This document shows, one piece after another, positions 1 to 64,000 of a stretch of DNA of 64,000 bases (positions are counted from its first letter, which is position 1; the number at the start of each line of letters is the position of its first letter). The translations under genes and the position numbers were made by a program. This DNA comes from an uncultured Planctomycetia bacterium (GTDB lineage: Bacteria; Omnitrophota; Gorgyraeia; Duberdicusellales; Duberdicusellaceae): contig CAZWJT010000001.1 of the NCBI GenBank assembly GCA_964634935.1, forward strand, positions 288,949 through 352,948, written 5' to 3'. Under the pieces are notes generated by a model. That model had not been told where the DNA came from. It saw only the letters and a list, made by a program, of their open reading frames with translations, and made no database searches.

Positions 1-714
1 TTGCGTCGTCGAAAGAAAGACGTATCTTTTTTTTCTTGGCAATACGCTCGGCTTCAGAAACTGCCATCCGCATCAGAGACCGCGCGTGCTCACTTGAAAG
101 AAGATCTGAATTTCTCACCCGCAGCAAGGCTGTCAAAGCGTTCACCCCTGCGTTCACCAGCAGCTTACCCCAAATTGCTGCATGAATATCATGCGTGATC
201 TTGACCGGGATTGCACATTCTTTGAAAACCTGGCGGATTTCCGAAAGTATTGCCGGCGTTCTTTTCGCTTTATCCCCGATGGTCGTCAATCCTTCAGCGG
301 TATGAATAATATGCCCGGGTTTAACCCGAATACAACTTTGCTCAGTAACCGCCCCCAAAACGCGGTCTTCTCCGACAACCTCGGCAATAGCCTCTAAATT
401 CCCCAACCCGTTCTGGAAAGATAAAACAAAGCCTCTTTTCCCACACAATTCCTTAGCCCGAGGAAGCGTGGAAATAACATCGTATGCCTTCACACATAGT
501 ATGACTAAATCACATTCTCCCGCTTCAGATGAATCGCGGATGACACAGGGTGAAATCCTTTTATGGCTGATACCCTCAAAAACAATGCCTTCTTTCCTGA
601 GTAAATTTACCCTCTGATCATCCTTGGCAACTAAATAAATTTCTTTTATCTTTCGTGAGATAAGAGCGTAGAAAAGGCTTCCAATCGCACCTGGACCAAT
701 AATCGCTATCTTCA
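1..714 (-). CDS. panE: 2-dehydropantoate 2-reductase (ketopantoate reductase, ApbA/PanE family). Partial: the start codon is at 714 and the 3' end lies beyond the window start.
   Basis: Reverse-complement of 674-714 reads ATG AAG ATA GCG ATT ATT GGT CCA GGT GCG ATT GGA AGC = MKIAIIGPGAIGS, the Rossmann N-terminus typical of KPR. The frame stays open to position 1 with no stop. It is not in the supplied ORF track. Confidence 0.6.
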
Positions 715-792
715 TCTTTCCGCTTCCTCTCTTAGGATAGTTTAATTTGAGAAGCAAGAAAAGTCAATATCGCTGAAAAATAAAGAAGATTC

Positions 793-820
793 TTGACCTG
801 GGAGAGAAATACCATATAAT
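793..820 (+). promoter_or_regulatory. Sigma70-like promoter for the nfeD/SPFH pair: TTGACC (793-798), 16-nt spacer, TATAAT (815-820), with the ATG at 828.
   Basis: Hexamers read directly in the divergent intergenic region between panE and the 828 ORF. Confidence 0.45.
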
Positions 821-827
821 CGGAATT

Positions 828-2108
828 ATGAAAAAAATCTTTCCTCCCTTTTTACTCCTTCTCGGTTTTTTATGGTCTTGCCATGCGGCCGAGGTCAGAA
901 TCATTACTCTGGACGATTCAACAATAACTCCGGTTATTGAAGAATACATCAGTGACACTCTGAAACAATGCGAGAATGAAAAAAACTACCTGCTTATCCA
1001 AATCAATACTCCTGGAGGATTGCTGAAACCAACCCAAAATATCGTCCAAGCACTCTTAAACAGTACTACCCCAACGATCGCCTACATCGCGCCAAGAGGA
1101 ACGCGTGCTGCATCAGCGGGAACTTTCATCGGTTACGCCTGTCACATCCTTGCCATGGCTCCTTCAACTCGGCTCGGCGCAGCTCATCCAATACTCGGAG
1201 GCGGAAGCTGGGGGGACTTTTCTCCTGAGATAAAAACGAAACTGATCAATGATACCCTTGCTTGGGCAAAAAATATCGCGCTGATGCGCAATCGCCCTTT
1301 TTCCTTTCTCGAACGCTCCATCCAAGAAAGCGTCTCCCTTACCGAGCAGGAAGCAGAAAAAGAAAAAATTATTGATTGTGTCGCTGAAAATATTGATGAC
1401 TTATTGCAAAAAATAGACGGAAAAGAAATCTCGCTTCCCGAAAAAAAGACTATGCGACTAGAAACAAAGAATTCCCAGCAGAAACACAGTAACCTGAACC
1501 AGCGCCAGAAAATACTTACGGTCTTTGCAAATCCGAATATAGCGTATCTTTTCCTTGTATTCGGCTTTCTGGGGCTTATCTTTGAAATCACACATCCCGG
1601 GACAGCCTTCCCGGGGATCCTCGGAACAATAGCGCTCGTTCTCTCCTTTTATTCTTTCCAAATCCTCCCGGTAAATTATGCCGGAGTAATTCTTATTGTG
1701 GCCGGCATCGTGTTTTTTATCATCGAGGCGTTTACTCCTGCTTTTGGCGTTCTCACTCTCGGGGGAATTATCGCTTTTATCTTTGGATCGATCATGCTTT
1801 TCCGAAATCCTTCCATATTCTCGGTTTCACTCTCTCTTGTCGTGCCGATTGCTCTTGCTCTTGCCTTTTGGAGTATTTTTATCCTAGGAAAAGCACTCAA
1901 GGAACGGGTAAAAAAACCTCGGTCAGGGCAAGATGCACTCGTTGGCCGCGAAGGGATCGCTCAGACAGATATTGCCCCCCATGGAAAAGTGTTTATTCGA
2001 GGCGAACTATGGAATGCCTCTAGTACAGAAAAAATCCGTGCCGGAGAAAAAGTCATTATAGAAAAAACTCAAGCTTTGACTCTCTTCGTCAAGAAAGCCC
2101 AGGAGTAA
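828..2108 (+). CDS. NfeD-family membrane-bound serine protease (long form: ClpP-like protease domain, TM segments, C-terminal OB-fold domain).
   Basis: Signal peptide MKKIFPPFLLLLGFLWSCHA. A ClpP-class region (IQINTPGG...ASAGTFIGYACHI). Hydrophobic middle and a C-terminal soluble domain. Immediately upstream of an SPFH gene. Confidence 0.7.
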   Translation: MKKIFPPFLLLLGFLWSCHAAEVRIITLDDSTITPVIEEYISDTLKQCENEKNYLLIQINTPGGLLKPTQNIVQALLNSTTPTIAYIAPRGTRAASAGTFIGYACHILAMAPSTRLGAAHPILGGGSWGDFSPEIKTKLINDTLAWAKNIALMRNRPFSFLERSIQESVSLTEQEAEKEKIIDCVAENIDDLLQKIDGKEISLPEKKTMRLETKNSQQKHSNLNQRQKILTVFANPNIAYLFLVFGFLGLIFEITHPGTAFPGILGTIALVLSFYSFQILPVNYAGVILIVAGIVFFIIEAFTPAFGVLTLGGIIAFIFGSIMLFRNPSIFSVSLSLVVPIALALAFWSIFILGKALKERVKKPRSGQDALVGREGIAQTDIAPHGKVFIRGELWNASSTEKIRAGEKVIIEKTQALTLFVKKAQE

Positions 2109-2156
2109 ACCTTTCGGCTTTCAGAATAGAAATGCGCGTAAATAAAGGAGGGTGCG

Positions 2157-2900
2157 ATGAACTTTGGAATAGGGTTGGTTGTTTTCGCGGTCCTGTATAT
2201 TTTCAGCTGCCTCAAAGTTGTCAATGAATATGAACGGGCTGTTATATTCCGGTTAGGAAGAGTGCTTGATCAGCCAAAAGGACCGGGTCTTTTTTTGGTT
2301 CTCTGGCCAATAGACCAGATGGTAAAAGTATCGTTGCGAACGGTCACTCTCGATGTTCCGCCGCAAGACATTATCACCAATGATAACGTTTCAGTAAAAG
2401 TAAATGCGGTAGTTTACTATCGAATCACCGATCCAATTAAAACAATCGTTGAGGTTGAAGATTTTGAGTTTGCCACTTCGCAAATTTCTCAGACTACGCT
2501 GCGCAGCGTTTTAGGGCAGGTAGTGCTTGATGAAGTGCTTTCGAATCGGGAAAAGCTGAACAACGCACTCCAAGAGATAATCGACAAACAAACTGACCCA
2601 TGGGGGATCAAAGTCTCTGTTGTTGAAATAAAACATGTTGATTTGCCTCAAGAGATGCAGCGGGCTATGGCGCGACAAGCCGAAGCGGAACGGGAACGAC
2701 GGGCAAAAATCATTGCCGCAGAAGGAGAACATCAAGCTGCGGATAAGTTAAAAGCTGCCGCCGAGGTTATCGAAAACCACCCAATAGCGCTCCAAATGCG
2801 TTATCTACAGACACTGGTCGAGATTTCAACGGAACGTTCCACAACAATCGTCTTTCCTTTGCCGATTGAAGTATTGAAAACGTTTTTAGACAAAAAATAG
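2157..2900 (+). CDS. SPFH/band-7 stomatin-like protein.
   Basis: N-terminal TM helix, then an SPFH core ([11 protein letters not shown]...VVYYRITDP...) and a coiled-coil [20 protein letters not shown]. This is the canonical partner of NfeD. Confidence 0.75.
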
Positions 2901-2909
2901 GCGAGCCGG

Positions 2910-5900
2910 TTATTGACAAATATCCGGATCTGCAGTTTGAGCGCAATAGTGATCTTGGCCGATCTGTCTCCAAAGATCATTGCCGGTGAAACTTAAGACG
3001 CTTTCTGTCGTTGTGGGCGATGCTTGGGGGAAACGATCATCATAGACGGAAAGTAATGTTGACGGATTCATGCTCTGCCAGGAAAGATACCCAAGCGGTG
3101 CCTTTCTCCCCCGGTAATCAAAATAACTGGAACTATTTTCCTCGGGACGAAGAGGCTGCATGTACTCATCATCGTAATCAGGATCATCTGGATCATAGAA
3201 ATCAAACATCGTCCCCTTCAGGGTTCTCGTTGTTGCGGCTGAACAACTAGCACCACTACAGACCTGCCAATCTTCCAAGACTTCAGTAGCATACGGAGTA
3301 ATAAACAAAGAATTATAAGAATAAGAATTTTTGTCAATGGTATTGGGAAAATTTGCCGCGTTAGCTTGGATATGGTTTGCTTGCAGCGTATTCTTCTGGG
3401 TAACCACAGCATTACGCAGTTCCTGAGACATAGCGTAATAATATTTATAACTGCCATCAGGATTTTTGGATAAAACATCGTCAGCGCTTACCCATACACT
3501 CTGCGCATCAGGAGTATCCTCAGCAACAACTCCTGTGTATCCGGTGATCAACCCGTTCGCATCCTTAGATACTCCAACCTTGACATACGGATAATTCAAA
3601 TATACCTTAAATGATGGTACGCTCTGTGGATCAGCAAAAGCGTTAGACAGCGTGAACACTTTCCTAGGTGTTGCAATGTGTGAGATTTTCCAGTCCTGGG
3701 TATTATAATCACCCTTCAGATAAACGCTTTCTTCGCTAATCAAGGTAAAAACCGCTGTTTTCCCTGCGCTATTGGTACCAGGAAGACTCTGCGCGTTTGA
3801 AAGACGAATAGGGTGCTCGGCATAGAAAAACCCATTAAAATCATCTCCTTTTGCGGTCTTAAATTTTGCGATATTAATATCGACCAGAGTTACCTGGCGG
3901 TTGGTCTTCCAGTTAAAAAATTGTTTTTTGCTAGCAAATTTCTGCTCATCTTCCAGTCCGCTATTCAGCGATGAAACAACCGCATCAATATCTTGATCTG
4001 CAGAAATATACACTCCTCCGGTCTGAGCCATCTCTTTATAGCGGCTTGATTCACCGACCGGATTATCCGGATCATCAAAAATCCTGGTAAACTGCGGTTC
4101 GATTTTCTGTACCCCAGCCTGGAAAATACCCTCAACCCCAGTTGCTCCCTGTACAGGAGGGTTGCTCAACAATGCTAGATATTCGCTAAATCCCTGAGGT
4201 TGCAGAAGCGCATTTAAAGCATGGATTTTGCGGGCTTGGCTGTCTTCATTGTTTATATCGACCCCATAACGATATTCGGCATCGCCAAACATGGCTTCAT
4301 TCTTATCAGAATCACCTGCGTTGAGAAAACGATTAAAATATGGATAGGGAATCTGCGCCTGATTATAACAATTTCCCCAGCAGGAAAAATATTCCACGCA
4401 AGCCTGGGTAGAACTACAGTCAAATGCGCTATAACAGGCATCCCGGCACTCTTGGCATGTTTCACAGCCAGGGCACATTGAAATATCACCCCAATCATCA
4501 AGACAAAACCTGCACTCATCTGTGCAGCTACAATTGACCGAACAGGATTCTGCATTCTGCCAGCACTGATCGCAGGCAGGCCCCGTGGAACAACCGGAAA
4601 AACATGCATCAAAAATAGCACTATCCCATTGCGTACCAACGCTTGTATCTTTTGCTTTTACATATTGGGAAGAAAGATTATTATAACACTCATCGGTCAG
4701 ACAAAAGTTCCCTTCTGCGTCTTTCTTCCGATATCGCCACCCGGTTGCGATCGAACTATCTGGACCCTTGCTCACCTTACAGCCAGAAGAACCCTCGTCG
4801 CATTTTTCAGTAGCATAAAGAATGACCGGAGACTCGTTCGCTGTTTTTCCTGTGTACTTATCGGCTAGAACTTCTACTGCCTGGCCGTCCGAACGAGCTA
4901 CGGTCGTTCTCTTCCAGCTATATGCATCAGACAGACCACCCGGCAACTGAAACCACAGATCATTTAAATTCCCTAATTTATCCTTAAAGGGACGAAAAAC
5001 CAGATTACCGAGCACAAAGGAATTTGATTGCCATTGGGGAACAGACGCTGAAAGACTGTTGGTATTCGGATTTAAGGAAAAACGCACAATTTTAATATTG
5101 GAATTGCTTGCTGGAAAAAAGTCGCTTGCGCCGTTAAGCGTCGTAAGTCCATAATACGTTGACGGCTCTGAAGTAAGAGTTCCATAGGTCTCACTGTAAT
5201 AATAATTGCTTCCTGTGTGTTGCGTTCCATAAAAAAATGTGTCTTCCCCCCAAAAAGCCCACGGCTTTGTATCAGAAGAACCCCAATTACCCGCAAGCCA
5301 ATCGCCGTAAGTTTTATATCCCCGGGACCAACCTGTTGCCGCAGAATATGACCAAGCACCAAATGGGCCAGGAATGACGTTATCATTCGTGAAAGTTTTA
5401 TGGTGCGCTCGCCATCCCCAGTATGGAGCAGGAGCCATTCCCAATTCTTCTATCTGGATATTGCCGTCGAAATCATCGAAGTAATGGGGAGCGGGCATTT
5501 GATAACGCATCTCATATTTGATAGTCCCCGCGGCGGACATTTCACCAATCTGATTAAAAATGAGCCCATGAGAACCGCTTGGAGCAAATTTTAGATTCCG
5601 GTTTGTGTGGACTTTTCCTCCTTTAAAGTCGTAGAGCCCTTTGCCCGAAAAAAGCAAATCACGGTTTGAAAAAAATGCGTATTGATACATCGGATTCGGC
5701 GCACGCCGGCATTCAAGAAAACGAGACACGCTTTCGTTTGTGCTTAAACCCCTGGCATAAATATACAAAGTTCCCTCGTTGATTTCTGCTTTGGCTTTAA
5801 AACGCATGGTTCCATCGTCCCAGATGTAAAAACCATTGGTATCGATCGAAGGGCCATCTGTCCCCTGTGGATATTTTAGCTGGGGAGCGTAGAGCGGGTT

Positions 5901-6134
5901 GGCATTGGTTGTTTCCCAAAGCCAATCATGCTGTTTTGCTTCCCACAGACAAATTTTTTTCGCCGCTTCGGCGGTATAAAATCCCTGCAAAGAATTCAAA
6001 TGATTCCGCTGGAACTGGGTTGAAGAAACATACTCATAAATATTAACCGCCGAAAGAGAAGATACAAGAAGCGCGATGAAAAGCGCAAAAACAAAAGCAA
6101 CGGCTTTTTTGTTGGAAGTATTCTTTGCTTTCAT
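2910..6134 (-). CDS. 1074-aa giant protein with an N-terminal TM/signal-anchor and a cysteine-rich module, probably exported. It is the terminal gene of the Tad-like operon. Function unknown.
   Basis: N-terminus KKAVAFVFALFIALLVSSLSAV. W/Y/G/N-rich beta-like composition. A dense Cys cluster (CFSGCSTGPACDQCWQNAESCSVNCSCTDECRFCLDDWGDISMCPGCETCQECRDACYSAFDCSSTQACVEYFSCWGNCY). I recognised no catalytic motif. Confidence 0.5.
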   Translation of the reverse strand: MKAKNTSNKKAVAFVFALFIALLVSSLSAVNIYEYVSSTQFQRNHLNSLQGFYTAEAAKKICLWEAKQHDWLWETTNANPLYAPQLKYPQGTDGPSIDTNGFYIWDDGTMRFKAKAEINEGTLYIYARGLSTNESVSRFLECRRAPNPMYQYAFFSNRDLLFSGKGLYDFKGGKVHTNRNLKFAPSGSHGLIFNQIGEMSAAGTIKYEMRYQMPAPHYFDDFDGNIQIEELGMAPAPYWGWRAHHKTFTNDNVIPGPFGAWSYSAATGWSRGYKTYGDWLAGNWGSSDTKPWAFWGEDTFFYGTQHTGSNYYYSETYGTLTSEPSTYYGLTTLNGASDFFPASNSNIKIVRFSLNPNTNSLSASVPQWQSNSFVLGNLVFRPFKDKLGNLNDLWFQLPGGLSDAYSWKRTTVARSDGQAVEVLADKYTGKTANESPVILYATEKCDEGSSGCKVSKGPDSSIATGWRYRKKDAEGNFCLTDECYNNLSSQYVKAKDTSVGTQWDSAIFDACFSGCSTGPACDQCWQNAESCSVNCSCTDECRFCLDDWGDISMCPGCETCQECRDACYSAFDCSSTQACVEYFSCWGNCYNQAQIPYPYFNRFLNAGDSDKNEAMFGDAEYRYGVDINNEDSQARKIHALNALLQPQGFSEYLALLSNPPVQGATGVEGIFQAGVQKIEPQFTRIFDDPDNPVGESSRYKEMAQTGGVYISADQDIDAVVSSLNSGLEDEQKFASKKQFFNWKTNRQVTLVDINIAKFKTAKGDDFNGFFYAEHPIRLSNAQSLPGTNSAGKTAVFTLISEESVYLKGDYNTQDWKISHIATPRKVFTLSNAFADPQSVPSFKVYLNYPYVKVGVSKDANGLITGYTGVVAEDTPDAQSVWVSADDVLSKNPDGSYKYYYAMSQELRNAVVTQKNTLQANHIQANAANFPNTIDKNSYSYNSLFITPYATEVLEDWQVCSGASCSAATTRTLKGTMFDFYDPDDPDYDDEYMQPLRPEENSSSYFDYRGRKAPLGYLSWQSMNPSTLLSVYDDRFPQASPTTTESVLSFTGNDLWRQIGQDHYCAQTADPDICQ

Positions 6135-6215
6135 ATTTTATTTTCCGTGCCCCGCACCAAGGAAAAGTTCTTTACTGCAAACATAAGTTCATCGATAACC
6201 CTGGAAATACGTTCA

Positions 6216-6770
6216 TCAATTTCGTAAAGATACAATCGTTGATAACCGATAAATAAGCGGTTCAGCAAGCCTCGCGCCCTGGTAGGTATCGATAAACAAA
6301 TTAAGCGAAATCGAATAGGCTGAACTTTGGGTGGTCGGACTGATAGTAAATCCTTTTTCGCCTTGAGCAGAATCGATATACAGATTTTCCACGAGCGTTT
6401 TTTCCTCTAAAATCGTGCTCCCCGAACGCAGCTGGCGCATGAGCTTAGTGCCGCTTATCGTATATACGATGTCTCCCGCGTCCTGTCCATTTCCCCAGAG
6501 AAGAACACCTTCATGCTCGAAATAAACCGAAAAAGTAACCCCTGTGCCTGAGGCATCAGGAAACACGTGTCCTGTTCCAGACTGCATTAATTCTTGAGCC
6601 ATTCTCGTAAGGGCAACCTGAGCGCGTTGTTGAAGATGCAATTTTCCTGAAAACTGGGCCCAGCTTAACCGCCCTACTGAAGTGATGCTAAACACCAAAG
6701 AAAGAACCAAAGAAAAAACAGCGGTTGCGATTAAAGCTTCTGAAATAGTAAATGCTCCCTTATGCCTCAT
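6216..6770 (-). CDS. Pseudopilin/minor pilin-like protein with a prepilin-type N-terminal hydrophobic segment.
   Basis: MRHKGAFTISEALIATAVFSLVLSLVF resembles the G-F-T-L-I-E class III signal, with the Glu displaced by one. It overlaps the upstream gene by 4 nt. Confidence 0.5.
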   Translation of the reverse strand: MRHKGAFTISEALIATAVFSLVLSLVFSITSVGRLSWAQFSGKLHLQQRAQVALTRMAQELMQSGTGHVFPDASGTGVTFSVYFEHEGVLLWGNGQDAGDIVYTISGTKLMRQLRSGSTILEEKTLVENLYIDSAQGEKGFTISPTTQSSAYSISLNLFIDTYQGARLAEPLIYRLSTIVSLRN

Positions 6771-7297
6771 TGTACCGAAGAAATCACTGTCTGCAACGCG
6801 ATTGGCGAAGAAATCTTTCCGTCGCCGTTTACGTCCTCCCCGACATCAAGAACTCCGTTCAAATTCGTATCCTCCCCAATGATCCGTCTCCCGGCCCGGA
6901 AGCAAATGACGACTTCCGCCTTAATGATATCGGATAACAGCTGCGTCGCGTTATGGAACCGTTCAATATAAAACACGCCTGAAAATTTCTCTGCTACTCC
7001 GGAGAAAAAAAATGTTTTCTCTGCGTCAGTAAATACATTAATCCTTGGATTCTCTGAATTTGTACGATCGTAGGCAAGATGGTTGCTTAAAATACTGCTT
7101 ACTCCCTCGCGCTGCAGGTCTTCAAGTTTACCGCGAGCCGCTTCAACAGCCTTGGTAAGAAAAGAGGCTGAATCCACGCCCTGGAAAAGCACAGGATAAA
7201 CAGTTGCGACGACCCCGGCCACAAGGGCGATGATAGCCACAGAGAGCAAAACTTCAACAATAGTTAATCCAGACCGCTGGGTTCCTCGAAACATCAT
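6767..7297 (-). CDS. Pseudopilin/minor pilin-like protein (prepilin-type N-terminal cleavage/methylation-like domain).
   Basis: MMFRGTQRSGLTIVEVLLSVAIIALVAGVV, i.e. G followed by LTIVE with Glu at +5, then a hydrophobic helix. Confidence 0.55.
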   Translation of the reverse strand: MMFRGTQRSGLTIVEVLLSVAIIALVAGVVATVYPVLFQGVDSASFLTKAVEAARGKLEDLQREGVSSILSNHLAYDRTNSENPRINVFTDAEKTFFFSGVAEKFSGVFYIERFHNATQLLSDIIKAEVVICFRAGRRIIGEDTNLNGVLDVGEDVNGDGKISSPIALQTVISSVQ

Positions 7298-7387
7298 TTT
7301 TTGGTCGTAACCATTTGAATAAAATCTGGTATAAGAATATCATTGAACCAAAAGAAAAGCAATCAAAAGCTTGAGTCTGGAGGCGAA

Positions 7388-9559
7388 TCAATCCTGAGGA
7401 GTGAAAATTTCTTTGGCAACAACGATACCCCGTGAACGCATGTCTTCGTAGAAACTTGGAATAAATCCCGTAGGGGTAAAATACCCTTTTACCTTTCCCT
7501 GGGTATCAAGGCCCGTTTGCCGGAAAAGAAAGATATCCTGCAAATTCACATGGGTATCATCAAGCATGCCAACGACTTCGGTGATCTGAATTACCTTACG
7601 AGTGCCGTCTGACAGGCGCGCGGTATGGACAATAAGATGTATCGCTGAGGCGATCATCTCGCGGATAGCCCGGATAGGAAGCTCAAGTCCAGACATAAGC
7701 AGCATTGAATCAAGACGAATCATGACGTCATGGGTCGAGTTTGCATGAATCGTTGAAAGCGATCCATCGTGTCCCGTATTCATCGCTTGCAACATATCCA
7801 GAACTTCTTTCCCGCGGACTTCACCAACAATAATTCGGTCAGGACGCATACGCAAGGCATTCCGAAAGAGATCGCGGATGGAAATCTCTCCTTTCCCTTC
7901 TATATTCGGTGGGCGTGCTTCCAGGCGTACCCAGTGGGTCTGATTCAGCTTCAATTCGGCCGAATCCTCCATAGTTACGATGCGTTCCCGTTCTGGAATA
8001 TAATGGGAAAGTATGTTTAAAAATGTGGTCTTTCCGGACCCGGTACCTCCTGATACAAGAATATTACGCCGGGCAATCACTGCTCCTTCTAAAAATTGAG
8101 CCATAGAAGGCGTAAGACTGCCAAATTTATCAATCAAATCCTGCATAATCAGCCTCTGTCTGGCAAACTTTCTGATAGTCAGCGTAGGACCAGTAAGGGC
8201 TAACGGAGGAATAATGGCATTCACACGAGAACCATCAGGAAGGCGGGCGTCAACGTAAGGATTAGACTCATCAATTCTTCTGCCAAGAGGAGCAAGTATC
8301 CGTTCGATAACAATGCGAACCTGCTCATTCGCGGTAAACTTTTTGTTGGTCGATTCAAGAAGCCCGTTCCGTTCAATATACACCTGGTCTTTATTGTTCA
8401 CCATTATTTCTGTAACTGAAGCGTCCTTCAAAAGATCTTCAAGCGGGCCCAAACCCAAAGCCTCATCGATAATTTCTTTGATAAACCGGTTCCGTATCTC
8501 AAAAGATGACAGAAACCCTCCCCCTTCCTGAGTCAACAGGTTCGAAACTATTTTCTCGGCTTTTTCCTTCAATGATTTTGCTTTTTCATAATCAGCAGTG
8601 AGAATTTCCACCGGCATACGCTTTAAATCCATCTCTTCAATCAACCGTTGGTGAATTCTTTTCTTGAGCTTTACAATCTCATCGTCCTCGGGCTTGCTCA
8701 ACCCCATAGAAACCGGAGATTCCATAATCCCCATGCGCACCAAAAAATCCTGAGGTGAAGATTCGATTGAACCCTTATTCATGCGCATTTCGGAAAGTTC
8801 CGCGTGTTTTATGTAGATGTCTTCGGCGCTGATCAGCTGGGCGGTAAGTAATTTGATTGCCTCGCTCACTTTGCTGCGCTTGTTGTCCAATACAACTGGA
8901 ACACCCCTATTTAAAGCAAGACCGACAATCTGCCCTTCTGAGGGAACTTTCGCGAAAATTTCTAGAGGAAAAAGAAGCTTAATTTCCTGCCAGCTGACAG
9001 CTCCCCGGCTTTCAGCGCGGTTGAGGACAATTTTTATCATCTTGAGCGGAAAATGCAGAGATTGAAACGTATCTAAAAACCAATCCGTTTGATACACAGA
9101 AAGAACGTCTGGAGTAACGATGAGGAAGATCAGATTTGACGTGTCGAAGATACGAATTAAAACATCGGTTAAATCTCTCCCGGCATCGATAATGATAAAA
9201 TCATACGCCAAATTGCGAAACAGCTCAAAAATATTTTTTACATGCTCAGCGTTGATTTTGGATATTTCTTTGGGATGGAGAATCGCGGGAAGAAGATGTA
9301 GATTTTCATTGATCGGGGTAACGTATTTCTCAATTGTATTCCCTGATTTAACTTCGTCCCAAGACTGGAGTAAATGCAGCATCGATTTTTCGGTCTGGAC
9401 GTTAAACATTTTTGCCATGTCTTGCGGACCTGACAAATCAAGATCGACCAGAAGCGTTTTTTTTCTTTGTTCACCAAGCGCTACAGCAATATTCAAAGAA
9501 AGCGTCGTTTTACCAACACCCCCCTTGGTACTAAAAAAACTTATTATTTTGGCGCTCAT
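7388..9559 (-). CDS. Fused pilus-assembly ATPase: an N-terminal ParA/MinD-like (CpaE/TadZ-like) domain plus a C-terminal CpaF/TadA (VirB11-family) secretion ATPase.
   Basis: N-terminus has the deviant Walker [18 protein letters not shown]. The C-terminal half has [12 protein letters not shown], Asp/His boxes, and a typical CpaF length. 723 aa in total. Confidence 0.75.
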
Positions 9560-9651
9560 AGAACTAAGATTGGCAAATCACGCTATATCCGCGAGGAAAT
9601 TGAAGAATAACACAGCCCTTAATTACGATATACACAAAACCCGCGTATTGA

Positions 9652-11229
9652 TTATTCAAGTTCAAAGACGATCGGAACCTCGATCCAGAGTTCTTTTTCC
9701 TCTATCCGTTCAGGAAAAGCGGGATACGGAGCAAGACTGCGAACAGTTTTAAGAACCGCGTCATCCAGCTCAGGATAACCAGAGGAACGGAGCACTTGCG
9801 CGTTCAAAAGGCTTCCGTTGGAAACAAGATGCAAACTCAGTTTCATCTCTCCCTGCCAAGAATCTTCCTCGGCGCTTGGAGGATATACAACGGTAGCAAG
9901 AATCTTCCTCTGAATATCCGCGACATACATACTCAGGTCTCCCCCGATAGTTTCATTCTCAAAAGGAGAAACAAGACGCGAACCCTGAGCAAGCTTCTTA
10001 AGCTCTTTATCCTCGTTCTCATATTTAATCAATTCGGGAGTCAGCGCAATGACAAGCTCGGTTTTTTCATCCTGAAAATCCTTTGACCTAAAGAGCGCTC
10101 CGACAATAGGAATATTCCCGAGAGCCGGCAGTTTCTCGATATTCTTCGATACCGAATTCTGGATAAGCCCTCCGATAAAAATCGTTTCACCTGGTTTTAA
10201 AAAAAGATCCGTTGACGCATTGCGCTTTGAAAACGCAGGAATAATAATACCCGAAGCAGTAACTGCATTCGCCCAATCGATATCGCTTACTTCCGTATAA
10301 AGATTAATTTTAAGCATATCTTCTTCGGTCACCCGGGGGCGAATTTTCAAAATGACGCCATACTCTTTATATTCCACATTCGTGGAGGATCCTGTCTGAT
10401 TCGCTGTAGTAGTGACGACCGGAACCTCTCCTCCAACCAGAATCTTCGCTTCTTCTCCGCTTAAACACATAAGCTTGGGTTGGGATAAAATCTTACCTTT
10501 ATTGCGTTTCACCAACATATTGATTCTTGTGGTCAGCGCATCTCGAGAAAGGCTGACGACTTTCGTAAAAAGCTTGCCTTTGCCCCAGCGGTCAAGCGTA
10601 GTTGAAATGCCGCTATCCTCTCCCCCGGCAACATATGGCTCTTCACGAACGTTGATATAGTTCTGCCAATCAAAACCAAGATTATCTTCAAAATCCTTAT
10701 TCAGCTCAAGAATTTCAACATCTATTTTTACCAAATCCCTCTCAACCTTAGCAACAATAAGGTTCTCAACATAATCCTTGAAAGGAAGAGTCAACGTAAC
10801 AATTTTATCAATATCGTCTTTTGTCGCTTCTCCTTTTAAGATAAGCTTCCCGTTCAATTTATTAACGATGATTTCGATATTGTTCAAACCGAGTTTTTTA
10901 TAGAGAATTTCGGAGAGCTTTGTCTTGATGTCAGCAAGATTCTTCTCAAAAACATTCACAGAATAGCTCTCCTTACCAGACGCTGTCCATACATCTACCT
11001 GAGTAATACCTTGCTTCTTACCAAGAATATCAATATAGCCAGGAGTAACTTTTACTACATCAAGAAAGTCTGGATTTAAAATAGAGACGCGCTGTGCTCC
11101 GGTAACGTCAATTCGGCCAATCTCTCCAACCATAAGCTCATAGCTACCCACAATCTGATTTTCCTGCCCGACCAATAGATTTACTCCCAAAAGAAAAAAC
11201 ACGAAAAATGTTAACAAATATTTTCTCAT
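9652..11229 (-). CDS. Secretin (CpaC/RcpA-like) with an appended C-terminal TonB C-terminal-like domain. The start is set at the internal Met (MRKYLL...).
   Basis: Signal peptide MRKYLLTFFVFFLLGVNLLVGQE. Secretin signature LPALGNIPIVGALFRSKD. The C-terminal ~90 aa (VYPPSAEEDSWQGEMKLSLHLVSNGSLLNAQVLRSSGYPELDDAVLKTVRSLAPYPAFP) matches the TonB_C pattern. The ATG at 11229 sits 1 nt from the cpaB stop. Confidence 0.7.
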   Translation of the reverse strand: MRKYLLTFFVFFLLGVNLLVGQENQIVGSYELMVGEIGRIDVTGAQRVSILNPDFLDVVKVTPGYIDILGKKQGITQVDVWTASGKESYSVNVFEKNLADIKTKLSEILYKKLGLNNIEIIVNKLNGKLILKGEATKDDIDKIVTLTLPFKDYVENLIVAKVERDLVKIDVEILELNKDFEDNLGFDWQNYINVREEPYVAGGEDSGISTTLDRWGKGKLFTKVVSLSRDALTTRINMLVKRNKGKILSQPKLMCLSGEEAKILVGGEVPVVTTTANQTGSSTNVEYKEYGVILKIRPRVTEEDMLKINLYTEVSDIDWANAVTASGIIIPAFSKRNASTDLFLKPGETIFIGGLIQNSVSKNIEKLPALGNIPIVGALFRSKDFQDEKTELVIALTPELIKYENEDKELKKLAQGSRLVSPFENETIGGDLSMYVADIQRKILATVVYPPSAEEDSWQGEMKLSLHLVSNGSLLNAQVLRSSGYPELDDAVLKTVRSLAPYPAFPERIEEKELWIEVPIVFELE

Positions 11230-11230
11230 C

Positions 11231-12043
11231 TCACTTCCCCTCGAGGTTAATGGAAGTTTTTTCCGTACCTTTAAACACTTCAACCGTGGGAGGCTCTGGA
11301 GGAGGCGGGGGAGCGGTTTTTTTAATATTCAACAACTTCTCCCATAATTTATCAACCGTGACAAACTCCTTTGAAGTCAATCCCTGATCAAGCGGAGAAC
11401 GCAAGAGCAGCTTGATTCTGCCCATTTCCATAGCAAAGGTAAGCAGCGACGCCTGCTCCGGGGTAAGCGCAAGAGTGATCGTGGAAGGCATTTCACTGCT
11501 GACAGAGGGCATATCCGAAGTCCTGCTTTCAACTGCCAGGATAAGAACATTTTCATACATAGGCACCACGACGCTGCTTCCCTGGGGAAAAGGAAACAAT
11601 CCAATGATATCAACCTTATCTGCCGGGGCAATCATCCCGTTGATTGAACTTATTTTATCAACAGAAATAGTCATAGCTCGATAGCCTTCGGGAGTCAACT
11701 GGGAAAATTTTCCAGTTCGATAGGGTAAAAAAATCTTACTGTTGGTAATCTGCTCTCCTTTCAAGATATCCGAAGTAGCTACTTTGTCCAACGCTGAATC
11801 TACCGAAAAGAATGCCCCTTGTTCGACAAGATTCTGGGGCAGCCTGGCAAGGGCGATATGGTGAGCGGTGATTTTTGTGCCTTTATAGATATCAACCTGG
11901 GCAATGACAACAGGAATTTCTTCTTTCCGCAACAATTCCTGACGGTACTTTTCAACTGTTTGCTGCAGAAGATTTTGAAAGGCAATGACCGCTACAATCG
12001 CAAGAGCTATTCCAATTCCTAAATTAATTATTTTTTTATTCAT
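11231..12043 (-). CDS. cpaB: Flp pilus assembly protein CpaB/RcpC (SAF-domain).
   Basis: N-terminal TM helix, then EEIPVVIAQVDIYKGTKI (SAF-like), then a C-terminal domain. Positioned upstream of the secretin as in Tad loci. Confidence 0.6.
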   Translation of the reverse strand: MNKKIINLGIGIALAIVAVIAFQNLLQQTVEKYRQELLRKEEIPVVIAQVDIYKGTKITAHHIALARLPQNLVEQGAFFSVDSALDKVATSDILKGEQITNSKIFLPYRTGKFSQLTPEGYRAMTISVDKISSINGMIAPADKVDIIGLFPFPQGSSVVVPMYENVLILAVESRTSDMPSVSSEMPSTITLALTPEQASLLTFAMEMGRIKLLLRSPLDQGLTSKEFVTVDKLWEKLLNIKKTAPPPPPEPPTVEVFKGTEKTSINLEGK

Positions 12044-12054
12044 ACTGATTCTAC

Positions 12055-12954
12055 CTACCGCAGTAAATCATCCTTAATTTCAGGAACTGATTTTTTCCGA
12101 ATACTCTCCATAAAATCCTGCAATTTCTGCGATTTGATAGCATTCACTATTTCTTCCCGTATCTCGCTTAACGGTAGCGCTTGAGAAGCAATTTTTTCTT
12201 CAAGCTTCAAGATATAATATTTTCCCCCATCCTGGAAAACGTTTGAAATTTCCCCTTTCTCAAGAGGTAAGACTTTTTCCCAGTATTTATCAGAATGTTT
12301 GTTAATTTCTTCCGCAGTCAACTTGATAAGACCCAGGTCTCCTCCTTTATTTTTCGAAGGTAGAACCGAAAACTGTTCAGCAACCGCCTTAAAACTCTCT
12401 CCTTGAAGTAATTTAATCTGAACCGCCTTTGCAGTATCCATATCGTTTGTGGCAATCTCCCGGATGCGCAACTGAGGAGCGCTCTGAAGGCTTTCTTTAT
12501 TCTTATCGTAAAAACCCTGGATATCTCCTTCAGAAACAATCATCGTCTGGATGATATCCTGCAAGAGGCGTTCAACTAAAATAGCATTGAACGCTTCGAC
12601 AACGTCATCGCCCTTATCGAGGCCTCTTCGTTTTGCTTCCTGGACAAGATATGCCGTGCGGATAAGATTGTCCAGGAATGCGCGCTTCCCTTCATACGTA
12701 GAAAGCTTTGCTTTATCGTCCTCGCTGAGCTTACTCGTATCAACCTGTTTTAAAATCCGGTTAAAATCCTCAAGACCGATTGCCCAATCGTTTACTCTGG
12801 CAAGGAGAGGTCCGTTGATCTTGGCGGTAACCGGATCGGTTTTTGGAGGTTTCGTAGTTGGTTTGTCTTTGGGTTTAAAGAAGTCGAAATTGCATCCGGA
12901 GCAGAGAAGTATTGATATTACGCAGAGCACATAAACTACCGTTCGTTTTTGCAT
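12055..12954 (-). CDS. Secreted parvulin-type peptidyl-prolyl cis-trans isomerase (SurA/PrsA-like).
   Basis: Signal peptide with a Cys-containing end (LLCSGC). Parvulin motif KGGDLGLI...GEISNVFQDGGKYYILKLEE. Preceded by an AGGAGG RBS. Confidence 0.6.
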   Translation of the reverse strand: MQKRTVVYVLCVISILLCSGCNFDFFKPKDKPTTKPPKTDPVTAKINGPLLARVNDWAIGLEDFNRILKQVDTSKLSEDDKAKLSTYEGKRAFLDNLIRTAYLVQEAKRRGLDKGDDVVEAFNAILVERLLQDIIQTMIVSEGDIQGFYDKNKESLQSAPQLRIREIATNDMDTAKAVQIKLLQGESFKAVAEQFSVLPSKNKGGDLGLIKLTAEEINKHSDKYWEKVLPLEKGEISNVFQDGGKYYILKLEEKIASQALPLSEIREEIVNAIKSQKLQDFMESIRKKSVPEIKDDLLR

Positions 12955-13003
12955 TCGCTATCCTCCTTTTAAAAAAACATATTGAATTTTTATTTCGATT
13001 TTT

Positions 13004-13031
13004 ATTGTATCTGAGTTTTACCTAAAAGCAA
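13004..13031 (-). promoter_or_regulatory. Candidate sigma70 promoter of the PPIase/Tad-like operon. On the minus strand: TTGCTT, 16-nt spacer, TACAAT.
   Basis: Hexamers read in the reverse complement of 12955-13113. Only a moderate match. Confidence 0.3.
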
Positions 13032-13113
13032 GTTTTTTTTAAGAATCTGACCATTTCTACCGACGCGTTCCTCTTGTCGTACGACTGCCGCGCAAGGGAA
13101 AAATAGTATTGAC

Positions 13114-14337
13114 ATGGCTCCGGTTTTAAGTTACTTTGAAATGATGAAATTCGAAGTTGCCTGCGGTTTCAGTCCTGAAAAAAATAATCTGGAGAAGGCG
13201 GTAAAAGAAGCCAGTGTCCAGATTAAATCGCGCCTCTCTTCTCCCCGGATAGACCTCTGTATTGTATTTTTCAACCTCTCCGTAAAAAACAATACGCTCC
13301 ATTATGAAATACGCAGAACTTTAAATCCCAAAGCGCTCATCGGAACTTCCTCGCCCTATCTCATTTTTGAAAACACCGTATCGCGCTATGGACTGATTAT
13401 CGTGGCTCTGACTGGTATCGAATGCCATACGCAGATGGTAGAAAATATTGAAGAAAAATCGTGGGAACACATTGAAAGTGAACTCAGTAAAACAATTCAT
13501 TCAGAAACACGTACCCGCCGAGATTTGGGGCTTGTTTTCTTTCACGGAAAGATGAAATATCCGCAATCACTTTTAAAGGGATTCCAAAGAAGCATGGGCA
13601 GAATGTTCCCCCTTCTAGGAATCAGCTCTGTTCCGAAAAATGAATTTATCTCCTCTGCCTCTGTCGATACGCAGCAACTTTCGGCAACGGCGATTGCAAG
13701 AAACAGCCTCGTATATGCTAACTTTAATACGGAAAATTTCCGTTACGGATTTGCCCTGCTCCACGGGTTTAAACCAATCGGCAGGCCATCCTTGATTACC
13801 GAAAAAGAAAATAATATAATAAAAACGATAGAAAAAATACCGGCAAACCGGTTTTATCTCTCTTATTTTGACAAAAGCACCCTCGTGCAAAAAGAAACGT
13901 CGTTAAAAAAAATAGCTGGGCTGTACCCGTTGGGAATAGAAACACAAGAGGGCATGGAACCTCTCCTGCGCCCACCTACAGAAACAACAAAAGATGGATC
14001 TCTTGAAGTCATCGGAGATATCCCTTTCTTAACCGCGCGCATGATGATTGCTACCCGACAATCTCTGATACATGCGGCACAAAAATCGTTGCGCACCAGC
14101 CTTCGTCCGGTGAAAAAACCACTCTGTGCGATTATTTTTGAATCTTTTACCCGATTCAAAATGCTTGGTTCACAGTACCGGAATGAACTTTCTCTGATAA
14201 AATCCGACCTTGGCAAAATCCCTCTTGTCGGAGCTCTTTCAAATTACCAGATTGCTCCGCTCTATTCTTCCGAACTCGGAGGAGAAGCAAGAATCCACCA
14301 TTCTACGGTTTGCGTCCTAACATTGGGGGAACGCTGA
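13114..14337 (+). CDS. Probable FIST (N+C) domain sensory protein. The start is uncertain and may be at 13141/13144.
   Basis: About 400 aa and cytosolic. N-terminus KFEVACGFS...PRIDLCIVFF...IGTSSPY...GLIIVALTG fits the FIST_N pattern from memory. The stop overlaps the histidine-kinase ATG (TGATG). Confidence 0.4.
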   Translation: MAPVLSYFEMMKFEVACGFSPEKNNLEKAVKEASVQIKSRLSSPRIDLCIVFFNLSVKNNTLHYEIRRTLNPKALIGTSSPYLIFENTVSRYGLIIVALTGIECHTQMVENIEEKSWEHIESELSKTIHSETRTRRDLGLVFFHGKMKYPQSLLKGFQRSMGRMFPLLGISSVPKNEFISSASVDTQQLSATAIARNSLVYANFNTENFRYGFALLHGFKPIGRPSLITEKENNIIKTIEKIPANRFYLSYFDKSTLVQKETSLKKIAGLYPLGIETQEGMEPLLRPPTETTKDGSLEVIGDIPFLTARMMIATRQSLIHAAQKSLRTSLRPVKKPLCAIIFESFTRFKMLGSQYRNELSLIKSDLGKIPLVGALSNYQIAPLYSSELGGEARIHHSTVCVLTLGER

Positions 14338-15821
14338 TGCCTTCTTTAGGATGCCCACCTCCTGCGGATACCGGTAATTACGTCTCGTTCGTATTTGGTT
14401 TAATCATCTGTTTACTTTCTGGATTCGCCTACTCAAAAATGCGTTCAATCAAAAGCCTCGAGAAGACAGTGGGCGATTTAAACCGAAAAATGTATGAACT
14501 CGATGAACAGGCAAAGTTAATTATCAAGACAGACCTTGAGTTAAATAAAACCCAGGAAGAACTTGATAGAAAAATAACCAGTTTGCTCGCCTTGCAGCAC
14601 TTTTCAAGAACTATCAACATCCTCCTTGAAAAAGAATCCCTTTTCGCAAGTCTCCAGGAAGACACGTTGGAAGACCTCGGGTTTACTTCCTGTTTAATTT
14701 TTACCAAAAAGCAGGGTGAAGAATATGAGATTAAAAAAATCATCACCATAAAAGAAAATTTTGACCAAACACGCTTCCCGTTTGCAGCAATCGTTGATAC
14801 CCTGCAAAAAACAAACGCCTCGATGATCACTTCCGAGGAAAAAACACTCCTGTGCGCCGAGGTTGAGAAAAATATCGCGTTACCAGCTTTTATCATTTTA
14901 CCGCTTAAGATAAAAGATGCCCTGATTGGCGCAATACTCCTCGGAAATACACTTGCCGCAATGCCTGAAGGAAACAAGGAAATCGCCGAAATTCTCGCAA
15001 CACAGATAAACCAGATGCTTGAGAATATCACCCTCTTTGAAGAATTGTATACAATCCAACGCGATCTCGAAAACAGAGTAAAAGAAAGAACACATGATTT
15101 GACAACCGCCTTACAACAGGTAGAACGGGCGAATCGGCTGAAAAGTGAATTCATCTCCTCCGTATCCCATGAGTTACGCACTCCGCTTACCTCGATTAAA
15201 GGATATGCGGCACTCCTTGCTGCAGGTAAATTCGGCTCTCTCCCCGAAGAGATAAAGACTCGCTTAGAACGTATTAACACCCAAGCAGACATGCTCGTCG
15301 CAATGATTAACGATTTACTTGATATCGCCAGAATTGAATCAGGAAGAATCGAACTGGCAATCGCCGAGAACGACTTAAGCAAAACTCTGCGGGAAACCGC
15401 GGAATTGCTCCTGCCTCAAGTGCGCGAGAAAAGTTTAAAAATCAAAATACACGCTCCGGACCAGCTACTGGGTTTTTTTGACAAAACGCTCATTGACCGG
15501 GCTCTGATTAACCTGCTCAGCAATGCGATAAAATTTACCCCCGAAGCAAAAACGATCGAACTGAGCGCAGAAGAAAAAGAAAATAGGCTTATCCTGAAAG
15601 TCAAAGACGAAGGCATGGGAATCTCGGATGAAGATAAAGAAAATATATTCAAAGAATTCTACCGGACAAAAGAAGCACAAAAAGCAGCGATTAAAGGAAC
15701 AGGCCTTGGTCTTTCCTTGGTAAAAAATATCGTCACGGCCCATAAGGGAACTATCGAGGTGCAGAGCACATTGGGATTGGGTTCAACGTTTCTCATAAAA
15801 TTGCCGAAAAAGAATGTTTAG
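14337..15821 (+). CDS. Sensor histidine kinase (TM helix, GAF-like domain, HisKA, HATPase_c).
   Basis: H-box SHELRTPLTSIKGYA. N, G1 and G2 boxes (LLSNAIKFT, KDEGMGI, GTGLGLSLVKNIV). The start is placed at the ATG overlapping the upstream stop. Confidence 0.8.
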   Translation: MPSLGCPPPADTGNYVSFVFGLIICLLSGFAYSKMRSIKSLEKTVGDLNRKMYELDEQAKLIIKTDLELNKTQEELDRKITSLLALQHFSRTINILLEKESLFASLQEDTLEDLGFTSCLIFTKKQGEEYEIKKIITIKENFDQTRFPFAAIVDTLQKTNASMITSEEKTLLCAEVEKNIALPAFIILPLKIKDALIGAILLGNTLAAMPEGNKEIAEILATQINQMLENITLFEELYTIQRDLENRVKERTHDLTTALQQVERANRLKSEFISSVSHELRTPLTSIKGYAALLAAGKFGSLPEEIKTRLERINTQADMLVAMINDLLDIARIESGRIELAIAENDLSKTLRETAELLLPQVREKSLKIKIHAPDQLLGFFDKTLIDRALINLLSNAIKFTPEAKTIELSAEEKENRLILKVKDEGMGISDEDKENIFKEFYRTKEAQKAAIKGTGLGLSLVKNIVTAHKGTIEVQSTLGLGSTFLIKLPKKNV

Positions 15822-16746
15822 AGAAAAAATTCTCATCATTGACGATGAACCGTTCATTCGAGATATCTTAAGGACTACACTCGAAGATACCTATGAAATC
15901 TCCGAAGCTTCTGACGGCGAAGAAGGATTACAGGCAATACGCACGCACAATCCGGCCCTGGTAATCGTTGATTACAAAATGCCGAAAAAAGACGGACTGG
16001 AAGTCTGCCGGGAAATCCGCCAGGATCCCCTCTACCTCCATCTGCCAATTATCATGTTAACCGGCAAGGGGGAAACACAAGATAAGATTCGAGGGCTGGA
16101 TACCGGGGTCGACGATTACATTGTAAAACCCTTTGAGCCGAATGAACTCATCGCTCGGGTCAGGATGGTCTTGAAACGCTCTACCCGCGATCTCGATGCC
16201 AATCCGCTCACCCGTCTTCCCGGTAATGTAACCATTATCAGCGAAATCACCCGGTACATGGAAAAAAAAGAAAAATTCGCCACCCTCTATATTGACCTCG
16301 ATAAGTTTAAAGCTTACAACGACCACTATGGTTTTCAGAAAGGTGATGGCCTGATTCGAGAAACAGCTCGAATCATTATTGAAAGTGTTCGCGATAGTGG
16401 AAACTCCGAAGATTTCATCGGACACATAGGCGGAGACGATTTTGTAGTTATCACCTCGATCGAAAAAGCGGAAAAGGTTGCTCAAAAAATCATTGAGCTC
16501 TTTGACTCAAAAATCATCAGTTTTTACAGCGAAGAAGACCGGATGCAGAAATTCATCATCGCCAAAGACCGCACCGGCATCACGCAGAAATTCCCGTTTG
16601 TTTCTATTTCCATAGGAATCGTCGATAATAGTTTCAAGGAATTTTCGCACGTTGGTGAAATTTCTGAGATCGGTGCGGAATTAAAACGGTATGCCAAGAC
16701 TTTCGCGGGAAGTGTATTTGTAAAAAACCAGCGCAAAAGCTTATAG
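15814..16746 (+). CDS. Response regulator: REC domain plus a GGDEF-type domain with a degenerate GGDDF signature.
   Basis: REC motifs (IIDDEP..., D at DYKMPKKDG, KPF). GGDEF-fold region DLDKFKAYNDHYGFQKGD, with HIGGDDF in place of RxGG(D/E)EF. 8-nt overlap with the kinase gene. Confidence 0.75.
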   Translation: MFREKILIIDDEPFIRDILRTTLEDTYEISEASDGEEGLQAIRTHNPALVIVDYKMPKKDGLEVCREIRQDPLYLHLPIIMLTGKGETQDKIRGLDTGVDDYIVKPFEPNELIARVRMVLKRSTRDLDANPLTRLPGNVTIISEITRYMEKKEKFATLYIDLDKFKAYNDHYGFQKGDGLIRETARIIIESVRDSGNSEDFIGHIGGDDFVVITSIEKAEKVAQKIIELFDSKIISFYSEEDRMQKFIIAKDRTGITQKFPFVSISIGIVDNSFKEFSHVGEISEIGAELKRYAKTFAGSVFVKNQRKSL

Positions 16747-16816
16747 TACAGCTTTCGAAAATAGACGCGAGATACCCTGAGCTATTCCCTAAACAAAAAC
16801 CAAGAAAGGTATTTTT

Positions 16817-17566
16817 ATGGAGATAGTACACGCGATCATTGCAGGCATAGTCCAAGGAACCGCGGAATTTTTACCAATCAGTAGCAGCGGACATTTAGTG
16901 CTCCTGGAATCTCTATTTCAGAGAAAAACCGAATTACTCCTTATCGTGCTCTTGCACGTTGGAACACTCTTTTCAGTAACGGTATTTTTCTGGAAAGATA
17001 TTGTAAAATACGCCAAGAATCTCAACCTCCTCAAACATATCCTGCTCATTACCGTCGTTACCGGGACGATTGGAATAACCTTTAAAGATATTTTCGAAAA
17101 AATATTTTCTTCACCCCAAGCAGTTATCTTTGCGCTTTTCCTAAACGGGACTATGCTCCTTTTCGCCAAAGACAAAGGAACAAAAACTCTCCACGACATA
17201 ACTTATAAGGATTCTCTTTGGATGGGAATTACTCAAGGTATAGCGGTCATCCCGGGGATCTCCCGATCAGGAATTACCTTAGTAACCCTTTTGTTCCGCG
17301 GAATCAAAAAAGAGGATGCTTTCACTTTCTCGTTTCTTGCTTCACTGCCGGCGATTTTCGGAGCCTTCCTGCTCGAAACAAAAGAATCACTTGCCTCTTC
17401 CCAAAAAATACTCACCACACCTACCATACTCGGCATCATTGTCGCGTTTTTTGTCGGGTTAGCTGCGCTTTTTCTCTTCGCATCATGCGTCAAGAAATCA
17501 CGCCTTTTTCTTTTCGGCTACTATTGTATTATGCTATCGGTGGCAAGTTATCTTCTCTTCTGCTGA
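16817..17566 (+). CDS. uppP: Undecaprenyl-diphosphate phosphatase.
   Basis: Motifs SGHLVLL and PGISRSGITL, with a multi-TM profile. Confidence 0.8.
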   Translation: MEIVHAIIAGIVQGTAEFLPISSSGHLVLLESLFQRKTELLLIVLLHVGTLFSVTVFFWKDIVKYAKNLNLLKHILLITVVTGTIGITFKDIFEKIFSSPQAVIFALFLNGTMLLFAKDKGTKTLHDITYKDSLWMGITQGIAVIPGISRSGITLVTLLFRGIKKEDAFTFSFLASLPAIFGAFLLETKESLASSQKILTTPTILGIIVAFFVGLAALFLFASCVKKSRLFLFGYYCIMLSVASYLLFC

Positions 17567-17594
17567 ACAAAAAAGCACTAAAGATTTTGGAAGA

Positions 17595-18623
17595 TTACGC
17601 GCGGATAAGCTGTTCGGCGATCTGAACCGCGTTTAAGGCTGCGCCCTTCAATAGATTATCAGCAACAACCCATAACCACAATCCTTCTCTGGTAAAAATA
17701 TCTTTTCGAATACGCCCCACAAATACCTCGCCTTTACCCTCTATATCTTTTGGCATTGGGTACAAGCCCTTCTGTGGATCGTCAAGAACAACAATTCCCG
17801 GTGCCCGGGAAAGAAGAAGTTTGACTTCTTTTATCCCTGCCGGCTTCTTCGTTTCGATGTAAATCGATTCTGAATGTCCGGTGCGCACTGGAACACGCAC
17901 AGTTGTGGCAGAAATCTTTATCTTGGGATCATGCATGATTTTATGTGTTTCCTTCACCAACTTCCACTCTTCGCTTGTATACCCTTGCTCCGCAAAACCG
18001 CCAATATGGGGAAAAACATTATAGGCGAGCTGCTGCGGCATAGCTTTTTCTCCCTGCATCACGTGAATTTGATGAAACCCTGACTGAGCAATGATATTGG
18101 TTTCGCGCTGCAGTTGCTCAACAGCACTCTTCCCGGCTCCAGAAGAAGCTTGAAGAGTGGTCACGATAATTTTTTTGATACCGTATTTTTTGTAAATCGG
18201 ATACAAAGCAACTACCATCTGAATCGTTGAACAGTTGGGATTCGCAATTATTCCCTTATGCTTTTTAAGATCCCGGCCGTTTACTTCCGGGACAACGAGC
18301 GGAACCGTTTTCTCCATACGAAAATCAGCGCCGTTATCAATTACTACTGCCCCATAGTTTGCCGCAACCGGAGCAAAAGTCACTGCCGCTCCCTTTTCGC
18401 CTTCGGTCCCGGCAAAAAGGGCTATATCTATTCCCCGAAAAGCCTCGTCGGAAATTGCCTGCACATGGAAAGTTTGACCATCAACTTCGAGCTGGCGCGA
18501 CGACCGGGCAAAAACCCGCAATTCCTGGATAGGAAAATTCCTCTGGCGTAAACATCGAAGCATTTCAACGCCCACTGCGCCAACACCTACTACCGCAATA
18601 TTGTACTTTGATTTTTTCTGCAT
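17595..18623 (-). CDS. asd: Aspartate-semialdehyde dehydrogenase.
   Basis: N-terminal Rossmann IAVVGVGAVG, an active-site Cys region (NPNCSTI), and a typical length. Confidence 0.8.
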   Translation of the reverse strand: MQKKSKYNIAVVGVGAVGVEMLRCLRQRNFPIQELRVFARSSRQLEVDGQTFHVQAISDEAFRGIDIALFAGTEGEKGAAVTFAPVAANYGAVVIDNGADFRMEKTVPLVVPEVNGRDLKKHKGIIANPNCSTIQMVVALYPIYKKYGIKKIIVTTLQASSGAGKSAVEQLQRETNIIAQSGFHQIHVMQGEKAMPQQLAYNVFPHIGGFAEQGYTSEEWKLVKETHKIMHDPKIKISATTVRVPVRTGHSESIYIETKKPAGIKEVKLLLSRAPGIVVLDDPQKGLYPMPKDIEGKGEVFVGRIRKDIFTREGLWLWVVADNLLKGAALNAVQIAEQLIRA

Positions 18624-18636
18624 GATTTTCTCTGGT

Positions 18637-19686
18637 TTACAGGTTTTCTACCACCAAATCCCCTACCGCTTCCGTTGGATACCCCATCTTACCGGCAGCC
18701 AGGGACTTCAATTTCTTGGTCACAACCGTTATCACCGCACTCTCAACCGCGTTTGCGGCTTGTTCCTCTCCCAGATTATCAAGAAGCATACCTGCCGCAC
18801 AAATAGCAGCTAAAGGATTAATGACATGCTGGCCCGTATACTTCGGAGCGCTTCCTCCAATCGGCTCAAACATGGAAACACCCTGGGGGTTAATATTTCC
18901 TCCTGCGGCAATCCCCATACCTCCCTGGATCATCGCTCCCAAATCAGTAATAATATCGCCAAACATATTGTCAGTTACGATAACATCGAACCACTCTGGG
19001 TTCTTGACAAACCACATTGTAGTAGCATCAACATGGGCATAATCTGTCGTAATATCGGGGTATTCCTGAGAAACCTCAGTAAACACCCTTTGCCATAAAT
19101 CCCAAGCATAGGTTAAAACGTTGGTTTTGCCGCACAAGGTAAGCTTCTTCTGTTTGTTTCTTTTACGGCAGTATTCAAAAGCATAGCGAATACACCGCTC
19201 AACTCCTTTACGGGTATTGTATGAAATTTGTATCGCAACCTCTTCCGGGGTTTTTTTCTTCTGAAACTCTCCCATCCCCTTATAGAGACCTTCTGAATTT
19301 TCACGAACCACAACAAAATCAATATCGCTCGGTTTTTTGTCTTTCAAAGGACAGAAAGACGGGTTGTAGAGTTTTATCGGTCGTAAATTGATATACTGAT
19401 CCAGCGAGAAGCGAAGTTTCAATAAAATCCCGGTCTCAAGAATACCCGGTTGGACGTTCGGATGCCCGATAGCCCCCAGGTAAATGGCTTGATATGTCTT
19501 TAACTCGGCGATATCTTCCTCAGACAGAGTCTTTCCGGTTTTTAAATACCGTTCACCGCCAAAGTCGAAAGTTTTTGTCGAATATTCAAAATGGAACTTC
19601 TTTGCCGCGGCGGCCAGTACTTTCAATCCTTCCTGGACAACCTCAAAGCCTGTTCCATCGCCTGGGATGACTGCTATCTTATACAT
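18637..19686 (-). CDS. leuB: 3-isopropylmalate dehydrogenase (isocitrate/isopropylmalate dehydrogenase family).
   Basis: MYKIAVIPGDGTGFEV... and NMFGDIITDLGA motifs. Sits in an operon with leuC and leuD. Confidence 0.75.
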   Translation of the reverse strand: MYKIAVIPGDGTGFEVVQEGLKVLAAAAKKFHFEYSTKTFDFGGERYLKTGKTLSEEDIAELKTYQAIYLGAIGHPNVQPGILETGILLKLRFSLDQYINLRPIKLYNPSFCPLKDKKPSDIDFVVVRENSEGLYKGMGEFQKKKTPEEVAIQISYNTRKGVERCIRYAFEYCRKRNKQKKLTLCGKTNVLTYAWDLWQRVFTEVSQEYPDITTDYAHVDATTMWFVKNPEWFDVIVTDNMFGDIITDLGAMIQGGMGIAAGGNINPQGVSMFEPIGGSAPKYTGQHVINPLAAICAAGMLLDNLGEEQAANAVESAVITVVTKKLKSLAAGKMGYPTEAVGDLVVENL

Positions 19687-19687
19687 C

Positions 19688-19939
19688 TTAAAACAACTCC
19701 TTGCCTGTGTTTTCCTTAATCCAGATAATCCGCTCTTTGTTAATACTCAAAAAATCAGATTCTTCCAGAAATTCGCCCTTCCAATCATACATCTTCGTCT
19801 TGATTACTGGAATAAATGGCCTTTCCCGATTGTTCAAATAATCAGAAAGTCTGACGCCCGCGGAGATTACCAAAATACCTTCTATTTTATATCCCGGCGT
19901 TGAAATAACCACCTTATACTCAACATATTGGTTCTCCAT
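19688..19939 (-). CDS. Hypothetical 83-aa protein embedded between leuD and leuB.
   Basis: Tightly packed ORF (3-nt and 1-nt gaps to its neighbours). No recognisable motif. Confidence 0.4.
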   Translation of the reverse strand: MENQYVEYKVVISTPGYKIEGILVISAGVRLSDYLNNRERPFIPVIKTKMYDWKGEFLEESDFLSINKERIIWIKENTGKELF

Positions 19940-19941
19940 AG

Positions 19942-20421
19942 CTAAGCTCCTTTCTTCAACCAGGGGATCAAGCCACCGCTCTCGATAATTTCTTTGATAA
20001 AATCTGGAAATTTATCCGAAGCGAAGGTGTTTTTTTCTATGGTAATAATGCCTCGGTCAAGATCAACCGTTGCTTTCTTCCCGGCTGCAAGAAGTTTTGC
20101 ATCTTTACAGACCAGGATCGGCAGGCCAACATTGATGCAATTCCGGTAGAAAATTCGGGCAAAACTTTCAGCGATAACCAGCGATATTCCTAAACCCTTC
20201 AAGGCAAGCGGTGCATGTTCCCGCGAAGAACCACACCCAAAATTTCTACCCCCAACAAGAATATCCCCTTTTTGAACTTTTGTGGAAAACGCAGGATCAA
20301 TATTCTCCATGCATTTAGAACCAAGGAATTTTTCATCTTGTGAATCAAGATATTTCGCCGCGATAATGTCATCGGTATTGATATTATCGCCAAACTTATG
20401 GATAGTACCGCTCAGAATCAT
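19942..20421 (-). CDS. leuD: 3-isopropylmalate dehydratase small subunit (aconitase swivel domain).
   Basis: [15 protein letters not shown]...[14 protein letters not shown], the LeuD signature. Confidence 0.8.
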
Positions 20422-20435
20422 GTTCCTTCTTTTAG

Positions 20436-21731
20436 CTATGAGACCACTTCTTCAGGATGCGCGATTCTCCCCTTAACCGCAGAGGCCGCCGCTACCGCTG
20501 GAGAACTCAAGTAGACAAAACTCTTAGGACTTCCCATGCGCCCGATAAAATTCCTGTTAGTCGTCGCAAGGGCCACTTCTCCATCAGCCAGAATCCCCAT
20601 GTGCCCGCCAAGACATGGACCACAGGTTGGCGGAGAGACTATGCATCCGGCATCAACACAGGCCTGTAAATATCCCTTCTGTAAAGCAGCTCGATATACT
20701 TCGTAGGTTGCAGGAAAAATGATTGTCCGTACTCCCTTTTTGATCTTCTTGCCCTTCAGAATCGTCGCCGTAACTTTGAGATCTTCAAGTCTCCCGTTTG
20801 TACAAGAACCAATGATAACTTGGTGCACTTTAATATTTTTGAAGGCACTCACTGCCTGCCCATTGCTTGGCAAATGGGGTGCGGCGACGAACGGCTCAAG
20901 CTTCGTTATATCATATTCTCGAATATCAGCGTAACGCGCGTCTGGGTCGCCACGCAACACATGAAGGGCATTCTTTTGCAGAGTAAAACCCCCGGATTTG
21001 CCTTGAGAAACCGCCTTCAGAAAAGAAACTGTATGCGCATCCGGCTCAATAATCCCAGCCTTTGCTCCTGCCTCTACTGCCATATTGCACATCGTAAACC
21101 TTCCGTCCATGCCCATCGAACGGATGACCGGACCAGAAAACTCCATTACCGAATACAAAGCACCATCGACTCCAATCTGAGCAATCGTATAGAGAATAAG
21201 ATCCTTGCCGCCCACCCACGGGTTTAATTTACCCGTATACACATAACGAATCGTCGAAGGAGTTTTAAACCAGCATTTTCCGCTAAAAAACCCTGCCGCC
21301 AAATCTGTTGACCCAACACCGAAAGCAGCCACACCTAAAGCACCATGGGTACAAGTATGCGAATCAGCCCCGATGATAAGATCTCCCGGTTGAAAAAATC
21401 CCTGCTCCGGCAAAAAAGTGTGTTCAATTCCACACCGGTCAATATCGAAAAAATGTGGAATACCGAATTTCTCACAGAATGCTCGAAGCAGTTGAACGTT
21501 GTTTGCGGTCTTCAGATCACGGGCCGGAGTAAAATGATCGCAGACAAAAGCAATTTTCCGCGGGTTAAAAACCTTCGCGAAACCGGCTTTCGTAAATTCT
21601 TTTACCGCGAGCGGTCCAGTAATGTCATTTGAGAACGCAAAATCAATCTGCGCGTAGACAAAATCCTCAAGCATTTTCTTCTTGCTTGAAGAATGGCGCA
21701 GTAGAATTTTCTCAATCAATGTTAATCCCAT
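20436..21731 (-). CDS. leuC: 3-isopropylmalate dehydratase large subunit (aconitase family). The start is set at the internal Met MGLTLIEKIL.
   Basis: Aconitase-family motifs (GIEHTFLPEQG, SHTCTHGALG, Cys ligands in NGRLEDL...CGPCLG). The longer ORF-track N-terminus would overlap fabF. Confidence 0.75.
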   Translation of the reverse strand: MGLTLIEKILLRHSSSKKKMLEDFVYAQIDFAFSNDITGPLAVKEFTKAGFAKVFNPRKIAFVCDHFTPARDLKTANNVQLLRAFCEKFGIPHFFDIDRCGIEHTFLPEQGFFQPGDLIIGADSHTCTHGALGVAAFGVGSTDLAAGFFSGKCWFKTPSTIRYVYTGKLNPWVGGKDLILYTIAQIGVDGALYSVMEFSGPVIRSMGMDGRFTMCNMAVEAGAKAGIIEPDAHTVSFLKAVSQGKSGGFTLQKNALHVLRGDPDARYADIREYDITKLEPFVAAPHLPSNGQAVSAFKNIKVHQVIIGSCTNGRLEDLKVTATILKGKKIKKGVRTIIFPATYEVYRAALQKGYLQACVDAGCIVSPPTCGPCLGGHMGILADGEVALATTNRNFIGRMGSPKSFVYLSSPAVAAASAVKGRIAHPEEVVS

Positions 21732-21768
21732 ATCATTTACTTTGATGGATTCGTGGGGATTGGCGGTA

Positions 21769-23019
21769 TCAACGGAGTTTTCGAAAAGCCAAGGAAATAT
21801 TGTGGCCGCCAAAACCCAAAGAATTATTCAATACCACGTCGAGGTTTTTCTTTCGAGCAGTATTCGGCACATAATCCAAATCACACTCTGGATCAGGGTA
21901 TTCCTGATTCATCGTAGGAGGAATCACCCCTTCACGAATCGCCATACAACAGAATACCGATTCAATAGCTCCAGCAGCACCAAGCAGATGCCCGGTGATT
22001 GATTTTGTCGAGCTGACCGGTATTTTCTTCGCCTGATCCTTAAAAAGCGTTCTTATCGCCTGAGTTTCTGTCTTATCGTTCAGTTCAGTTGAAGTCCCGT
22101 GGGCATTGATATAGGAAACCTCCCTCGGTTCAACCTGAGCCTCTTGAAGAGCAAGTTCCATCGCCCTGCTCACACTCTTCCCCGTTGGTTCAGGAGCAGT
22201 AATATGATACGCGTCACAAGTGGCTCCATAACCAACTATTTCTGCATATATCCGAGCATTCCGTTTCCGCGCGTGCTCGAGTTCTTCAAGAATAAGCACA
22301 CCTGCCCCTTCCGCCATAACGAAACCATCTCGTTCACGGTCAAAAGGACGCGAGGCCCGCTCTGGTTCGTGGTTCCGGCAAGAAAGCGCTTTTAAAGCAC
22401 AGAAACCCCCGAGGCCAAGCGCGGTGATCGCGGCTTCTGTACCACCGGTCACCACCACATCTGTTGCCCCAAATTTTATCGAATGGAACGCTTCGCCAAT
22501 GGCATGCGTTCCGGAAGCACAGGCAGTTACCGTACAGTAGTTCACCCCGGAAAGATGAAAACGAATCGCAATTTGTCCAGCGGCAGCGTTGGTAATCAGC
22601 GTTGGGATCAAAAAAGGAGATAACCGAGAAGGTCCTTTCTCTAGATAAATCTTATGCTGTTCTTCAATCGTCTGCAAGCTGCCAATGCCTGAACCAAAAA
22701 TAACGCCTGCTCGTTCTGGGTCAAATTTTGCGGTTACAAGGCCGCTATCACGCATCGCCTCTTCAGTCGCAGCAAGCGCGAATTGAACAAACCGAGCTGT
22801 CCGCCGGGCTTCTTTCACGCCCAAGAAAGCTATGGGATCAAATCCTTTTACTTCCCCGGCAATGGTAGCATCAAACCGTGATGCGTCAATCTGGGTAATC
22901 TGTCCAATCCCGGAAACGCCTGCAACAGCAGAATCCCATGCTTTCTGCAATCCTATGCCCACTGGACATATAATACCACAGCCCGTTACGACTACTCGTC
23001 GGCTTTGCATAAATCTCAA
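21769..23019 (-). CDS. fabF: Beta-ketoacyl-ACP synthase II.
   Basis: RRVVVTGCGIICPVG start. Active-site Cys (ACASGTHAIG). HGTST and GHLLGAAG motifs. Confidence 0.85.
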   Translation of the reverse strand: MRFMQSRRVVVTGCGIICPVGIGLQKAWDSAVAGVSGIGQITQIDASRFDATIAGEVKGFDPIAFLGVKEARRTARFVQFALAATEEAMRDSGLVTAKFDPERAGVIFGSGIGSLQTIEEQHKIYLEKGPSRLSPFLIPTLITNAAAGQIAIRFHLSGVNYCTVTACASGTHAIGEAFHSIKFGATDVVVTGGTEAAITALGLGGFCALKALSCRNHEPERASRPFDRERDGFVMAEGAGVLILEELEHARKRNARIYAEIVGYGATCDAYHITAPEPTGKSVSRAMELALQEAQVEPREVSYINAHGTSTELNDKTETQAIRTLFKDQAKKIPVSSTKSITGHLLGAAGAIESVFCCMAIREGVIPPTMNQEYPDPECDLDYVPNTARKKNLDVVLNNSLGFGGHNISLAFRKLR

Positions 23020-23031
23020 ACGCTAGAAATA

Positions 23032-23277
23032 CTATTTTGTTTTTGCTTTATTCTCGATATAGGTGGTGGCTTCGCCAACGGTGGTCATTTTTTCGGCATC
23101 TTCGTCAGGTATCTCAATGCCAAATTCTTCCTCAAGGGCCATAACGAGCTCGACAGTATCTAAAGAGTCTGCCCCTAAATCATCAACAAAAGAGCTTTCC
23201 GGTTTAATTTCTTCCGGCTTAACACCCAATTGTTCTGCGATGATTGTCTTCACTTTTTCTTGTACAGACATGTGCAC
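23032..23277 (-). CDS. acpP: Acyl carrier protein.
   Basis: [21 protein letters not shown] phosphopantetheine-attachment motif. Confidence 0.9.
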
Positions 23278-23291
23278 CCTCCTTGTTTTTG

Positions 23292-24026
23292 TTATAACAT
23301 TCCTCCATCTACCGTAATTACTTTCCCAGTGATGTAATCAGCATACGCAGAAGCTAAAAAAAGAACAGCGCCTGCAACATCTTGAGGAGTCCCCAGACGT
23401 CCCTGAGGTATTAAGCGGAGCATTGAATCTTTTACTTCCTGACTCAATTTATCTGTCATCTCAGTCTGGATATACCCAGGAGCAACCGCATTAACACAGA
23501 TATTACGAGACGCGACTTCTTTGGATAAAGATTTCGTGAGCCCGATGATTCCCGCCTTTGACGCCCCATAATTAATCTGCCCGGCATTTCCCATGAGGGC
23601 AATTACTGAAGAGATATTGACTATCTTGCCGGCCTTCTGTTTCAACATATATTTCAAAACAGCCTTGCAACAATTAAAAACACCTTTGAGATTAACGCTA
23701 ATAACCTTGTCCCAATCTTCTTCTTTTAAGCGCAGGGTCAAATTATCACGAGTGATACCGGCATTGTTAATTACTATATCAATTCTCGAAAACTTGTCAA
23801 TAATTTTATCCATCATCTCTTCCATTTGGCGCAGGTTCGTCACGTCGGAAGCAAATGTTACGATTTCGGTGTACTGGCTGAGCTCATTCTTGGCCTGCTG
23901 CAAAGTTTCATCTTTAACATCGCAGAGTATAACTTTTGCCCGACGCTTCGCAAACTCAAGAGCGATTTGCTTACCAATACCTTGCGCCCCTCCGGTAACC
24001 ACACACACTTTTCCCTCAAAATTCAT
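23292..24026 (-). CDS. fabG: 3-oxoacyl-ACP reductase (SDR). The start is set at [13 protein letters not shown].
   Basis: [13 protein letters not shown] and YxxxK SDR motifs. Conserved fab cluster position. Confidence 0.8.
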
Positions 24027-24040
24027 GCTTAAACTCCTTT

Positions 24041-24970
24041 TTAAGAATTGTCTGCCGATAAGCACTTCGTGAAATCATCTTTCGCCTCAAAATTATATAC
24101 AACGAGCTCTTTATCGATCTTTCGCAGAAGACCCTTGAGTACCCGCGAAGGACCAATCTCATAAAAACTCTTGATACCCTGAGAGACCATATATTCAATG
24201 CTCATTTGCCACAATACAGGATGCGTCAACTGTATCAATAAATTCTTCTTAATCTCCTCGGCATGGACATATGCCTTCGCATCCACGTTACTCACTAAAG
24301 GAATTTGGGAATCGTGGAATTCAGTTTTGCCAATCGCCGAACCGAGCAAACATTCCGCCCCCTTCATAAAGGGCGCATGAAATCCTCCGCTCACTTTCAG
24401 CTCAACAATATTTTTTGCGTTTTTAGACAAGAAAAAAGCTTTTGCCGCGTCGATCTTTGACTTTTCTAAAGACACTACAACCTGACCGGGACAGTTGAGA
24501 TTGGCAATATAGAAAAGTTTGTTGTTTTGCTCTTGAATATCCTTTTGGTCTACCCCTACTACCGCAAGCATGCCGGAATCCTGCCCCCGGGAAACTTCCT
24601 GCATTGCTGAAGCTCGCCGTTCAACCAACCGTAATACCGCATCCAAAGAAAGCACTTTACTCGCATAGAGCGCAGTATACTCGCCCAAACTTAATCCTGC
24701 GGTAAACCGAAAAGAAACTTCTGGTTTTTGTGAACAGAAAACCTCATAGGCAGCGATGCTCACAACACAAATCGCAAGCTGTTGATAATAGGTGTCGAGG
24801 AGTTTCTCTGTGGGACCATGAAAACATACTTCGGATAAAGAAAATCCGAGAACCTGATCAGCTTTCTGGAAAATTTCCCGAGCACAAGAAAAATGCTCAT
24901 AGAGTGAAAAACCCATTCCTTGGTAGTGCGCTCCTTGACCCGGGAATATAACCGCTGCGTTACCTTCCAT
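24041..24970 (-). CDS. fabD: Malonyl-CoA:ACP transacylase.
   Basis: FPGQGAHYQGMG start and the GLSLGEY active-site motif. Confidence 0.85.
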   Translation of the reverse strand: MEGNAAVIFPGQGAHYQGMGFSLYEHFSCAREIFQKADQVLGFSLSEVCFHGPTEKLLDTYYQQLAICVVSIAAYEVFCSQKPEVSFRFTAGLSLGEYTALYASKVLSLDAVLRLVERRASAMQEVSRGQDSGMLAVVGVDQKDIQEQNNKLFYIANLNCPGQVVVSLEKSKIDAAKAFFLSKNAKNIVELKVSGGFHAPFMKGAECLLGSAIGKTEFHDSQIPLVSNVDAKAYVHAEEIKKNLLIQLTHPVLWQMSIEYMVSQGIKSFYEIGPSRVLKGLLRKIDKELVVYNFEAKDDFTKCLSADNS

Positions 24971-24987
24971 CCCCTCAAAGATTCATT

Positions 24988-25983
24988 TTATACCCATGAA
25001 AAAATGCAAGAACCCCAAACAAGCCCTCCGCCAAAGGTATCTAAAAGCACGATGTCTCCCTTTTTCATCCTGGTATCTTCATACGCTTCACAGAGCGCCA
25101 CTGCCGTAGAAGCAGCCGAAGTATTCCCGTATTTTTGAATATTCACATATACTTTATCCATCGGAATCTTGAGCCGTTCAACAACCGCGTTAATAATCCG
25201 AATATTTGCCTGGTGTGGGACAAGAAGAGAAATATCTCGCGTACTAAGAGAACACTTTTTCAGAACCTTAACAGCGGCTTCAACCATTACTCGGACGGCA
25301 ATTTTAAAAAGCTCATTACCCTGCATATGGATACAGTGCAAATGCCTCTGGATTGTTTCTGGGCTTGCCGGAATTTTTGAACCTCCTGCCGGAATAAGCA
25401 GCATATCCGCCATATCTCCGTTTCCCCCAAGATAAGAACCGAGCATCCCTTGTCCCTGGGGACAGCTGACTACTACAGCGGCTCCGGCGCCGTCACCGAA
25501 AAGAACGCACGTTGAGCGGTCTTTCCAATTGGTAACATGCGATAAAGTTTCTGCCCCGATAACCAGAGCATTCTTATAGATCTGCGCTCCGATAAACCCC
25601 TGAGCGACACTCAAGGCATATGGAAAACCGGCGCAGGCAGCGACAACGTCAAAGACTGCGGCATTTTTTGCTCCCAGATTGCGCTGAACATAGCAAGCAG
25701 TCGAAGGAAAAACTGTATCAGGAGTAATGGTAGCAACTATGATTAATTCAATATCTTCTGCTTTCAATCCTGCCCGTTTCAAAGCCTGTTTAGCTGCTTG
25801 TGTGGCTAGATCGCTCGTCGTTTGCCCTTTTGCAATACGGCGCTCTTTAATACCGGTACGGGTAATAATCCATTCGTCCGATGTCTCGACAATTTTTTCC
25901 AGATCCGCATTTTTCAAAATATGCTCGGGAACATATTTACCTAAACCTACGATCTTAATGGAGTGCATTGACTTCCCTTTCAA
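24988..25983 (-). CDS. fabH: 3-oxoacyl-ACP synthase III.
   Basis: IVGLGKYVPE start. Active-site AACAGF Cys. HQANIRI and GNTSAAS motifs. Confidence 0.85.
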   Translation of the reverse strand: MKGKSMHSIKIVGLGKYVPEHILKNADLEKIVETSDEWIITRTGIKERRIAKGQTTSDLATQAAKQALKRAGLKAEDIELIIVATITPDTVFPSTACYVQRNLGAKNAAVFDVVAACAGFPYALSVAQGFIGAQIYKNALVIGAETLSHVTNWKDRSTCVLFGDGAGAAVVVSCPQGQGMLGSYLGGNGDMADMLLIPAGGSKIPASPETIQRHLHCIHMQGNELFKIAVRVMVEAAVKVLKKCSLSTRDISLLVPHQANIRIINAVVERLKIPMDKVYVNIQKYGNTSAASTAVALCEAYEDTRMKKGDIVLLDTFGGGLVWGSCIFSWV

Positions 25984-26953
25984 TCTGCTCGTTTACATTC
26001 TGCTTTACTTCTTCGGCAGCGACGCGGATAGCGTTCTTAACCGCTTTAGCATCAGACCTGCCGTGAGCAATAATGACGACCCCGGCAACACCAAGAAGGG
26101 GAGCGCCTCCATATTCAGAGTAATCAATCTGGTTCTTAAATTTACGGAAAGCGCCCTGTGCCAGAAAAAGCCCAATCTTTCCCAAGATATCCTCAGTGAG
26201 AAACTTCAGTAAAAAATGCTTGGTCATTTCGGCAAATCCCTCAGATATTTTAAGGGCAATGTTTCCGATAAATCCATCACAAATAATACAATCACAGGCA
26301 CCGCGAAACACGTCTTTCCCTTCAATGTTTCCGATGAAACGAATCGGGGCTTTCTCAAAAAGCATTCGCGCTTCCTTTAAAAAATCGGTTCCCTTGCTTT
26401 CCTCTTCGCCAATGTTTAAAATCCCAACGGAAGGATTGGCCTTGCCAAGAACCCCTTGAGAGTAAACTTTTGCCATGATCGCGTGCTGCAGAAGATGGAC
26501 TGGCTTTGCATCAATATTCGCCCCAACATCAATCATCAATGCATTTCCCAACTTCGTGGGGAAAACTATGGCAATTCCCGGACGCTCCACGCCTTTCAAG
26601 AGACGAAGCCCTAAAACTGCTCCGCTCACAACCGCGCCAGTGTTACCGCAAGAAACAAAGGCGTCGCCTTTTTGTTCTTTCAGAAGATTTAACCCTACAA
26701 CGATCGATGAATGGCGTTTTTTCCGGATTGAAAGTGCGGCTGGCTCATCCATGCGGATTGTTTCAGGGGCGTGGATAACCTGGGGGTTAAACCCCGCGCA
26801 TTTCTGCCTGATCAAACATTCACGGATCGCGGTTTCTTCCCCCACCAGAATAATCTCAATATCCTGTAATACCTGAGAGGCAAGATAAGCACCTTTAACC
26901 ACTTCTCCCGGAGCATAATCTCCTCCAAAAGCATCGACAACAACGCGGATCAT
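25955..26953 (-). CDS. plsX: Phosphate acyltransferase.
   Basis: MIRVVVDAFGGDYAP start and conserved rpmF-plsX-fabH synteny. Confidence 0.8.
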   Translation of the reverse strand: MIRVVVDAFGGDYAPGEVVKGAYLASQVLQDIEIILVGEETAIRECLIRQKCAGFNPQVIHAPETIRMDEPAALSIRKKRHSSIVVGLNLLKEQKGDAFVSCGNTGAVVSGAVLGLRLLKGVERPGIAIVFPTKLGNALMIDVGANIDAKPVHLLQHAIMAKVYSQGVLGKANPSVGILNIGEEESKGTDFLKEARMLFEKAPIRFIGNIEGKDVFRGACDCIICDGFIGNIALKISEGFAEMTKHFLLKFLTEDILGKIGLFLAQGAFRKFKNQIDYSEYGGAPLLGVAGVVIIAHGRSDAKAVKNAIRVAAEEVKQNVNEQIEREVNALH

Positions 26954-27186
26954 TGCTGTTCGCTCTTTTCCGCCTGCTTTGACCTTTGTTGCGCCTTTTT
27001 ATTCTGTTTTTGTTCAATAGAAATAATTTCCTGATTTTTGTAATAGCCGCAGAACGGACAGACCCGATGGGGTGGTTTTTTACTCTTGCACTGCGGGCAG
27101 ATTGCCAAGGCAAGAGAAGTAAGTAATTTCCCTGTTCTGCGCTTACGCGTGCGCGAATGGGAATGTTTACGTTTTGGATTTGCCAT
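26950..27186 (-). CDS. rpmF: 50S ribosomal protein L32, with a short Lys/Gln-rich C-terminal extension.
   Basis: MANPKRKHSHSRTRKRR start and zinc ribbon CPQC...CPFCGYY. Confidence 0.85.
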   Translation of the reverse strand: MANPKRKHSHSRTRKRRTGKLLTSLALAICPQCKSKKPPHRVCPFCGYYKNQEIISIEQKQNKKAQQRSKQAEKSEQQ

Positions 27187-27201
27187 GAAAAACTCCTTTC
27201 C

Positions 27202-27630
27202 TTATCGCTTCATTTGTTGTAAACAGGTACACTTTTTGAGGTTTAAGTTTGCACCGCAACACGGACAAAGCCCTGCACAATCTTGCCGGCAGATAACTTT
27301 CATTGGAAAATCAAGCAACAGCTCTTCTCTCACTCCCGCATCAATATCAAGGTAATCTGACGGTTTAAGGTGTTCGCTGTCATAAAAAACCTCGCACTGG
27401 AAAGAAAAATCTCTATCCACATACTCAAGGCACCGGCTGCAGTGAATTTTTTGGACAGTATGGATATTCGCGAGAACTTGAATCTTAGTATCTAATTTAC
27501 GCGCAGTGGCCTGAAAATGAAGCATGCCCGGAAACTGTACGTCAAAACTGTCTAAATCCCATTGAGAAGCAGAAAAATCTTCCTGCTGGGTAATCCCCGC
27601 TTCAGTAATCTCTTGCAGTAAAAACTTCAT
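27202..27630 (-). CDS. yceD: YceD/DUF177 family protein.
   Basis: Size, C-terminal paired CxxC motifs, and its position just upstream of rpmF. Confidence 0.65.
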   Translation of the reverse strand: MKFLLQEITEAGITQQEDFSASQWDLDSFDVQFPGMLHFQATARKLDTKIQVLANIHTVQKIHCSRCLEYVDRDFSFQCEVFYDSEHLKPSDYLDIDAGVREELLLDFPMKVICRQDCAGLCPCCGANLNLKKCTCLQQMKR

Positions 27631-28112
27631 TGCCGATCCTTCTTCTGAAGTGCTTTCAGCACAACTTGAGGCACAAAAGAACTGACATCCGCCCCTAAAA
27701 AAAATGCTTCTTTTATTAATTTCGAAGAAATATAGGAATAATCGGGGTGAGGCATCATAAAAACAGTCTCAATATCCTGCGCAAGTTTACGATTCGTTAA
27801 AGCCATCTGAAATTCATATTCAAAATCAGAGAGCATGCGAATGCCCCGCAGGATAATGCTGATTTTTTCCCGACGGGCAAATGCAACGGTAAGCCCGGAG
27901 AAAGCTTTAACCGTAACAGTCTGTATCCCTTGCAATGCGCTCTGAGCAAGCTCAACCCTCTCTTTCCAGTCAAACAAAGGATTCTTCGGAGTATCCTTGG
28001 CAATGCCAACTAACACCTCACCGGAAACCCGGCAGGCACGCTGAATAACATCAATATGTCCGCAGGTTATCGGATCAAATGTCCCTGGGTATAATACCTT
28101 ACTTCGTTTCAA
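27627..28112 (-). CDS. coaD: Phosphopantetheine adenylyltransferase.
   Basis: YPGTFDPITCGHIDVI nucleotidyltransferase motif. Confidence 0.85.
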   Translation of the reverse strand: MKRSKVLYPGTFDPITCGHIDVIQRACRVSGEVLVGIAKDTPKNPLFDWKERVELAQSALQGIQTVTVKAFSGLTVAFARREKISIILRGIRMLSDFEYEFQMALTNRKLAQDIETVFMMPHPDYSYISSKLIKEAFFLGADVSSFVPQVVLKALQKKDRQ

Positions 28113-28638
28113 GAATAATAACCTTTCTATCTCCGTACTGACGCGAGAAAACTTCCCGAAATACCAATGGAATCTCTACTGTTTCCTTGAAAAAATGCAA
28201 AACCACAAGGAAACTTTTAGCGTTTACTATATCATAGCGCTCTATGTATTTCAAGGATTTTGTAACCAGGTTTTCGTGGTAAGGAGGGTCCAGGAAAATA
28301 AGGTCAAAACACTTAAAACCGCTTATTTCCGATAAATATTCAAAAATATCCTGTTCGACTACCTCAGCTTGTCCGGCAAGAGAAAAACTCTCTAGATTCT
28401 GCTGAATAACCGTAACCCTTTTATGGTCGTGTTCAATAAAAGTTACCTCGCGGGCCCCCCATGATAAAGCCTCAATACCTAAAGAGCCCATACCGCCAAA
28501 ACAGTCACAAACCGACTTTGTTTGCACCCAATCTCCAAGTACGTCAAAAAGAACTTTTCGAATACGGGATTCAACAACCTTTGCTCCCTTTAAAGTAAAA
28601 AACTTCCGGTTTTTCAAGGTACCTGCAACAATTTCCAT
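28099..28638 (-). CDS. rsmD: 16S rRNA (guanine966-N2)-methyltransferase RsmD.
   Basis: DCFGGMGSLGIEALSWGA SAM-binding motif, DPPY motif, and its position next to coaD. Confidence 0.7.
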   Translation of the reverse strand: MEIVAGTLKNRKFFTLKGAKVVESRIRKVLFDVLGDWVQTKSVCDCFGGMGSLGIEALSWGAREVTFIEHDHKRVTVIQQNLESFSLAGQAEVVEQDIFEYLSEISGFKCFDLIFLDPPYHENLVTKSLKYIERYDIVNAKSFLVVLHFFKETVEIPLVFREVFSRQYGDRKVIILETK

Positions 28639-30714
28639 CTATATACTTTCTTGCCAGAGTGCGCAATGGGCTTGAGCCTGCTTAACCTGCTCAGAAAGCA
28701 GAAGATGTTCACGCGAAGAAAGTTCAGGATCGCTCTTTATGATATGATAAGCGAAGAACCTCGCTTTCTTCATGGTTTCTAAATCATCGAGGGGAGTAAC
28801 GAGACTTTTTCCATGATAACCATGCTGAAACTTGCCAAAGATATCTCCGGGGCCGCGGAGCTTTAAGTCATGTTCAGAAATTACAAATCCATCTTGATTC
28901 TGAGTAAGAATCTGCAATCGCTCATAGGCTTCTTGGGGGATATCATCAGCGGCAACCATAAAAAAATACGACTGAAAGCTGGAACGCATGATCCTCCCGC
29001 GTAGCTGATGAAGTTGAGACAAGCCGAAGCGCTCAGGACTTTCAACAACCATGCACGTCGCGTTCGGAATATCCACCCCTACTTCCACTACCGAGGTAGT
29101 AACAAGCATATGGACGCTCCCTTTCTGAAAACCGTGAATCGTCTTTTCTTTTTGCTGTGCCGTCAATTCCCCATGCAAAAGCCCAAGACGAAAATCCTTA
29201 AATTCTTCACTCAATACTTCGTACATTGTTTCTGCCGAATAAACACTCGCCTCTCCGGAATCTTCTATTAAAGGACATACGACATATACTTGCCTTCCCT
29301 CGCGCATAAGCTTTTTTAAAACACCGTATACCGTGGACCGTTTCGATTCAAACACAAGCAAAGACTTGGGAAACACGCGGCCTTGCGGGTATGCATCGAT
29401 AATCGAAATATCCAAGTCGCCATAAATACTCAATGCCAGGCTGCGCGGAATTGGCGTTGCGGTCATAATAAGAATGTCCGGCCGTAAATCTTTCTGGTAC
29501 AGAACCAGCCTTTGCTCTACCCCAAAGCGCTGCTCCTCGTCAATCACTACAAGACCCAGATTCCTAAAAACAATCGTTTCTTCAAGGAGCGCGTGCGTTC
29601 CGACAATAATCCTACATGTGCCATCTTTTATTTTCCGAATCGCACCTTCTTTCTCCTCTGGAGTGAGACTTCCGGTCAAAATCTGCGAGACAATACCCAG
29701 TCCTTTGGCAAGCTTCTTAAAAGTCTCAAAATGCTGGCGTGCTACTATCTCTGTGGGAACTAAAAAAGCTGCCTGATAACCGGAACCTGCAGCAAGAATG
29801 CTTGCTAACCCGGCGACAATCGTCTTCCCGCTTCCCACGTCACCCTGAAGCAACCGGTACATCCGGTATGGAGAAAGCATATCATGAAGAATTTCTGAAA
29901 AAACTTTTTGCTGCGCATGGGTTAATTCAAAACCGAAATTCTTCCGGGCTTTTTCCAGCAATGCTTCATTAACACAATATACTACTTTTTTCTGGCTGCG
30001 GAAAGCGCGCTTTTGCCGATAAACCAAAATCTGGGATATGAAAAAATCTTCAAAGATAAATCTCCGGCGCGCCGCTTTAAGGCATTCCGGATCTTTGGGG
30101 AAATGCATCGCAAGCAGAGACTCAACAACATTAGTAAGCTTCAGTTCATTGCGTATCCCGAAAGGGATTGTTTCGATAAAGAACCGGGCGTATTGTTCAA
30201 GGGTAGTGAAAACAAGCCTCCGTAACAGCTTTTGGGTCAACCCTTGGGTTGAACTGTAAACTGGAACAATCCGCCCTGCGGTTAAAGAATCTCTGGCATC
30301 ATCCTCTTCAAACTCAGGACAAATAAATGCAAGTCTGCCGTTAAAATACTGGGGAACCCCAAAAAAAATAACCCGCATGCCTTTTTTGATATACTGGGTA
30401 ATATACGGCTGGTTAAACCAAAGAACGCTCAAAGACCCGCTCTCGTCTTCGCAGAAAGCTTCGACTTTGCTCTTGCGGCCGTAAAAAGCTCGAAGGGCTC
30501 GAATGTCTTTTATCGTTGCCTTTACAACCGCGGGTTCTCTGAGGATAAGTTCCTTGATTTTCTTGATAGCTCTGCGATCCTCATAGCGAAAAGGAAAATG
30601 ACAAAGGAGCTGTCGGACCGTAGAAATGCCAAGCCTTAAAAAGAGTTCTTCGCGCTTTGGACCAACTCCTTTCAGATAACGGATAGGAAGATTGATGTCC
30701 GGTTTAGACCCCAT
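28639..30714 (-). CDS. recG: ATP-dependent DNA helicase RecG.
   Basis: 691 aa. Wedge domain. Helicase motifs GDVGSGKT, DEEQRFG, TATPIPRS and QLRGR. Confidence 0.85.
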   Translation of the reverse strand: MGSKPDINLPIRYLKGVGPKREELFLRLGISTVRQLLCHFPFRYEDRRAIKKIKELILREPAVVKATIKDIRALRAFYGRKSKVEAFCEDESGSLSVLWFNQPYITQYIKKGMRVIFFGVPQYFNGRLAFICPEFEEDDARDSLTAGRIVPVYSSTQGLTQKLLRRLVFTTLEQYARFFIETIPFGIRNELKLTNVVESLLAMHFPKDPECLKAARRRFIFEDFFISQILVYRQKRAFRSQKKVVYCVNEALLEKARKNFGFELTHAQQKVFSEILHDMLSPYRMYRLLQGDVGSGKTIVAGLASILAAGSGYQAAFLVPTEIVARQHFETFKKLAKGLGIVSQILTGSLTPEEKEGAIRKIKDGTCRIIVGTHALLEETIVFRNLGLVVIDEEQRFGVEQRLVLYQKDLRPDILIMTATPIPRSLALSIYGDLDISIIDAYPQGRVFPKSLLVFESKRSTVYGVLKKLMREGRQVYVVCPLIEDSGEASVYSAETMYEVLSEEFKDFRLGLLHGELTAQQKEKTIHGFQKGSVHMLVTTSVVEVGVDIPNATCMVVESPERFGLSQLHQLRGRIMRSSFQSYFFMVAADDIPQEAYERLQILTQNQDGFVISEHDLKLRGPGDIFGKFQHGYHGKSLVTPLDDLETMKKARFFAYHIIKSDPELSSREHLLLSEQVKQAQAHCALWQESI

Positions 30715-30727
30715 ACTGAAGCATGCT

Positions 30728-30756
30728 CCATGAAAATTATAGAGATATTACCAAAA
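30728..30756 (-). promoter_or_regulatory. Candidate sigma70 promoter for recG. On the minus strand: TCGACA, 17-nt spacer, TATAAT.
   Basis: Read in the reverse complement of 30715-30822. GGAG lies 12 nt upstream of the recG ATG. Confidence 0.3.
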
Positions 30757-30822
30757 TTTGTCGAGAAAATAAATAAAGAACGGCGAACCAGCATTCTGCC
30801 TTGCAAAAGCAAACGCTGAGGA

Positions 30823-32013
30823 TTATTTATTCTTACGGAAAAAAATAGCAAAAGGAAGACCAAGAAAAAACATTTTGCCCAAAATGTCAAACGTAGGCTC
30901 TGAAACAAACCCCGAGGGAGCATTGGTAGTGGTGGCTAAGTCACCTAAATGCGAGTATGTAAGATACACATAATCGTTATACATTTGAAGCGAAGTGTTA
31001 CTCGGCAAACCGCCCCAGAAAGAAACACTGGTGTACAAAACCTCCAATTCCCAGCCTGTGCCGTTAAAATAGGCAAGGTTGAGATTGTAAGCTCCGGAAC
31101 CTGTTCCGCTTTCATCCGTGACATAACTGATGTAAGCATACCCTCGAGAATCCAAAGCCAAAGAAGAGTAATAACCGGTAGCAAAGGCTGAATCCACTAA
31201 ACTCATGGTCCATCCTGTACCGTTATAGGCAGCGTAGTAAAGATCATTCGCGGTAGTGTCCCTATAGCTAACCCTTCCATAGCCTTGAGCATCAAGCACA
31301 AAAGACACCTGGTCAAAGTTACGGCTGCTGTCAACAGTTGTAAAAGACCATCCTGTACCGTTAAAATTCGCGTACATAAGATCTCCGCTGTCGCGGACAT
31401 ATACAATCTGCGCGTACCCTTGTTCGTTGAGTGCAATTGCGGTCTGCTCAGACAGAACGTTAGCTTGATCATCCAAAGAAGTATGGGTCCAGCCTGTACC
31501 GTTGAATACGGAATATACCAAACCAGAGCCAAAATCATTGTAAAAACTTATGTGCGCGTAGCCTTGTAAGTCAAGCGCTAAAGATGAAGCGTACCCATCA
31601 TAACGATCATAGCTTGTTTTTGAAATATTCCAACCCGTTCCGTTAAACCAGGCATATTTTAAATCAGCTGCCATCTCATCAAGATAACTTATGTGCGCAT
31701 AACCAGAAGCATCGAGTTCGAGAGAACTATACTTTCCCACTGATCCTGCAGAATCAACAAGAACAGTATTCCAAGTTGTTCCGTCAAAAAACGCGTACTT
31801 TAAATCCTTTTGGAAAGCAGTATTATTGTCATAATAACTTACGTGGACAAAACCATTCTGGTCAATCGCAAGTGACATATATTGTGCATCAACCGTGCTG
31901 TCGACAATATTTTCCGTCCAGGCAGCGTAGGCGGCTGTGGGTTCTAAAAAAAGGTTGTGGGGAAAGAAAAAAAAGAATATCCCGATGAAGACGCTAAGCG
32001 GTTTGATACGCAT
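30823..32013 (-). CDS. Secreted repeat protein with about seven ~46-aa FNGTGW-type repeats (beta-propeller-like) and a PEP-CTERM-like C-terminal sorting signal. The start is set at MRIKPL.
   Basis: Signal peptide ending AAYA-AW. Repeats of the form YAxFNGTGW...VDS...SLALD..GYAHISY. C-terminus VSEPTFDILGKMFFLGLPFAIFFRKNK (PEP-like motif, TM helix, basic tail). Confidence 0.55.
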   Translation of the reverse strand: MRIKPLSVFIGIFFFFFPHNLFLEPTAAYAAWTENIVDSTVDAQYMSLAIDQNGFVHVSYYDNNTAFQKDLKYAFFDGTTWNTVLVDSAGSVGKYSSLELDASGYAHISYLDEMAADLKYAWFNGTGWNISKTSYDRYDGYASSLALDLQGYAHISFYNDFGSGLVYSVFNGTGWTHTSLDDQANVLSEQTAIALNEQGYAQIVYVRDSGDLMYANFNGTGWSFTTVDSSRNFDQVSFVLDAQGYGRVSYRDTTANDLYYAAYNGTGWTMSLVDSAFATGYYSSLALDSRGYAYISYVTDESGTGSGAYNLNLAYFNGTGWELEVLYTSVSFWGGLPSNTSLQMYNDYVYLTYSHLGDLATTTNAPSGFVSEPTFDILGKMFFLGLPFAIFFRKNK

Positions 32014-32316
32014 AGAGAAAGCATACCACAAAAGAAATAAAACGGAAAGACATACATACGATAATACCTGTTGCATGATTTCGGGGGTAGGTTTTAGGAT
32101 ATAGGAAGTAGCGTGAAAAGAAAACAATTCTGTTCATGAAACCATACATAGTATCCGCTCGTTCTCTGCCGTAATTGGGAAACTTTATTTTTTGAGGATG
32201 GAAAGTTTCTTTCCCTGTAAATCAGAAAATACTATTGTTTTACAATGATACCACGCCCTTCATTGACAAACTGCAGTCACAAATGATACTGTGCGTAGAT
32301 GAACCAATGGGATGAC

Positions 32317-32775
32317 TCAGAAAGCGCGGCTATTGAGGATAAGATTAACCGGTCCGTCTTCGGTATTTTCAATATACATTTCTGCCCCAAATTTTCCTGA
32401 AACACACCGTATGCCCTTGTTTTTTATCTTTTCGATAAACGCTTCGAAAATATCGCGGGCTTCTGCTGGGGCCATTGCATTTTCAAATGAAGGCCTCCTT
32501 CCTTTCTCAGTCAAAGCGCAGAGGGTAAAGTTCGGAATGCACATACAATCATACGCTTTTTCTTTCAGGGAATAATGAAATTTTCCTTCCTGATTCTCAA
32601 AAATGCGGCAGTTAATTACCTTCTCGATCATTGGCCCAACAAGAGAAACCGTATCGCCCTGTTCAATACCAAGAAAGACAAGAAGCCCTTTGGCAATCTT
32701 TCCCTCCTCAAACAAAGCTCCATCCAGATTCCATAAAAGCCGCGCATTCTGTACACGCTTGATTAGTATTTTCAT
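32317..32775 (-). CDS. dtd: D-aminoacyl-tRNA deacylase.
   Basis: MKILIKRVQ start. GLLVFLGIEQGD. NFTL...RPSF motifs matching Dtd. Confidence 0.7.
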   Translation of the reverse strand: MKILIKRVQNARLLWNLDGALFEEGKIAKGLLVFLGIEQGDTVSLVGPMIEKVINCRIFENQEGKFHYSLKEKAYDCMCIPNFTLCALTEKGRRPSFENAMAPAEARDIFEAFIEKIKNKGIRCVSGKFGAEMYIENTEDGPVNLILNSRAF

Positions 32776-33695
32776 AATACCTCAGAACATCTTCCCTGGT
32801 AACTATTCCTCGCTTCTAATTCACGCTGAATATCCGAAATCACTCTTTGCTTCTCGTTCACCCAGGAAGGGGCGACCAGATACTTTTTATCCGCATCGGA
32901 AACAAGGCGTAAAATAACCATATTTTTTGGAAGTAACTCCAGGCAATCACATATCCAAGAAACATACGCATCGCGGGAAGAAACAGTTATTTTCCCCTCT
33001 TTATATCCAGATTCAAAAACCGTCCCGGAAAGAATATGGAACGCGTGAAACTTCACGCCATCAATAGAGTTCAAAGAAAGGAAGCGCATCGTTTGAAGCA
33101 TATCATCCCTTGTTTCATCGGGTAAACCCAGAATAACATGCGCAGCGACAAGAATTCCTTTTTCCTTAGCGTAAGATACCCACGCTGCAAAGTCATCCCG
33201 AGTATGGTTCCGATTAATCCGAATAAGCGTCTGGTTGTTTGCGCTCTGCAGTCCATATTCAATCCATACCATATGGGTACTCGCGTATCCGGCGATAAGA
33301 TCGATCTTCTCCCGGGAAAGAGAAATACTCTCAGGCCGGGTAGAAACCGACAGCCCGATAATTTCCGGATACTTTCTGATCGCATCAAACTTTTCCTGTA
33401 ACTCCTCGATTGGCGCGTAGGTCGAGGTAAATCCCTGAAAATAGGCGATAAACTTCCGAACACCAAACCGCTTCTTAAGCCGCAAAATGCTTTCTTCTAT
33501 CTGGGAAGTAATTTCTTTTTCCGAATAGGCGTAGCGGTTAAAAGCACGATTGTTGCAAAAAAAACATCCCTGATTACTCAAAGTTCCGTCAATATTTGGA
33601 CAGGAAAATCCGCCATCGAGACTGAGCTTGTGCACTCGCTCTCCGTATCCTGTTTGCAAGAAATCATTGAAGGAAAGATAGCGGTTCTTCATCAC
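32772..33695 (-). CDS. Radical SAM protein of the TIGR01212 family.
   Basis: N-terminal CPNIDGTLSNQGCFFC cluster and a TIM-barrel-like remainder. Confidence 0.6.
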   Translation of the reverse strand: MMKNRYLSFNDFLQTGYGERVHKLSLDGGFSCPNIDGTLSNQGCFFCNNRAFNRYAYSEKEITSQIEESILRLKKRFGVRKFIAYFQGFTSTYAPIEELQEKFDAIRKYPEIIGLSVSTRPESISLSREKIDLIAGYASTHMVWIEYGLQSANNQTLIRINRNHTRDDFAAWVSYAKEKGILVAAHVILGLPDETRDDMLQTMRFLSLNSIDGVKFHAFHILSGTVFESGYKEGKITVSSRDAYVSWICDCLELLPKNMVILRLVSDADKKYLVAPSWVNEKQRVISDIQRELEARNSYQGRCSEVL

Positions 33696-34243
33696 ATTCT
33701 TGCGACACGCCTGTTGCGTTCAATCAGACTGTATGCGCATCCGCAATAGTCCTGTCTCCGTATTCCGAGTGCACGCGCACGAACAAGGGATTCTTGAAAT
33801 CCTGCTTTCTTCTTAAAATCGCGCTCAAGAAACATACTGCTTCCGATGCCTCGCCCTATCGTATTTATAAGAACACTGCTTTTATGGGGACTCACGCTGA
33901 GGGTGGTAGTAAAAAAATCAAATTTGTGCTCTTGGGCAAATTGCAATACCCGCGCAAGTCGCATACGAAAGCAAAGGTGGCAGCGTTCTCCTTGTTCCGG
34001 AGTATGCGAAAATGGCTTCACCGTTTTAAACCACTCCCGGACGTCATATTCGCCGTAATGCACCGGGCATTCGTAATGACCCGTGATAATTGCAAGATCG
34101 GCTTGACGCGCATCGTACTCTTTGCGGGGATGGATATTGGGATTATAAAAAAAACCCTCCACGGAAAATCCTTCTGCGCGTAAACGTTCAATGCAGATAC
34201 TCGCGCACCCTACGCAACAGATATGGAGAAGAACTCTTTTCAT
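33692..34243 (-). CDS. queH: Epoxyqueuosine reductase QueH (DUF208).
   Basis: LLHICCVGCAS N-terminal motif plus further conserved Cys. Size about 180 aa. Confidence 0.6.
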   Translation of the reverse strand: MKRVLLHICCVGCASICIERLRAEGFSVEGFFYNPNIHPRKEYDARQADLAIITGHYECPVHYGEYDVREWFKTVKPFSHTPEQGERCHLCFRMRLARVLQFAQEHKFDFFTTTLSVSPHKSSVLINTIGRGIGSSMFLERDFKKKAGFQESLVRARALGIRRQDYCGCAYSLIERNRRVARM

Positions 34244-34250
34244 AGCGCCG

Positions 34251-34883
34251 CTATGCGCTTAATAAAGCAGTGAAACTTGAGTAAGCCTTGGCAGGATGTT
34301 TGTCTTTTAATATGGCACTACCCACACAGATATAATCAACCCCTGAAGCTGAAACTTCTTTTACATTGGAAAGTTTCACTCCCCCGTCAATGCCTAGGGA
34401 AAGTTTGTGTTTCCTCTGAAACAATTTGATCTTTTCAAGCACCTCCGGAACAAAGGGCGCTCCGTAAAACCCCGGAATCACTGACATGAACAAGACTGAA
34501 TCAACGGCATCCGCATAGGGCGTTAGCGTTTCCAGAGGCGTCCCGGGATTTATGGCCAGACCTACCTTAAGACCTTGGTCTCTTACCGCCCGAATGACAT
34601 CGGAAATATTTTGCGATATTTCGACGTGGAAAATAATGTGCTGAGCTCCAAATTTCCTGCATGGCTCTATCCACTCCAGCGGATCACAAACCATAAGATG
34701 AACTTCAGTGTAAACTTTTGCACTCAAACTACTGAGATCATTGCTTCTGATGCTGGTTGAAGCAACAAAATTCCCATCCATAATATCGACCTGCACATGT
34801 GCACAAAACGACGCAGTCGTATCAAGCATCAAGTGAAACTCTTCGCGGCTGCTGGTGAGAATCGCCGGAACTATCTGTTTCAT
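34251..34883 (-). CDS. rpe: Ribulose-phosphate 3-epimerase.
   Basis: IVPAILTS...HVQVDIMDGNFV motif. TIM-barrel size. Confidence 0.7.
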   Translation of the reverse strand: MKQIVPAILTSSREEFHLMLDTTASFCAHVQVDIMDGNFVASTSIRSNDLSSLSAKVYTEVHLMVCDPLEWIEPCRKFGAQHIIFHVEISQNISDVIRAVRDQGLKVGLAINPGTPLETLTPYADAVDSVLFMSVIPGFYGAPFVPEVLEKIKLFQRKHKLSLGIDGGVKLSNVKEVSASGVDYICVGSAILKDKHPAKAYSSFTALLSA

Positions 34884-34971
34884 AAATTGGTATTATAGTA
34901 AGAAGTGGAAGATTATCAACAGAAAACACCAATCGTGGTCAAAATCATTATTTTGGTTTTTCTCAACGACA

Positions 34972-35048
34972 TGGTGGGCGGCGCAGGAGTCGAACCTGCG
35001 ACATCTTCCTTGTAAGGGAAGCGCTCTAGCCAGCTGAGCTAGCCGCCC
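34972..35048 (-). tRNA. tRNA-Val (anticodon UAC), with CCA encoded.
   Basis: Reverse complement GGGCGGCTAGCTCAGCTGG...CTTCC-CTTACAA-GGAAG...GGTTCGACTCCTGCGCCGCCCACCA folds as a cloverleaf. The anticodon loop CU-UAC-AA gives UAC. Confidence 0.85.
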
Positions 35049-35101
35049 AAAAGGTTGTTTCAGTATAAAAGATTATTTAAAAAAATCAAGGGAAATGCCG
35101 C

Positions 35102-35542
35102 TTACGGCTTGGGAATCCCAATGAGCGTAAACACCATTACAAAGATAGCAACGGTTTCAATAATACCCAGCACCATCAGATAGTTGCCAAAACCTTTTCC
35201 TGTCTCACCCAAAGCATCCGCAGCCGCGGCTCCGGCTTTACCCTGAAGCCAGGCAGATGCAGCAAGGGCGATACCGGCAAAGCCTCCCAGAATTATCTGA
35301 TAGAGATAACTCTCTGGCGGCAAATTTGCAGCCCGGATAGCATTCCGTACTATCATTCCGTAGACGGTTTGAGAAAGCGGAGCACCAACAAAAGCAATCA
35401 TAATAAAGGGGGCAGCCTTATTCTGTAAATAGGCTTTTTTCCAAGCTCCCACCGCCGCCATAGCCGCAGCTCCAGCCCCAAGAGCTGAACCAACCGCCGC
35501 TAATGCAATTGAAAGACTCATATCACCAAAGCCACTCACCAT
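35102..35542 (-). CDS. atpK: V/A-type ATPase proteolipid subunit K.
   Basis: Gly/Ala-rich four-helix hydrophobic protein, last gene of the V-ATPase operon. Confidence 0.7.
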   Translation of the reverse strand: MVSGFGDMSLSIALAAVGSALGAGAAAMAAVGAWKKAYLQNKAAPFIMIAFVGAPLSQTVYGMIVRNAIRAANLPPESYLYQIILGGFAGIALAASAWLQGKAGAAAADALGETGKGFGNYLMVLGIIETVAIFVMVFTLIGIPKP

Positions 35543-35543
35543 A

Positions 35544-37352
35544 CTACCCTCCTCTGTTTAAACTTTCTTGGTTTTCCTCTTCTTTAAAAGGCAGGTAAGA
35601 CTTTCCTGACCATTGCATACCAAGGTGCCCAGAAAATTCAAGCATATTAAGCCGAATCCCATGCACGATAACTGCCATGCAGGCAAGCGCGATGTTCAAG
35701 GCATGGCCAAGAAACAATATACACGCAGCCCCCAAGCCGGAAAGCACCGTGCCGAATCCGGCAGAAAGCCCCATATTATTAAAAGTGCTGGCAACAATGA
35801 CCGAAGCCGTTCCAACAGCGAAAAGACGCAGGTAAGAAACAATATCGCCGAAAGAACTGATGATTTTCAGCGGAGCGTCAATGAGCGATGCAGCTATGGC
35901 TTTTAAGATATTTTTTTCTGGGCTTGAGAAAAGCAGTACCAAGGCGATCCCGACAATGAAAAAGTATTTCCCAAACACAGGAAAAGGATTATTGAGAATA
36001 AGCGTCCCGGCTAAAAAAAACATTCCCCAGAGAATCGATATCCAGCCCGCCTCAGCCAGCGCTCCCTTTGAATTGATGACCCGGAGCGCCAACAGAAGAT
36101 GGGCAATACTCAAATGCACAACACCGATAACAAAGCAAAAATAAATGACGAAATTTTGGCTTAATTCGGAAAAACTGTATAATTTATCAATAATGAGGAC
36201 TTTGAAAAATGGCAGGCGAGCGATTTGTTCAAATCCAAACCAAGTTCCGGTTACCGCTCCCCAGATAATCGTTGAACAGCTGAGAAGATAAAGTAAAAAG
36301 AACGGCTCAGGCGGAGCATTCCGTACTTTTCGATGGATAAAAAAGGTAAGAAACAGAAATAATAATCCATATCCGCCATCACCAACAATCATCGCGAAGA
36401 AAAGGCTGAAAAATACAAGAAACCAGAAACTAATATCAAACTCTTGGTATCCAGGCACAGTGTTCATAAAACGAAATACAGGATCGATAATCCGTATCCA
36501 GGGAGGATTTTCAACCAACGTAGGAACCTCTTCAGGACTGCCCGGATCTTCTATCAAATAACCGGCATGAAACCCCTTTGCTTCAGCAACCAGGTTTTTT
36601 AACCCAGAAACCGGACAAAAACCCTCGAGATAGGAAAAAACACCCTCTTGCTGCATCGTATGCTTTACGGTTAAAAATTTCAATTTTTCCCCAAGAGTAC
36701 GCAGATGGATAGAAAATATCTTCTGCAAACAACCTTGTTCCTTCAGAGAAGTTTCAAGCTTCGTTTTCTTAGCCCGAAGAACGTGCTGAAGATATCGTAA
36801 TTCATCGGCAGATCTTTTTGGAAGAAGAACTTCGTCATACTCAAAATCGGCTTCCGTATGCAGAGAAAGAGAAACGGCAAAAACACTGTTCTTTACCGTC
36901 CGAATGACCTGTAAGCTACCGGCCTTTGCTTTTTTCCATTGCTGCTTGGTTAAATGGAAAAGTCTCACATAAATTCCCGAAGAACGTAGAGACACAATTT
37001 CCTGAGGATTAAAATCACCCCATGGCGCAAACCAGAGAAGCTGTGTCTGCAGATCGGATAATTCATTATCGAGCATTCGATATTCACGATCGAATTCAAT
37101 AATTTCTCGGGCTTTTTGCTTGGCATCTTCATAGGAAAGGCTTAGCTGCATGCCCGAACCACAGTGTGCAGAAATTACATCAGCCGCTTTCTTAAAAAGC
37201 GCGTAATCCTGCTCCAGGCGTTGGACATGTTCCGGAAGAGCAGGACAGCTTTCCCGGATATGCAAGACGCCAAGCTTTCGTAACGCGAGAAGAAAATTAT
37301 CGCGCTCGTTCTCAGCGACAAAAAGAGTGATTTTCTTCATCCGGACAATCAC
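35544..37352 (-). CDS. atpI: V/A-type ATPase subunit I (a-subunit, 116-kDa homolog).
   Basis: 602 aa: an N-terminal soluble coiled-coil half followed by a multi-TM C-terminal half. Confidence 0.7.
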   Translation of the reverse strand: MIVRMKKITLFVAENERDNFLLALRKLGVLHIRESCPALPEHVQRLEQDYALFKKAADVISAHCGSGMQLSLSYEDAKQKAREIIEFDREYRMLDNELSDLQTQLLWFAPWGDFNPQEIVSLRSSGIYVRLFHLTKQQWKKAKAGSLQVIRTVKNSVFAVSLSLHTEADFEYDEVLLPKRSADELRYLQHVLRAKKTKLETSLKEQGCLQKIFSIHLRTLGEKLKFLTVKHTMQQEGVFSYLEGFCPVSGLKNLVAEAKGFHAGYLIEDPGSPEEVPTLVENPPWIRIIDPVFRFMNTVPGYQEFDISFWFLVFFSLFFAMIVGDGGYGLLFLFLTFFIHRKVRNAPPEPFFLLYLLSCSTIIWGAVTGTWFGFEQIARLPFFKVLIIDKLYSFSELSQNFVIYFCFVIGVVHLSIAHLLLALRVINSKGALAEAGWISILWGMFFLAGTLILNNPFPVFGKYFFIVGIALVLLFSSPEKNILKAIAASLIDAPLKIISSFGDIVSYLRLFAVGTASVIVASTFNNMGLSAGFGTVLSGLGAACILFLGHALNIALACMAVIVHGIRLNMLEFSGHLGMQWSGKSYLPFKEEENQESLNRGG

Positions 37353-37966
37353 GCAACAACCTCCTGCAATGCCTCTTTACGCTGGATATTCGATTTTGCG
37401 ATTTTACCGGTTACTACTGCCGCGGTCCGAACATCACCGAGATAAATTTGGATGCGGCGGATACATTCTCTCGTTTCGGGAATTTTGACTTTTTCAAAAA
37501 GATTCACCCGCTGCGTGGTAATTCTCAGTTCTTCCCGCAAAAGGGAAAGTTGCTTTTCGAGAATGATAAATTCAATCTTTAACGTAACCATATCCTTAAC
37601 GGCCTTCAGTCCATAATCCACCCAGAGAGGTACAAGCACCAAATCGTATTCTTCTTCTCGGAAACGAACATCCTGAAAAACAGGAATATCAATCCCGGCA
37701 ACATTGTTCTGGGCAGTTTCAACCCGCTCAACCCGCACAAGCCCGGTCAAATCAATCGTATCAGAAAAAAGCTCAATCCATTGGTCAACCTCAGATTGCA
37801 AGGTACGGATTGAATTTTGCATCGATTCTTGGAGACGCTGAATTTTTAAAATCTCAAGCTGTAATTGCTGTTTTTTAATCTGCAATGTCGGTAGATAACG
37901 GACAAAACGCTTCAGGGCGTCTTTCTGTTTTTTGAGCTCGTTTTTTGTAAGCTTAACTTTAATCAC
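37349..37966 (-). CDS. atpD: V/A-type ATPase subunit D.
   Basis: 205-aa coiled-coil protein starting MIKVKLTKNELKKQKDALKRF. Confidence 0.7.
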   Translation of the reverse strand: MIKVKLTKNELKKQKDALKRFVRYLPTLQIKKQQLQLEILKIQRLQESMQNSIRTLQSEVDQWIELFSDTIDLTGLVRVERVETAQNNVAGIDIPVFQDVRFREEEYDLVLVPLWVDYGLKAVKDMVTLKIEFIILEKQLSLLREELRITTQRVNLFEKVKIPETRECIRRIQIYLGDVRTAAVVTGKIAKSNIQRKEALQEVVA

Positions 37967-37977
37967 GTTAAAACGTT

Positions 37978-39270
37978 TTATTTCGGCCAGAATTTTTTAA
38001 GTAGATCCGTCCGAAAACTGGTTTCTTCCGGAGAAAAACAACTCGCGAGAATCTTCCAGCCGTTATCCAATGCTTCTTCCAACGGAATATTCACGCGTAA
38101 ATTCATCATTTGCTCTTCAAAGAGCCGTCCATACTTGAGAAGTTTTTTATCCCACTCGCTTGTCCTAAACCCCATAGACCTTTTTTCTTCCGCTTCCATG
38201 TATTGCGCATAGAGCTGTATCATCCCGTCCATGATTGCCCTATGGTCTTCACGAGTATCTTTGTTGACTAACTGCTTCAGACGGCTTAAAGAACCGAATG
38301 GCTCGATTCTTCCCTTACGCAGATAAAATTGTCCTTCCGTAATATACCCGGTATTATCCGGAACCGGATGGGTAACATCATCGCCGGGCATTGTAGTTAC
38401 AGCAAGAATAGTAATGGAACCCGCCCCTTCGAAATCAACCGCCTTTTCATATCGCGAAGCAAGCTGGCTGTAAAGATCCCCGGGGTATCCCCTGTTCGAT
38501 GGCACCTGCTCCATGGTAATAGCTATTTCTTTAAGCGCGTCGGAAAAATTAGTCATATCAGTAAGAAGCACCAGCACTCTTTTTCCTTCAAGGGCGAACT
38601 TCTCAGCCACTGCCAGAGAAAGATCAGGAACCATCAACCCTTCAACAATAGGATCAGACGCCGTATGCACAAAAAATATGGTCCGGCTGAGTGCTCCGCC
38701 CTCTTCCAGGGCATCTTTAAAATAGATGTACTGATCATATTTAAGGCCGATACCGCCCAGAATAATCATATCGACTTCCGCTTGGAGAGCGATTCGAGCG
38801 ATCAATTCATTATAAGGCTCTCCAGACACTGAAAATACCGGAAGCTTCTGTGATTCCACAAGAGAGTTAAAAATATCGATCATCGGGATATTCGTACGAA
38901 TCATCCGGCGCGGGATAATCCGTTTTGCCGGATTCACCGCGGGGCCAGCAATTTCAGTAAGATTCTCGGTAACCGGAGAACCGTTATCCCGAGGCATGCC
39001 ACTTCCGTTGAAAATACGCCCAAGCATCGCCGGAGAAAATCCGACACGCATCGGATCGCCCAGAAAACGCACCTCATCACCCGTAGAGATTCCCCGAGAG
39101 CCCGCGAAAACTTGAAGATATACCAGATCTCCATCAAGCCGAATTACTTGAGCTAAAGATTTTCCGCGGCTGCTGGTGATTTCAGCAAGCTCCTCATAAG
39201 CCACATGCTCTGCGCGGACAGTGATAACATTACCAACGATACTCAGGATTTTCGTGCATACTTTTTTCAT
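37978..39270 (-). CDS. atpB: V/A-type ATPase subunit B.
   Basis: [34 protein letters not shown] motif characteristic of the V-type B subunit. Confidence 0.85.
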
Positions 39271-39274
39271 ACTG

Positions 39275-40993
39275 TTACACCTTTAATAAAACGTTGATAT
39301 TTTTTTCTTGCTCAGAAAATTTGTCGCTCCCCCACGGTTTATAGTTCCAGTCGATAAACGTTTGCCTAAGCTGATAGAAAAATTTTCGAGCGTCATCTTT
39401 CGTGGAGAATGAGAAACTTTTTTGTAATACTCCTACAATTTTTGCGAAAACATACTGTTGGCGCTCAAGACTCGTCGCCGCATCAATTTCATCAAATGCA
39501 TTCTGCTGGAGATACACACTGTCAAATAATTCTCCCTTAAGATAAACGATAAAATCCTCCAAAGAAGTTCCTTCTTCTCCAACTACCTTCATCATTTGGC
39601 GAACTTCTTCTCCTTTCTGAAGCACATCTTTCGCGGCTGTTCGCAGTTCATCGGAAATAAAACTTTTGTATTTTCCCCAGCTTTCCAGCGGATCGATTGA
39701 AGGAAATTTTCTAGCGTTGGCGCGGTCACGAGAAAGACCGTGAAACGCACCGACTACTTTCAAAGTTCCCTGAGTCACTGGTTCTTCAAAGTTTCCTCCG
39801 GCGGGACTCACGGTGCCGCCGATAGTCAAACTTCCTGCAGTCCCATCGTGAAGCTTCACCACGCCAGCGCGCTCATAAAAACTGGCAATCCTTGACTCAA
39901 GATAGGCAGGATAGGCTTCTTCTCCGGGTATTTCCTCAAGACGCCCAGAAATCTCCCGCATTGCCTGTGCCCAGCGAGACGTAGAATCAGCGAGCAAAAG
40001 AACATGGAGGCCCATCTGCCGGTAGTACTCAGCGATTGTCGTTGCCGTATACACAGAAGACTCTCTTGCCGCAACTGGCATTGAAGAAGTATTACAGATA
40101 ATGATCGTCCGTTCCATGAGCGATTTCCCGGTCCGCGGATCCTGAAGATGGGGAAATTCGCGTAGCGTTTCAACGACTTCGCCTGCACGTTCACCGCACG
40201 CTGCGATAATGACAATATCTATCTCGGCGTAGCGGCTGGTTAATTGCTGAAGCACTGTTTTACCGGCGCCAAACGGACCAGGAATACAGTAGGTTCCGCC
40301 TTTGGCTACTGGAAACAGCGTATCAATAATACGAATCTTTGTGACCAAGGGTTCTTCTGGTGAACATTTTTCCTTATAGGCATTAATTGGTATCTTCACC
40401 GGCCATCGAAAATGCATCTTCACTTCAACCCCCGCACCCTTTTCATCTTTGAGATATGCGATGTTTTGATGAATGGCATAGTCGCCAGCAGAAGCTATCC
40501 AATCAACGATATATTCACCCTGGAGAAAAAATGGGACCATGATTTTATGCTTAAAAATCCCTTCTGGAACATAGCCCAATTCTTGGCCGGCAAGAACTTT
40601 CTCATTTTTCGATCTCGTCGGAGTAAAAAACCAGTTTTTCTCTGAGGAAAGAGGAGCAAGCTCAATGCCCTTGGGAAGAAAAAAGCCAAATTGCCGAGCA
40701 AGTTCAGGCAGGGGATTTTGCAATCCATCATAAATCTGGCACAAAAGACCGGGACCAAGATCAACGGAAAGCATTTCTCCGGAAAACTCAACTGTATCCC
40801 CAATCCGGATGCCTTTGGTGTATTCAAAAACCTGCAAAAAAGCGATATTTCCCTTCACGCGGATAACTTCGGATTTCAGCCGTCGGTCGCCGAGCAGAAT
40901 ATAAGCCACCTCATTCTGCATAATCATTTCTTGGCAAAGAACTCCTACCATGTTCCCATTCACTGAGACTACTTTTCCAGAATGTTTATTCAT
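39275..40993 (-). CDS. atpA: V/A-type ATPase catalytic subunit A.
   Basis: Walker [10 protein letters not shown], a non-homologous insert region, and 572 aa length. Confidence 0.85.
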
Positions 40994-41489
40994 AGGTTAC
41001 CTCGCAGAGTTTCATAAAAACCTCTTTCCCCTTTTCTTTGGAAAACGCTGCCATCCGTTCAATAATTTGAAACTTAAGAAAATAAATCATAAGCCAGTTC
41101 AGATCAAAATAAAAGCATGACTGCTGGGATTCAAGAAAATTCCAGCGCAATTGGAGGATTTTTTGCTCAACATGTAATGGATTTGATTCTGTAAAAATAT
41201 CTTTCAAAAAAACGGGAATCTTCGGCTCACCAGACCCTCGCCGAGCCCTACGGATATCCGCCAAGGAATAGCGTAAATTTTTCTCAAAAGATTTCCATCT
41301 TTTTAAGAAATCTGAGTCTCCTGGAAGATGCTCAAAATCAGAAAGGTTCGTCCGCCGCAATAATTCGATCTCATGGGAACTCAGCCATTTTTCTGCCTGC
41401 TCCAGAAAATATTCCCGGGAAAATTCTGGCTTGGCACCAAAACGCAGGGTTGGCAGAGAACTAACAAGATAGTAGTGTTTTTTAGACAT
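40986..41489 (-). CDS. Hypothetical protein conserved in spirochaete/chlamydia-type V-ATPase operons, between E and A. Possible accessory or stator subunit.
   Basis: 167 aa. Overlaps atpA by 8 nt. It occupies the same slot as the uncharacterised gene seen in E-x-A-B-D-I-K operons. Confidence 0.45.
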   Translation of the reverse strand: MSKKHYYLVSSLPTLRFGAKPEFSREYFLEQAEKWLSSHEIELLRRTNLSDFEHLPGDSDFLKRWKSFEKNLRYSLADIRRARRGSGEPKIPVFLKDIFTESNPLHVEQKILQLRWNFLESQQSCFYFDLNWLMIYFLKFQIIERMAAFSKEKGKEVFMKLCEVTYE

Positions 41490-42096
41490 TCCCGCGCACG
41501 ATATTTAAAAGACCCAGTAACTTTGGGTTAATAAATACCATAAGACTTTCAGTAATTGATTCATCAGTGAAGTCGTAGTAAATATTTTTATCTTTCTCTC
41601 CAATGCGGAAACCTTTTTCAACCGCAGGAGAAACTTTAAGAGTAACTCCTCTTTGCAATTCTTCGGATAGAGCACCCAAAAGGGCGCGCTCTAATCTTTC
41701 CTTATCGTGGCTCGTAAGCACAACTTCAATAGATTGAATTCCTTCTTTGCGAAAACTTTCGATCACCTTCAGTATGATTTCTTTTAACAACTCACCGGAA
41801 AATGCATTTCCTGTCTCACGCTTGACCGCAGCAGAGAATAGCTCAGTGATGCGCGAACGAAGACTCAAAATCAAATCCCGAGCTGCCTGCTGAAGAGCCT
41901 GCTCGGTATTTTTACGTATCCGGGATGCTTCGGCTTCCGCCTGTTTCAGAATCTGAGCGCTTTTTTTGTGCGCTTCATCAAGCAACGCTTGAGCCTGGTT
42001 TTTTGCGTTCTGCAGAATTTCCTCTGATTTACGCTGAGCTTGTTCGACTCCATCAGTTTTAATCTTTTCAATCAGGCTTTTTAACTCCATCTCCAT
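41482..42096 (-). CDS. atpE: V/A-type ATPase subunit E.
   Basis: 204-aa charged coiled-coil N-terminus (KTDGVEQAQRKSEEILQNAKNQAQAL...), first gene of the operon. Confidence 0.7.
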   Translation of the reverse strand: MEMELKSLIEKIKTDGVEQAQRKSEEILQNAKNQAQALLDEAHKKSAQILKQAEAEASRIRKNTEQALQQAARDLILSLRSRITELFSAAVKRETGNAFSGELLKEIILKVIESFRKEGIQSIEVVLTSHDKERLERALLGALSEELQRGVTLKVSPAVEKGFRIGEKDKNIYYDFTDESITESLMVFINPKLLGLLNIVRGNV

Positions 42097-42110
42097 AATT
42101 CTTCTCCTGT

Positions 42111-42818
42111 TTATTCGGAAAGTTCCTTGCGCATGGATTTTAAAACTCGGCGCGGATCATCCGCATTGAGAACCGGCCGCCCAACAACAATATAATCCGC
42201 AAAAGGGGCAACTTGTTTAGGAGTAACTACCCGCCGCTGATCGTCAGAGCCGGAAATGACCCGTATGCCCGGGCACACAATAAGAAAATTCTTCCCACAC
42301 TGCTTACGAACCGCTTCCGCTTCTTGGCCCGAACATACAACCCCTTGAAAACCTGTCTTGCGTGCCAACCAGGCAAGAGCACAAACTCTTTGATGTATTC
42401 TATTGCCACCCGCAGTACTTGTCAACAAAGTAACTCCGATAACGTCCATGGAATGGGTGCCTGAACTTCTGATTTTTTTGACTCCCTCTTGAATCTGAAT
42501 AAGCGCCTCCTGGCTGTTCAAAAGATGCAAATTCACCAAATCAACCTGAAGCTTATAGGCGGCCGAGAGCGCTGAGAGAACCGTGTTAGGAATATCGAAA
42601 AATTTCAAATCTAAAAAAACTTTTTTCTTGTGCCGCTTCAATATTTCTACTGATTTCGGGCCCATGCGCATATAGAGCGCCAACCCTATCTTATAAAAAT
42701 CTACGAGGTCCTCTGTCTCCCTAACCCAACGTTCCACGTCCGCTTTTTTCTCGACATCAAGAGCTAAAATAATCTTACACATACCCTTATGCGTCCTAAA
42801 GATTGTGCGCTCTGCCAA
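42111..42818 (-). CDS. pyrF: Orotidine 5'-phosphate decarboxylase.
   Basis: ILALDVE...DFYKIGLALY and DLKFFDIPNTV motifs. Confidence 0.75.
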   Translation of the reverse strand: MAERTIFRTHKGMCKIILALDVEKKADVERWVRETEDLVDFYKIGLALYMRMGPKSVEILKRHKKKVFLDLKFFDIPNTVLSALSAAYKLQVDLVNLHLLNSQEALIQIQEGVKKIRSSGTHSMDVIGVTLLTSTAGGNRIHQRVCALAWLARKTGFQGVVCSGQEAEAVRKQCGKNFLIVCPGIRVISGSDDQRRVVTPKQVAPFADYIVVGRPVLNADDPRRVLKSMRKELSE

Positions 42819-43707
42819 TAAGATCAGAAACCGTTTCTTTTCTGGTATGCAGAAAAGCGGAAAATTCTCGAACCATGCTGGGCAAAACTGCGCTGTCGGA
42901 AAAATTCGCAGTCCCTACCTCAACCAGAGAGGCGCCAGCATAGAAAGATTCAAGTGCGTCTCGAAAGGTAGAAATGCCCCCTGAAGCGATAATGGGAATG
43001 CTTATTGTTTCATACGCCTTGTAGACTACAGCCTGGACAATCGGTTTTATGCAAGGCCCGCTCAACCCTCCGAACACGCTCCCAAGCACTGGTTTGCGAT
43101 TCACAACATCTATCGCCATCGCAGGAATGGTATTCATAAGCGTGACCGCATCTGCTCCCTTCTGTTCGCAGCTATGGGCAATATCACATATATGCGGACA
43201 GAAAGAAAGCTTGGGAATGAGAATGTTCTTCGTCTTCTTCCGCAGCCGTTGAACCAGCCGAGCCACGGCCGTCTGATCGTAAGCAAGAATCTCTCCATGC
43301 AGATTTGGACAAGAACAATTCAACTCAAAACCAGCCAGCGAACAAAGCCTCATCTTTTCAATACGCTCGACCAAAAACTCCCATTCCGAAAGAGAGTTAC
43401 CATAAATGCTCACAATGAGTCGAGTTTTAAGTTTCCGTAGGAATGGTCCTTTATTCCTTATAAAATCTTCAATTCCTTCATTCGCTAATCCTATGGAATT
43501 GATAATGCCTGAAGACACTTCATAAATCCTAGGCGATGGATTCCCTGTCCGCGGAGACGCAGTAATTGTCTTGGTAACAAAGCCCCCTAAACACGATAAC
43601 GAGAAAAACTTGGAAAATTCTTCACCATACCCGAAAGTGCCAGACGCAGCAAGAAACGGGTTACTGAATTTCTCGCGTCCTATAAAAACGTCCGTATTCT
43701 TTTTCAT
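42796..43707 (-). CDS. pyrD: Dihydroorotate dehydrogenase, class 1B catalytic subunit.
   Basis: NPFLAASGTFGYGEEF start, active-site Cys region (NCSCPN), and a PyrK partner gene in the window. Confidence 0.8.
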   Translation of the reverse strand: MKKNTDVFIGREKFSNPFLAASGTFGYGEEFSKFFSLSCLGGFVTKTITASPRTGNPSPRIYEVSSGIINSIGLANEGIEDFIRNKGPFLRKLKTRLIVSIYGNSLSEWEFLVERIEKMRLCSLAGFELNCSCPNLHGEILAYDQTAVARLVQRLRKKTKNILIPKLSFCPHICDIAHSCEQKGADAVTLMNTIPAMAIDVVNRKPVLGSVFGGLSGPCIKPIVQAVVYKAYETISIPIIASGGISTFRDALESFYAGASLVEVGTANFSDSAVLPSMVREFSAFLHTRKETVSDLIGRAHNL

Positions 43708-44060
43708 TTAAAAAAAATCATCCGTATTGAAGTAAGAAATAAAAGTCCTCCAAAGAGCTTTTTCAGTATTGGCTCATTGATACGATGGGCTGCTTCCGCG
43801 CCAAGAAAACCTCCGATAAAAAAACCGGCACAAATAAAAAGCGCGATTGACACCTTCACATTCCCTTGGGCGTAGTATTTCAAAGCCGCAAGCAATCCAA
43901 TCGGGGGAATCATAGCGGCAAGCGTTGTTCCCTGAGCTTCATACTGAGTAAGATGTAAAAAATATACGAGTGCTGGTATTAAAATAATACCGCCTCCGAT
44001 CCCGAAAAGACCGCTTAAAATCCCCGCGGAAAAACCGATGACCAATTGCACCCACTGCAT
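43704..44060 (-). CDS. Half-size TauE/SafE (DUF81) family membrane protein (118 aa, about 4 TM).
   Basis: GILSGLFGIGGGIILIPAL, the signature of a single DUF81 repeat. Confidence 0.55.
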   Translation of the reverse strand: MQWVQLVIGFSAGILSGLFGIGGGIILIPALVYFLHLTQYEAQGTTLAAMIPPIGLLAALKYYAQGNVKVSIALFICAGFFIGGFLGAEAAHRINEPILKKLFGGLLFLTSIRMIFFK

Positions 44061-44091
44061 AAAATTCCTCCTTTATGCTCGTGTAGATCCT

Positions 44092-45255
44092 TCAAAAACT
44101 CGGTTCAATACAGAATGTCTTATGTTTAATACTCCCCTTAAAACCGCCCAGAACAAAGTAAAGATTCGTCAAATATTTCATCTTGCAAAACGCATACCAT
44201 TTATCATATGGTTCAATGCGGAATGCCGAACGGAAAAAGCGCAAAGCAAAAGCTACGCATAGGATGATACTGGCTACGGTAAAAATCCGCATAGGTACTG
44301 AAAAAGGGAACGACGATTGCAGAAAAAAACCAGCTAGAGCGGCCGCAAGCCATAGATGCATAAGATGAAAATTCCCAATATAAATGAATCCACGGACAGG
44401 CGAGGGAAACGAGATAAGAGGATTGTTGGGATATTGACCAAGGAACTGGAAAATAATCTCCATTGATTTTTTTGCGTGAGTCTGAAGCAGCAAAGGATGT
44501 GCCTGTGAATAGCTTCTCCAGACCTTGAGCAAAGCTTTCAAATCAGCGCGGTGCATATGCCGGACTGAAGCCGAAGGGAGAAAATAGAATTTCCATTTCC
44601 CTTTTTTCCTTACCCGCAAACCAAAATCGATATCTTCCCCTGTAGGCGAATCCCAGAACGCACGCCGCGCGTCTTCGACTGCCGCTTTCCGATATGCAAC
44701 GTCAGCAGTAACGAAAAAATATGCGCGATGCCCACATACCTGGGTAGGCAACAGGTCTTTTTTTTGATCCGGGTAATACCCCTCCTGGAGATTTCCATAC
44801 CGCCAGGAAACCCGGTTAAAACCGAATGCTTCACAGTAAATCTCAACAAGATTATTTTGATCAACGCGCAGGGTGTAAATCTCTCCTCCCACGGCTCCAA
44901 TCTTTTCATCCTTTTCAAAAACCGCCAGCATCTTCACAATCCAATCTTCGACCGGAGCACAATCGCCATCAGTAAAAAAGATATAATCTCCCTTTGCGCT
45001 TTTTAACGCTTGAGTCCGTGCGTATCCCGGAGAAGGACACTTGGGAATTTCGACGAGCTTAATGAATGCGTTTTGCTTCTGATATTCTTTAATAACCGAA
45101 ATGGTTTCATCACTGGAACCGCCGTCTGCAAAAATAATCTCCAGCTTCTCTCTTGGATACTCAACATCCATGAGATACTCAAATGTGGTTTGAATCGTCC
45201 TTTGGGCGTTCCGAACTGGAACGATAATCGATACAAAAGGCTTCTCTCCCATCAC
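44092..45255 (-). CDS. Family-2 glycosyltransferase with a C-terminal membrane domain.
   Basis: VSIIVPVRN..., DGGSSD, FFTDGDC (DxD) motifs and C-terminal TM helices. Confidence 0.65.
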   Translation of the reverse strand: MMGEKPFVSIIVPVRNAQRTIQTTFEYLMDVEYPREKLEIIFADGGSSDETISVIKEYQKQNAFIKLVEIPKCPSPGYARTQALKSAKGDYIFFTDGDCAPVEDWIVKMLAVFEKDEKIGAVGGEIYTLRVDQNNLVEIYCEAFGFNRVSWRYGNLQEGYYPDQKKDLLPTQVCGHRAYFFVTADVAYRKAAVEDARRAFWDSPTGEDIDFGLRVRKKGKWKFYFLPSASVRHMHRADLKALLKVWRSYSQAHPLLLQTHAKKSMEIIFQFLGQYPNNPLISFPSPVRGFIYIGNFHLMHLWLAAALAGFFLQSSFPFSVPMRIFTVASIILCVAFALRFFRSAFRIEPYDKWYAFCKMKYLTNLYFVLGGFKGSIKHKTFCIEPSF

Positions 45256-45285
45256 AACCTCCTTTTTCTCATCCTTATCAACAAT

Positions 45286-46053
45286 TCATGCAAGGTCACT
45301 GCTTTGAAAAACCGGCCCATCTTTACATGCGTAAAAAATACCTCTTTTGGTTTCTACCGCGCATGCCTTACACACGCCCAAACCGCATCCCATAAACTCC
45401 TCAAAAGAAACTTCACAGCGTACCTGAGGATAGAGTTTGATTCTTTCAGCCAGATTCTTCAGCATCGCAAGCGGGCCACAGCCATAAAGAAATGCCCCTT
45501 CTTGGAGCAATCCAGTGCAATCGCGGAATAGTAAATCTACGACTGAACCCCGGAATCCCAAAGAACCATCATCGGTGGCAACGCCCACTGCATAGCCAAG
45601 CTTCTGAAAATCACGGACGCAAAGTAACTCGCTCTTCTTCTTTGCACCCAGCAAAACAATTCGTTCTTTCATATCCTGCTTGCTGAGTTTCTGTGCAAGA
45701 AAGAGAAGCGGGGCAACCCCCATTCCTCCGGCAATAAATATTGAGGACTCCTTCTCCCTTCCAACGGAAAATCCATTCCCGAGAGGCCCAAGAACCTTTA
45801 AAGAATCTCCTTTCTTTTTCTGAGAAAGTACGGAGGTTCCCCTCCCTTTCGCCCGAAAAAGAATTTGCACTTTCTTCCCAAAAACACCGTGGATGCTGAA
45901 TGGCCGACGAAGCACAATTCTTTCGTCACAAAGATTTATGTGCAGAAACTGGCCGGGGAGAGCTTTGAAGGCAGATGAGAACCCAAAAGACAAAAGAAAA
46001 ACATCTGAGTTGACTTTTTGAATACTTTCAATTCTTACAAACTCATCCCGCAT
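45286..46053 (-). CDS. pyrK: Dihydroorotate dehydrogenase electron-transfer subunit. The start is set at MRDEFVRI to avoid overlap with mutM.
   Basis: FAD/NAD-binding motifs (RRPFSI, GGMGVAPL) and a C-terminal [2Fe-2S] Cys cluster (CGLGVCKAC...C). Confidence 0.7.
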   Translation of the reverse strand: MRDEFVRIESIQKVNSDVFLLSFGFSSAFKALPGQFLHINLCDERIVLRRPFSIHGVFGKKVQILFRAKGRGTSVLSQKKKGDSLKVLGPLGNGFSVGREKESSIFIAGGMGVAPLLFLAQKLSKQDMKERIVLLGAKKKSELLCVRDFQKLGYAVGVATDDGSLGFRGSVVDLLFRDCTGLLQEGAFLYGCGPLAMLKNLAERIKLYPQVRCEVSFEEFMGCGLGVCKACAVETKRGIFYACKDGPVFQSSDLA

Positions 46054-46061
46054 GCTCTTTG

Positions 46062-46862
46062 TTAGTTCTGACACCGCCCGCAGTAATATGTGCCGCGCCC
46101 TGAAAGGGTGATTCTCTGAATCGGCTGCCCGCAAAAAACACAGGGTTTTCCCTGACGGTCATACACCTGATGATAAGCGCTATATGCTCCCTTTTTCCCA
46201 GAGATCCGCACATAATCATCGACCGAAGAACCTCCTTGGGAAATGGCTTGTTTCAATACATCCTTTAGTATCCGGAAAAGCTTCTTCGATTCTGCTGGGG
46301 TTAACGATGAAGCGGCTCTGCGCGGATCAATTCCTGCACGGAAAAGTATCTCCGCAGCATAGAGATTGCCTATCCCGGCAAGAAATGTCTGGTCCATAAG
46401 CAATGGTTTTATCCTTGTCTTTTTCCCGCGTAATTTTCCGGAAAACTCCGCCGATGAAATATGAAAAGGCTCTGGCCCAAGTCTACGGATAAAAGGAAGG
46501 CTCTCCCAGGAAGAAACAAATCTCAATTCTCCAAAAAGCCGCTGGTCTTTAAAATCAAGCAAAGTCCCATCCGAGAAAAAGAAACCCACCCGGCTTCCCT
46601 CTCCATCTGAAGGATAGATAAGCTGACCGGTCATTTTTAAATGAACTGTCAGAAAACCCCTTTTCCCAAGCTCACAAATCAAAAGTTTCCCTCTGCGAAA
46701 AACTTTGGTTATCGTCGCATGCCGAAGGTGGCGGCAGAATTGCTTCAGGGAAGGTTGCCGAACAACCAGGCGGTTATATACGCAAACCCTGCGGATTGTT
46801 TTACCGCATAGAGCGCGCCGTAGCTCGCGTGTAACCGTTTCGACTTCAGGTAGTTCTGGCAT
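46062..46862 (-). CDS. mutM: Formamidopyrimidine-DNA glycosylase.
   Basis: MPELPEVETV catalytic N-terminus, H2TH region, and a C-terminal zinc finger CVFCG...CGRC. Confidence 0.85.
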   Translation of the reverse strand: MPELPEVETVTRELRRALCGKTIRRVCVYNRLVVRQPSLKQFCRHLRHATITKVFRRGKLLICELGKRGFLTVHLKMTGQLIYPSDGEGSRVGFFFSDGTLLDFKDQRLFGELRFVSSWESLPFIRRLGPEPFHISSAEFSGKLRGKKTRIKPLLMDQTFLAGIGNLYAAEILFRAGIDPRRAASSLTPAESKKLFRILKDVLKQAISQGGSSVDDYVRISGKKGAYSAYHQVYDRQGKPCVFCGQPIQRITLSGRGTYYCGRCQN

Positions 46863-46878
46863 CTGCGTTTACCTTCGG

Positions 46879-48384
46879 TTATCCTTCGGGAACATTGTGC
46901 CAAAGATAATATTTGCTTACCTTGCCTAAAAACTGCAACGGATATCGTCTATTATACTGTGAAATAATCACATACGATAGTGATTTATCAGGAATAAAAT
47001 CTGGCTGAAAGAAGTAGAGCGGCGTTGAAGTATCATAGAGAGAAAGATACCGCAAAACTGCCTTATCAATATAGAAAGCTTCATAAAAGACATTCTTCTC
47101 TTTTAAAAAATCGACAATTTGGCGTAACCCCTTGTGGTAACTGATCGCGGGTTGCAAAATAAAATTAGCAGACAAAAGAATCACCACCCAACCTAAGAAA
47201 ACCATCCAGAATAATTTCCTTGTTTCGGCTTTCCGCTTCAAGAACAAAAATAAACAGAAACACCCAACCATAAGAAAAGTAAGAAAATCATTCTGCCCGA
47301 ACAGCGACGAAGGACAGAAAAAGAAATAGATCCCTGCCCCTAAGAAAAGAAGCGAAAACAAAGCCAGGAGAAAAATAAAATAGTATTTGTGCCACCGGTA
47401 AAACCCGAGAAGTTCCATTGTCGCAAGCACCGAAACCGGGACGCTCAATACCAAGAGATACATAACAAGCTTTGATTTCACCAGGCTTAAAAAAATAAAC
47501 CCGGCAATAAGCCAGATAGAACAAAAACGCTCAAATGCCGAGTTTGTCCCTTGCCGGACTATCCGTATTAACCTGCCTAACGACAATACTCCCCAAGGGA
47601 AGAAACTCGGAACGAATACAAGAACGTAGAAAAAGAACGGCTGGGCGTGACTCGAAGGAGCAATGCCACGGGCAAGACTTTGCCGAAAAAGCATTTGCTG
47701 CGCGTAGTCTGGCTGGATAAACACAGAAACACTGAAAATCCATACACCGATGAGAAACAGTGCTGAAAAGTTGGCTATAAAAAAATAGGTGCAGTACTTT
47801 TTTTTGTTCGGTCCACTCAGAATAAAAAAAAGTTCGGTGACAAAAGGAATAAAAAAACCGAAAGCGCCCTTTGTAAAACATGCGAGAAAGCTCAAGATGC
47901 CGCTCGCGACACACAATCCGTATCTATCCTGCACTAAGGACTGATAAAAAAGAAAAAGACCAGCGGTGAGAAAAAATACAAACACAATGTCCATACGAAT
48001 TATTACGGTCATTGCATAAAAAATCAGCAAGGTAAGAAGAATGGCCGTGGCATACAGCGCGCGCTCTTCGGAACCAAACCGGCGCACGAATACATAGAGG
48101 GCAAACGCCATAAAAAAGGCAAAAGCAGTATTCACTGCGATAATCCACGGCAAACCCTTGATCCCCCAATGCGAAAAAAAAGAAATCATCCAGAAATAGA
48201 AAGGTGGTTTTTCGTAGTAATTTTTCCCGGCAAGGGTTGGAATAAAGATACTTGTGCTCGATTGGATACTCTGCGCGACGAGAATATCACGGGGTTCATC
48301 TGGAAGAAACAGGTCGCGGAAGAATGAAGCGGAACTGTAAAGCAAAAGGCAAAAAAACAACAGCAAGATAACCTTTTTTTTCAT
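46879..48384 (-). CDS. GT39/ArnT-like polyprenyl-phosphate-dependent glycosyltransferase (about 12-13 TM).
   Basis: 501 aa, highly hydrophobic. N-terminal DEPRD...KPPFYFW region typical of ArnT/PMT-fold enzymes. Confidence 0.55.
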   Translation of the reverse strand: MKKKVILLLFFCLLLYSSASFFRDLFLPDEPRDILVAQSIQSSTSIFIPTLAGKNYYEKPPFYFWMISFFSHWGIKGLPWIIAVNTAFAFFMAFALYVFVRRFGSEERALYATAILLTLLIFYAMTVIIRMDIVFVFFLTAGLFLFYQSLVQDRYGLCVASGILSFLACFTKGAFGFFIPFVTELFFILSGPNKKKYCTYFFIANFSALFLIGVWIFSVSVFIQPDYAQQMLFRQSLARGIAPSSHAQPFFFYVLVFVPSFFPWGVLSLGRLIRIVRQGTNSAFERFCSIWLIAGFIFLSLVKSKLVMYLLVLSVPVSVLATMELLGFYRWHKYYFIFLLALFSLLFLGAGIYFFFCPSSLFGQNDFLTFLMVGCFCLFLFLKRKAETRKLFWMVFLGWVVILLSANFILQPAISYHKGLRQIVDFLKEKNVFYEAFYIDKAVLRYLSLYDTSTPLYFFQPDFIPDKSLSYVIISQYNRRYPLQFLGKVSKYYLWHNVPEG

Positions 48385-48431
48385 AGACTAAAATGAGTCT
48401 CGCGGTTCTCCTTTTATTTTTTCGGACTTTC

Positions 48432-48725
48432 TTATCTGGTTGAACGCAACCGTGATTTATGATGAATAAAATAGAGATTCCGCGCGTAGATAAAGATTCC
48501 CAGTGATTGACCGATGATAAACACCGGATCGCGCCGATAAACTGAATAGATCAACAGGATGATTCCTCCCAGAATACTGAAAAGCCAGAATACCGGAGGA
48601 ATAGTACTTTCTTTTCTCTTTTCGCTGGCAATCCATTGGATGAAAAAACGCAGAAAAAAGAAAAATTGCCCCATAAGACCAAGCGATATCCAAAGTAACT
48701 CGCTAGTTTTCATCATTCCGCGCAA
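48432..48725 (-). CDS. Small membrane protein, GtrA-like / lipid-A-disaccharide-synthase N-terminal-domain-like.
   Basis: 97 aa with 3 TM. Positioned between a GT2 polyprenol-phosphate glycosyltransferase and a GT39 enzyme, as in GtrABC/ArnCT systems. Confidence 0.45.
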   Translation of the reverse strand: MRGMMKTSELLWISLGLMGQFFFFLRFFIQWIASEKRKESTIPPVFWLFSILGGIILLIYSVYRRDPVFIIGQSLGIFIYARNLYFIHHKSRLRSTR

Positions 48726-49461
48726 ACTCTATACGCATTATTCTCCTGGACAGCCAGAAAATCCCCACCAAGTCGAAAATTCCTTTACCAAGCCGGTTGG
48801 CAACACTGTATTTTGAATAGCCAAATTTCCGGGGTTGGTGCAGAACAGGCACCTGATGCACCGAATATCCCATTCGGCGTAACACATAAGGGAAAAAACG
48901 ATGGAAATTTGCAAAAAAGGGAAAAGAAAGAATACATTCTCGCCTGAAGCAACGGAGAGAGCATCCAACATCTTTTATTGAATCATTCAGAATTATCCTA
49001 CGGAAAAAATAAGCAATTCGCGAAGATAGAATACGCGTAAAACTATCTTCTCGCTTCTGGCGTATTCCGGTAACACAATCAAATTGTTTTGAAAAATCCA
49101 GAAGTTTTCCGATTTCTTCCGGAGGATTTTGCAAATCCGCATCTAACGTAATAACCCAAATACCCCTGGCACGAAGAAATCCAGCGCAGAGAGCAGCACT
49201 CTGCCCGGCGTGTTTTGCAAGAGAATAGGCCCGGGTATTGATAAATTCCTTTTCAAGGCTCTTCAATACTTCCAGGGAATTATCGGTGCTTGCGTCGTTT
49301 ATATAGAGAATTTCATACGTCTCTGCGCGGGCAGAGAAAAAAACAGCAATCCGCTGGTGAAGAATTTTTAATGAATCCTCTTCATTATATACAGGAATAA
49401 CTACGGAATATTCAGGAAAAGACTCCGGGGTAACTTCAGAATGTCGCTTCCATGCGTCCAT
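48703..49461 (-). CDS. Family-2 glycosyltransferase, polyprenol-phosphate sugar synthase type (ArnC/GtrB/DPM1-like).
   Basis: YSVVIPVYNEEDSL start, DASTD, and LDADLQNPPEEI (DxD) motifs. Confidence 0.7.
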   Translation of the reverse strand: MDAWKRHSEVTPESFPEYSVVIPVYNEEDSLKILHQRIAVFFSARAETYEILYINDASTDNSLEVLKSLEKEFINTRAYSLAKHAGQSAALCAGFLRARGIWVITLDADLQNPPEEIGKLLDFSKQFDCVTGIRQKREDSFTRILSSRIAYFFRRIILNDSIKDVGCSLRCFRRECILSFPFFANFHRFFPYVLRRMGYSVHQVPVLHQPRKFGYSKYSVANRLGKGIFDLVGIFWLSRRIMRIEFARNDEN

Positions 49462-49471
49462 AAAAAAGCGT

Positions 49472-52400
49472 CTACAAATTTCCCAGTGCTTTATAGTATT
49501 CCTGAATCGGCTGCACGCTTAATTCGGATTTCTCCAAAGCTTCAATCCCCATCACAGTTGCCTGCGCCCCGGAAAGCGTGGTAACACAGGGAATATTCTG
49601 GATTGTTGCCTCTGAGCGAATCCGCACTTCATCAAGACGGGGGATTCTTCCTGAAGGAGTATTGATGATCAAATGCACCGACTTATCTTTAATATAATCA
49701 AGGATGTTCGGCTGGCCTTGAGATATTTTCTTCAATTCGCTTACTTTGATACGATTCTTCGCAAGCACCTTAGCAGTTCCTTCGGTGGCAAGAATTTCAA
49801 AACCCATATCAATGAGCTTCTTTGCGATAAAAACGATACCCCGCTTATCCCGATCTTTCACGCTGATGAAAACACGACCGGACTTAGGAAGCATCTGGCT
49901 TGCAGCAATCTGGCTCTTTACATAAGCCTTACTAAAATCGAAATCCACCCCCATAACTTCCCCGGTTGATTTCATTTCTGGTCCGAGGATAATATCAACG
50001 CCCTTAAAGCGGTTAAACGGAAAAACTGACTCTTTGACGCTCGTATAGGAAGGAAGAATTTCTTTCACATACCCAAGCTCTTTTAAGCTCTTCCCGAGCA
50101 TGATCTTTGTAGCAATCTTTGCCAGCGGCTGTCCGATCGCTTTTGAGATAAACGGAACCGTCCGGGAGGCGCGAGGGTTAACTTCCAAAATAAAGAGCTC
50201 ATCGTTCTTCACGGCATATTGGATATTCATAAGACCAACGATTCGAAGTTCCTCAGCCAACGCGCAGGACGCTTTGCGAATCTGATTCAGCATATCATCC
50301 GAAAGGCTGAAGGTTGGCAAACACATCGCGCTATCGCCTGAATGAATTCCAGCTTCCTCGATGTGCTCTAAGATACCCCCGATCACGAACACAGCGCCAT
50401 CACCAAGCACATCCACATCCACTTCAACCGCGTCTTCCAAAAATTTATCAATCAGTATCGGCTGATTGTTTGAAACAAGGAGCGCTTCCTTAATATACTT
50501 TTCAAGGACGCTTTCATCATAGACAATTTCCATCGCCCTGCCACCTAGCACATAAGACGGCCGGACAAGCACCGGATACCCGATTTGACTGGCAATTTTC
50601 TTTGAATCATAAAAATTAGTCGCAGTCGCGTTTGGTGTCTGTTTCAAGTTTAACTTTTGCAGCAGCCGTTTAAACTTCTCCCTATCTTCAGCCCGGTCGA
50701 TTGAAGAAGCTTTTGTTCCTAAGATATGCACTCCCGCTTTTTCAAGACCTAAAGCGAGATTTAGGGGAGTTTGCCCTCCAAACTGCAAGATCACCCCGTA
50801 CGGTTTTTCTTTCTTGACGATATGCAGCACATCTTCAATAGTAATCGGTTCAAAATAAAGCTTATCGGAAATATCATAATCAGTTGATACGGTTTCGGGA
50901 TTACAGTTGACCATAATCACTTCAACTTGTTCTTCCCGAAGGGCAAAAGCAGCATGAACACAACAATAATCAAACTCTATTCCCTGGCCAATCCGATTGG
51001 GACCGCCGCCCAAAATCATAACTTTCTTCCGGGAAGACACCCTGCTCTCGTCTTCTTTCTCGTATGTTGAATAATAATACGGAGTATGGGCTTGAAATTC
51101 CGCTGCGCAGGTATCAACAAGTTTATAAGTTGCCTCCAGGCTGTATTTTTCACGCAAGGCAGTTATCTTATCTTCGCTGGTATGCAAAATATCCCCTAAA
51201 TACTTGTCGGAAAATCCCATTTCTTTTGCCTGGCAGAGCGTTTTCAAATCAAGCCCCCGGTTATTTTTCACCATTGTCTCAAAATCAACAAGCTCTTTAA
51301 TGTTTGATAAAAACCAGCGGTCAATTTTGGTGTATGAATATACTTCATCGATCGACATGCCCAGGCGAAACGCATCAGCCACATAAAATATCCTCCACGC
51401 ATTCGGTTTCATGATATTATTAATCACTTCTTCCTTTACCTCGGATGTCGCGTAGCTGTACCGCTTGTCGAATACAACTGATTCAAGGCCGGCTTTATTG
51501 ACCTCCAAACCGCGGATTCCTTTTTGAAGAGCTTCCTTAAATGTTCTCCCGATCGCCATTACTTCCCCGACTGACTTCATCGATGTTGTAAGTGTTGTAT
51601 CCGCACCGGGAAACTTCTCAAAAGCCCACCGGGGAATTTTCACGACGCAATAATCAATCGTCGGCTCGAATGAAGCCGGCGTCTCTTTGGTAATATCGTT
51701 TGGAATTTCATCAAGCGTGTAACCGACAGCGAGTTTTGCCGCAATCTTAGCGATAGGAAAACCTGTTGCCTTAGAAGCAAGCGCCGAAGAACGGGAAACA
51801 CGGGGATTCATTTCGATAATCACGATGCGGCCGTCATCGGGATTAACCGCGAATTGTACGTTCGAACCTCCGGTCTCTACTCCGATAGCGCGGATTGCCC
51901 GAATCGCAAGCTCACGCATCTTCTGGTATTCCTGATCAGTCAAGGTCTGCACGGGGGCAACCGTGATAGAGTCTCCGGTATGGACACCCATTGGATCAAG
52001 GTTCTCTATGGAACAAACGATCAGCGCATTATCATTCTTATCGCGCATGACTTCAAGCTCAAACTCTTTCCACCCAAGGAGCGACTCCTCAATAAGTATC
52101 TCGTGAATAATACTTTGCGAGATTCCCCAAACAACAATATCCTCAAATTCCTGCCGGTTGAAAGCAACTCCTCCGCCGGTGCCACCGAGAGTAAACGCTG
52201 GCCTCACCACGCACGGAAGCCCAATTTCATCGAGGTAGTTACGGGCCTCCTCAAGAGAGTACACTGTTTTTGAGCGTGGAAGCGCGATATTCGCCTTTTC
52301 CATCGCCTTCTTGAAAAGTTCTCTATCTTCAGCTTTGGCAATTGCCTGCTCATTCGCGCCAATCAATTCCACATGATACTTCTGAAAAATTCCTTGCCCA

Positions 52401-52708
52401 GCTGCTGCAAATGCGATATTTAATGCCGTCTGCCCCCCCAGAGTCGGTAACACCGCGTCCGGTTTTTCAACCGCAATAATCTTTTCCAGGGATTCCACGG
52501 TAATCGGCTCAATGTAAGTACGATCAGCGATTTCCGGATCAGTCATAATCGTTGCTGGATTAGAATTCAAAAGTATGATCTTATATCCTTCGTCACGCAA
52601 GGCTCGGCAGGCCTGAGTTCCTGAATAATCAAATTCGCAGGCCTGTGAGATAATAATCGGCCCGGAACCAATGATCAAAATACTCTTGATGTCTGTCCTC
52701 TTAGGCAT
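49472..52708 (-). CDS. carB: Carbamoyl-phosphate synthase large subunit.
   Basis: 1078 aa. Duplicated ATP-grasp halves ([21 protein letters not shown] / [20 protein letters not shown]) and a C-terminal MGS-like domain. Confidence 0.9.
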
Positions 52709-53840
52709 GATCGTACACCTTCTTGTCGTTTATGATGGTTTGTAATTGAGCAAAAATATGCCCGGCATCAAACGGTCCGGGGCCGGCTTCGGGATGAAAC
52801 TGCACGCTGAATACCGGCAATCGCTTATGCCGCATACCTTCGGGGGTATGGTCATACAAATTGACATGAGTCATTTCTAGTTCTTCCGGAAGACTCGCCA
52901 TATCGACACAAAAATTGTGATTTTGGGCTGTAATATCTATCTTCCCGCTCCTGAGATCTTTAACCGGATGGTTTCCTCCGTGATGGCCAAATTTGAGCTT
53001 ATAGGTTTTTCCTCCAAAGGCCAGACCTAAAATCTGATGACCAAGACAGATGCCAAAAAGCACCACATTCAATTCTTTCGCCTGAAGTTTCTGGATAAAC
53101 TCCCGGGCAAGCCGGATCGCATTTTCCACTGCTGAAGGATCCCCCGGTCCATTGGAAAAAATAATTGCGCGGGGGTTAAAACGCATAATCTCGTTCAGGG
53201 AACTTGCCGGCGGAACAACCCAGACAGTTTTAAAAAAACGTTTCAGATGATGTAAAATACTGTGTTTTACCCCGCAATCAACAACAACCGCGGTGTGATT
53301 ACCTGCCGATTCAGACGGAAACCGCGATGATTGCCATTGGTACGCTTTTTGAACGGTAACTTCCTGGACAAGATCACGGCCAAGAATGGAAGGAAACTGC
53401 TTCAATTTTGCAAGCAGTGAATCCTGATGAAAATCACCAGTTGAAATAATCCCTTTCATCGATCCTGTCGTGCGCAACCGGATAGTCAACGCACGGGTGT
53501 CAATACCCTGAATAGCCGGTATATTGTTCTCCCCAAGATATTCCCGAAGCGATTTCACTCCACGCCAATTGGAAAAGATACGGCTTTCTTCTTTTACAAT
53601 GAATCCATCGGCGAAAATTTTCCGGGATTCTATATCATCCGGATTAACCCCATAGTTCCCGATGAGAGGATACGTCATACACACAATCTGGCCTCTATAA
53701 GAGGGATCGGTCAGAATTTCCTGGTATCCGGTCATGGATGTGTTGAAAACAACTTCACCTATAGATTCAACGTCCGCCCCGAAGGAGAAACCTTCTTGGA
53801 AAAACCCGTCTTCAAGGAGTAAGACTGCTTTTTTCTGCAT
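52701..53840 (-). CDS. carA: Carbamoyl-phosphate synthase small subunit. The start is set at [12 protein letters not shown].
   Basis: GATase triad region (GICLGHQ, HH). 8-nt overlap with carB. The longer ORF-track N-terminus would run into the tRNA-Arg. Confidence 0.85.
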
Positions 53841-53858
53841 AGCGTTATTTCCTTTTGT

Positions 53859-53933
53859 TGGCGCCCCCTGGAAGAATCGAACTTCCATCACAGGCTTCGG
53901 AGACCTGTGCTTTATCCATTAAGCTAAGGGGGC
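53859..53933 (-). tRNA. tRNA-Arg (anticodon CCG), with CCA encoded.
   Basis: Reverse complement GCCCCCTTAGCTTAATGGATAAAGCACAGGT-CTCCGAA-GCCTG TGAT GGAAGTTCGATTCTTCC AGGGGGC G CCA folds as a cloverleaf. Anticodon CCG with U33 and A37. Confidence 0.8.
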
Positions 53934-53965
53934 AATGTTTATTATTCCTGTATATGGCGATAAAT

Positions 53966-54451
53966 CTAGAGGCAAAGAATCCCCTGTAAGGTTTCGTCAA
54001 GATATTTTTGATCCCGGACTTTATCCCCGCGTACCCCACATATAGTAAGAATATTTGCCGATTGCGCGTAGAGTATTTGTTCGAGTTCACGCTGGGCCTT
54101 CTGAATGCCTCCTCCTCCATGCGTAAGAACGCAAGATATTTTTTTGTGAGCAAGCCCCTCTGCCCGGGTTAAAAAACTCCGTAAAGCCGGGGTAATCGTA
54201 AATGCCCAGACCGGAGAAGAAAAAACCACATAATCGAAACCAACGAGATTACAAAAAGATTCATCTTGCAGAGAAAGAATCTTCTTCCGTGCAGCCTGCA
54301 GACACTGGGTAAAAAAATTTCTTGTTTCCGGTTTCGGATGCAAGCGATACAGAATAACCTCATGTCCAAGTTTTGTAAGCGCCTCTTTGATGTGTTCGTT
54401 TACTTTCTGCGTGTTCCCCGAGAAAGAGTAAAACACTAAAGCGATCTTCAT
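53966..54451 (-). CDS. Flavodoxin-like protein.
   Basis: MKIALVFYSFSGNTQKV FMN-binding N-terminus. 161 aa. Confidence 0.6.
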   Translation of the reverse strand: MKIALVFYSFSGNTQKVNEHIKEALTKLGHEVILYRLHPKPETRNFFTQCLQAARKKILSLQDESFCNLVGFDYVVFSSPVWAFTITPALRSFLTRAEGLAHKKISCVLTHGGGGIQKAQRELEQILYAQSANILTICGVRGDKVRDQKYLDETLQGILCL

Positions 54452-54465
54452 TGTCCTCCCCTATC

Positions 54466-55698
54466 TTAAAAAAGACTGAATTGCTTTTCTTTCTCCGGCT
54501 CTTTCCCAAATACCTCAATAGACCCATATTCACCATCATAACCAGCCAGCGCGCGTATCTTTTTCTGGCGCACCCGAAGAATTCCCTCGGCTATCTTCAA
54601 AGAAGTCTTTTGCTTCAACTCTTCCTCGGTCGCTTCGATCAAAAGCTGGAATTCGGAGTTTTTTGCAGATACGATATGCCTGTACTCCCCTAAAACTGCT
54701 TTTGAGCTCTTGGCTAATCCTTTGGCCTCAGCGATAATCTCATCGAGCGGAACTGCGTTGCGATAAGGGATGGAATTTTCCGGGATAAACCCCTCTGCCC
54801 TGTCCGCAAGTTCATCCACTCTGCTCAGAACCCCCACCGTGATTTTCTTACCGCATTTGGGACACAGGCCTTTATTTTTCTTCGTTTCCTCCGGATGCAA
54901 CCGCGTATGACAAAGCCTGTGTCCATCGTAGTGATATTTGCCTTCTTCAGGAAAAAATTCAATGGTATAAAGAAACTTCTTCCTGTCTTTTTGCTCAAGC
55001 ACCTTCTTGATTTCCCAATAGTTCAATTCGCAATCAAAAACATTTGCTTCCCGGCCTATCCGAGCAGGCGAATGCGAATCTGAATTCGAGATCAAACTGA
55101 ACCTATCTAATTGCGAAAGTCTCCAGTTCATAAGAGGATCCGAAGACAATCCTGTTTCAAGTGCGGTAAGATGCTCGGTGGCATCTCCGAAAGCATCTTC
55201 GAGAGCATTAAATCCGGAATTTGAACCAAACACTGAGAACCAGGGAGTCCAAATATGCGCTGGAATAATCATGATATCCCGGGAAATTCTCAGCATCTCT
55301 TCGGCAAGGACGCGACAACTGATTCCGAGTATCGGCCTGCCATCGGAAGCAATATTCCCGTAGCTTGAAAGCTTCTGGTTGATTGCATCAACGATTTCGA
55401 AAGACGGCGCGAGCAACACCGTGTGCACTCTGTAGCTTTTGCCATCTTGGGAGAAAATCGTTGAAATCTCCGCAGAAAGGATAAAAGAAACACCCTCGTG
55501 TTCGTATAAGCCCGTATTGGAAACAGCCGTGAGATTCCGCTTCAAATCTTGTAACCACAGGTAATGAGTAAAATCTCCCGTGCCCATAAGCCGGATCCCC
55601 TTAAGGCGTGCCCACTCAGCCAAATGAGGAATATCCATATCGCGGGAAGTAGCCCGCGAATATTTTGAATGAATATGAAAATCCGCGACAAACTTCAT
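54466..55698 (-). CDS. PHP-domain nuclease of the EndoQ-like family (TIGR00375-type), with a C-terminal zinc finger.
   Basis: FHIHSKYSRATS...GTGDFTH PHP metal motifs, as in archaeal Endonuclease Q. CPKCGKK zinc ribbon near the C-terminus. Confidence 0.55.
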   Translation of the reverse strand: MKFVADFHIHSKYSRATSRDMDIPHLAEWARLKGIRLMGTGDFTHYLWLQDLKRNLTAVSNTGLYEHEGVSFILSAEISTIFSQDGKSYRVHTVLLAPSFEIVDAINQKLSSYGNIASDGRPILGISCRVLAEEMLRISRDIMIIPAHIWTPWFSVFGSNSGFNALEDAFGDATEHLTALETGLSSDPLMNWRLSQLDRFSLISNSDSHSPARIGREANVFDCELNYWEIKKVLEQKDRKKFLYTIEFFPEEGKYHYDGHRLCHTRLHPEETKKNKGLCPKCGKKITVGVLSRVDELADRAEGFIPENSIPYRNAVPLDEIIAEAKGLAKSSKAVLGEYRHIVSAKNSEFQLLIEATEEELKQKTSLKIAEGILRVRQKKIRALAGYDGEYGSIEVFGKEPEKEKQFSLF

Positions 55699-56975
55699 AG
55701 TTTTTGCGGAAAATCGAGTACAACGCCTTTATGAATCGTGTGTACAACACACCCCTGCATCGTTTCCCCCAAAAAGGGGGTATTTTTAGATTTGGAGACA
55801 ATGCTCTCCAGAGACACTGGCCATTTTTTTTCAAGATCAACAATACAGAGATCGGCGACATATCCCTCTTGAATATCGCCTTTCTTTTCAAGGCCGAGAA
55901 TTTGGGCAGGTTTGAGCGAGAGCAATCTCGCGATATCTTCAAGCGCTAAAGCATTTTCCCGAACAAGCCGCAAAGTAAGCGGTAAAGCAAATTCAAGTCC
56001 GATAAAACCAAACGCGGCTTCGTATAAATCCACCTCTTTTTCTAAATAAGTATGCGGCGCGTGATCCGTAGTGATGCAATCAATTGTTCCATCTTTCAGC
56101 GCGACACGCAATGCCTCCATATCTTCTTTAGTGCCGAGGGGAGGATTGACTTTATAACGGGAAGAAAAACTCGATTGGAAGACATCGAGGTTCAGCGAGA
56201 AGTAATGAGGACAAGTTTCGCAGGTAACAAGAATTCCTTCTTTTTTCGCCTGACGGATAATCTCAAGCGAGCGTTTACTGCTTACATGAGCGATATGAAT
56301 TCTAGAATGAAGGTATCGGGCAATTTCGATATCACGAAGCACAAAGACTGTTTCTGCGATTTCAGGATACGCCGGAATCCCTTTCTGGGCGGTGAGGTAT
56401 GATTCTCTGACGATACCATCTTGGGCAAGTTCCCGATCCTCACAATGGGAAATAAGCAAGAGGTTAAACAACTTGGCGTATTCGAAAGCCCGCCGCAAGA
56501 TATAGGAATTCTTCACGCTTGCGCCGTCGTCGCTTACTGCGATACACCCTGCTTGCTTCAAACCTCCAAATTCGGAGAGAATTTCTCCTTTCCGTTCTTT
56601 CGTGATCGAACCAACCGGAATAACATCAACAATGCCCAGCCGTTCTGATTCGTCTTTAATCCATTTGGCAATCTCGTATTCATCAATTGCCGGCTGAGTG
56701 TTCGGCATGCACATAATCGTGGTGAAACCACCCTTGGCCGCGGCGTAAGAACCGCTCTCGATTGTTTCTTCGTCTTCCCGGCCGGGAATCCGCAGGTGAG
56801 TATGCATATCGATAAAACCCGCGAAGAGATATTTTCCATCTGCCTCTAATACCTTATCCGCGTTTCGTTCAAGCGATGGAGCGATCTGAACGATAACCCC
56901 CTGTTCAATAAAAACATCCGCCTTGGTAATAGAATCGGCCCGGACTAAGTGTGCGTTTTTGATCAATAAACTCAT
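55695..56975 (-). CDS. pyrC: Dihydroorotase.
   Basis: DMHTHLRIPG metal-binding motif, carboxylated-Lys region, DHAPH. Confidence 0.8.
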   Translation of the reverse strand: MSLLIKNAHLVRADSITKADVFIEQGVIVQIAPSLERNADKVLEADGKYLFAGFIDMHTHLRIPGREDEETIESGSYAAAKGGFTTIMCMPNTQPAIDEYEIAKWIKDESERLGIVDVIPVGSITKERKGEILSEFGGLKQAGCIAVSDDGASVKNSYILRRAFEYAKLFNLLLISHCEDRELAQDGIVRESYLTAQKGIPAYPEIAETVFVLRDIEIARYLHSRIHIAHVSSKRSLEIIRQAKKEGILVTCETCPHYFSLNLDVFQSSFSSRYKVNPPLGTKEDMEALRVALKDGTIDCITTDHAPHTYLEKEVDLYEAAFGFIGLEFALPLTLRLVRENALALEDIARLLSLKPAQILGLEKKGDIQEGYVADLCIVDLEKKWPVSLESIVSKSKNTPFLGETMQGCVVHTIHKGVVLDFPQKL

Positions 56976-56979
56976 AGCA

Positions 56980-57945
56980 TCACAATTGCTTTGGTTGGGT
57001 GACAGCGAAATGTTGCTTCTCTTTCACCAGATAAATAACAGCCATCCGTACCGCAAGGCCGTTGGTAACCTGCTCAAGGATCAGAGGAAATACCCGCTCT
57101 TTCAGGGCAGAAGCAATATCAATATCCCAGTTCACTGGACCAGGATGCATTACCAATGTTTTCTCTTTCAGAAGCTTCGCCTTTTCTTGCGAGAGCGAGA
57201 AAAATTCCCGATACTCGCGAACCGAAGGAAAAAAATGGCTTTTGAAACGCTCATTTTGGATTCTGAGCATAATCACAACGTCTGCCCCTTTCAGCGCTTC
57301 TTCCATATGATAGGTTACCTTGACCGGTAGTGTCTCGAAATATTTCGGGATGAGTGTTGGAGGAGCAGAAACCCAAACCTCCGAACCGCACTTGGAAAAT
57401 CCCCAAATGTTTGAACGGGCGACCCGCGAATGATAGATATCCCCGACAATCGCGACTTTAAGCCCGCTCAATGTCCCCAAACGCTCTTGCACCGTAAACA
57501 TATCCAGCAAAGCCTGGGTAGGATGTTCGTTTTCGCCGTCTCCAGCATTAATCACCGAAGCATTCGTATGTTCTGACAGATACACCGCAGAGCCAGAATT
57601 CGTATGACGCACAACGAAAACATCAACCGAGTATGCCTCAAGGTTTTTTAGGGTGTCCAGAATTGTCTCTCCCTTACTGAGACTGCTGATTGCCGGAGAA
57701 AAATTAAGAACATCGGCACTTAACCGTTTTGCCGCGAGTTCAAATGAGGTACGAGTCCGTGTTGAAGGTTCAAAAAAAAGATTAACGACTGTCTTGCCGC
57801 GGAGAGCAGGAACTTTCTTAATCCGGCGCTCGGAAACTTCTTTGAATGTTTTTGAAGTCTGGAGAATAGTTTCTATTTCTTCCCGGGTTAAATCGGATAA
57901 CCCGAACAAGTGGTTGCGTGTCCATCGCATCTTTTTCCCTGGCAT
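56980..57945 (-). CDS. pyrB: Aspartate carbamoyltransferase catalytic subunit.
   Basis: STRTR carbamoyl-phosphate motif and HPGP(VNWD) motif. Confidence 0.85.
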   Translation of the reverse strand: MPGKKMRWTRNHLFGLSDLTREEIETILQTSKTFKEVSERRIKKVPALRGKTVVNLFFEPSTRTRTSFELAAKRLSADVLNFSPAISSLSKGETILDTLKNLEAYSVDVFVVRHTNSGSAVYLSEHTNASVINAGDGENEHPTQALLDMFTVQERLGTLSGLKVAIVGDIYHSRVARSNIWGFSKCGSEVWVSAPPTLIPKYFETLPVKVTYHMEEALKGADVVIMLRIQNERFKSHFFPSVREYREFFSLSQEKAKLLKEKTLVMHPGPVNWDIDIASALKERVFPLILEQVTNGLAVRMAVIYLVKEKQHFAVTQPKQL

Positions 57946-57956
57946 ATAAACTCCGT

Positions 57957-58502
57957 CTACAACTCTTCTAAAAGCACGACTTCATCTTTCCCATCAAGCT
58001 CAAAAACGCGGGCCTCAACATGCTCTTTCTCGGATGTCGGGATATTTTTACCGACAAAATCCGCACGGATAGGTAGTTCCCTGTGCCCTCGGTCTACGAG
58101 AACGGCAAGCTGTATTTTTTTAGGCCTCCCAAAATCCATGATCTCATCAAGCGCGCAGCGGACAGTCCTTCCGGTAAAAAGCACGTCGTCTACGATTACG
58201 ATCGTTTTATTGGTAATATCAAAATCGATTGCTGTTTCTCCCGCCACCGGGAAAGAATCCACCAGGGTTAAATCATCCCGATAGAACGTAATGTCTAGAA
58301 CTCCCAAGGGAATATCCCCCTTGCCATTTTCATCGATAATATTTTTAATCCGTTGGGCAAGGAATACCCCGCGGCGCTGAATTCCAACAAGCGCAAGATC
58401 AACTGAATCGTGGTTTTTCTCTAAAATCTCAAACGAAAGCCTTTTGAGAATTTTAGCAATCTCCTCGGAACCTAAAATGACCGATTTTTCCTTATAATTC
58501 AT
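57957..58502 (-). CDS. pyrR: Bifunctional pyrimidine operon regulator / uracil phosphoribosyltransferase PyrR. The start is set at MNYKEK.
   Basis: PRTase motif VIVDDVLFTGRT. A PyrR-type RNA attenuator lies immediately upstream. The ORF-track N-terminal extension would run through the terminator. Confidence 0.8.
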   Translation of the reverse strand: MNYKEKSVILGSEEIAKILKRLSFEILEKNHDSVDLALVGIQRRGVFLAQRIKNIIDENGKGDIPLGVLDITFYRDDLTLVDSFPVAGETAIDFDITNKTIVIVDDVLFTGRTVRCALDEIMDFGRPKKIQLAVLVDRGHRELPIRADFVGKNIPTSEKEHVEARVFELDGKDEVVLLEEL

Positions 58503-58521
58503 GGTTTTTTGCGGGCAAGAT

Positions 58522-58549
58522 AAAAAAAATCCCACCGGGTTACGGTGGG
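58522..58549 (-). terminator. Intrinsic terminator/attenuator hairpin in the pyrR leader. On the minus strand: CCCACCG-UAAC-CCGGUGGG followed by AUUUUUUUU.
   Basis: Plus-strand 58531-58549 is cccaccgggttacggtggg, preceded by an 8-A run at 58522-58529. Located 20 nt upstream of the pyrR ATG. Confidence 0.6.
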
Positions 58550-58593
58550 TACATAAGAAATTCTTGGTATTTTCTGTCTCATGCTTTTCCTTT

Positions 58594-58609
58594 CCAGCCT
58601 CTCAGGACC
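58594..58609 (-). promoter_or_regulatory. PyrR protein-binding loop in the pyr leader RNA: 5'-GGUCCUGAGAGGCUGG-3'.
   Basis: Matches the conserved UCCnGAGAGGCU core of PyrR binding loops as I recall it. Sits between the promoter and the terminator. Confidence 0.55.
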
Positions 58610-58627
58610 GGGTTAAAGGTTAGAGTA

Positions 58628-58655
58628 AGTATACTCGTCTTTTCTTTTCTGTCAA
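58628..58655 (-). promoter_or_regulatory. Sigma70 promoter of the pyr operon. On the minus strand: TTGACA, 16-nt spacer, TATACT.
   Basis: Read in the reverse complement of 58621-58660, about 20 nt upstream of the PyrR binding loop. Confidence 0.5.
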
Positions 58656-58792
58656 GAAAATTTATTGAGCTCTTCTTGCACTTGGGACACTGGAGAATAA
58701 ACACCGAACATTCATTGCGTACCGTATTTTCCAGCCAGTTGGAATGAAAGATAAAAATGTAACTTTCGATTCCTATGCCCGCATATGGTACG

Positions 58793-59968
58793 TTATTTTT
58801 TGCGGGCATAGAGAAGAAGCCCCGGAATACCGAAAAAAAGAACTCTGCCCAGAATATCCAAAGTTGGCTCAGGAACAAACCCCTGCGGAGCATTGGTGGT
58901 GATAGCTAAATATCCCTGCTGTTGGGCATAGGTGATATAGGCATAGTCGTTGAAAAGAGCAAGAGACGTATCACGCGGATCGCCACCTGAATCGGGCGAA
59001 ATACTACTGTAAATTGTTTCGAGTTCCCACCCGGTTCCGTTAAAATAAGCAAGTCGTAAATCAAAAGTCGTACCGCCGTCAGGGCTGCCGAGATAGCTGA
59101 TATACGCGTAACCGTGGGAATCAAGGGTAATGGAAGAACGAATGCCGGCAATATTTGTATCAAGAACTTGGATATCCCAGCCAGCGCCATTCCAGGCAGC
59201 ATACCGAAGTGCAGTATTGTCTGCATCAAAATAACTAAGACGCGCATATTGATTGCCGTTCAGCGCTATCGACACATCCTGTCCAACATTTCCCAGAGAA
59301 TCGATAACTTGAAAACTCCATCCTGTGCCATTAAATTGGGCGAATTTCAAATCTTCATTCGTTGGGTCATAATAACCGATCTGTGCGTACCCGTTTGCAT
59401 CCAGACTCAGGGAAGTTTGGGCAAAATCTCCGGCAGGATCTAGGGCTTGCACATTCCAGCTCGTCCCGTTAAAAGAAGCATACTTAAGCTGATCATTTGT
59501 GATATCCCAGTAGCTTACGTGCGCGTATCCATTTGCGTCTAAAGCAAGAGAAGTGCTTCCGCCTACGGCATCGGCTCCGCTATCAGCAGTTTGAAAACTC
59601 CATCCGGTACCATCAAACGAAGCATAACGCAGGTCCGCTGCTCGTGCGTAGCTGATACGGGCATACCCTTGCGCATTCAACTCAAGAGATAAAAATTGCC
59701 CCGCAGTTGCTCCTGAATCCAGGTTTTGAATTGACCAGCCCGTGCCATTAAAACGAGCGTAGTATAAGCGTTCCGTAGCGTCATCGAAGTAACCGACATG
59801 TACAAAACCGGAATTATCAATATCGATAGACATTTGCCGAGCATCTACTGAAGTATCAACAACCTGCTCAATCCAAGCGGCATGAGCATGGGTAAGTTTC
59901 AGGCTGGAGATTACAAACAGGAAAATCAAGAAAAAACAGTGGTGTGAACCATGGTTTTTTATGAGCAT
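58793..59968 (-). CDS. Paralog of the 30823 gene: a secreted FNGTGW-repeat (beta-propeller-like) protein with a PEP-CTERM-like sorting signal. The start is set at MLIKNH.
   Basis: Signal peptide ending THAHA-AW. The mature N-terminus AWIEQVVDTSVDARQMSIDIDNSGFVHVGY parallels the paralog. C-terminus GFVPEPTLDILGRVLFFGIPGLLLYARKK. Confidence 0.55.
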   Translation of the reverse strand: MLIKNHGSHHCFFLIFLFVISSLKLTHAHAAWIEQVVDTSVDARQMSIDIDNSGFVHVGYFDDATERLYYARFNGTGWSIQNLDSGATAGQFLSLELNAQGYARISYARAADLRYASFDGTGWSFQTADSGADAVGGSTSLALDANGYAHVSYWDITNDQLKYASFNGTSWNVQALDPAGDFAQTSLSLDANGYAQIGYYDPTNEDLKFAQFNGTGWSFQVIDSLGNVGQDVSIALNGNQYARLSYFDADNTALRYAAWNGAGWDIQVLDTNIAGIRSSITLDSHGYAYISYLGSPDGGTTFDLRLAYFNGTGWELETIYSSISPDSGGDPRDTSLALFNDYAYITYAQQQGYLAITTNAPQGFVPEPTLDILGRVLFFGIPGLLLYARKK

Positions 59969-60103
59969 GCAAAAAGTATAGCATAAAAAAACTCTCAGAA
60001 CAATGACCAGCACCAGAGCAGAAACGACTGGTAAAATTATTTGTATTTTGCACGGAAAATTATATAATATCTGAAAATTAACCAAGAGAATAAGGAGGAT
60101 GCC

Positions 60104-60847
60104 ATGGTGAAACTCGTTCTGGTCCGACACGGAGAAAGTATCTGGAATCTCGAGAATAGATTTACCGGATGGACTGACGTGGGGCTTTCAGAAAAAGGCA
60201 TACAAGAAGCCCACCGGGCAGCAATTTTTTTGAAAGAAGGTGGATTCACCTTCGATCTTGCGTTTACTTCTGTATTGAAACGAGCAATCAAAACTCTCTG
60301 GATTATCCTCGAAGATATGGATCTTATGTGGATTCCTGTCCAGCATACCTGGAGATTAAATGAACGCCACTACGGAGCACTCCAAGGACTCAATAAGATG
60401 GAGATGGTAAAGCAGTACGGAGAAGAACAAGTGCACATTTGGAGAAGAAGCTACGATATCACGCCGCCGGCTCTTACCAAAGACGATCCTCGTTCAGTAA
60501 TTTCTGACTCTCGCTACCAAAATCTACTGCCTCATGAAATTCCGCTTACGGAAGCTCTGAAGAATACCGTTGAGCGTTTTCTCCCCTACTGGCATGGCAC
60601 TGTCGTTCCCCAGCTCAAAGAAGGAAAAAAGATTATTATCGCGGCGCATGGAAATAGCTTGCGGGCACTGGTCAAATACCTGGATAATATTTCAGAGGAA
60701 GAAATTACGAAACTCAATATCCCTACCGGAATACCATTAATTTATGAGCTCGATATAAACTTGAAACCGATCAAACATTATTACTTGGGTGATCCGAAAC
60801 TCATTGAAGAAGCTATCAACTCTGTCGCGAAACAAACAAAAAAGTAA
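60104..60847 (+). CDS. gpmA: 2,3-bisphosphoglycerate-dependent phosphoglycerate mutase.
   Basis: [23 protein letters not shown] catalytic His motif. AAGGAGG RBS 10 nt upstream. Confidence 0.85.
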
Positions 60848-60851
60848 TAAT

Positions 60852-61775
60852 TCAAATCCTGCGGAATGATCTGCCTGTTTGGATCAGGGCGTCTTGAGCG
60901 GCATATCGATAGCTAAAACCGGTAGCTAATAACCGCTTCACACTATATTCTCGGTCTTTAACCATAAACTTCACTTTCTCGCCCAGCAAAGGAAGCGCGG
61001 TAAAACACGGGGTAAGAAATTCCGGGAAAAATGACGGTCCGGGAACACCTGCCCCCTGTGCTAAAAACGAGAAAACCTCCCGAGCCGAAAAAACTTCCTT
61101 ATCGGCAAGAAAAAAAGTGCCTTCTAAAAACTGGTCATTCCAGAGCGTTTCCACTGCGGCTTGGGCTAAAGTACGGACATACACCAAGTGAAACTTATTC
61201 TTACCTTGATGAAAAAGCGGAAGGATCCTGAATCGTAAAGCGGCAATAACCAGCCCTAAAGCGTGAGGCTCATCTTCTCCGTATACCATGCATGGCCGTA
61301 AAATTGCCGTTGGAAGACCGCGTTTACGGGTTTCCAGAACTATTTTTTCTGCCTCAATCTTAGACTGGCCGTAAGGATTTGAAGCTCGATATGGCGCTTC
61401 TTCGGTAAGGATGGTTTCGGCGTTTCCGCTTACTACGGCAACGGAACTGACATAGATGAACCGCTTAATCCCTCGAGTTAAAGCAAACAAACACATATTC
61501 TTCGTGCCAACAATATTCGCTAAGTGAAGCATCCGTTGATTAACCCCAACAAAACCTGCGCAATGAAAACAAACATCATATTCATTAGAAATCTGCTCTA
61601 AAGACTTCCGGTCAACGATGTCGGCGTAAATCAGCCTTATATTTTTTGTTTGCAGGAAAAGGGATTTGCTTGTCTTGCGTACAATTACAGCAAGGTCTTG
61701 GAAACCGTTACGCAACAACTCTTCCACGATAGCACGTCCGATAAATCCAGTGGCTCCGGTAAGTAGGATTCGCAT
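60852..61775 (-). CDS. NAD-dependent epimerase/dehydratase family protein.
   Basis: MRILLTGATGFIGRAI Rossmann motif and YxxxK (YGQSK). Confidence 0.65.
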   Translation of the reverse strand: MRILLTGATGFIGRAIVEELLRNGFQDLAVIVRKTSKSLFLQTKNIRLIYADIVDRKSLEQISNEYDVCFHCAGFVGVNQRMLHLANIVGTKNMCLFALTRGIKRFIYVSSVAVVSGNAETILTEEAPYRASNPYGQSKIEAEKIVLETRKRGLPTAILRPCMVYGEDEPHALGLVIAALRFRILPLFHQGKNKFHLVYVRTLAQAAVETLWNDQFLEGTFFLADKEVFSAREVFSFLAQGAGVPGPSFFPEFLTPCFTALPLLGEKVKFMVKDREYSVKRLLATGFSYRYAAQDALIQTGRSFRRI

Positions 61776-62750
61776 TCAAGCACCTAACTTTGCTACGGAT
61801 TCAAGACGTTCATCAAGAATTTTCTGTATATCACGCAGATCGCTGTCTTCCATATTCCAAACAGCGCTCTGTATATTTTCTACGGCTTGCGCCTTGGTGC
61901 GGCATCCAACAATTGCCGCAGTAATTCCGGGTTGCGAAATATTCCATGCGAGAGCCAACTGAGTTAATGTTTTTTCATGTTTCTCCGCAATCCGTGTGAG
62001 CCGTTCGCACGTGTCTTTGTTGATCGCAAAAAACGGCTCTTGCAAATCTTTTTTGTACTTACGGTTTAAATCCCGGGGAATTGAACTTTTGAGGAAGAAT
62101 TTTCCGCTTAAAATCCCGCTGTGAAGCGGGGCGTAGGAAAGAATGGAAATTTCGTGCTTACGGCAGAATGGAACCAGCTTTTGCTCTATCTTCCGCTCAA
62201 ACATATGATAACAAGGCTGAAGGCTCACAACCGGAGCATGCAGCATAAATTCCTGAAGCTGCTCCTCCGAAAAATTACTTACCCCGATTTCCTTGATGAT
62301 GTTCTTCTTGCGAAGCCCATACAGCACTCCCGCGACTCTTGCAAGCGGAACGCTTTCATCCGGCCAATGCACCTGATACAAATCGATTGTGTCAGTCTGA
62401 AGTCTCTTGCGACTTGCGTCTATCTCGGCAAGCATTCTTGCTTCGGTTAAATCGTGAAAAATAGACCTGCCTTCCCAGCGTAATCCAACTTTGGTCGCAA
62501 GAATCACTTTTTCGCGCAGATTGTTTTTTTCCAGAAATCTCCCGATGACTTCTTCCGAATGCCCTCTCCCGTATACCGGAGCAGTATCCAAACAATTTAT
62601 TCCGTGCGCAAGGGCGTACTCAAGCACAGCATATGAATCCCGGTCGTCTTGATAACCCCACCACGCATCGTTCCCAAACGCCCAAGTGCCAAGAGTAATA
62701 ACTGAAATCCTGAAACTACTCGATCCGAGGGCGCGGTATTCCATGTTCAC
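61776..62750 (-). CDS. Aldo/keto reductase.
   Basis: LGTWAFG, catalytic D/Y/K/H pattern (LDTAPVYG...), and a length of about 324 aa. Confidence 0.7.
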   Translation of the reverse strand: MNMEYRALGSSSFRISVITLGTWAFGNDAWWGYQDDRDSYAVLEYALAHGINCLDTAPVYGRGHSEEVIGRFLEKNNLREKVILATKVGLRWEGRSIFHDLTEARMLAEIDASRKRLQTDTIDLYQVHWPDESVPLARVAGVLYGLRKKNIIKEIGVSNFSEEQLQEFMLHAPVVSLQPCYHMFERKIEQKLVPFCRKHEISILSYAPLHSGILSGKFFLKSSIPRDLNRKYKKDLQEPFFAINKDTCERLTRIAEKHEKTLTQLALAWNISQPGITAAIVGCRTKAQAVENIQSAVWNMEDSDLRDIQKILDERLESVAKLGA

Positions 62751-62761
62751 CTATGTTTTGT

Positions 62762-62801
62762 GGAAAAAGAAAACCCCGCCAGTGTCCAAACACCAGCGGG
62801 G
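62762..62801 (-). terminator. Candidate intrinsic terminator after the kamA-like gene. On the minus strand: CCCCGCUGG...CCAGCGGGG hairpin followed by UUUUCUUUUU.
   Basis: Plus-strand 62774-62801 contains ccccgc...gcgggg arms, with a T-run on the minus strand at 62762-62773. Confidence 0.4.
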
Positions 62802-62815
62802 CCCTTCCATGCTGA

Positions 62816-64000
62816 TTATTTTGGGTTTGGATAGAAAAATGTTTCGTTTTTATAGTTGCGAAGCGTGACCCCCTCTTCGCTCAATGACAAGAGGTAGTTT
62901 GGTTGAAGCGGAATCTTACCCTTTCCATCTTCCCCGTCGACGACAAACGTTGGCACGCACATCCCTCCTGTATGACCCCGCATCTTCTCGATAATCTCAA
63001 CCCCCTTGAAAATCGAGGTACGAAAATGCGCCGCTCCCACGACCGCGTCACATTCAAAAAGATAGTAGGGCCTCACCCGGATGCTCTGTAAGGTATGGCA
63101 CAACTCAAGCATGACTTCCGGGTTATCGTTCACACCCTTTAAAAGCACAGACTGGTTACTCATAGGAATGCCTGCTTTCTGTAATTTTCTACAGGCAAGC
63201 CTTGCTTCAGCAGTAATTTCCCGAGGATGATTGAATTGGGTATTTACCCAAAGGTTCTCGTATTTCTCCAGCATCCTGCAGAGTGAATCATCGATGCGCT
63301 CGGGAAAAACAACCGGCGTTCTTGTCCCGATGCGGATAACTTCTAAACTTTCGACCTTCGAAAGAAGAGACAAGATATAATCAAGTTTTTCGGTAGGGAG
63401 AATGAACGGATCGCCTCCGGAAACGATGACTTCGCGAATTTCTCGATGTACCCTCAGATAATCAACCGCGCGATTTATTTCCTGAAGCGTCGGCTCAGGA
63501 ATATTTTTACCCCAGATGCGCTTTCTGGTGCAATGCCGGCAATACATGAAACACCGGTTGGTCACAATCAACAAAGCTCTGTCCGGGTAACGGTGAACTA
63601 AACATTTCAACGGCGATGTTCTCATCTCTCCCAAAGGATCTAATTTCTCATAGACCCCTTCCTGAATTTCCTGAACATCGGGTACACATTGCTTACGAAT
63701 CGGATCTTCTTTGTCGTAAGGGTTTTGAATCAGAGAAAGGTAGTAGTCTGTAATCCGGATGTGGTAAGTCTTTGTTACATTGCGCAGGGTTTCTTTTTCT
63801 GTCTCGTCGAGGGGAAGAAACTTGGCTAACTCTTCAACGCTCTTAATTGCGTTTTTGCAGGAAGTGCTCCAGTTGTGAGAGAATTGTTTTATTGCCCGAG
63901 GCTTTTCTATTTCTTGCTTAGCCCCACCAGGCTTATCGCTCCCAGGTTCATCCTCCATATTCTGATTTTCCACGCCCATTCGTTTTTCGTTCATGTACAA
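62816..64000 (-). CDS. Lysine 2,3-aminomutase-like radical SAM protein (KamA/EpmB family). Partial: the 5' end lies beyond the window end.
   Basis: CFMYCRHCTRKR (CxxxCxxC) radical SAM cluster and a KamA-like C-terminal region. The polar N-terminal extension is truncated by the window edge. Confidence 0.65.
   Translation of the reverse strand: MYMNEKRMGVENQNMEDEPGSDKPGGAKQEIEKPRAIKQFSHNWSTSCKNAIKSVEELAKFLPLDETEKETLRNVTKTYHIRITDYYLSLIQNPYDKEDPIRKQCVPDVQEIQEGVYEKLDPLGEMRTSPLKCLVHRYPDRALLIVTNRCFMYCRHCTRKRIWGKNIPEPTLQEINRAVDYLRVHREIREVIVSGGDPFILPTEKLDYILSLLSKVESLEVIRIGTRTPVVFPERIDDSLCRMLEKYENLWVNTQFNHPREITAEARLACRKLQKAGIPMSNQSVLLKGVNDNPEVMLELCHTLQSIRVRPYYLFECDAVVGAAHFRTSIFKGVEIIEKMRGHTGGMCVPTFVVDGEDGKGKIPLQPNYLLSLSEEGVTLRNYKNETFFYPNPK

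Follow-up and report, generated by a model that had tools for sequence, protein, structure and literature searches.

Bdellovibrio uses Tad pili as its organelles of attachment and invasion, and such pili are the main genomic hint that nanobacteria of the phylum Omnitrophota live on other cells. Literature on CpaE/TadZ describes polar or site-specific localization and a requirement for the protein in secretin assembly. In Caulobacter, CpaE rings the CpaF hexamer in situ and carries a C-terminal amphipathic helix, and the in situ model comprises six CpaE dimers per CpaF hexamer (2:1). The NTD1 of CpaF has been described as well (PMC11300603). Finally, a TadZA fusion has already been described and functionally studied in Bdellovibrio bacteriovorus, where TadZ together with the linker binds the polarity hub RomR (bioRxiv 10.64898/2026.07.08.737194).

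Here, we analyze the gene tadZA within a 64-kb window, by which we mean the whole stretch of DNA that was studied (Table 1). Very probably, this gene encodes a TadZA protein that acts as motor ATPase in a Tad-like (type IVc) pilus or secretion machine. In this protein, a TadZ ATPase domain is fused in frame to the N terminus of TadA, in the position that the disordered NTD0 occupies in CpaF. With the solved Caulobacter crescentus CpaF, the TadA part shares 45% identity and the same NTD1/NTD2/CTD layout, and the N-terminal domain (N-domain) falls into the same ParA/MinD subgroup (CpaE/TadZ) as Caulobacter CpaE. However, Caulobacter uses two genes, with CpaE bearing an N-terminal receiver-like domain, whereas the window protein is receiver-less and joins its parts covalently, at a predicted 1:1. 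TadZ of Eubacterium rectale (PDB 3FKQ) and of Aggregatibacter actinomycetemcomitans likewise have a Tad-dedicated ParA/MinD-family ATPase domain but differ from the window protein in their atypical receiver domain and atypical Walker A motif. The Aquifex aeolicus MinD 4V03 and the Chlorobium tepidum ParA-family protein 3EA0 share the fold and a complete deviant Walker A motif; MinD also has an MTS-like amphipathic motif past its ATPase domain. The window protein, however, lies outside any minC/minE context, and its N-domain is closer to tadA-linked TadZ than to MinD. Archaeal FlaH/FlaI (and the secondary ATPase Epd) may serve as a purely functional analogy, being a secondary P-loop protein associated with a VirB11-like motor, although the partners are not joined in one protein and FlaH resembles RecA/KaiC instead of ParA/MinD. 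Archaeal T4P components are known to be matched by TadZ profiles.

Tad locus 1 of B. bacteriovorus HD100 resembles the window in that TadZA follows rcpC and a secretin gene, without a separate tadZ, and Bdellovibrio, too, is an organism of predatory or host-dependent lifestyle. The locus of Bdellovibrio sp. HCB288 encodes RcpC, secretin, TadZA, and TadB, and a 740-aa ortholog from Bdellovibrio sp. (L005) aligns with the window protein end to end. The two proteins are only 25% identical in the N-domain and 52% identical in the TadA part, and the Bdellovibrio linker is longer and Q/S/T-rich, whereas that of Omnitrophota is fixed in length with conserved motifs of its own. In addition, Bdellovibrio has tadB after tadZA and the window does not, and the extra domain of the secretin is BON in the former and TonB_C in the latter. 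Since Bdellovibrio already furnishes a protein of this design, TadZA is not a new kind of protein. What is new is a phylum-wide TadZA in Omnitrophota with intact nucleotide-binding motifs, an MTS-like linker motif, and an operon without tadB/tadC in 64 kb.

Table 1. Features of the tadZA operon and of the TadZA protein (positions in the 64-kb window)
Feature	Position	Strand	Evidence and remarks
SurA/PrsA-like peptidyl-prolyl isomerase, first operon gene	12055..12954	(-)	Pfam Rotamase_2, SurA_N_3; same position in L002, L016
CpaB/RcpC	11231..12043	(-)	TIGR03177, 158.8 bits (cutoff 71)
CpaC/RcpA-type secretin with C-terminal TonB_C, upstream of tadZA	9652..11283	(-)	Pfam Secretin, T2SS-T3SS_pil_N, TonB_C
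tadZA	7388..9559	(-)	One 723-aa ORF, TadZ ATPase domain fused to TadA/CpaF
TadZ-type ParA/MinD-fold ATPase domain, aa 1-250	8810..9559	(-)	Pfam, AF2, structural match; without preceding receiver-like domain
Deviant Walker A TKGGVGKT, aa 11-18	9506..9529	(-)	Signature Lys12, P-loop Lys17; nearly invariant in 120 Omnitrophota orthologs
Interdomain linker, aa 251-294 (~45 aa)	8678..8809	(-)	Fixed length across orthologs; low-confidence prediction
Conserved short amphipathic motif, aa 270-279, consensus xFWxKIGLxE	8723..8752	(-)	Conservation; candidate membrane-targeting helix
TadA NTD1 three-helix bundle, aa 295-368	8456..8677	(-)	AF2 helices 292-310, 317-346, 353-368
TadA NTD2 and catalytic CTD, aa 369-723	7391..8455	(-)	Walker A 504-512, Asp box, Walker B, His box
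TadA Walker A GGTGSGKTT, aa 504-512	8024..8050	(-)	Sequence, conservation
Pilin-like protein, 176 aa, downstream	6767..7297	(-)	Prepilin-type N terminus, G and LTIVEVLL on either side of the cleavage mark; N_methyl 19.3 bits, below cutoff 21.2
Pilin-like protein, 184 aa, downstream	6216..6770	(-)	N_methyl 17.5 bits, below cutoff
1074-aa Cys-rich protein, last operon gene	2910..6134	(-)	N-terminal hydrophobic segment; no Pfam match

A conserved gene and its operon

The reading frame of tadZA is uninterrupted over 723 codons plus stop, and a Logan assembly made independently from run SRR12133403 encodes the identical 723-aa protein. Orthologous fusions, which the sequence-only reading of this DNA had suggested looking for in related genomes, were found in number: at least 119 Omnitrophota proteins display the same architecture end to end (718 to 738 aa, 59 to 76% identical, 99 to 100% of the length aligned). 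When the window protein is aligned with these 119, the segment equivalent to aa 250 to 300 spans 46 to 52 aa in 120 of 120 sequences and is nearly gap-free. No obvious Shine-Dalgarno sequence was found before the ATG at position 9559, which we nevertheless retain as the start because the orthologs begin at the same residue.

The order of the operon (peptidyl-prolyl isomerase, CpaB, secretin with TonB_C, TadZA, pilin-like genes) is conserved, and the combination of secretin and TonB_C is repeated in three further Omnitrophota loci (L002, L010, and L016). The N termini of the pilin-like proteins are of the T4P/T2SS type and not of the Flp/TadE type, by subthreshold matches only. Judging from its position, the Cys-rich protein encoded by the last gene may sit at the pilus tip or on the cell surface. 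Neither Pfam searches of candidate ORFs nor tblastn with four TadB/C queries revealed TadB/TadC (T2SSF) in the 64-kb window, and searches of the same 64 kb for Flp, a prepilin peptidase, and another copy of tadZ or tadA found nothing. T2SSF, Flp pilin, and prepilin peptidase genes are equally missing beside tadZA in L002, L010, and L016, so the assignment to a complete Tad machine rests on genes not seen in the window or in these three loci.

Domain composition of TadZA

The proposal that a ParA/MinD-type domain and CpaF/TadA share a single polypeptide is borne out by the intact ORF together with Pfam, NCBIfam, and PDB sequence matches, the Pfam and NCBIfam domain searches yielding a ParA/MinD-type N-domain and a TadA/VirB11-type C-terminal part. 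For the latter, Pfam T2SSE (PF00437) matches aa 368 to 650 (E = 1e-63), and NCBIfam TadA/VirB11/TrbB models cover aa 328 to 668. CpaF (9e24, 8rkd) is matched in a PDB sequence search at E = 1e-113 over aa 331 to 712, compared with 1e-42 or weaker for an archaeal GspE-type secretion ATPase, FlaI, and VirB11, and Foldseek gives a CpaF match at E = 1e-37 and 45% identity. The catalytic residues, including D532, E535, and NTGHDGS, are invariant in 120 orthologs. The TadA model TIGR03819 scores 340 bits, under its cutoff of 373.15, but since it represents a narrow conjugal-transfer-associated TadA subfamily, this miss argues only against that subfamily. The C-terminal VirB11-family CpaF with GGTGSGKTT that had been read from the sequence is therefore confirmed at aa 504 to 512, within a complete CpaF/TadA extending from approximately aa 295 to 723.

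In the N-domain, Pfam AAA_31/CbiA/ParA match aa 4 to 206 (E = 2e-19 to 2e-12), NCBIfam MinD-type models cover aa 3 to 252, and MinD/ParA structures match aa 3 to 251 in the PDB sequence search. AF2 pLDDT values are 85 to 95 over this domain, and its best Foldseek match is 3ea0 (TM 0.91), with Aquifex aeolicus MinD 4V03 at TM 0.81. TadZ 3FKQ is absent from the PDB sequence search at E ≤ 0.001 with the full-length query, and absent among the best 60 of 84 matches at E ≤ 10 with the N-domain query. The expected KGGVGKT motif is present in the N-terminal ~250 aa, at aa 12 to 18; along with DxD (aa 39 to 41) and the Walker B D125, it is invariant or >90% conserved in 120 sequences that are 59 to 76% identical overall. 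Both domains of the fusion are intact and under purifying selection. KGGVGKTT had also been taken as typical of CpaE/TadZ; the motif stands, but as a general ParA/MinD deviant Walker A it is no TadZ hallmark, the full KGGxGK[ST] occurring in 20 of 57 unfused TadZ examined and variants without the second Lys in the other 37. The window protein differs from the atypical TadZ form that lacks the P-loop lysine (K/RGGxGxS/T), a form that is not universal in the family.

Between the two parts, AF2 places a short helix at aa 270 to 275 with pLDDT <50. This linker motif resembles the membrane-targeting sequence (MTS) of MinD, and MTS-like C termini occur in unfused TadZ proteins; we infer that aa 270 to 279 are a candidate membrane-targeting helix, probably retained from the TadZ C terminus. 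The full-length AF2 model has a pTM of 0.50, a low-confidence linker, and an unreliable interdomain geometry.

Fused and unfused relatives

The statement that tadZ and tadA are separate in canonical Tad loci can be seen directly in approximately 50 unfused loci from Chloroflexota, Bacillota, Acidobacteriota, Actinomycetota, Planctomycetota, and others. Here, the N-domain matches residues ~140 to 415 of a separate ORF of ~400 to 440 aa, which ends 4 to 25 nt before a CpaF of ~450 aa on the same strand. These unfused TadZ have 135 to 200 extra N-terminal residues, with Pfam Response_reg detected in two of the five ORFs scanned (L011 and L012). An N-terminal receiver domain (ARD/REC) is absent from the window protein, the Walker A of which begins at residue 11. 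The earlier assignment of a fused CpaE/TadZ-type domain accordingly applies to the ATPase half and not to the N-terminal receiver-like domain of TadZ, which is missing. Because the homolog of the N-domain is the C-terminal half of a separate receiver-plus-ATPase gene just upstream of tadA, sequence comparison indicates that the N-domain is derived from TadZ and has lost the receiver-like domain.

By genome scan and ORF checking, the fusion is confirmed as a single ORF in Omnitrophota, Bdellovibrionota/Oligoflexia, one WOR-3 MAG, and a few unclassified MAGs, but in no other group of the scan. The scan had suggested full-length fusions in more than 10 phyla, which we rejected, as ORF checking revealed that most of these matches span adjacent tadZ and tadA. 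Some fused relatives lie in canonical Tad loci containing Flp, TadE, RcpC, two T2SSF genes, and an A24 peptidase. In a neighbor-joining tree of the TadA domain, which carries no support values, fused proteins fall mostly apart from a large unfused clade, yet they are not monophyletic. The window N-domain is nearer to some unfused TadZ than to the N-domains of Bdellovibrionota.

Alternative explanations

A missed stop or frameshift had been raised as a worry for this fusion, and tadZ and tadA normally lie adjacent, 4 to 25 nt apart, so that one sequencing or assembly error could merge them. We give next to no credence to such an artifact: the same protein comes from the independent assembly, the 119 full-length orthologs come from many samples and sources with the same continuous architecture, and the linker is fixed in length and has conserved motifs. 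Upstream, moreover, an ARD-encoding sequence is absent, and a 92-nt gap runs directly to the secretin gene. tadZA is thus a real, conserved gene and not an assembly artifact. It is also highly improbable that its N-domain arose by independent recruitment of a generic MinD/FlhG-type ATPase and not by descent from TadZ, even though MinD supplies the top named models and the top solved structures by sequence (TIGR01969, 89 bits; 4v03, E = 6e-17 with the N-domain alone), the Walker A motif has the complete MinD-type form, and the TadZ receiver-like domain is missing. The N-domain scores 80 to 137 bits against ~40 tadA-linked TadZ proteins compared with 72 bits against Aquifex MinD, the single MinD comparator, and this MinD itself reaches just 37 to 77 bits against the same TadZ proteins. 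Scores for the MinD equivalogs are far under their cutoffs (89 versus 202 bits for TIGR01969, 73 versus 213 for TIGR01968), the full Walker A is also present in the 20 of 57 unfused TadZ, and the N-domain lies directly 5' of the TadA part, as in the canonical gene order. No minC/minE is found in the tadZA locus.

A descendant of TadZ could still have become a catalytically dead pseudo-ATPase scaffold that serves as a docking surface only. The Walker A motif is indeed degenerate or lost in many distant fused relatives (e.g., KGGVGQT, KSGSGTT, and REGMGQS), and low ATPase activity is reported for E. rectale TadZ (Xu 2012, as cited elsewhere), but the conservation of the nucleotide-binding motifs across the 120 sequences of the window clade argues for retained nucleotide binding and makes such a scaffold very unlikely. 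Another view concerns the output of the machine: instead of an adhesive Tad pilus, TadZA could power a pseudopilus-based device for secretion or contact that exports or displays the large downstream proteins. This would agree with the downstream T2SS/T4P-type pilin-like genes accompanied by the 1074-aa protein (1809 aa in L002 and 800 aa in L010), with the Flp pilin missing from the locus, with the unusual TonB_C on the secretin, and with reports of giant Omnitrophota proteins flanked by T2SS/T4P genes. We regard it as unlikely, given that CpaB/RcpC, the N-domain of the CpaC-type secretin, and TadZ/TadA are Tad hallmarks and that complete Flp/Tad loci house distant fused relatives; it would alter only the machine's output and not the identity of the fusion protein.

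Proposed mode of action

For TadZA as the motor of a Tad-like machine, homology suggests that the TadA part would form a hexamer driving both insertion and extraction of pilins through a TadB/C platform whose genes would lie elsewhere. The TadZ part, with Lys12, Lys17, Asp39/41, and Asp125 conserved, is predicted to bind ATP and may form ATP-dependent sandwich dimers, with at most three per hexamer. It would tether the motor to the inner membrane or fix it at a defined site, via the amphipathic motif of the linker or another partner, so that positioning would be hard-wired to the motor at 1:1. This TadZ:TadA ratio, unlike the 2:1 modeled for Caulobacter, would follow from the single ORF, provided that translation does not also start internally and that the protein is not cleaved by proteolysis.

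A further-reaching scenario, which as a whole we consider quite unlikely, is that TadZA marks a distinct lineage of Tad machines in bacteria that are predators or live attached to a host (Bdellovibrionota, Omnitrophota, some WOR-3, and unclassified MAGs). The receiver-less TadZ of Omnitrophota might then still be an active ATP switch. Anchored by the amphipathic helix of the linker, three ATP-dependent dimers of TadZ on each TadA hexamer would clamp neighboring motor subunits to the membrane and gate extension versus retraction. The composition of the machine would be unusual, with the TonB_C secretin, T4P-type minor pilins, and a platform encoded elsewhere.

Significance for Omnitrophota

The current picture of Tad system function is unchanged by the finding of TadZA. 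As a simple genomic marker for this machine type, tadZA located after cpaB and the secretin gene can be used, and the Omnitrophota TadZA proteins constitute a natural sequence set for probing how TadZ acts on TadA. Essentially the whole sampled Omnitrophota clade shares the hard-wired positioner-motor protein of the model predator, with its ATP-binding motifs intact and its linker constrained in length.

Identification of a single-chain TadZ-TadA protein

The sequence-only reading had proposed that one polypeptide in the window joins a CpaE/TadZ-type domain to the secretion ATPase CpaF. This observation is confirmed at 7388-9559, and its interpretation as a fusion (here TadZA) is supported. 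A domain search, suggested in that reading, returned ParA/MinD-type Pfam matches (AAA_31, CbiA, and ParA; E values of 2e-19 to 2e-12) at residues 4-206; residues 368-650 match T2SSE, a secretion-ATPase model (E 1e-63). Among NCBIfam models, those of MinD cover residues 3-252 and those of TadA, VirB11, and TrbB cover residues 328-668. Two Walker A motifs are present, KGGVGKT at 12-18 and GGTGSGKTT at 504-512. In PDB sequence searches, MinD and ParA structures match residues 3-251 and Caulobacter CpaF matches residues 331-712 (E 1e-113). The C-terminal part is a complete TadA/CpaF, in agreement with the earlier assignment.

An AlphaFold2 model of TadZA, built from a 120-sequence alignment (mean pLDDT 77.6, pTM 0.50), displays a confident ParA/MinD fold at residues 1-250, a low-confidence linker segment at 261-292 with a single short helix at 270-275, and, C-terminal to the linker, three helices (292-368) followed by a two-lobed ATPase. 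Foldseek aligned the model with CpaF (E 1e-37, 45% identity) and, for the N-domain, ranked the Chlorobium ParA-family protein 3EA0 (TM 0.91) above MinD (about 0.81). CpaF structures comprise a disordered NTD0 (residues 1-79), a three-helix NTD1, an NTD2, and a CTD, and the NTD0 extensions of homologues vary (PMC11300603). In TadZA, by comparison, the NTD0 position is occupied by the TadZ domain and linker.

An assembly artefact, a concern already raised in the sequence-only reading, is countered by an identical protein on a Logan contig from run SRR12133403, an independent assembly, and, among 5.8 billion proteins searched, by at least 119 others that are 718-738 aa long and share 59-76% identity with it across 99-100% of the length. 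Named members of this set are Candidatus Omnitrophota/Omnitrophica MAGs. The interdomain segment (equivalent to aa 250-300) measures 46-52 residues in all 120 aligned sequences with hardly any gaps, and this constancy argues for a genuine, constrained single polypeptide. Among 1.84 billion 50%-identity cluster representatives, about 40 additional clusters align end to end at 40-48% identity, and the N-domain is recognizable in about 20 more. Checked reading frames confirm single-ORF fusions in Omnitrophota, Bdellovibrionota/Oligoflexia, one WOR-3 MAG, and several unclassified MAGs. Database names such as "Flp pilus assembly CpaF family ATPase/MinD-like ATPase" indicate that both domains are already visible to annotation pipelines. 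Some cluster representatives (P0121-P0125, P0128, P0133, and P0136) carry two or three tandem TadA/CpaF domains per polypeptide, with three copies in the 1156 aa of P0121; these are either another kind of fusion or a gene-calling artefact.

Genomic context assigns the N-terminal domain to TadZ

By named models and solved structures, the N-domain is most MinD-like. Aquifex MinD (4V03) matches it at E 6e-17, and the solved E. rectale TadZ gives no PDB match at E ≤ 0.001 to the full-length query and is missing among the 60 best of 84 matches at E ≤ 10 to the N-domain. The score of 89 bits against TIGR01969, however, lies well under the cutoff of 202, and the identity of the domain is settled by genomic context. 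We scanned GTDB, with one genome per species, using an alignment of fused proteins and then checked reading frames. About 50 loci, belonging to Chloroflexota, Bacillota, Acidobacteriota, Actinomycetota, Planctomycetota, Nitrospirota, Armatimonadota, Desulfobacterota, and other phyla, have a separate ORF of ~400-440 aa whose residues ~140-415 align with the window N-domain (21-32% identity, E down to 3e-39) and which ends 4-25 nt ahead of a ~450-aa CpaF gene. These are canonical tadZ-tadA pairs, and the statement that the two proteins are normally encoded separately thus holds. By BLASTP, about 40 of these TadZ proteins give 80-137 bits with the window N-domain and Aquifex MinD gives 72 bits, whereas Aquifex MinD itself scores just 37-77 bits against the same proteins. 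Since it scores higher against tadA-linked TadZ than against MinD, we identify the N-domain as the ATPase half of TadZ/CpaE.

Unfused TadZ proteins carry an extra N-terminal part of ~140-175 residues, a receiver domain, which matches Response_reg in 2/5 cases; the 3/5 with no Pfam match fit an atypical receiver. The fusion starts right at Walker A (residue 11), so this receiver-like domain has been lost, one of three corrections to the original proposal of a CpaE/TadZ-CpaF fusion, which is otherwise supported. That proposal also took KGGVGKT as typical of TadZ; the motif is present, yet only 20 of 57 unfused TadZ proteins have the full KGGxGK[ST] and the other 37 are variants without the second lysine. 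Within the window's clade, KGGVGKT, DxD 39-41, and the Walker B aspartate 125 are invariant or >90% conserved. In many distant fused relatives, Walker A has decayed to KGGVGQT, KSGSGTT, REGMGQS, and similar forms.

A conserved linker motif

The Omnitrophota linker contains two conserved blocks, DLYIxHKxLxELR at about aa 247-259 and xFWxKIGLxE at aa 270-279 ([10 protein letters not shown] in the window), with an acidic run after the latter. At the C-termini of many unfused TadZ proteins are short basic/hydrophobic motifs (e.g., GLFKLWARGK, LRSIFGG, and KRFSLFG) of the same kind as the membrane-targeting sequence of MinD, and Caulobacter CpaE reportedly has an amphipathic helix at its C-terminus that serves membrane association (PMC13170226). 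Because of these parallels, the motif at 270-279 may represent the TadZ/CpaE membrane helix, kept inside the fusion.

A Tad-like operon without platform genes

The tadZA gene is the fourth of a minus-strand operon encoding envelope parts of a Tad-like machine.

Genes of the Tad-like operon in the window
Product	Position	Strand	Remarks
SurA/PrsA-like peptidyl-prolyl isomerase (PPIase)	12055-12954	minus	first gene
CpaB/RcpC	11231-12043	minus	second gene
CpaC-type secretin with C-terminal TonB_C	9652-11283	minus	third gene; T2SS-T3SS_pil_N and Secretin
TadZA	7388-9559	minus	intact ORF, 723 residues
Small protein, prepilin-type N-terminus	6767-7297	minus	downstream of tadZA; N_methyl just below threshold
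Small protein 2, prepilin-type N-terminus	6216-6770	minus	N_methyl just below threshold
Cys-rich protein, 1074 aa	2910-6134	minus	last gene; no family match

The order PPIase, CpaB, secretin with TonB_C, and TadZA is repeated in three more Omnitrophota loci (L002, L010, and L016); compared with the window, identity there is 41-47% in the TadZA N-domain and 61-79% in the TadA domain. The PPIase, a conserved first operon gene in Omnitrophota (L002 6515-7411, L016 4233-5264), has a lipoprotein-like N-terminus (LLCSGC) and may be a secretin chaperone or pilotin stand-in. TonB_C is found at the secretin C-terminus in all four loci (L002 8263-9891, L010 696-2366, L016 6131-7954), a fusion that is, to our knowledge, unusual. 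Both small downstream proteins have prepilin N-termini of the T4P/T2SS type, not of the Flp/TadE type, and the large proteins at the equivalent position differ (1809 aa on the opposite strand in L002, 800 aa in L010). Neither the 64-kb window nor the three other loci contain T2SSF (TadB/TadC), Flp pilin, prepilin peptidase, or a second tadZ/tadA. The genes of the TadB/C platform must lie elsewhere or have diverged strongly.

Directly after tadZA in L002 (CP070807.1), a 212-aa ORF with a T2SSE match (12236-12871, plus strand) could be a TadA fragment or duplication remnant. Divergent from the window operon (13114-16746, plus strand) are genes for a FIST-domain protein, a histidine kinase, and a GGDEF response regulator, a possible c-di-GMP input beside pilus genes; their position is not conserved in L002. 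Elsewhere in the window, 35102-42096 (minus strand) includes an ORF with a c-subunit (ATP-synt_C) Pfam match at 35102-35542, followed by a membrane ORF of 602 aa that has about five hydrophobic segments; by position and size this may be a V/A-type ATPase operon, a kind of operon that the literature on Omnitrophota discusses in connection with symbiosis. Two minus-strand ORFs, 30823-32127 (434 aa) and 58793-60130 (445 aa), match no Pfam family significantly, the latter giving only sub-threshold BNR_4 and DUF7253 matches.

Comparison with Bdellovibrio and other fused systems

The architecture is not new, being already known from Bdellovibrio TadZA. In B. bacteriovorus, depletion of tadZA-tadB abolishes predation, and for binding to the polarity hub RomR, TadZ plus linker is both required and sufficient; that study cites prior work as its source for the fusion (10.64898/2026.07.08.737194). 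Omnitrophota genomics has described Tad genes as widespread, with TadB/TadC grouping with Bdellovibrionales, and leaves the fusion unmentioned (PMC10066038); our literature search found no description of it in this phylum. The gene order in Bdellovibrio sp. HCB288 is RcpC, secretin, TadZA, and TadB, and its secretin bears a BON domain and no TonB_C, in contrast to Omnitrophota. The Tad loci around more distant fused proteins are complete, having Flp, TadE, RcpC, two T2SSF genes, and an A24 peptidase but no separate tadZ, whereas platform genes are absent near the Omnitrophota operon. In a neighbor-joining tree of TadA domains, which carries no support values, fused proteins fall mostly apart from a large unfused clade and are not monophyletic. 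The window N-domain is nearer to some unfused TadZ proteins than to those of Bdellovibrionota.

Implications for motor assembly

Both halves of TadZA are intact, conserved, and covalently joined, and the TadZ half has no receiver domain. By homology with CpaF, the TadA half would form a hexameric motor working on a TadB/C platform encoded elsewhere; the TadZ half, given its conserved signature lysine and P-loop, would bind ATP and form sandwich dimers; and the linker motif may provide membrane contact. With a single TadZ domain per subunit, a hexamer could hold at most three TadZ dimers, whereas the Caulobacter in situ map was fit with six CpaE dimers joined through receiver domains (PMC13170226). 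A one-chain TadZA would therefore fix the ratio at 1:1, with no receiver-mediated ring. The fusion is phylum-wide in Omnitrophota, and the conserved linker motif, the stoichiometric contrast with Caulobacter, and the platform-less operon with its TonB_C-bearing secretin are worth following.

Follow-up and report, generated by a model that had tools for sequence, protein, structure and literature searches.

The DNA between dtd and recG encodes a secreted repeat protein, P0001, that ends in an E-P motif followed by a hydrophobic helix and, at the very end, a cluster of basic residues. As a single gene product this protein is unsurprising: a beta-propeller that is secreted and carries an anchor or sorting signal at its C-terminus. 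The locus nevertheless raises the question whether the tail belongs to the PEP-CTERM signals or merely anchors the protein in the inner membrane, and which role is played by the propeller that it carries.

The propeller gene, its genomic context and the export signal

The DNA examined is a 64-kb window, i.e. the whole stretch that was analysed, taken from a contig of 353,849 bp. A long open reading frame spans positions 30823..32127 on the reverse strand, and translation from the ATG at position 32013 yields a product of 396 amino acids that is identical to the stored sequence of P0001. The stop codon TAA is located at 30823..30825. The following features of the locus and of a second gene of the same type were deduced (the slash marks the predicted cleavage site):

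30823..32013, reverse strand: complete gene for the 396-aa protein P0001, with the same ATG in the gene call of the public collection
31924..32013, reverse strand: Sec-type signal peptide, aa 1-30, consisting of MRIK, a hydrophobic core and AYA/AW, by sequence inspection
32014..32316, reverse strand: upstream intergenic region of 303 bp between dtd and the propeller gene, presumed to hold the gene's own promoter
58793..59968, reverse strand: paralog P0007, 391 aa, 48% identical to P0001, with the same architecture and the tail GFVPEPTLDILGRVLFFGIPGLLLYARKK

The N-terminus of P0001 reads MRIKPLSVFIGIFFFFFPHNLFLEPTAAYA followed by AW; in it, a short n-region of basic character is succeeded by a hydrophobic core and then by an A-x-A site. 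Since inspection of the signal peptide also revealed no lipobox Cys, this N-terminus is read as a Sec signal peptide of the signal peptidase I type. The A-[YH]-A/A-W junction is kept among the homologs in the alignment, and a helix of low pLDDT was placed at residues 7-22 by AlphaFold2. Cleavage probably occurs at AYA/AW, as judged from the sequence. The signal peptide that an earlier note on this DNA had claimed is therefore present, with a junction conserved in homologs, as are all other elements of that description, each in the place assigned to it and on the reverse strand.

Between dtd (32317..32775) and recG (28639..30714), the propeller gene is the only gene. Neither an Rfam element nor a sigma-54 site was detected in the upstream region 32014..32316. 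The downstream intergenic DNA comprises 108 bp and contains a near-consensus sigma-70-like promoter, TCGACA-17-TATAAT, that is directed into recG. In the closest available relative, the gene order rpe-queH-radical SAM-dtd-recG-rsmD-coaD-yceD-rpmF-plsX is collinear and dtd and recG are separated by 10 bp, so that the propeller gene represents either a single-gene insertion at this position or a loss in the relative. The paralog P0007, whose tail has a canonical-looking GFVPEP, is encoded between pyrR and gpmA, and a homolog of P0001 in another metagenome is likewise located among housekeeping genes. The window contains two propeller paralogs, both with this type of tail. The longest contig has a length of 45,789 bp for four close homologs and of 147,470 bp for two, which may point to small sets of co-located paralogs.

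With respect to the host, the best named relatives of the RecG protein are encoded by Candidatus Omnitrophota/Omnitrophica metagenome-assembled genomes (42-48% identity), and the closest match is 55% identical; the host is therefore regarded as a divergent Omnitrophota-like bacterium. The Omnitrophota are a phylum known mostly through metagenome-assembled genomes. The window additionally encodes RcpC/CpaB, a fused CpaE/CpaF-like ATPase and pseudopilins, as well as a secretin (PF00263, 160.7 bits), a SurA-like PPIase and a trio of LAB_N/ArnT-like glycosyltransferases. The secretin, the SurA-like PPIase and LAB_N provide good support for a diderm cell envelope.

Repeat units, predicted fold and relatives of the propeller

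The signal peptide is followed by a region of tandem repeats that accounts for most of the mature protein:

30916..31932, reverse strand: seven tandem repeat units, aa 28-366, predicted to form a seven-bladed beta-propeller (repeat delineation, shuffle test, AlphaFold2 and Foldseek)

The units comprise residues 28-76, 77-123, 124-170, 171-217, 218-263, 264-316 and 317-366 (46-53 aa each) and are anchored by the tryptophans W32, W81, W128, W175, W222, W268 and W321. The starts of the [FY][ND]G[TS][TG]W motif are spaced by 47, 47, 47, 46 and 53 residues, and the unit consensus can be written as NGTGW-x4-VDS-x5-Y-SSLALD-x2-GYAHISY-x6-L-x-YA-x-F. The mean score of pairwise local alignments between the units was 65.6, compared with 22.7 +/- 1.1 in 200 shuffles, which is about 39 standard deviations higher. 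At the DNA level, six copies were detected in the repeat region, recurring every 138-159 nt and in most cases every 141 nt. The seven repeats proposed previously were thus recovered as W-anchored units with a self-similarity far above that of shuffled sequences.

AlphaFold2, supplied with an alignment of 72 sequences, returned a model with a mean pLDDT of 88.9 and a pTM of 0.85, in which 28 beta-strands (seven times four) lie between an N-terminal and a C-terminal helix and pLDDT values mostly exceed 90 across the repeats. On the basis of this model, P0001 is confidently predicted to fold into a beta-propeller of seven four-stranded blades. A Foldseek search of the PDB with the model yielded the seven-bladed Photorhabdus lectins PLL, PLL2-5 and PHL as the top 20 matches, with E-values of 1e-13 to 1e-11, TM-scores of 0.70-0.74 (normalised by target) and 11-14% identity. 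The beta-propeller suggested in the earlier note, along with AlphaFold as the means of checking it, is in line with both the strand count and these best matches. The lectins were followed by six-bladed sialidases (TM 0.29-0.51 by target), the seven-bladed GH145 protein BT3686 and a PL42 lyase (0.55-0.61), and the lectins CV39L and AofleA. A solved structure related to P0001 by sequence was not found by phmmer and profile searches of the PDB sequences, and no lectin was returned by them. A profile match to de novo designed TIM barrels (E 2e-7) was rejected as an artefact of repeat periodicity, the predicted fold being all-beta.

In PHL, four-stranded 'W-motif' blades make up a propeller of pseudo-sevenfold symmetry that binds sugars between the blades, in pockets with two conserved tryptophans per site (PMC5584973). 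The model of P0001 resembles PLL and PHL (8q82, 6rgg, 5mxh) in its seven four-stranded blades, tandem repeats and pseudo-sevenfold symmetry. At 11-14% identity, however, this likeness exists at the level of the fold, without detectable sequence homology; furthermore, the repeat of P0001 contains one invariant tryptophan per unit, two being used per sugar site in the lectins, and PLL and PHL lack a C-terminal membrane tail of the kind present in P0001.

The propellers with BNR repeats or Asp-boxes provide a second point of comparison. They share four-stranded blades with P0001, and the G-x-x-W hairpin of the latter resembles only the end of the Asp-box, the respective motifs being x-N-G-T-G-W in P0001 and S-x-D-x-G-x-T-W in BNR propellers. 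Moreover, the model contains seven blades, whereas six are typical of sialidases, and no catalytic residues are evident in P0001. The protein did not match BNR_4 (PF15892) at E<=10, nor DUF7253 (PF23911, cut-off 25.1 bits), and reached 13.2 bits with SBBP (PF06739), for which the cut-off is 20.5 bits. The relatives P0053 and P0003 pass BNR_4 with 42.9-49.8 bits (cut-off 27.3), covering only the last 40-60 profile positions, and the clade members P0006, P0008 and P0011 score 28.9-31.1 bits with DUF7253 at profile positions 63-89; these passes are sums of weak single-blade matches. The repeat family thus appears, from its sequences, to be situated at the fringe of the BNR/sialidase-like propellers, which agrees with the loose BNR/Asp-box resemblance noted earlier: P0001 itself has no BNR match, and its relatives reach BNR_4 only marginally.

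These similarities would also fit an enzyme acting on carbohydrates, of the kind represented by sialidases, GH145 or PL42, in place of a binding module, as all three types occur among the Foldseek matches and some relatives exceed the BNR_4 cut-off. Such an enzyme is nevertheless very improbable, as P0001 lacks both the BNR_4 match and the Asp-box and its TM-scores to the enzymes are below those to the lectins. Additionally, the invariant columns in the alignment of homologs are all positions of the repeat consensus (W, Y, G, S, D), so that conservation is blade-periodic, and a blade-specific set of invariant Arg, Glu, Asp, Tyr or His residues that could act in catalysis was not found among the homologs.

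The relatives of the repeat are very numerous. An exhaustive phmmer search at E<=1e-3 retrieved at least 16,865 representatives of clusters formed at 50% identity, 3,064 of them at E<=1e-30. Some relatives are giant multi-propeller proteins of several thousand residues, in which as many as 19 stretches were matched. In a set of species-representative genomes that included no member of the tail clade, bacterial relatives were found in Armatimonadota, Verrucomicrobiota, Planctomycetota, Elusimicrobiota, Cloacimonadota, Coatesbacteria and Patescibacteria, and archaeal relatives in Archaeoglobaceae, Methanoregulaceae, Thermoplasmatota and Bathyarchaeota. A match of P0001 above the cut-off was not obtained with Pfam or NCBIfam, and the names given by NCBI to propeller relatives follow their accessory domains. 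The repeat is therefore to be considered uncurated rather than rare. The term 'novel' used in the earlier note holds insofar as no curated family covers the repeat, but not with regard to its occurrence, which extends to at least 16,865 representatives of 50%-identity clusters.

Two further candidates were dismissed. The NCBIfam entry 'PDIAV motif-containing lipoprotein' (20.5 bits, cut-off 90) reflects the resemblance of a single blade, and a lipobox is missing from P0001. N-glycosylation at the NGT sequons of the repeats was likewise discounted, since the consensus of the wider family does not retain the Asn.

Among the propeller relatives, the propeller is joined to T9SS Por_Secre_tail domains, FlgD_ig tails, PKD, Fn3 and CARDB modules, to planctomycete dockerin-like ends and to archaeal anchors composed of a transmembrane segment and basic residues. 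Genuine PEP-CTERM domains are present on distant propeller homologs (30.8 bits for P0036 and 25.6 bits for P0053; loci L027 and L031). This variety of surface and extracellular modules identifies the propeller as a modular extracellular domain, and in other lineages it is delivered to the surface via T9SS, canonical PEP-CTERM, dockerin-like or archaeal anchors.

The size of the family, its giant multi-propeller members, the fusions to many generic extracellular modules and the high regularity of the repeats would also suit a structural part of the envelope, similar to an S-layer, or a scaffold for protein-protein contacts without glycan specificity. This is unlikely, and it is weakly opposed by the structural neighbours, which are dominated by carbohydrate-binding and carbohydrate-active propellers and, although WD40-type scaffolds are far more numerous, include none of these among the 50 Foldseek matches listed. 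A binding role is favoured instead, because of the nearest structural neighbours, the blade-periodic conservation without catalytic residues and the extracellular modules on the relatives.

The C-terminal tail and its relation to PEP-CTERM signals

P0001 ends with the sequence TNAPSGFVSEPTFDILGKMFFLGLPFAIFFRKNK, in which three parts can be distinguished:

30895..30924, reverse strand: juxtamembrane motif NAPSGFVSEP, aa 364-373, a candidate recognition or cleavage motif on account of its conservation in the clade
30838..30894, reverse strand: polar spacer and hydrophobic transmembrane helix TFDILGKMFFLGLPFAIFF, aa 374-392 (AlphaFold2 helix and column counts)
30826..30837, reverse strand: basic cluster RKNK, aa 393-396 (sequence and clade alignment)

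The tripartite ending of VSEPT, transmembrane helix and RKNK that had been described for this protein is accordingly present. The polar spacer consists of TFD, the C-terminal helix was predicted by AlphaFold2 at residues 375-395, and a conserved [DN]-x-L-G-K lies within the segment formed by spacer and helix. The 13 close homologs, which are 41-49% identical, 378-417 aa long and organised like P0001, have in common a tail of the form NAPxGFV[P/S]EP-x2-[DN]-x-L-G-K-hydrophobic-basic. The mean pairwise identity within the clade amounts to 75% in the juxtamembrane decapeptide (aa 364-373), compared with 47% in the propeller and 37% in the spacer plus helix. G368, V370, E372 and P373 do not vary among the 13 clade members, and position 371 is occupied by P in nine, by S in two (P0001 included) and by K and E in one each. 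In the joint alignment with more distant homologs, the V-x-E-P of the clade falls into the columns of the VPEP of P0036 and P0053, both of which pass PF07589. Within the clade, no segment is as strongly conserved as the decapeptide with VxEP, and this degree of conservation favours a recognition motif over a passive linker.

The PEP-CTERM domain is defined by a near-invariant PEP, a hydrophobic stretch of 14 residues and a basic cluster, and the respective proteins typically expand into multiple copies (PMC1569441). P0001 resembles these proteins in its signal peptide, in the position of an E-P motif at the interface of periplasm and membrane, and in the helix and terminal basic cluster that follow; likewise, proteins of its type occur in paralogous copies, all of them propellers, and in a diderm host, and have distant propeller homologs with genuine PEP-CTERM domains. 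Unlike the canonical PEP, however, the motif of P0001 reads S-E-P, the first Pro being relaxed across the clade, and the uninterrupted hydrophobic run is replaced by a polar spacer with a conserved Asp/Asn and Lys.

These differences are paralleled by the profile searches. The tail of P0001 did not match TIGR02595 (cut-off 16 bits) or PF07589 (cut-off 20.7 bits) at E<=10, and scans of the full-length protein were negative as well. Five homologous tails gave no match to TIGR02595 at E<=10 and at most 7.9 bits with PF07589, a value reached by one of them, whereas the tail of P0036, used as a control, scored 33.4 and 37.1 bits with TIGR02595 and PF07589, respectively. The other curated C-terminal sorting domains in NCBIfam were not matched by the tail of P0001, and Synerg-CTERM was touched by a single homologous tail, below its cut-off. 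The earlier note had proposed a PEP-CTERM-type signal and had named failure against TIGR02595-type models beforehand as evidence to the contrary; this failure was observed for P0001 and the five homologous tails, while the control passed. What stands of the proposal is the tripartite anatomy and the alignment of V-x-E-P with true VPEP motifs, and, since the TIGR02595-type models fail, the tail is designated PEP-CTERM-like and not a member of that family.

An exosortase was found neither among the multi-pass membrane ORFs of the 64-kb window nor adjoining the homolog of P0001 in locus L046. In the approximately 884 kb of fetched loci, the tail was present on no other protein type and occurred only on the propeller family of P0001. 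A metagenome-wide search with the DNA pattern GFVPEPxxxxLGK produced nine matches, all of them due to chance and without the tail architecture. A sigma-54 promoter motif occurs upstream of proteobacterial PEP-CTERM genes; in the window this motif was not enriched, and it was absent upstream of both propeller paralogs. Literature linking the Omnitrophota with exosortase or PEP-CTERM was not found.

These data leave room for a simpler function of the C-terminus, namely that of a plain inner-membrane anchor for a periplasmic propeller that undergoes no sortase-like processing, with VxEP as a structural linker or a relic of PEP-CTERM. We regard this as a serious possibility that is nonetheless rather doubtful; the enzymatic and the purely structural interpretations of the propeller are less likely than this one. 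It would explain why the tail fails every curated sorting-signal model, why no exosortase was found in the window or beside the homolog in L046 and why the tail type is confined to one propeller family in the sequence examined, and it is consistent with the very short linker of about 10 residues between propeller and helix and with the plain transmembrane and basic anchors of archaeal relatives. On the other hand, 75% identity in the decapeptide and four invariant residues are unexpected for a mere anchor when compared with the values for the propeller and the helix. In addition, VxEP aligns with the genuine VPEP of related propellers, and the propeller family is joined elsewhere to signals for surface delivery.

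Proposed route to the cell surface and its implications

The interpretation that we prefer, and to which we assign about as much belief as doubt, regards P0001 as a Sec-exported propeller whose tail is recognised by an exosortase-like enzyme and which serves as a surface-located binding module of the lectin or adhesin type. According to this proposal, the protein would be exported by the Sec pathway and cleaved by signal peptidase at AYA/AW, whereupon the propeller would be anchored transiently via its C-terminus with the basic end inside. The conserved VxEP would then be recognised by the exosortase-like enzyme and the protein transferred to the cell surface, where the propeller may act as a multivalent lectin- or adhesin-type module. 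The repeats, the predicted fold, the anatomy and conservation of the tail, the paralogy, the diderm context and the extracellular modules on relatives are observations, whereas signal-peptide cleavage, tail processing, the final surface location and a carbohydrate ligand are inferred.

More speculatively, and with a rather low probability, the tail composed of GFVxEP, [DN]xLGK, helix and basic residues might constitute an unrecognised class of sorting signal, confined to one deep lineage of Omnitrophota-like bacteria, that is served by a dedicated enzyme of the exosortase family or by an entirely different one. The small set of paralogous, lectin-like propellers displayed in this way might help the cells, which are possibly host-dependent, to attach to particles or to partner cells.

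More than 16,000 protein clusters of bacteria and archaea contain the propeller repeat, for which there is no curated family model, so that a ligand or a crystal structure for one of these propellers would contribute to the annotation of a large share of metagenomic dark matter. Should the tail prove to function in sorting, it would represent a lineage-specific addition to the exosortase/PEP-CTERM repertoire and provide a handle on the display of surface proteins in the Omnitrophota.

Genomic context of the two propeller genes

The gene order rpe-queH-radical SAM-dtd-recG is common to positions 28639 to 34883 of the window and to positions 3344 to 7973 of L056, the closest available relative. 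Since dtd and recG are separated by 10 bp in L056 and the order is otherwise the same, the propeller gene together with its two spacers (303 bp and 108 bp) either was inserted as a single gene in the lineage of the window or has been lost from the relative. The window also contains a second member of the family, the gene of which is inserted between the flanking genes pyrR and gpmA:

58793-59968, minus strand: P0007, 391 aa, 48% identical to the propeller protein P0001, with the C-terminal tail GFVPEPTLDILGRVLFFGIPGLLLYARKK

Putative secretion, ATPase and glycosylation genes in the window

The region 2910-12954 (minus strand) is a Tad/Flp-pilus or T2SS-like cluster, after which comes a 1074-aa ORF that yielded no match in Pfam. 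The region comprises:

within 2910-12954, minus strand: SurA-like PPIase
within 2910-12954, minus strand: RcpC/CpaB
within 2910-12954, minus strand: two pseudopilin-like ORFs
9652-11283, minus strand: secretin with a fused C-terminal TonB_C domain
7388-9559, minus strand: fused ParA/CpaE-like and T2SSE ATPase
2910-6134, minus strand: the ORF of 1074 aa, which has a TM segment at its N-terminus

The region 35102-42096 (minus strand) apparently represents a V/A-type ATPase operon; a 602-aa subunit I-like membrane protein revealed a weak match to PF01496 (20.7 bits), and the remaining subunits were assigned by size and order alone. Additionally, a gene trio was identified:

46879-49461, minus strand: GT2 glycosyltransferase, 12-TM PMT_2/ArnT-like glycosyltransferase and a small membrane protein of the LAB_N type (LAB_N, lipid A biosynthesis N-terminal domain)

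This combination suggests that an envelope glycoconjugate is modified in an undecaprenyl-phosphate-sugar-dependent manner.

The propeller family in other sequences

A comparison of the propeller-family profile (alignment A1) with PDB sequences yielded the de novo designed TIM barrels 7mcc, 7smj and sTIM11 variants (E values of 2e-7 to 2e-4). Homology was rejected and the matches were regarded as false positives, because the repeat periods coincide and the pattern 'L-K-x-A ... I-A-Y' is shared.

The Armatimonadota MAG CSMAG_1302 contains at least eight paralogs of the P0001 repeat family in one genome (loci L001, L002, L005, L006, L008, L009, L015 and L036), mostly of 800-1300 aa, six of the eight having a FlgD-Ig/T9SS-like C-terminal module in common. 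This set is a large lineage-specific expansion of the propeller family.

Follow-up and report, generated by a model that had tools for sequence, protein, structure and literature searches.

An Endonuclease Q homologue, a flavodoxin-fold protein and a tRNA-Arg gene embedded in the pyrimidine operon of Candidatus Omnitrophota

Why does a gene for a putative DNA repair nuclease lie in the middle of an operon for pyrimidine biosynthesis, next to a flavodoxin-like gene and a tRNA gene? This question is raised by a stretch of 64,000 nucleotides of Candidatus Omnitrophota DNA (the window), in which a sequence-only reading had placed an Endonuclease Q (EndoQ)-like PHP nuclease, a flavodoxin-like gene and a tRNA-Arg(CCG) between pyrC and carA. 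All three elements were found there on the minus strand, with endoQ at positions 54466 to 55698 (410 aa), the gene of a flavodoxin-fold FMN-binding protein at 53966 to 54451 (161 aa) and the tRNA-Arg(CCG) at 53859 to 53933. The genes around them make up a Bacillus-type pyrimidine operon (pyrR-pyrB-pyrC-carA-carB-...-pyrK-pyrD-pyrF), and the three-part module between pyrC and carA is conserved.

The operon, which like the module is encoded on the minus strand, begins with pyrR (57957 to 58502) for a bifunctional regulator and uracil phosphoribosyltransferase (NF003549, 233.5 bits, cut-off 138), followed by pyrB for aspartate carbamoyltransferase (56980 to 57945; NF002032, 394.7 bits, cut-off 263) and pyrC for dihydroorotase (55695 to 56975; TIGR00857, 393.8 bits, cut-off 279). 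Downstream of the module, carA (52701 to 53843; TIGR01368, 467 bits) and carB (49472 to 52708; CPSase domains) encode the small and large subunits of carbamoyl-phosphate synthase. Each of these five identities is supported by NCBIfam and Pfam profiles. The listed GTG open reading frame of carA (start 53891) would run into the tRNA-Arg. As the match to TIGR01368 sets in only at residue 22 of this frame and a protein of 379 aa was predicted by the gene caller, we took the ATG at 53843 as the start of carA. The pyr array continues in a same-strand string from 42111 to 46862, for which Pfam assigned fpg (46062 to 46862), pyrK (45286 to 46134), a GT2 gene (44092 to 45255), a TauE fragment (43704 to 44060), pyrD (42796 to 43707) and pyrF (42111 to 42818), and this order from fpg to pyrF is also found in relatives. 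From pyrR through pyrB, pyrC, endoQ, the flavodoxin gene, the tRNA and carA to carB, the intergenic distances are 11, 4, -4, 14, 32, 15 and -8 nt. The overlap of 4 nt, which had been read correctly from the sequence, arises because the ATG of the nuclease gene (55698 to 55696) shares an ATGA with the TGA of pyrC. A terminator scan detected no terminator-like site between the genes from pyrR to carB, and inside the operon neither a promoter nor a terminator was detectable. Since a Logan contig from an independent assembly of the same organism has an identical arrangement, the layout is not an assembly artefact.

We then asked whether the nuclease belongs to the EndoQ family. The motifs HIHSKYSRATS, GTGD and CPKCGKK are all present in the 410-aa open reading frame, and a phmmer search of the PDB returned EndoQ of Pyrococcus furiosus (PfuEndoQ, 5zb8) with an E-value of 7e-57, residues 5-396 aligning to residues 5-382; only EndoQ chains were matched in this search and no chain of any other protein. 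The AlphaFold2 model of the nuclease (pLDDT 87.7, pTM 0.88) superimposed in Foldseek on 5zb8 and 7k30 over about 400 columns with TM scores of 0.84-0.89, whereas other PHP proteins reached a query TM score of at most 0.38. By sequence and by fold, the protein is thus far closer to EndoQ than to the histidinol-phosphatase or PolX-type PHP families, a better fit to which would have spoken against the original assignment. A search with TIGR00375 revealed homology (187.1 bits, E 6e-55, over the full model, positions 2-374), but the score lies under the cut-off of 326.6 bits; as judged from its sequence, the nuclease is a homologue rather than an equivalog for this model and represents a distinct bacterial subfamily.

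The catalytic residues are retained throughout. The metal ligands of PfuEndoQ (His8, His10, Glu76, His84, His139 and Asp193, plus His195), which together with the roles of these residues are described in the literature (PMC5961232; further residue roles in PMC8307549), correspond to H8, H10, E77, H92, H148 and D207, plus H209, and are invariant in 42 close homologues and near-invariant in 153. When the lesion-binding pocket of PfuEndoQ (His139, Thr142, Trp144, Glu167, Leu168, Gly169, Leu170, Ser171, Asn191 and Asp193) was compared, T151, W153, E181, G183, L184, S185 and N205 were found to be kept, and the sole change is that of L168, which provides a main-chain contact in PfuEndoQ (PMC5961232, PMC8307549), to T182. 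The zinc site differs as well, as the four cysteines of PfuEndoQ (Cys249, Cys252, Cys268 and Cys271) are matched by H260, C263, C279 and C282; a His-Cys3 site can bind zinc, and this one may do so. Histidine is the first zinc ligand in 150 of the 153 sampled homologues, and both this change and that to threonine in the pocket are common to about 150 of the 153. The protein ends in KQFSLF behind a disordered tail (pLDDT <50), Q406 and F410 being invariant and L409 at least 90% conserved among close homologues. An end of the form Qxx[LIMFV][FLMY] is present in 102 of 159 homologues, and among 1924 proteins encoded nearby, 7 show the stricter form of the pattern. That bacterial EndoQ can carry a clamp motif has been noted before (PMC4858679).

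Compared with the EndoQ proteins of P. furiosus and Thermococcus kodakarensis (5ZB8, 7K30-33) and of Bacillus pumilus and B. subtilis, the window protein shares about 33% identity, the three-domain fold (PHP, zinc and helical domains), identical metal ligands, a pocket that is alike except at L168 and a clamp-binding peptide at the extreme C-terminus following a disordered linker. In contrast to the PCNA-interacting PIP box of the archaeal enzymes, the tail QFSLF is of the beta-clamp type. Close homologues carry the NCBI name 'endonuclease Q family protein'. On the strength of sequence and structural model, we regard the nuclease as a true EndoQ family member. Homology predicts that it flips out a deoxyuridine, deoxyinosine or abasic residue and cuts the phosphodiester bond 5' of the lesion, with zinc held in the PHP domain serving catalysis and the C-terminal QFSLF probably tethering the enzyme to the beta sliding clamp.

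The second element, whose start codon is preceded at a distance of 5 nt by a GGGGAGG ribosome-binding site, proved to be flavodoxin-like as proposed, with Pfam scores of 39.8 bits for Flavodoxin_2 (cut-off 27) and 37.3 bits for FMN_red (cut-off 24). Its YSFSGNT loop is invariant and matches the (S/T)x(S/T)GxT loop that binds the FMN phosphate. The predicted model (pLDDT 94.7) resembles FMN-binding flavoproteins with a TM score of about 0.7, the nearest structures being the uncharacterised flavoproteins 4ici and 4j8p, besides WrbA and SsuE; sequence matches in the PDB were weak (best E 0.004). An assignment as a flavodoxin proper, WrbA, NrdI or HemG was attempted, but the fold matches are generic and no specific subfamily could be named. 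A homologue search returned 11 proteins only, with at most 47% identity, at least some of which are encoded on endoQ-bearing contigs. The protein is a fast-evolving FMN protein specific to this clade.

How might the module be expressed? The best promoter in a 10.5-kb scan lies upstream of pyrR (58628 to 58655, minus strand; TTGACA, 16 nt, TATACT) and matches the consensus at 11 of 12 positions, and equivalent TTGACA promoters upstream of pyrR in relatives score 10-12 of 12. It is followed by a predicted PyrR-binding attenuator (58520 to 58623, minus strand), which combines a match to RF00515 with a leader terminator. This element surfaced only when Rfam was searched by E-value (44.7 bits, E 5.8e-4 in 5.2 kb), as the score is under the gathering score of 54; at gathering thresholds, the Rfam matches were confined to tRNAs, two in the window and others in seven related loci. 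The predicted PyrR-binding hairpin (CCUUUAA...GGUCCUGAGAGGCUGG...AAGG, 58619 to 58589) precedes a terminator hairpin at 58549 to 58531 with a U8 run behind it, both on the minus strand. Since a strict regular expression for the PyrR box matched two loci only, we inspected the leaders directly and found the PyrR core GGUCCUGAGAGGCU with its hairpin, including compensatory changes in the stem, in 11 leaders, and the hairpin together with a terminator in 10 related ones. No classical antiterminator was identified in the pyr leader. It does contain an open reading frame of 27 codons (MRQKIPRISYVPTVTRWDFFYLARKKP, 58499 to 58582, minus strand), which begins 6 nt past the AAGG of the PyrR hairpin, crosses the terminator and ends in a TGA that overlaps the ATG of pyrR. 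In 9 of 11 leaders, no stop codon interrupts the ATG-bearing frame across the terminator, whereas this is true of 3 of the 22 other frames.

In Bacillus subtilis, the pyr operon has the order pyrR-pyrP-pyrB-pyrC-pyrAA-pyrAB-pyrK-pyrD-pyrF-pyrE and is controlled by PyrR-mediated attenuation. The window resembles it in the order of the pyr genes, in pyrR standing first and in a predicted PyrR hairpin followed by an intrinsic terminator. It differs in lacking pyrP, in having a single detected PyrR site and in being interrupted three times by non-pyr genes (the EndoQ module; GT2, PMT and fpg; GT2 and TauE), and the short open reading frame that crosses the terminator into pyrR is absent from the Bacillus mechanism. 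The pyrBI operon of E. coli is governed by leader-peptide attenuation, with a leader open reading frame running into the terminator as in the window, and in Mycobacterium PyrR represses translation; by analogy only with these two systems, ribosomes in the leader could act on the terminator region and PyrR binding could occlude a ribosome-binding site. From the sequence, the 3' arm AAGG of the PyrR hairpin could serve as the Shine-Dalgarno sequence of the leader open reading frame. To our knowledge, a PyrR hairpin doubling as a Shine-Dalgarno element, a terminator inside the open reading frame and an ATGA overlap with pyrR have not been described in combination. Since the sole recognisable promoter is located upstream of pyrR, endoQ would be transcribed through the PyrR-binding attenuator. 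Synthesis of EndoQ should then follow that of the pyrimidine enzymes, increasing when UMP or UTP is low, and its translation would be coupled to that of pyrC via the ATGA overlap.

The third element, the tRNA-Arg(CCG), was recovered as a cloverleaf by ARAGORN, encodes its own CCA and matches the Rfam tRNA model over its full length with 68.9 bits, on the strand that had been proposed. Its 5' end lies 32 nt after the flavodoxin stop codon and its 3' end 15 nt before the carA ATG, the spacer from CCA to ATG containing AAGGAA. The same tRNA is located downstream of endoQ on the same strand in 12 related loci. Given the ATGA coupling, the tiny spacers and the finding that in 13 loci no promoter could be recognised ahead of the tRNA, polycistronic co-transcription with processing of the tRNA, as well as co-translation of endoQ with pyrC, are reasonable inferences. 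Most likely, the tRNA-Arg is transcribed along with its neighbours and then released, RNase P cutting at the 5' end and an endonuclease, followed by trimming, forming the 3' end. Its release would leave one mRNA that extends from pyrR to the flavodoxin gene and another that begins with a leader of 15 nt and encodes carAB. Mixed tRNA-mRNA operons are familiar from E. coli (thrU-tyrU-glyT-thrT-tufB and metY-rimP-nusA-infB) and from the 'tRNA punctuation' model of mitochondria. The E. coli examples likewise have a tRNA on the same strand a few nt from coding genes, and by analogy release by RNase P and 3' processing may be expected here too. Unlike in E. coli, the tRNA of the window is internal, between two biosynthetic blocks rather than at the head of an operon, and its transcription would hang on a metabolite-attenuated promoter.

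To learn how far this arrangement extends, we compared related loci. About 20 loci of Omnitrophota share the string pyrR-pyrB-pyrC-endoQ-(flavodoxin)-tRNA-Arg-(carA)-carB-...-fpg-pyrK-pyrD-pyrF, their EndoQ identities being 53-70%; as the layout recurs across Omnitrophota, it is real and inherited. Outside Omnitrophota, pyr genes are found near endoQ in about 4 of about 140 loci, where a rough estimate of the chance expectation is also about 4. The linkages observed there (a divergent pyrRBC in L045, pyrD in L048, pyrD-pyrF in L119 and a weak pyrB in L113) were therefore at chance level and rejected as independent support. According to the literature, EndoQ is an enzyme of archaea that has only a few homologues in bacteria (PMC5961232, PMC6202378). 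The EndoQ papers that we consulted, among them PMC5961232, PMC8307549 and PMC4858679, mention no pyr-operon context, and our literature search found no paper that describes endoQ within a pyr operon or from Omnitrophota.

Taken together, we consider it likely from the sequence that a genuine repair nuclease is co-expressed with pyrimidine synthesis under PyrR control and that the tRNA is cut from the transcript. Other explanations have to be weighed against this reading. The protein might be a PHP phosphoesterase for another substrate, such as nucleotides or RNA, that was recruited to nucleotide metabolism and is no endonuclease for DNA lesions. The adjoining genes do belong to nucleotide metabolism, Pfam hmmscan gave no PHP or any other family for the nuclease (a weak precomputed match to PF27218, MJ0043_C, is on record), the TIGR00375 score is under the cut-off and both L168T and C249H set the protein apart from PfuEndoQ. 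We nevertheless hold this to be very unlikely in view of the full three-domain EndoQ architecture, the retention of all catalytic and lesion-pocket residues, including the equivalents H148, G183 and S185 that are said to exclude T and A (PMC8307549), the conserved DNA-clamp motif and the UvrD-type DNA helicases to which many homologues are fused or adjacent. Even less credible is a mobile or defence island that integrated at the tRNA gene, or an anti-phage nuclease directed against uracil-containing phage DNA. tRNA genes are common integration sites, and one is present here; endoQ also adjoins a tRNA-Arg(CCG) in Patescibacteria-like loci, and a review has raised a possible antiviral role of Bacillus EndoQ (PMC8307549). 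Against such an origin, genes for an integrase or a transposase are absent, no repeat of the tRNA 3' end exists and the flanks contain short repeats at chance level only, the GC content is flat (0.44-0.47), the module lies 5' and not 3' of the tRNA and its position is fixed across the phylum. Neither the nuclease nor the flavoprotein was matched to a defence system by PADLOC, and tblastn against 50,697 phage records gave no match. Since flanking repeats and a GC anomaly are both lacking, the module is not a recent insertion, and the island explanation is largely refuted.

Two further alternatives leave the nature of the nuclease untouched and are harder to dismiss. The locus might comprise two transcription units, the tRNA-Arg(CCG) having its own promoter, non-canonical or concealed within the 3' part of the preceding gene, in which case the tRNA together with carAB and possibly further genes would escape PyrR control and the tRNA would stand at a boundary between units instead of being a site of processing. 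Among the arginine codons, CGG is used most often (107 of 322 in 15 genes), hence the tRNA needs robust expression and an attenuated promoter would be awkward for it; a weak TAGATT-16-AATAAT element stops 6 nt short of its 5' end, AT-rich -10-like hexamers lie 3-7 nt upstream in several relatives, and, as carbamoyl phosphate is needed for arginine synthesis too, freeing carAB from pyrimidine control would be sensible. A non-canonical or intragenic promoter may serve the tRNA-Arg. The promoter scan found none upstream of it, however, and over the 150 nt upstream in 13 loci the best sigma-70-like scores (7-9 of 12) were the same as in coding-sequence controls (mean 7.5), none of them conserved above these controls, whereas pyr leaders score 10-12 of 12 and the other tRNA of the window, tRNA-Val, has TTGATT-17-TATACT in its own spacer. 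No terminator separates the tRNA from the upstream genes, and in three loci (L003, L087 and L089) it starts only 3-9 nt after the endoQ stop codon. Two separate units therefore appear rather unlikely to us. Better placed, at somewhat below even chances, is neutral hitchhiking, by which a real repair gene and its accessories would sit in a long same-strand array of a compact genome in a position ancestral to Omnitrophota, with no regulatory or metabolic meaning. This explanation accepts the gene identities; all that it contests is whether the linkage has a meaning. Between pyrR and pyrF there are unrelated genes as well, namely glycosyltransferases (GT2), LAB_N, a PMT-like protein (PMT_2) and a TauE fragment, joined in relatives by PabB and YjbQ; the content of the module varies, the flavoprotein gene directly following endoQ in 6 of 20 related loci, a Mut7-C or SLOG/LOG gene occurring in some and carA often being absent. 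In L002, endoQ keeps its downstream neighbours and pyrRBC is lost, linkage to pyr genes is at chance level in other phyla, and the tRNA-Val of the window is likewise wedged between same-strand genes. On the other side, the junction of pyrC and endoQ is the most constant of the array, pyrC being directly upstream or separated by one Mut7-C gene in 19 of 20 loci despite pyrC identities of 40-58%, many loci have start-stop overlaps or gaps of 2-5 nt, and the inserted genes show a thematic bias in that they include a second base-repair gene, fpg, and a dCTP deaminase.

The suggestion that a uracil/hypoxanthine-DNA nuclease is coupled to pyrimidine metabolism thus stands in so far as the linkage is conserved in Omnitrophota; it is not specific, since glycosyltransferases, TauE, PabB and YjbQ share the string, and it falls to chance level in other phyla. 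With unrelated genes in the string, the embedding is weak evidence for functional coupling, and an adaptive value or functional purpose of the linkage is unproven. The sequence comparisons establish the identities of the genes, the key residues, the spacing, the leader with its predicted attenuator and the conservation in relatives; that the enzyme is active, that the genes are transcribed together, that the tRNA is processed and that the linkage is of selective benefit are inferences from them. A joint reading, which we regard as improbable as a whole, would have uracil and hypoxanthine repair of Omnitrophota DNA wired to the pyrimidine pool through a hybrid PyrR attenuator, with the tRNA-Arg as punctuation. 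In such a scheme, a clamp-tethered, pyrC-coupled EndoQ would be induced by the PyrR signal of de novo synthesis; PyrR binding would block translation of the leader open reading frame, which would otherwise melt the terminator; the capacity for uracil excision would rise just as the supply of dTTP and dCTP drops, and the internal tRNA-Arg(CCG) would uncouple the fate of the carAB mRNA from that of the upstream half of the operon.

For the family, these results mean that EndoQ is a standard gene, complete with clamp motif, in a whole uncultivated phylum and in many others, and many of the endoQ genes are still annotated 'DNA helicase UvrD'. If the linkage were mere inherited gene order, the value of the finding would be limited to better annotation. 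In Omnitrophota, endoQ is built into a putatively PyrR-controlled pyrimidine operon alongside a tRNA, and the leader, in which a predicted PyrR site is combined with an open reading frame that crosses the terminator, may represent a novel variation of textbook attenuation. If co-regulation holds true, the operon would clearly exemplify how an enzyme of DNA base repair can be linked to the sensing of nucleotide pools, and it would offer a testable way into the handling of uracil in DNA by small, streamlined genomes.

On the minus strand of the window, the ORF table together with NCBIfam and Pfam places pyrR (57957-58502, from its ATG), pyrB (56980-57945) and pyrC (55695-56975) ahead of the gene for the 410-aa Endonuclease Q (EndoQ) homologue (endoQ, 54466-55698; ORF table). 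It is followed on the same strand by a gene for a 161-aa flavodoxin-fold protein (53966-54451; ORF table and Pfam), a tRNA-Arg(CCG) (53859-53933; ARAGORN, and 68.9 bits with the Rfam tRNA model), carA (52701-53843, from its ATG; ORF table, NCBIfam/Pfam) and carB (49472-52708; ORF table and precomputed Pfam CPSase domains). The three elements that the sequence-only reading had described between pyrC and carA, including the strand of the tRNA, are confirmed in every detail by these sources and by the identical arrangement in an independent assembly. The reported 4-nt overlap can be read directly in the window, where the endoQ ATG and the pyrC TGA share ATGA, an overlap that would couple endoQ to pyrC in translation. 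The spacer between endoQ and the flavodoxin-fold gene measures 14 nt and contains the ribosome-binding site GGGGAGG; 32 nt lie between that gene and the tRNA, and 15 nt, with AAGGAA within, between the tRNA CCA and the carA ATG. After carB, a same-strand array (42111-49461, minus strand) continues with GT2, LAB_N, PMT_2, fpg (46062-46862), pyrK, GT2, TauE (a 118-aa fragment), pyrD and pyrF, after which V-type ATPase genes come. The fpg gene is a second base-repair gene among the pyr genes, with which unrelated genes are interleaved too. The window thus has the pyr gene order of the Bacillus-type operon, but with insertions at three points.

The motifs HIHSKYSRATS, GTGD and CPKCGKK, on which the assignment to an EndoQ-like PHP nuclease had been based, are all present in the 410-aa ORF. 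A PDB sequence search returned Pyrococcus furiosus EndoQ (PfuEndoQ) entries as the sole matches, and these over the full length (E 7e-57, residues 5-396 versus 5-382). An AlphaFold model from an alignment of 42 homologues (pLDDT 87.7, pTM 0.88) superimposes on 5ZB8 and 7K30 with TM 0.84-0.89, while the next best PHP proteins reach TMq ≤0.38. When mapped onto the catalytic-zinc ligands and lesion-pocket residues of PfuEndoQ (Miyazono et al., PMC5961232), all metal-site residues (H8, H10, E77, H92, H148, D207 and H209) are kept, as are T151, W153, E181, G183, L184 and N205 of the lesion pocket, in which L168 to Thr (T182) is the only change. S185, the equivalent of Ser171, is invariant in the 42-homologue alignment; Ser171, with His139 and Gly169, is said to keep out thymine and adenine (PMC8307549). 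At the zinc-site positions H260/C263/C279/C282, the first ligand is His260 and not Cys, resulting in a His-Cys3 site versus the Cys4 site of PfuEndoQ. The TIGR00375 model, which had been proposed for checking the assignment, does match the protein, but at 187 bits, under its 326.6-bit cut-off. Since the His zinc ligand and the Thr pocket residue are the rule in about 150-151 of the 153 homologues collected, the window protein is, judged by its sequence, a member of a distinct, mostly bacterial His-Cys3 subfamily and no degenerate copy. It falls within the EndoQ family broadly defined, outside the TIGR00375 equivalog.

Beyond a disordered tail, the window EndoQ ends in KQFSLF, which fits the bacterial beta-clamp-binding consensus. 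A C-terminal Qxx[LIMFV][FLMY] is found in 102 of 159 EndoQ homologues; as a background, 7 of 1924 neighbouring proteins match a stricter clamp pattern. Such motifs have been noted earlier in bacterial EndoQ homologues by Shiraishi et al., and the archaeal PIP box binds PCNA (PMC4858679). The bacterial homologues carry a QLxLF-type beta-clamp motif at the C-terminus, and homologues from archaeon-labelled MAGs (loci L039, L043, L046, L142, L155 and L158) have PIP-box-like ends (QKGLGEFC, QEGLNKFF, QSSLDSFV). The tail of EndoQ appears to be matched to the clamp of its host. By sequence, the window protein is intact in its active site, its lesion pocket and its clamp motif. A better fit to the histidinol-phosphatase or PolX PHP families, the alternative identity named in the sequence-only reading, is ruled out by the EndoQ-only PDB matches and the low TMq to other PHP proteins, and the conserved residues and the tail likewise argue for EndoQ.

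The neighbouring 161-aa protein exceeds the cut-offs of two Pfam families, Flavodoxin_2 and FMN_red, and carries an invariant FMN-phosphate loop, YSFSGNT, which bears out its description as flavodoxin-like. Its model is confident (pLDDT 94.7), with uncharacterised Bacteroides flavoproteins, WrbA and SsuE as the nearest structures (TM ~0.7); no subfamily could be assigned from NCBIfam and PDB sequence and fold comparisons. Detectable relatives are few (≤47% identity), and among the loci listed the gene lies directly 3′ of endoQ in six related ones.

The tRNA-Arg(CCG) is canonical and no minor tRNA, since CGG is the top arginine codon (107 of 322 in 15 window genes). Its 3′ CCA is encoded (53859-53861), which is the case in none of 18 related copies compared. 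Sigma-70-like sites 5′ of the tRNA reach at best 7-9 of 12 positions at 13 loci; random coding windows average 7.5, the same as these upstream regions, and pyr leaders score 10-12. Between pyrR and carB, a scan found no intergenic terminator-like site and an Rfam search no further PyrR site. The simplest reading would be one transcript from the pyr promoter, out of which the tRNA is cut, its support being negative evidence only. Because CGG use is heavy, an additional promoter for the tRNA may exist. A tRNA-Val(TAC) (34972-35048, minus strand) also lies between same-strand ORFs and, unlike tRNA-Arg, is preceded by a 53-nt spacer with the promoter-like element TTGATT-17-TATACT. E. coli offers established examples of mixed tRNA-mRNA operons (tufB, metY).

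The operon is probably a pyr operon with PyrR attenuation. Upstream of pyrR, the promoter TTGACA-16-TATACT (58655-58628, minus strand), the best in a 10.5-kb scan, and a terminator (hairpin plus U8 run; 58549-58522, minus strand; terminator scan) enclose a match to the Rfam PyrR RNA model (44.7 bits, E 5.8e-4, under the gathering score), which contains the core GGUCCUGAGAGGCU. Across ten related leaders the same promoter recurs, along with a hairpin and a terminator, and there are compensatory inner-stem changes such as CCCGG/CUGG versus GUUAG/CUAAU. Among the leaders compared (window, L004-L008, L028 and L087-L091), most also hold a short ORF, in the window 27 codons long (58582-58499, minus strand). 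Nine of 11 leaders have, 4-9 nt past the PyrR-hairpin AAGG arm, an ATG whose ORF of 16-55 codons crosses the terminator without a stop; of the other frames, only 3 of 22 do. In at least five leaders (window, L005, L006, L008 and L088) the TGA of this ORF overlaps the pyrR ATG as ATGA. As the ATG adjoins the AAGG arm, the ORF crosses the terminator and the TGA overlaps pyrR, these sequences suggest that bound PyrR prevents translation of the leader, which permits termination. These leaders may contain a PyrR-plus-leader-peptide attenuator, which would be a hybrid of the mechanisms known from Bacillus, from E. coli pyrBI and from Mycobacterium.

Among the matches listed, the closest EndoQ homologues come from Candidatus Omnitrophota MAGs (64-70% identity); some of them bear the label 'endonuclease Q family protein', others the erroneous one 'DNA helicase UvrD'. 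We compared 80 endoQ-bearing loci from species-representative genomes and 80 from metagenomes, scored with the window proteins and ARAGORN, and clustered the neighbouring ORFs of all 160. Among the loci listed, pyrC lies immediately 5′ of endoQ, or with only a Mut7-C-domain gene between, in 19 of 20 Omnitrophota-clade loci (identity across these loci 53-70% for EndoQ, 40-58% for pyrC), and 12 of the 20 have tRNA-Arg(CCG) downstream in the same orientation, at times 3-9 nt past the endoQ stop. The consensus order, with variable genes in brackets, is rsmI, pyrR, pyrB, pyrC, [Mut7-C], endoQ, [flavodoxin], tRNA-Arg, [SLOG/LOG-like], [carA], carB, [dcd], [YjbQ], fpg, [PabB], pyrK, [TauE], pyrD, pyrF. 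The window agrees with it, and the layout is conserved across the phylum. The window shows neither repeats flanking the module (endoQ, the flavodoxin-fold gene and the tRNA) nor an integrase gene or a shift in composition there; the module is old, and a recent insertion is ruled out.

The Mut7-C gene (PIN-like nuclease plus zinc ribbon, ~150 aa) is found in L083 (9535-9981), L006, L084-L086 and L092; L002 keeps a 48-aa remnant and the window none. Many relatives lack carA beside carB and have a 150-160-aa SLOG/LOG-like gene there and a dCTP deaminase gene after carB (L002, L008, L083, L087). Contigs L004 (labelled Methanosarcinales archaeon) and L007 (labelled Planctomycetia) carry the Omnitrophota-type pyrR-pyrB-pyrC-endoQ order (EndoQ identity 59-64%) and are probably mis-binned.

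Other phyla have different genes beside endoQ: a UvrD-type helicase, either as a fusion or as the next gene, a HIT protein, or leuS. Among the loci listed, 31 proteins have a C-terminal UvrD-type helicase fused (ORFs of ~1000-1160 aa in L017, L022, L045, L056, L060, L071 and about 25 other loci; hosts include Myxococcota, Planctomycetota and Fibrobacterota), and eight loci (L136 and L037 among them) have a separate UvrD-like gene 3′ of endoQ. These fusions probably explain the helicase mislabel of the stand-alone Omnitrophota proteins in NCBI. Seven loci (L012, L018, L019, L023, L099, L109, L125), including WOR-3 and Cloacimonadota MAGs, have a HIT-family (histidine triad) gene, another nucleotide-related neighbour, directly 3′ of endoQ in the same orientation. 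Of the 79 tRNAs in the 160 loci, 17 are tRNA-Arg(CCG); within 700 nt of endoQ, the share is 14 of 24. Patescibacteria-like loci without a pyr operon also have this tRNA, in the same orientation and just 5′ of endoQ (L014 9902-9974, L119 3987-4059, L104 5530-5602, L103 7039-7111, L011 7640-7712, L015 7848-7920). As this tRNA and a SLOG/LOG-like gene (Pfam LDcluster4) recur near endoQ in both lineages, the gene orders suggest an old endoQ/tRNA-Arg/SLOG neighbourhood.

In function, EndoQ held on the beta clamp would nick DNA 5′ of dU, dI or AP sites, and its synthesis would track that of the pyrimidine enzymes, rising when UMP/UTP is low. Cleavage by RNase P and 3′ processing would free tRNA-Arg, and carAB would then have its own mRNA with a leader of 15 nt. 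Low pyrimidine pools promote uracil misincorporation, and a rationale for the linkage can be offered on this ground, together with dcd and fpg in the same array. Adaptive coupling of EndoQ to pyrimidine synthesis is nevertheless unproven, though possible, and gene order by inheritance is a serious rival, since glycosyltransferases, TauE, PabB and YjbQ share the array, the module content varies among loci, and the endoQ neighbours differ in other phyla (UvrD-type helicase, HIT, leuS), where pyr neighbours occur in ~4 of ~140 non-Omnitrophota loci listed, by our estimate about chance.

The finding combines known kinds, namely the EndoQ family and, probably, a PyrR-attenuated pyr operon and a mixed tRNA-mRNA operon. 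We found no mention of endoQ inside a pyr operon in literature searches or in the EndoQ papers (PMC5961232, PMC8307549 and PMC4858679 among them), which describe bacterial EndoQ as rare. In contrast, the homologue search gave at least 8000 proteins, and the at least 80 plus at least 80 loci span many phyla.
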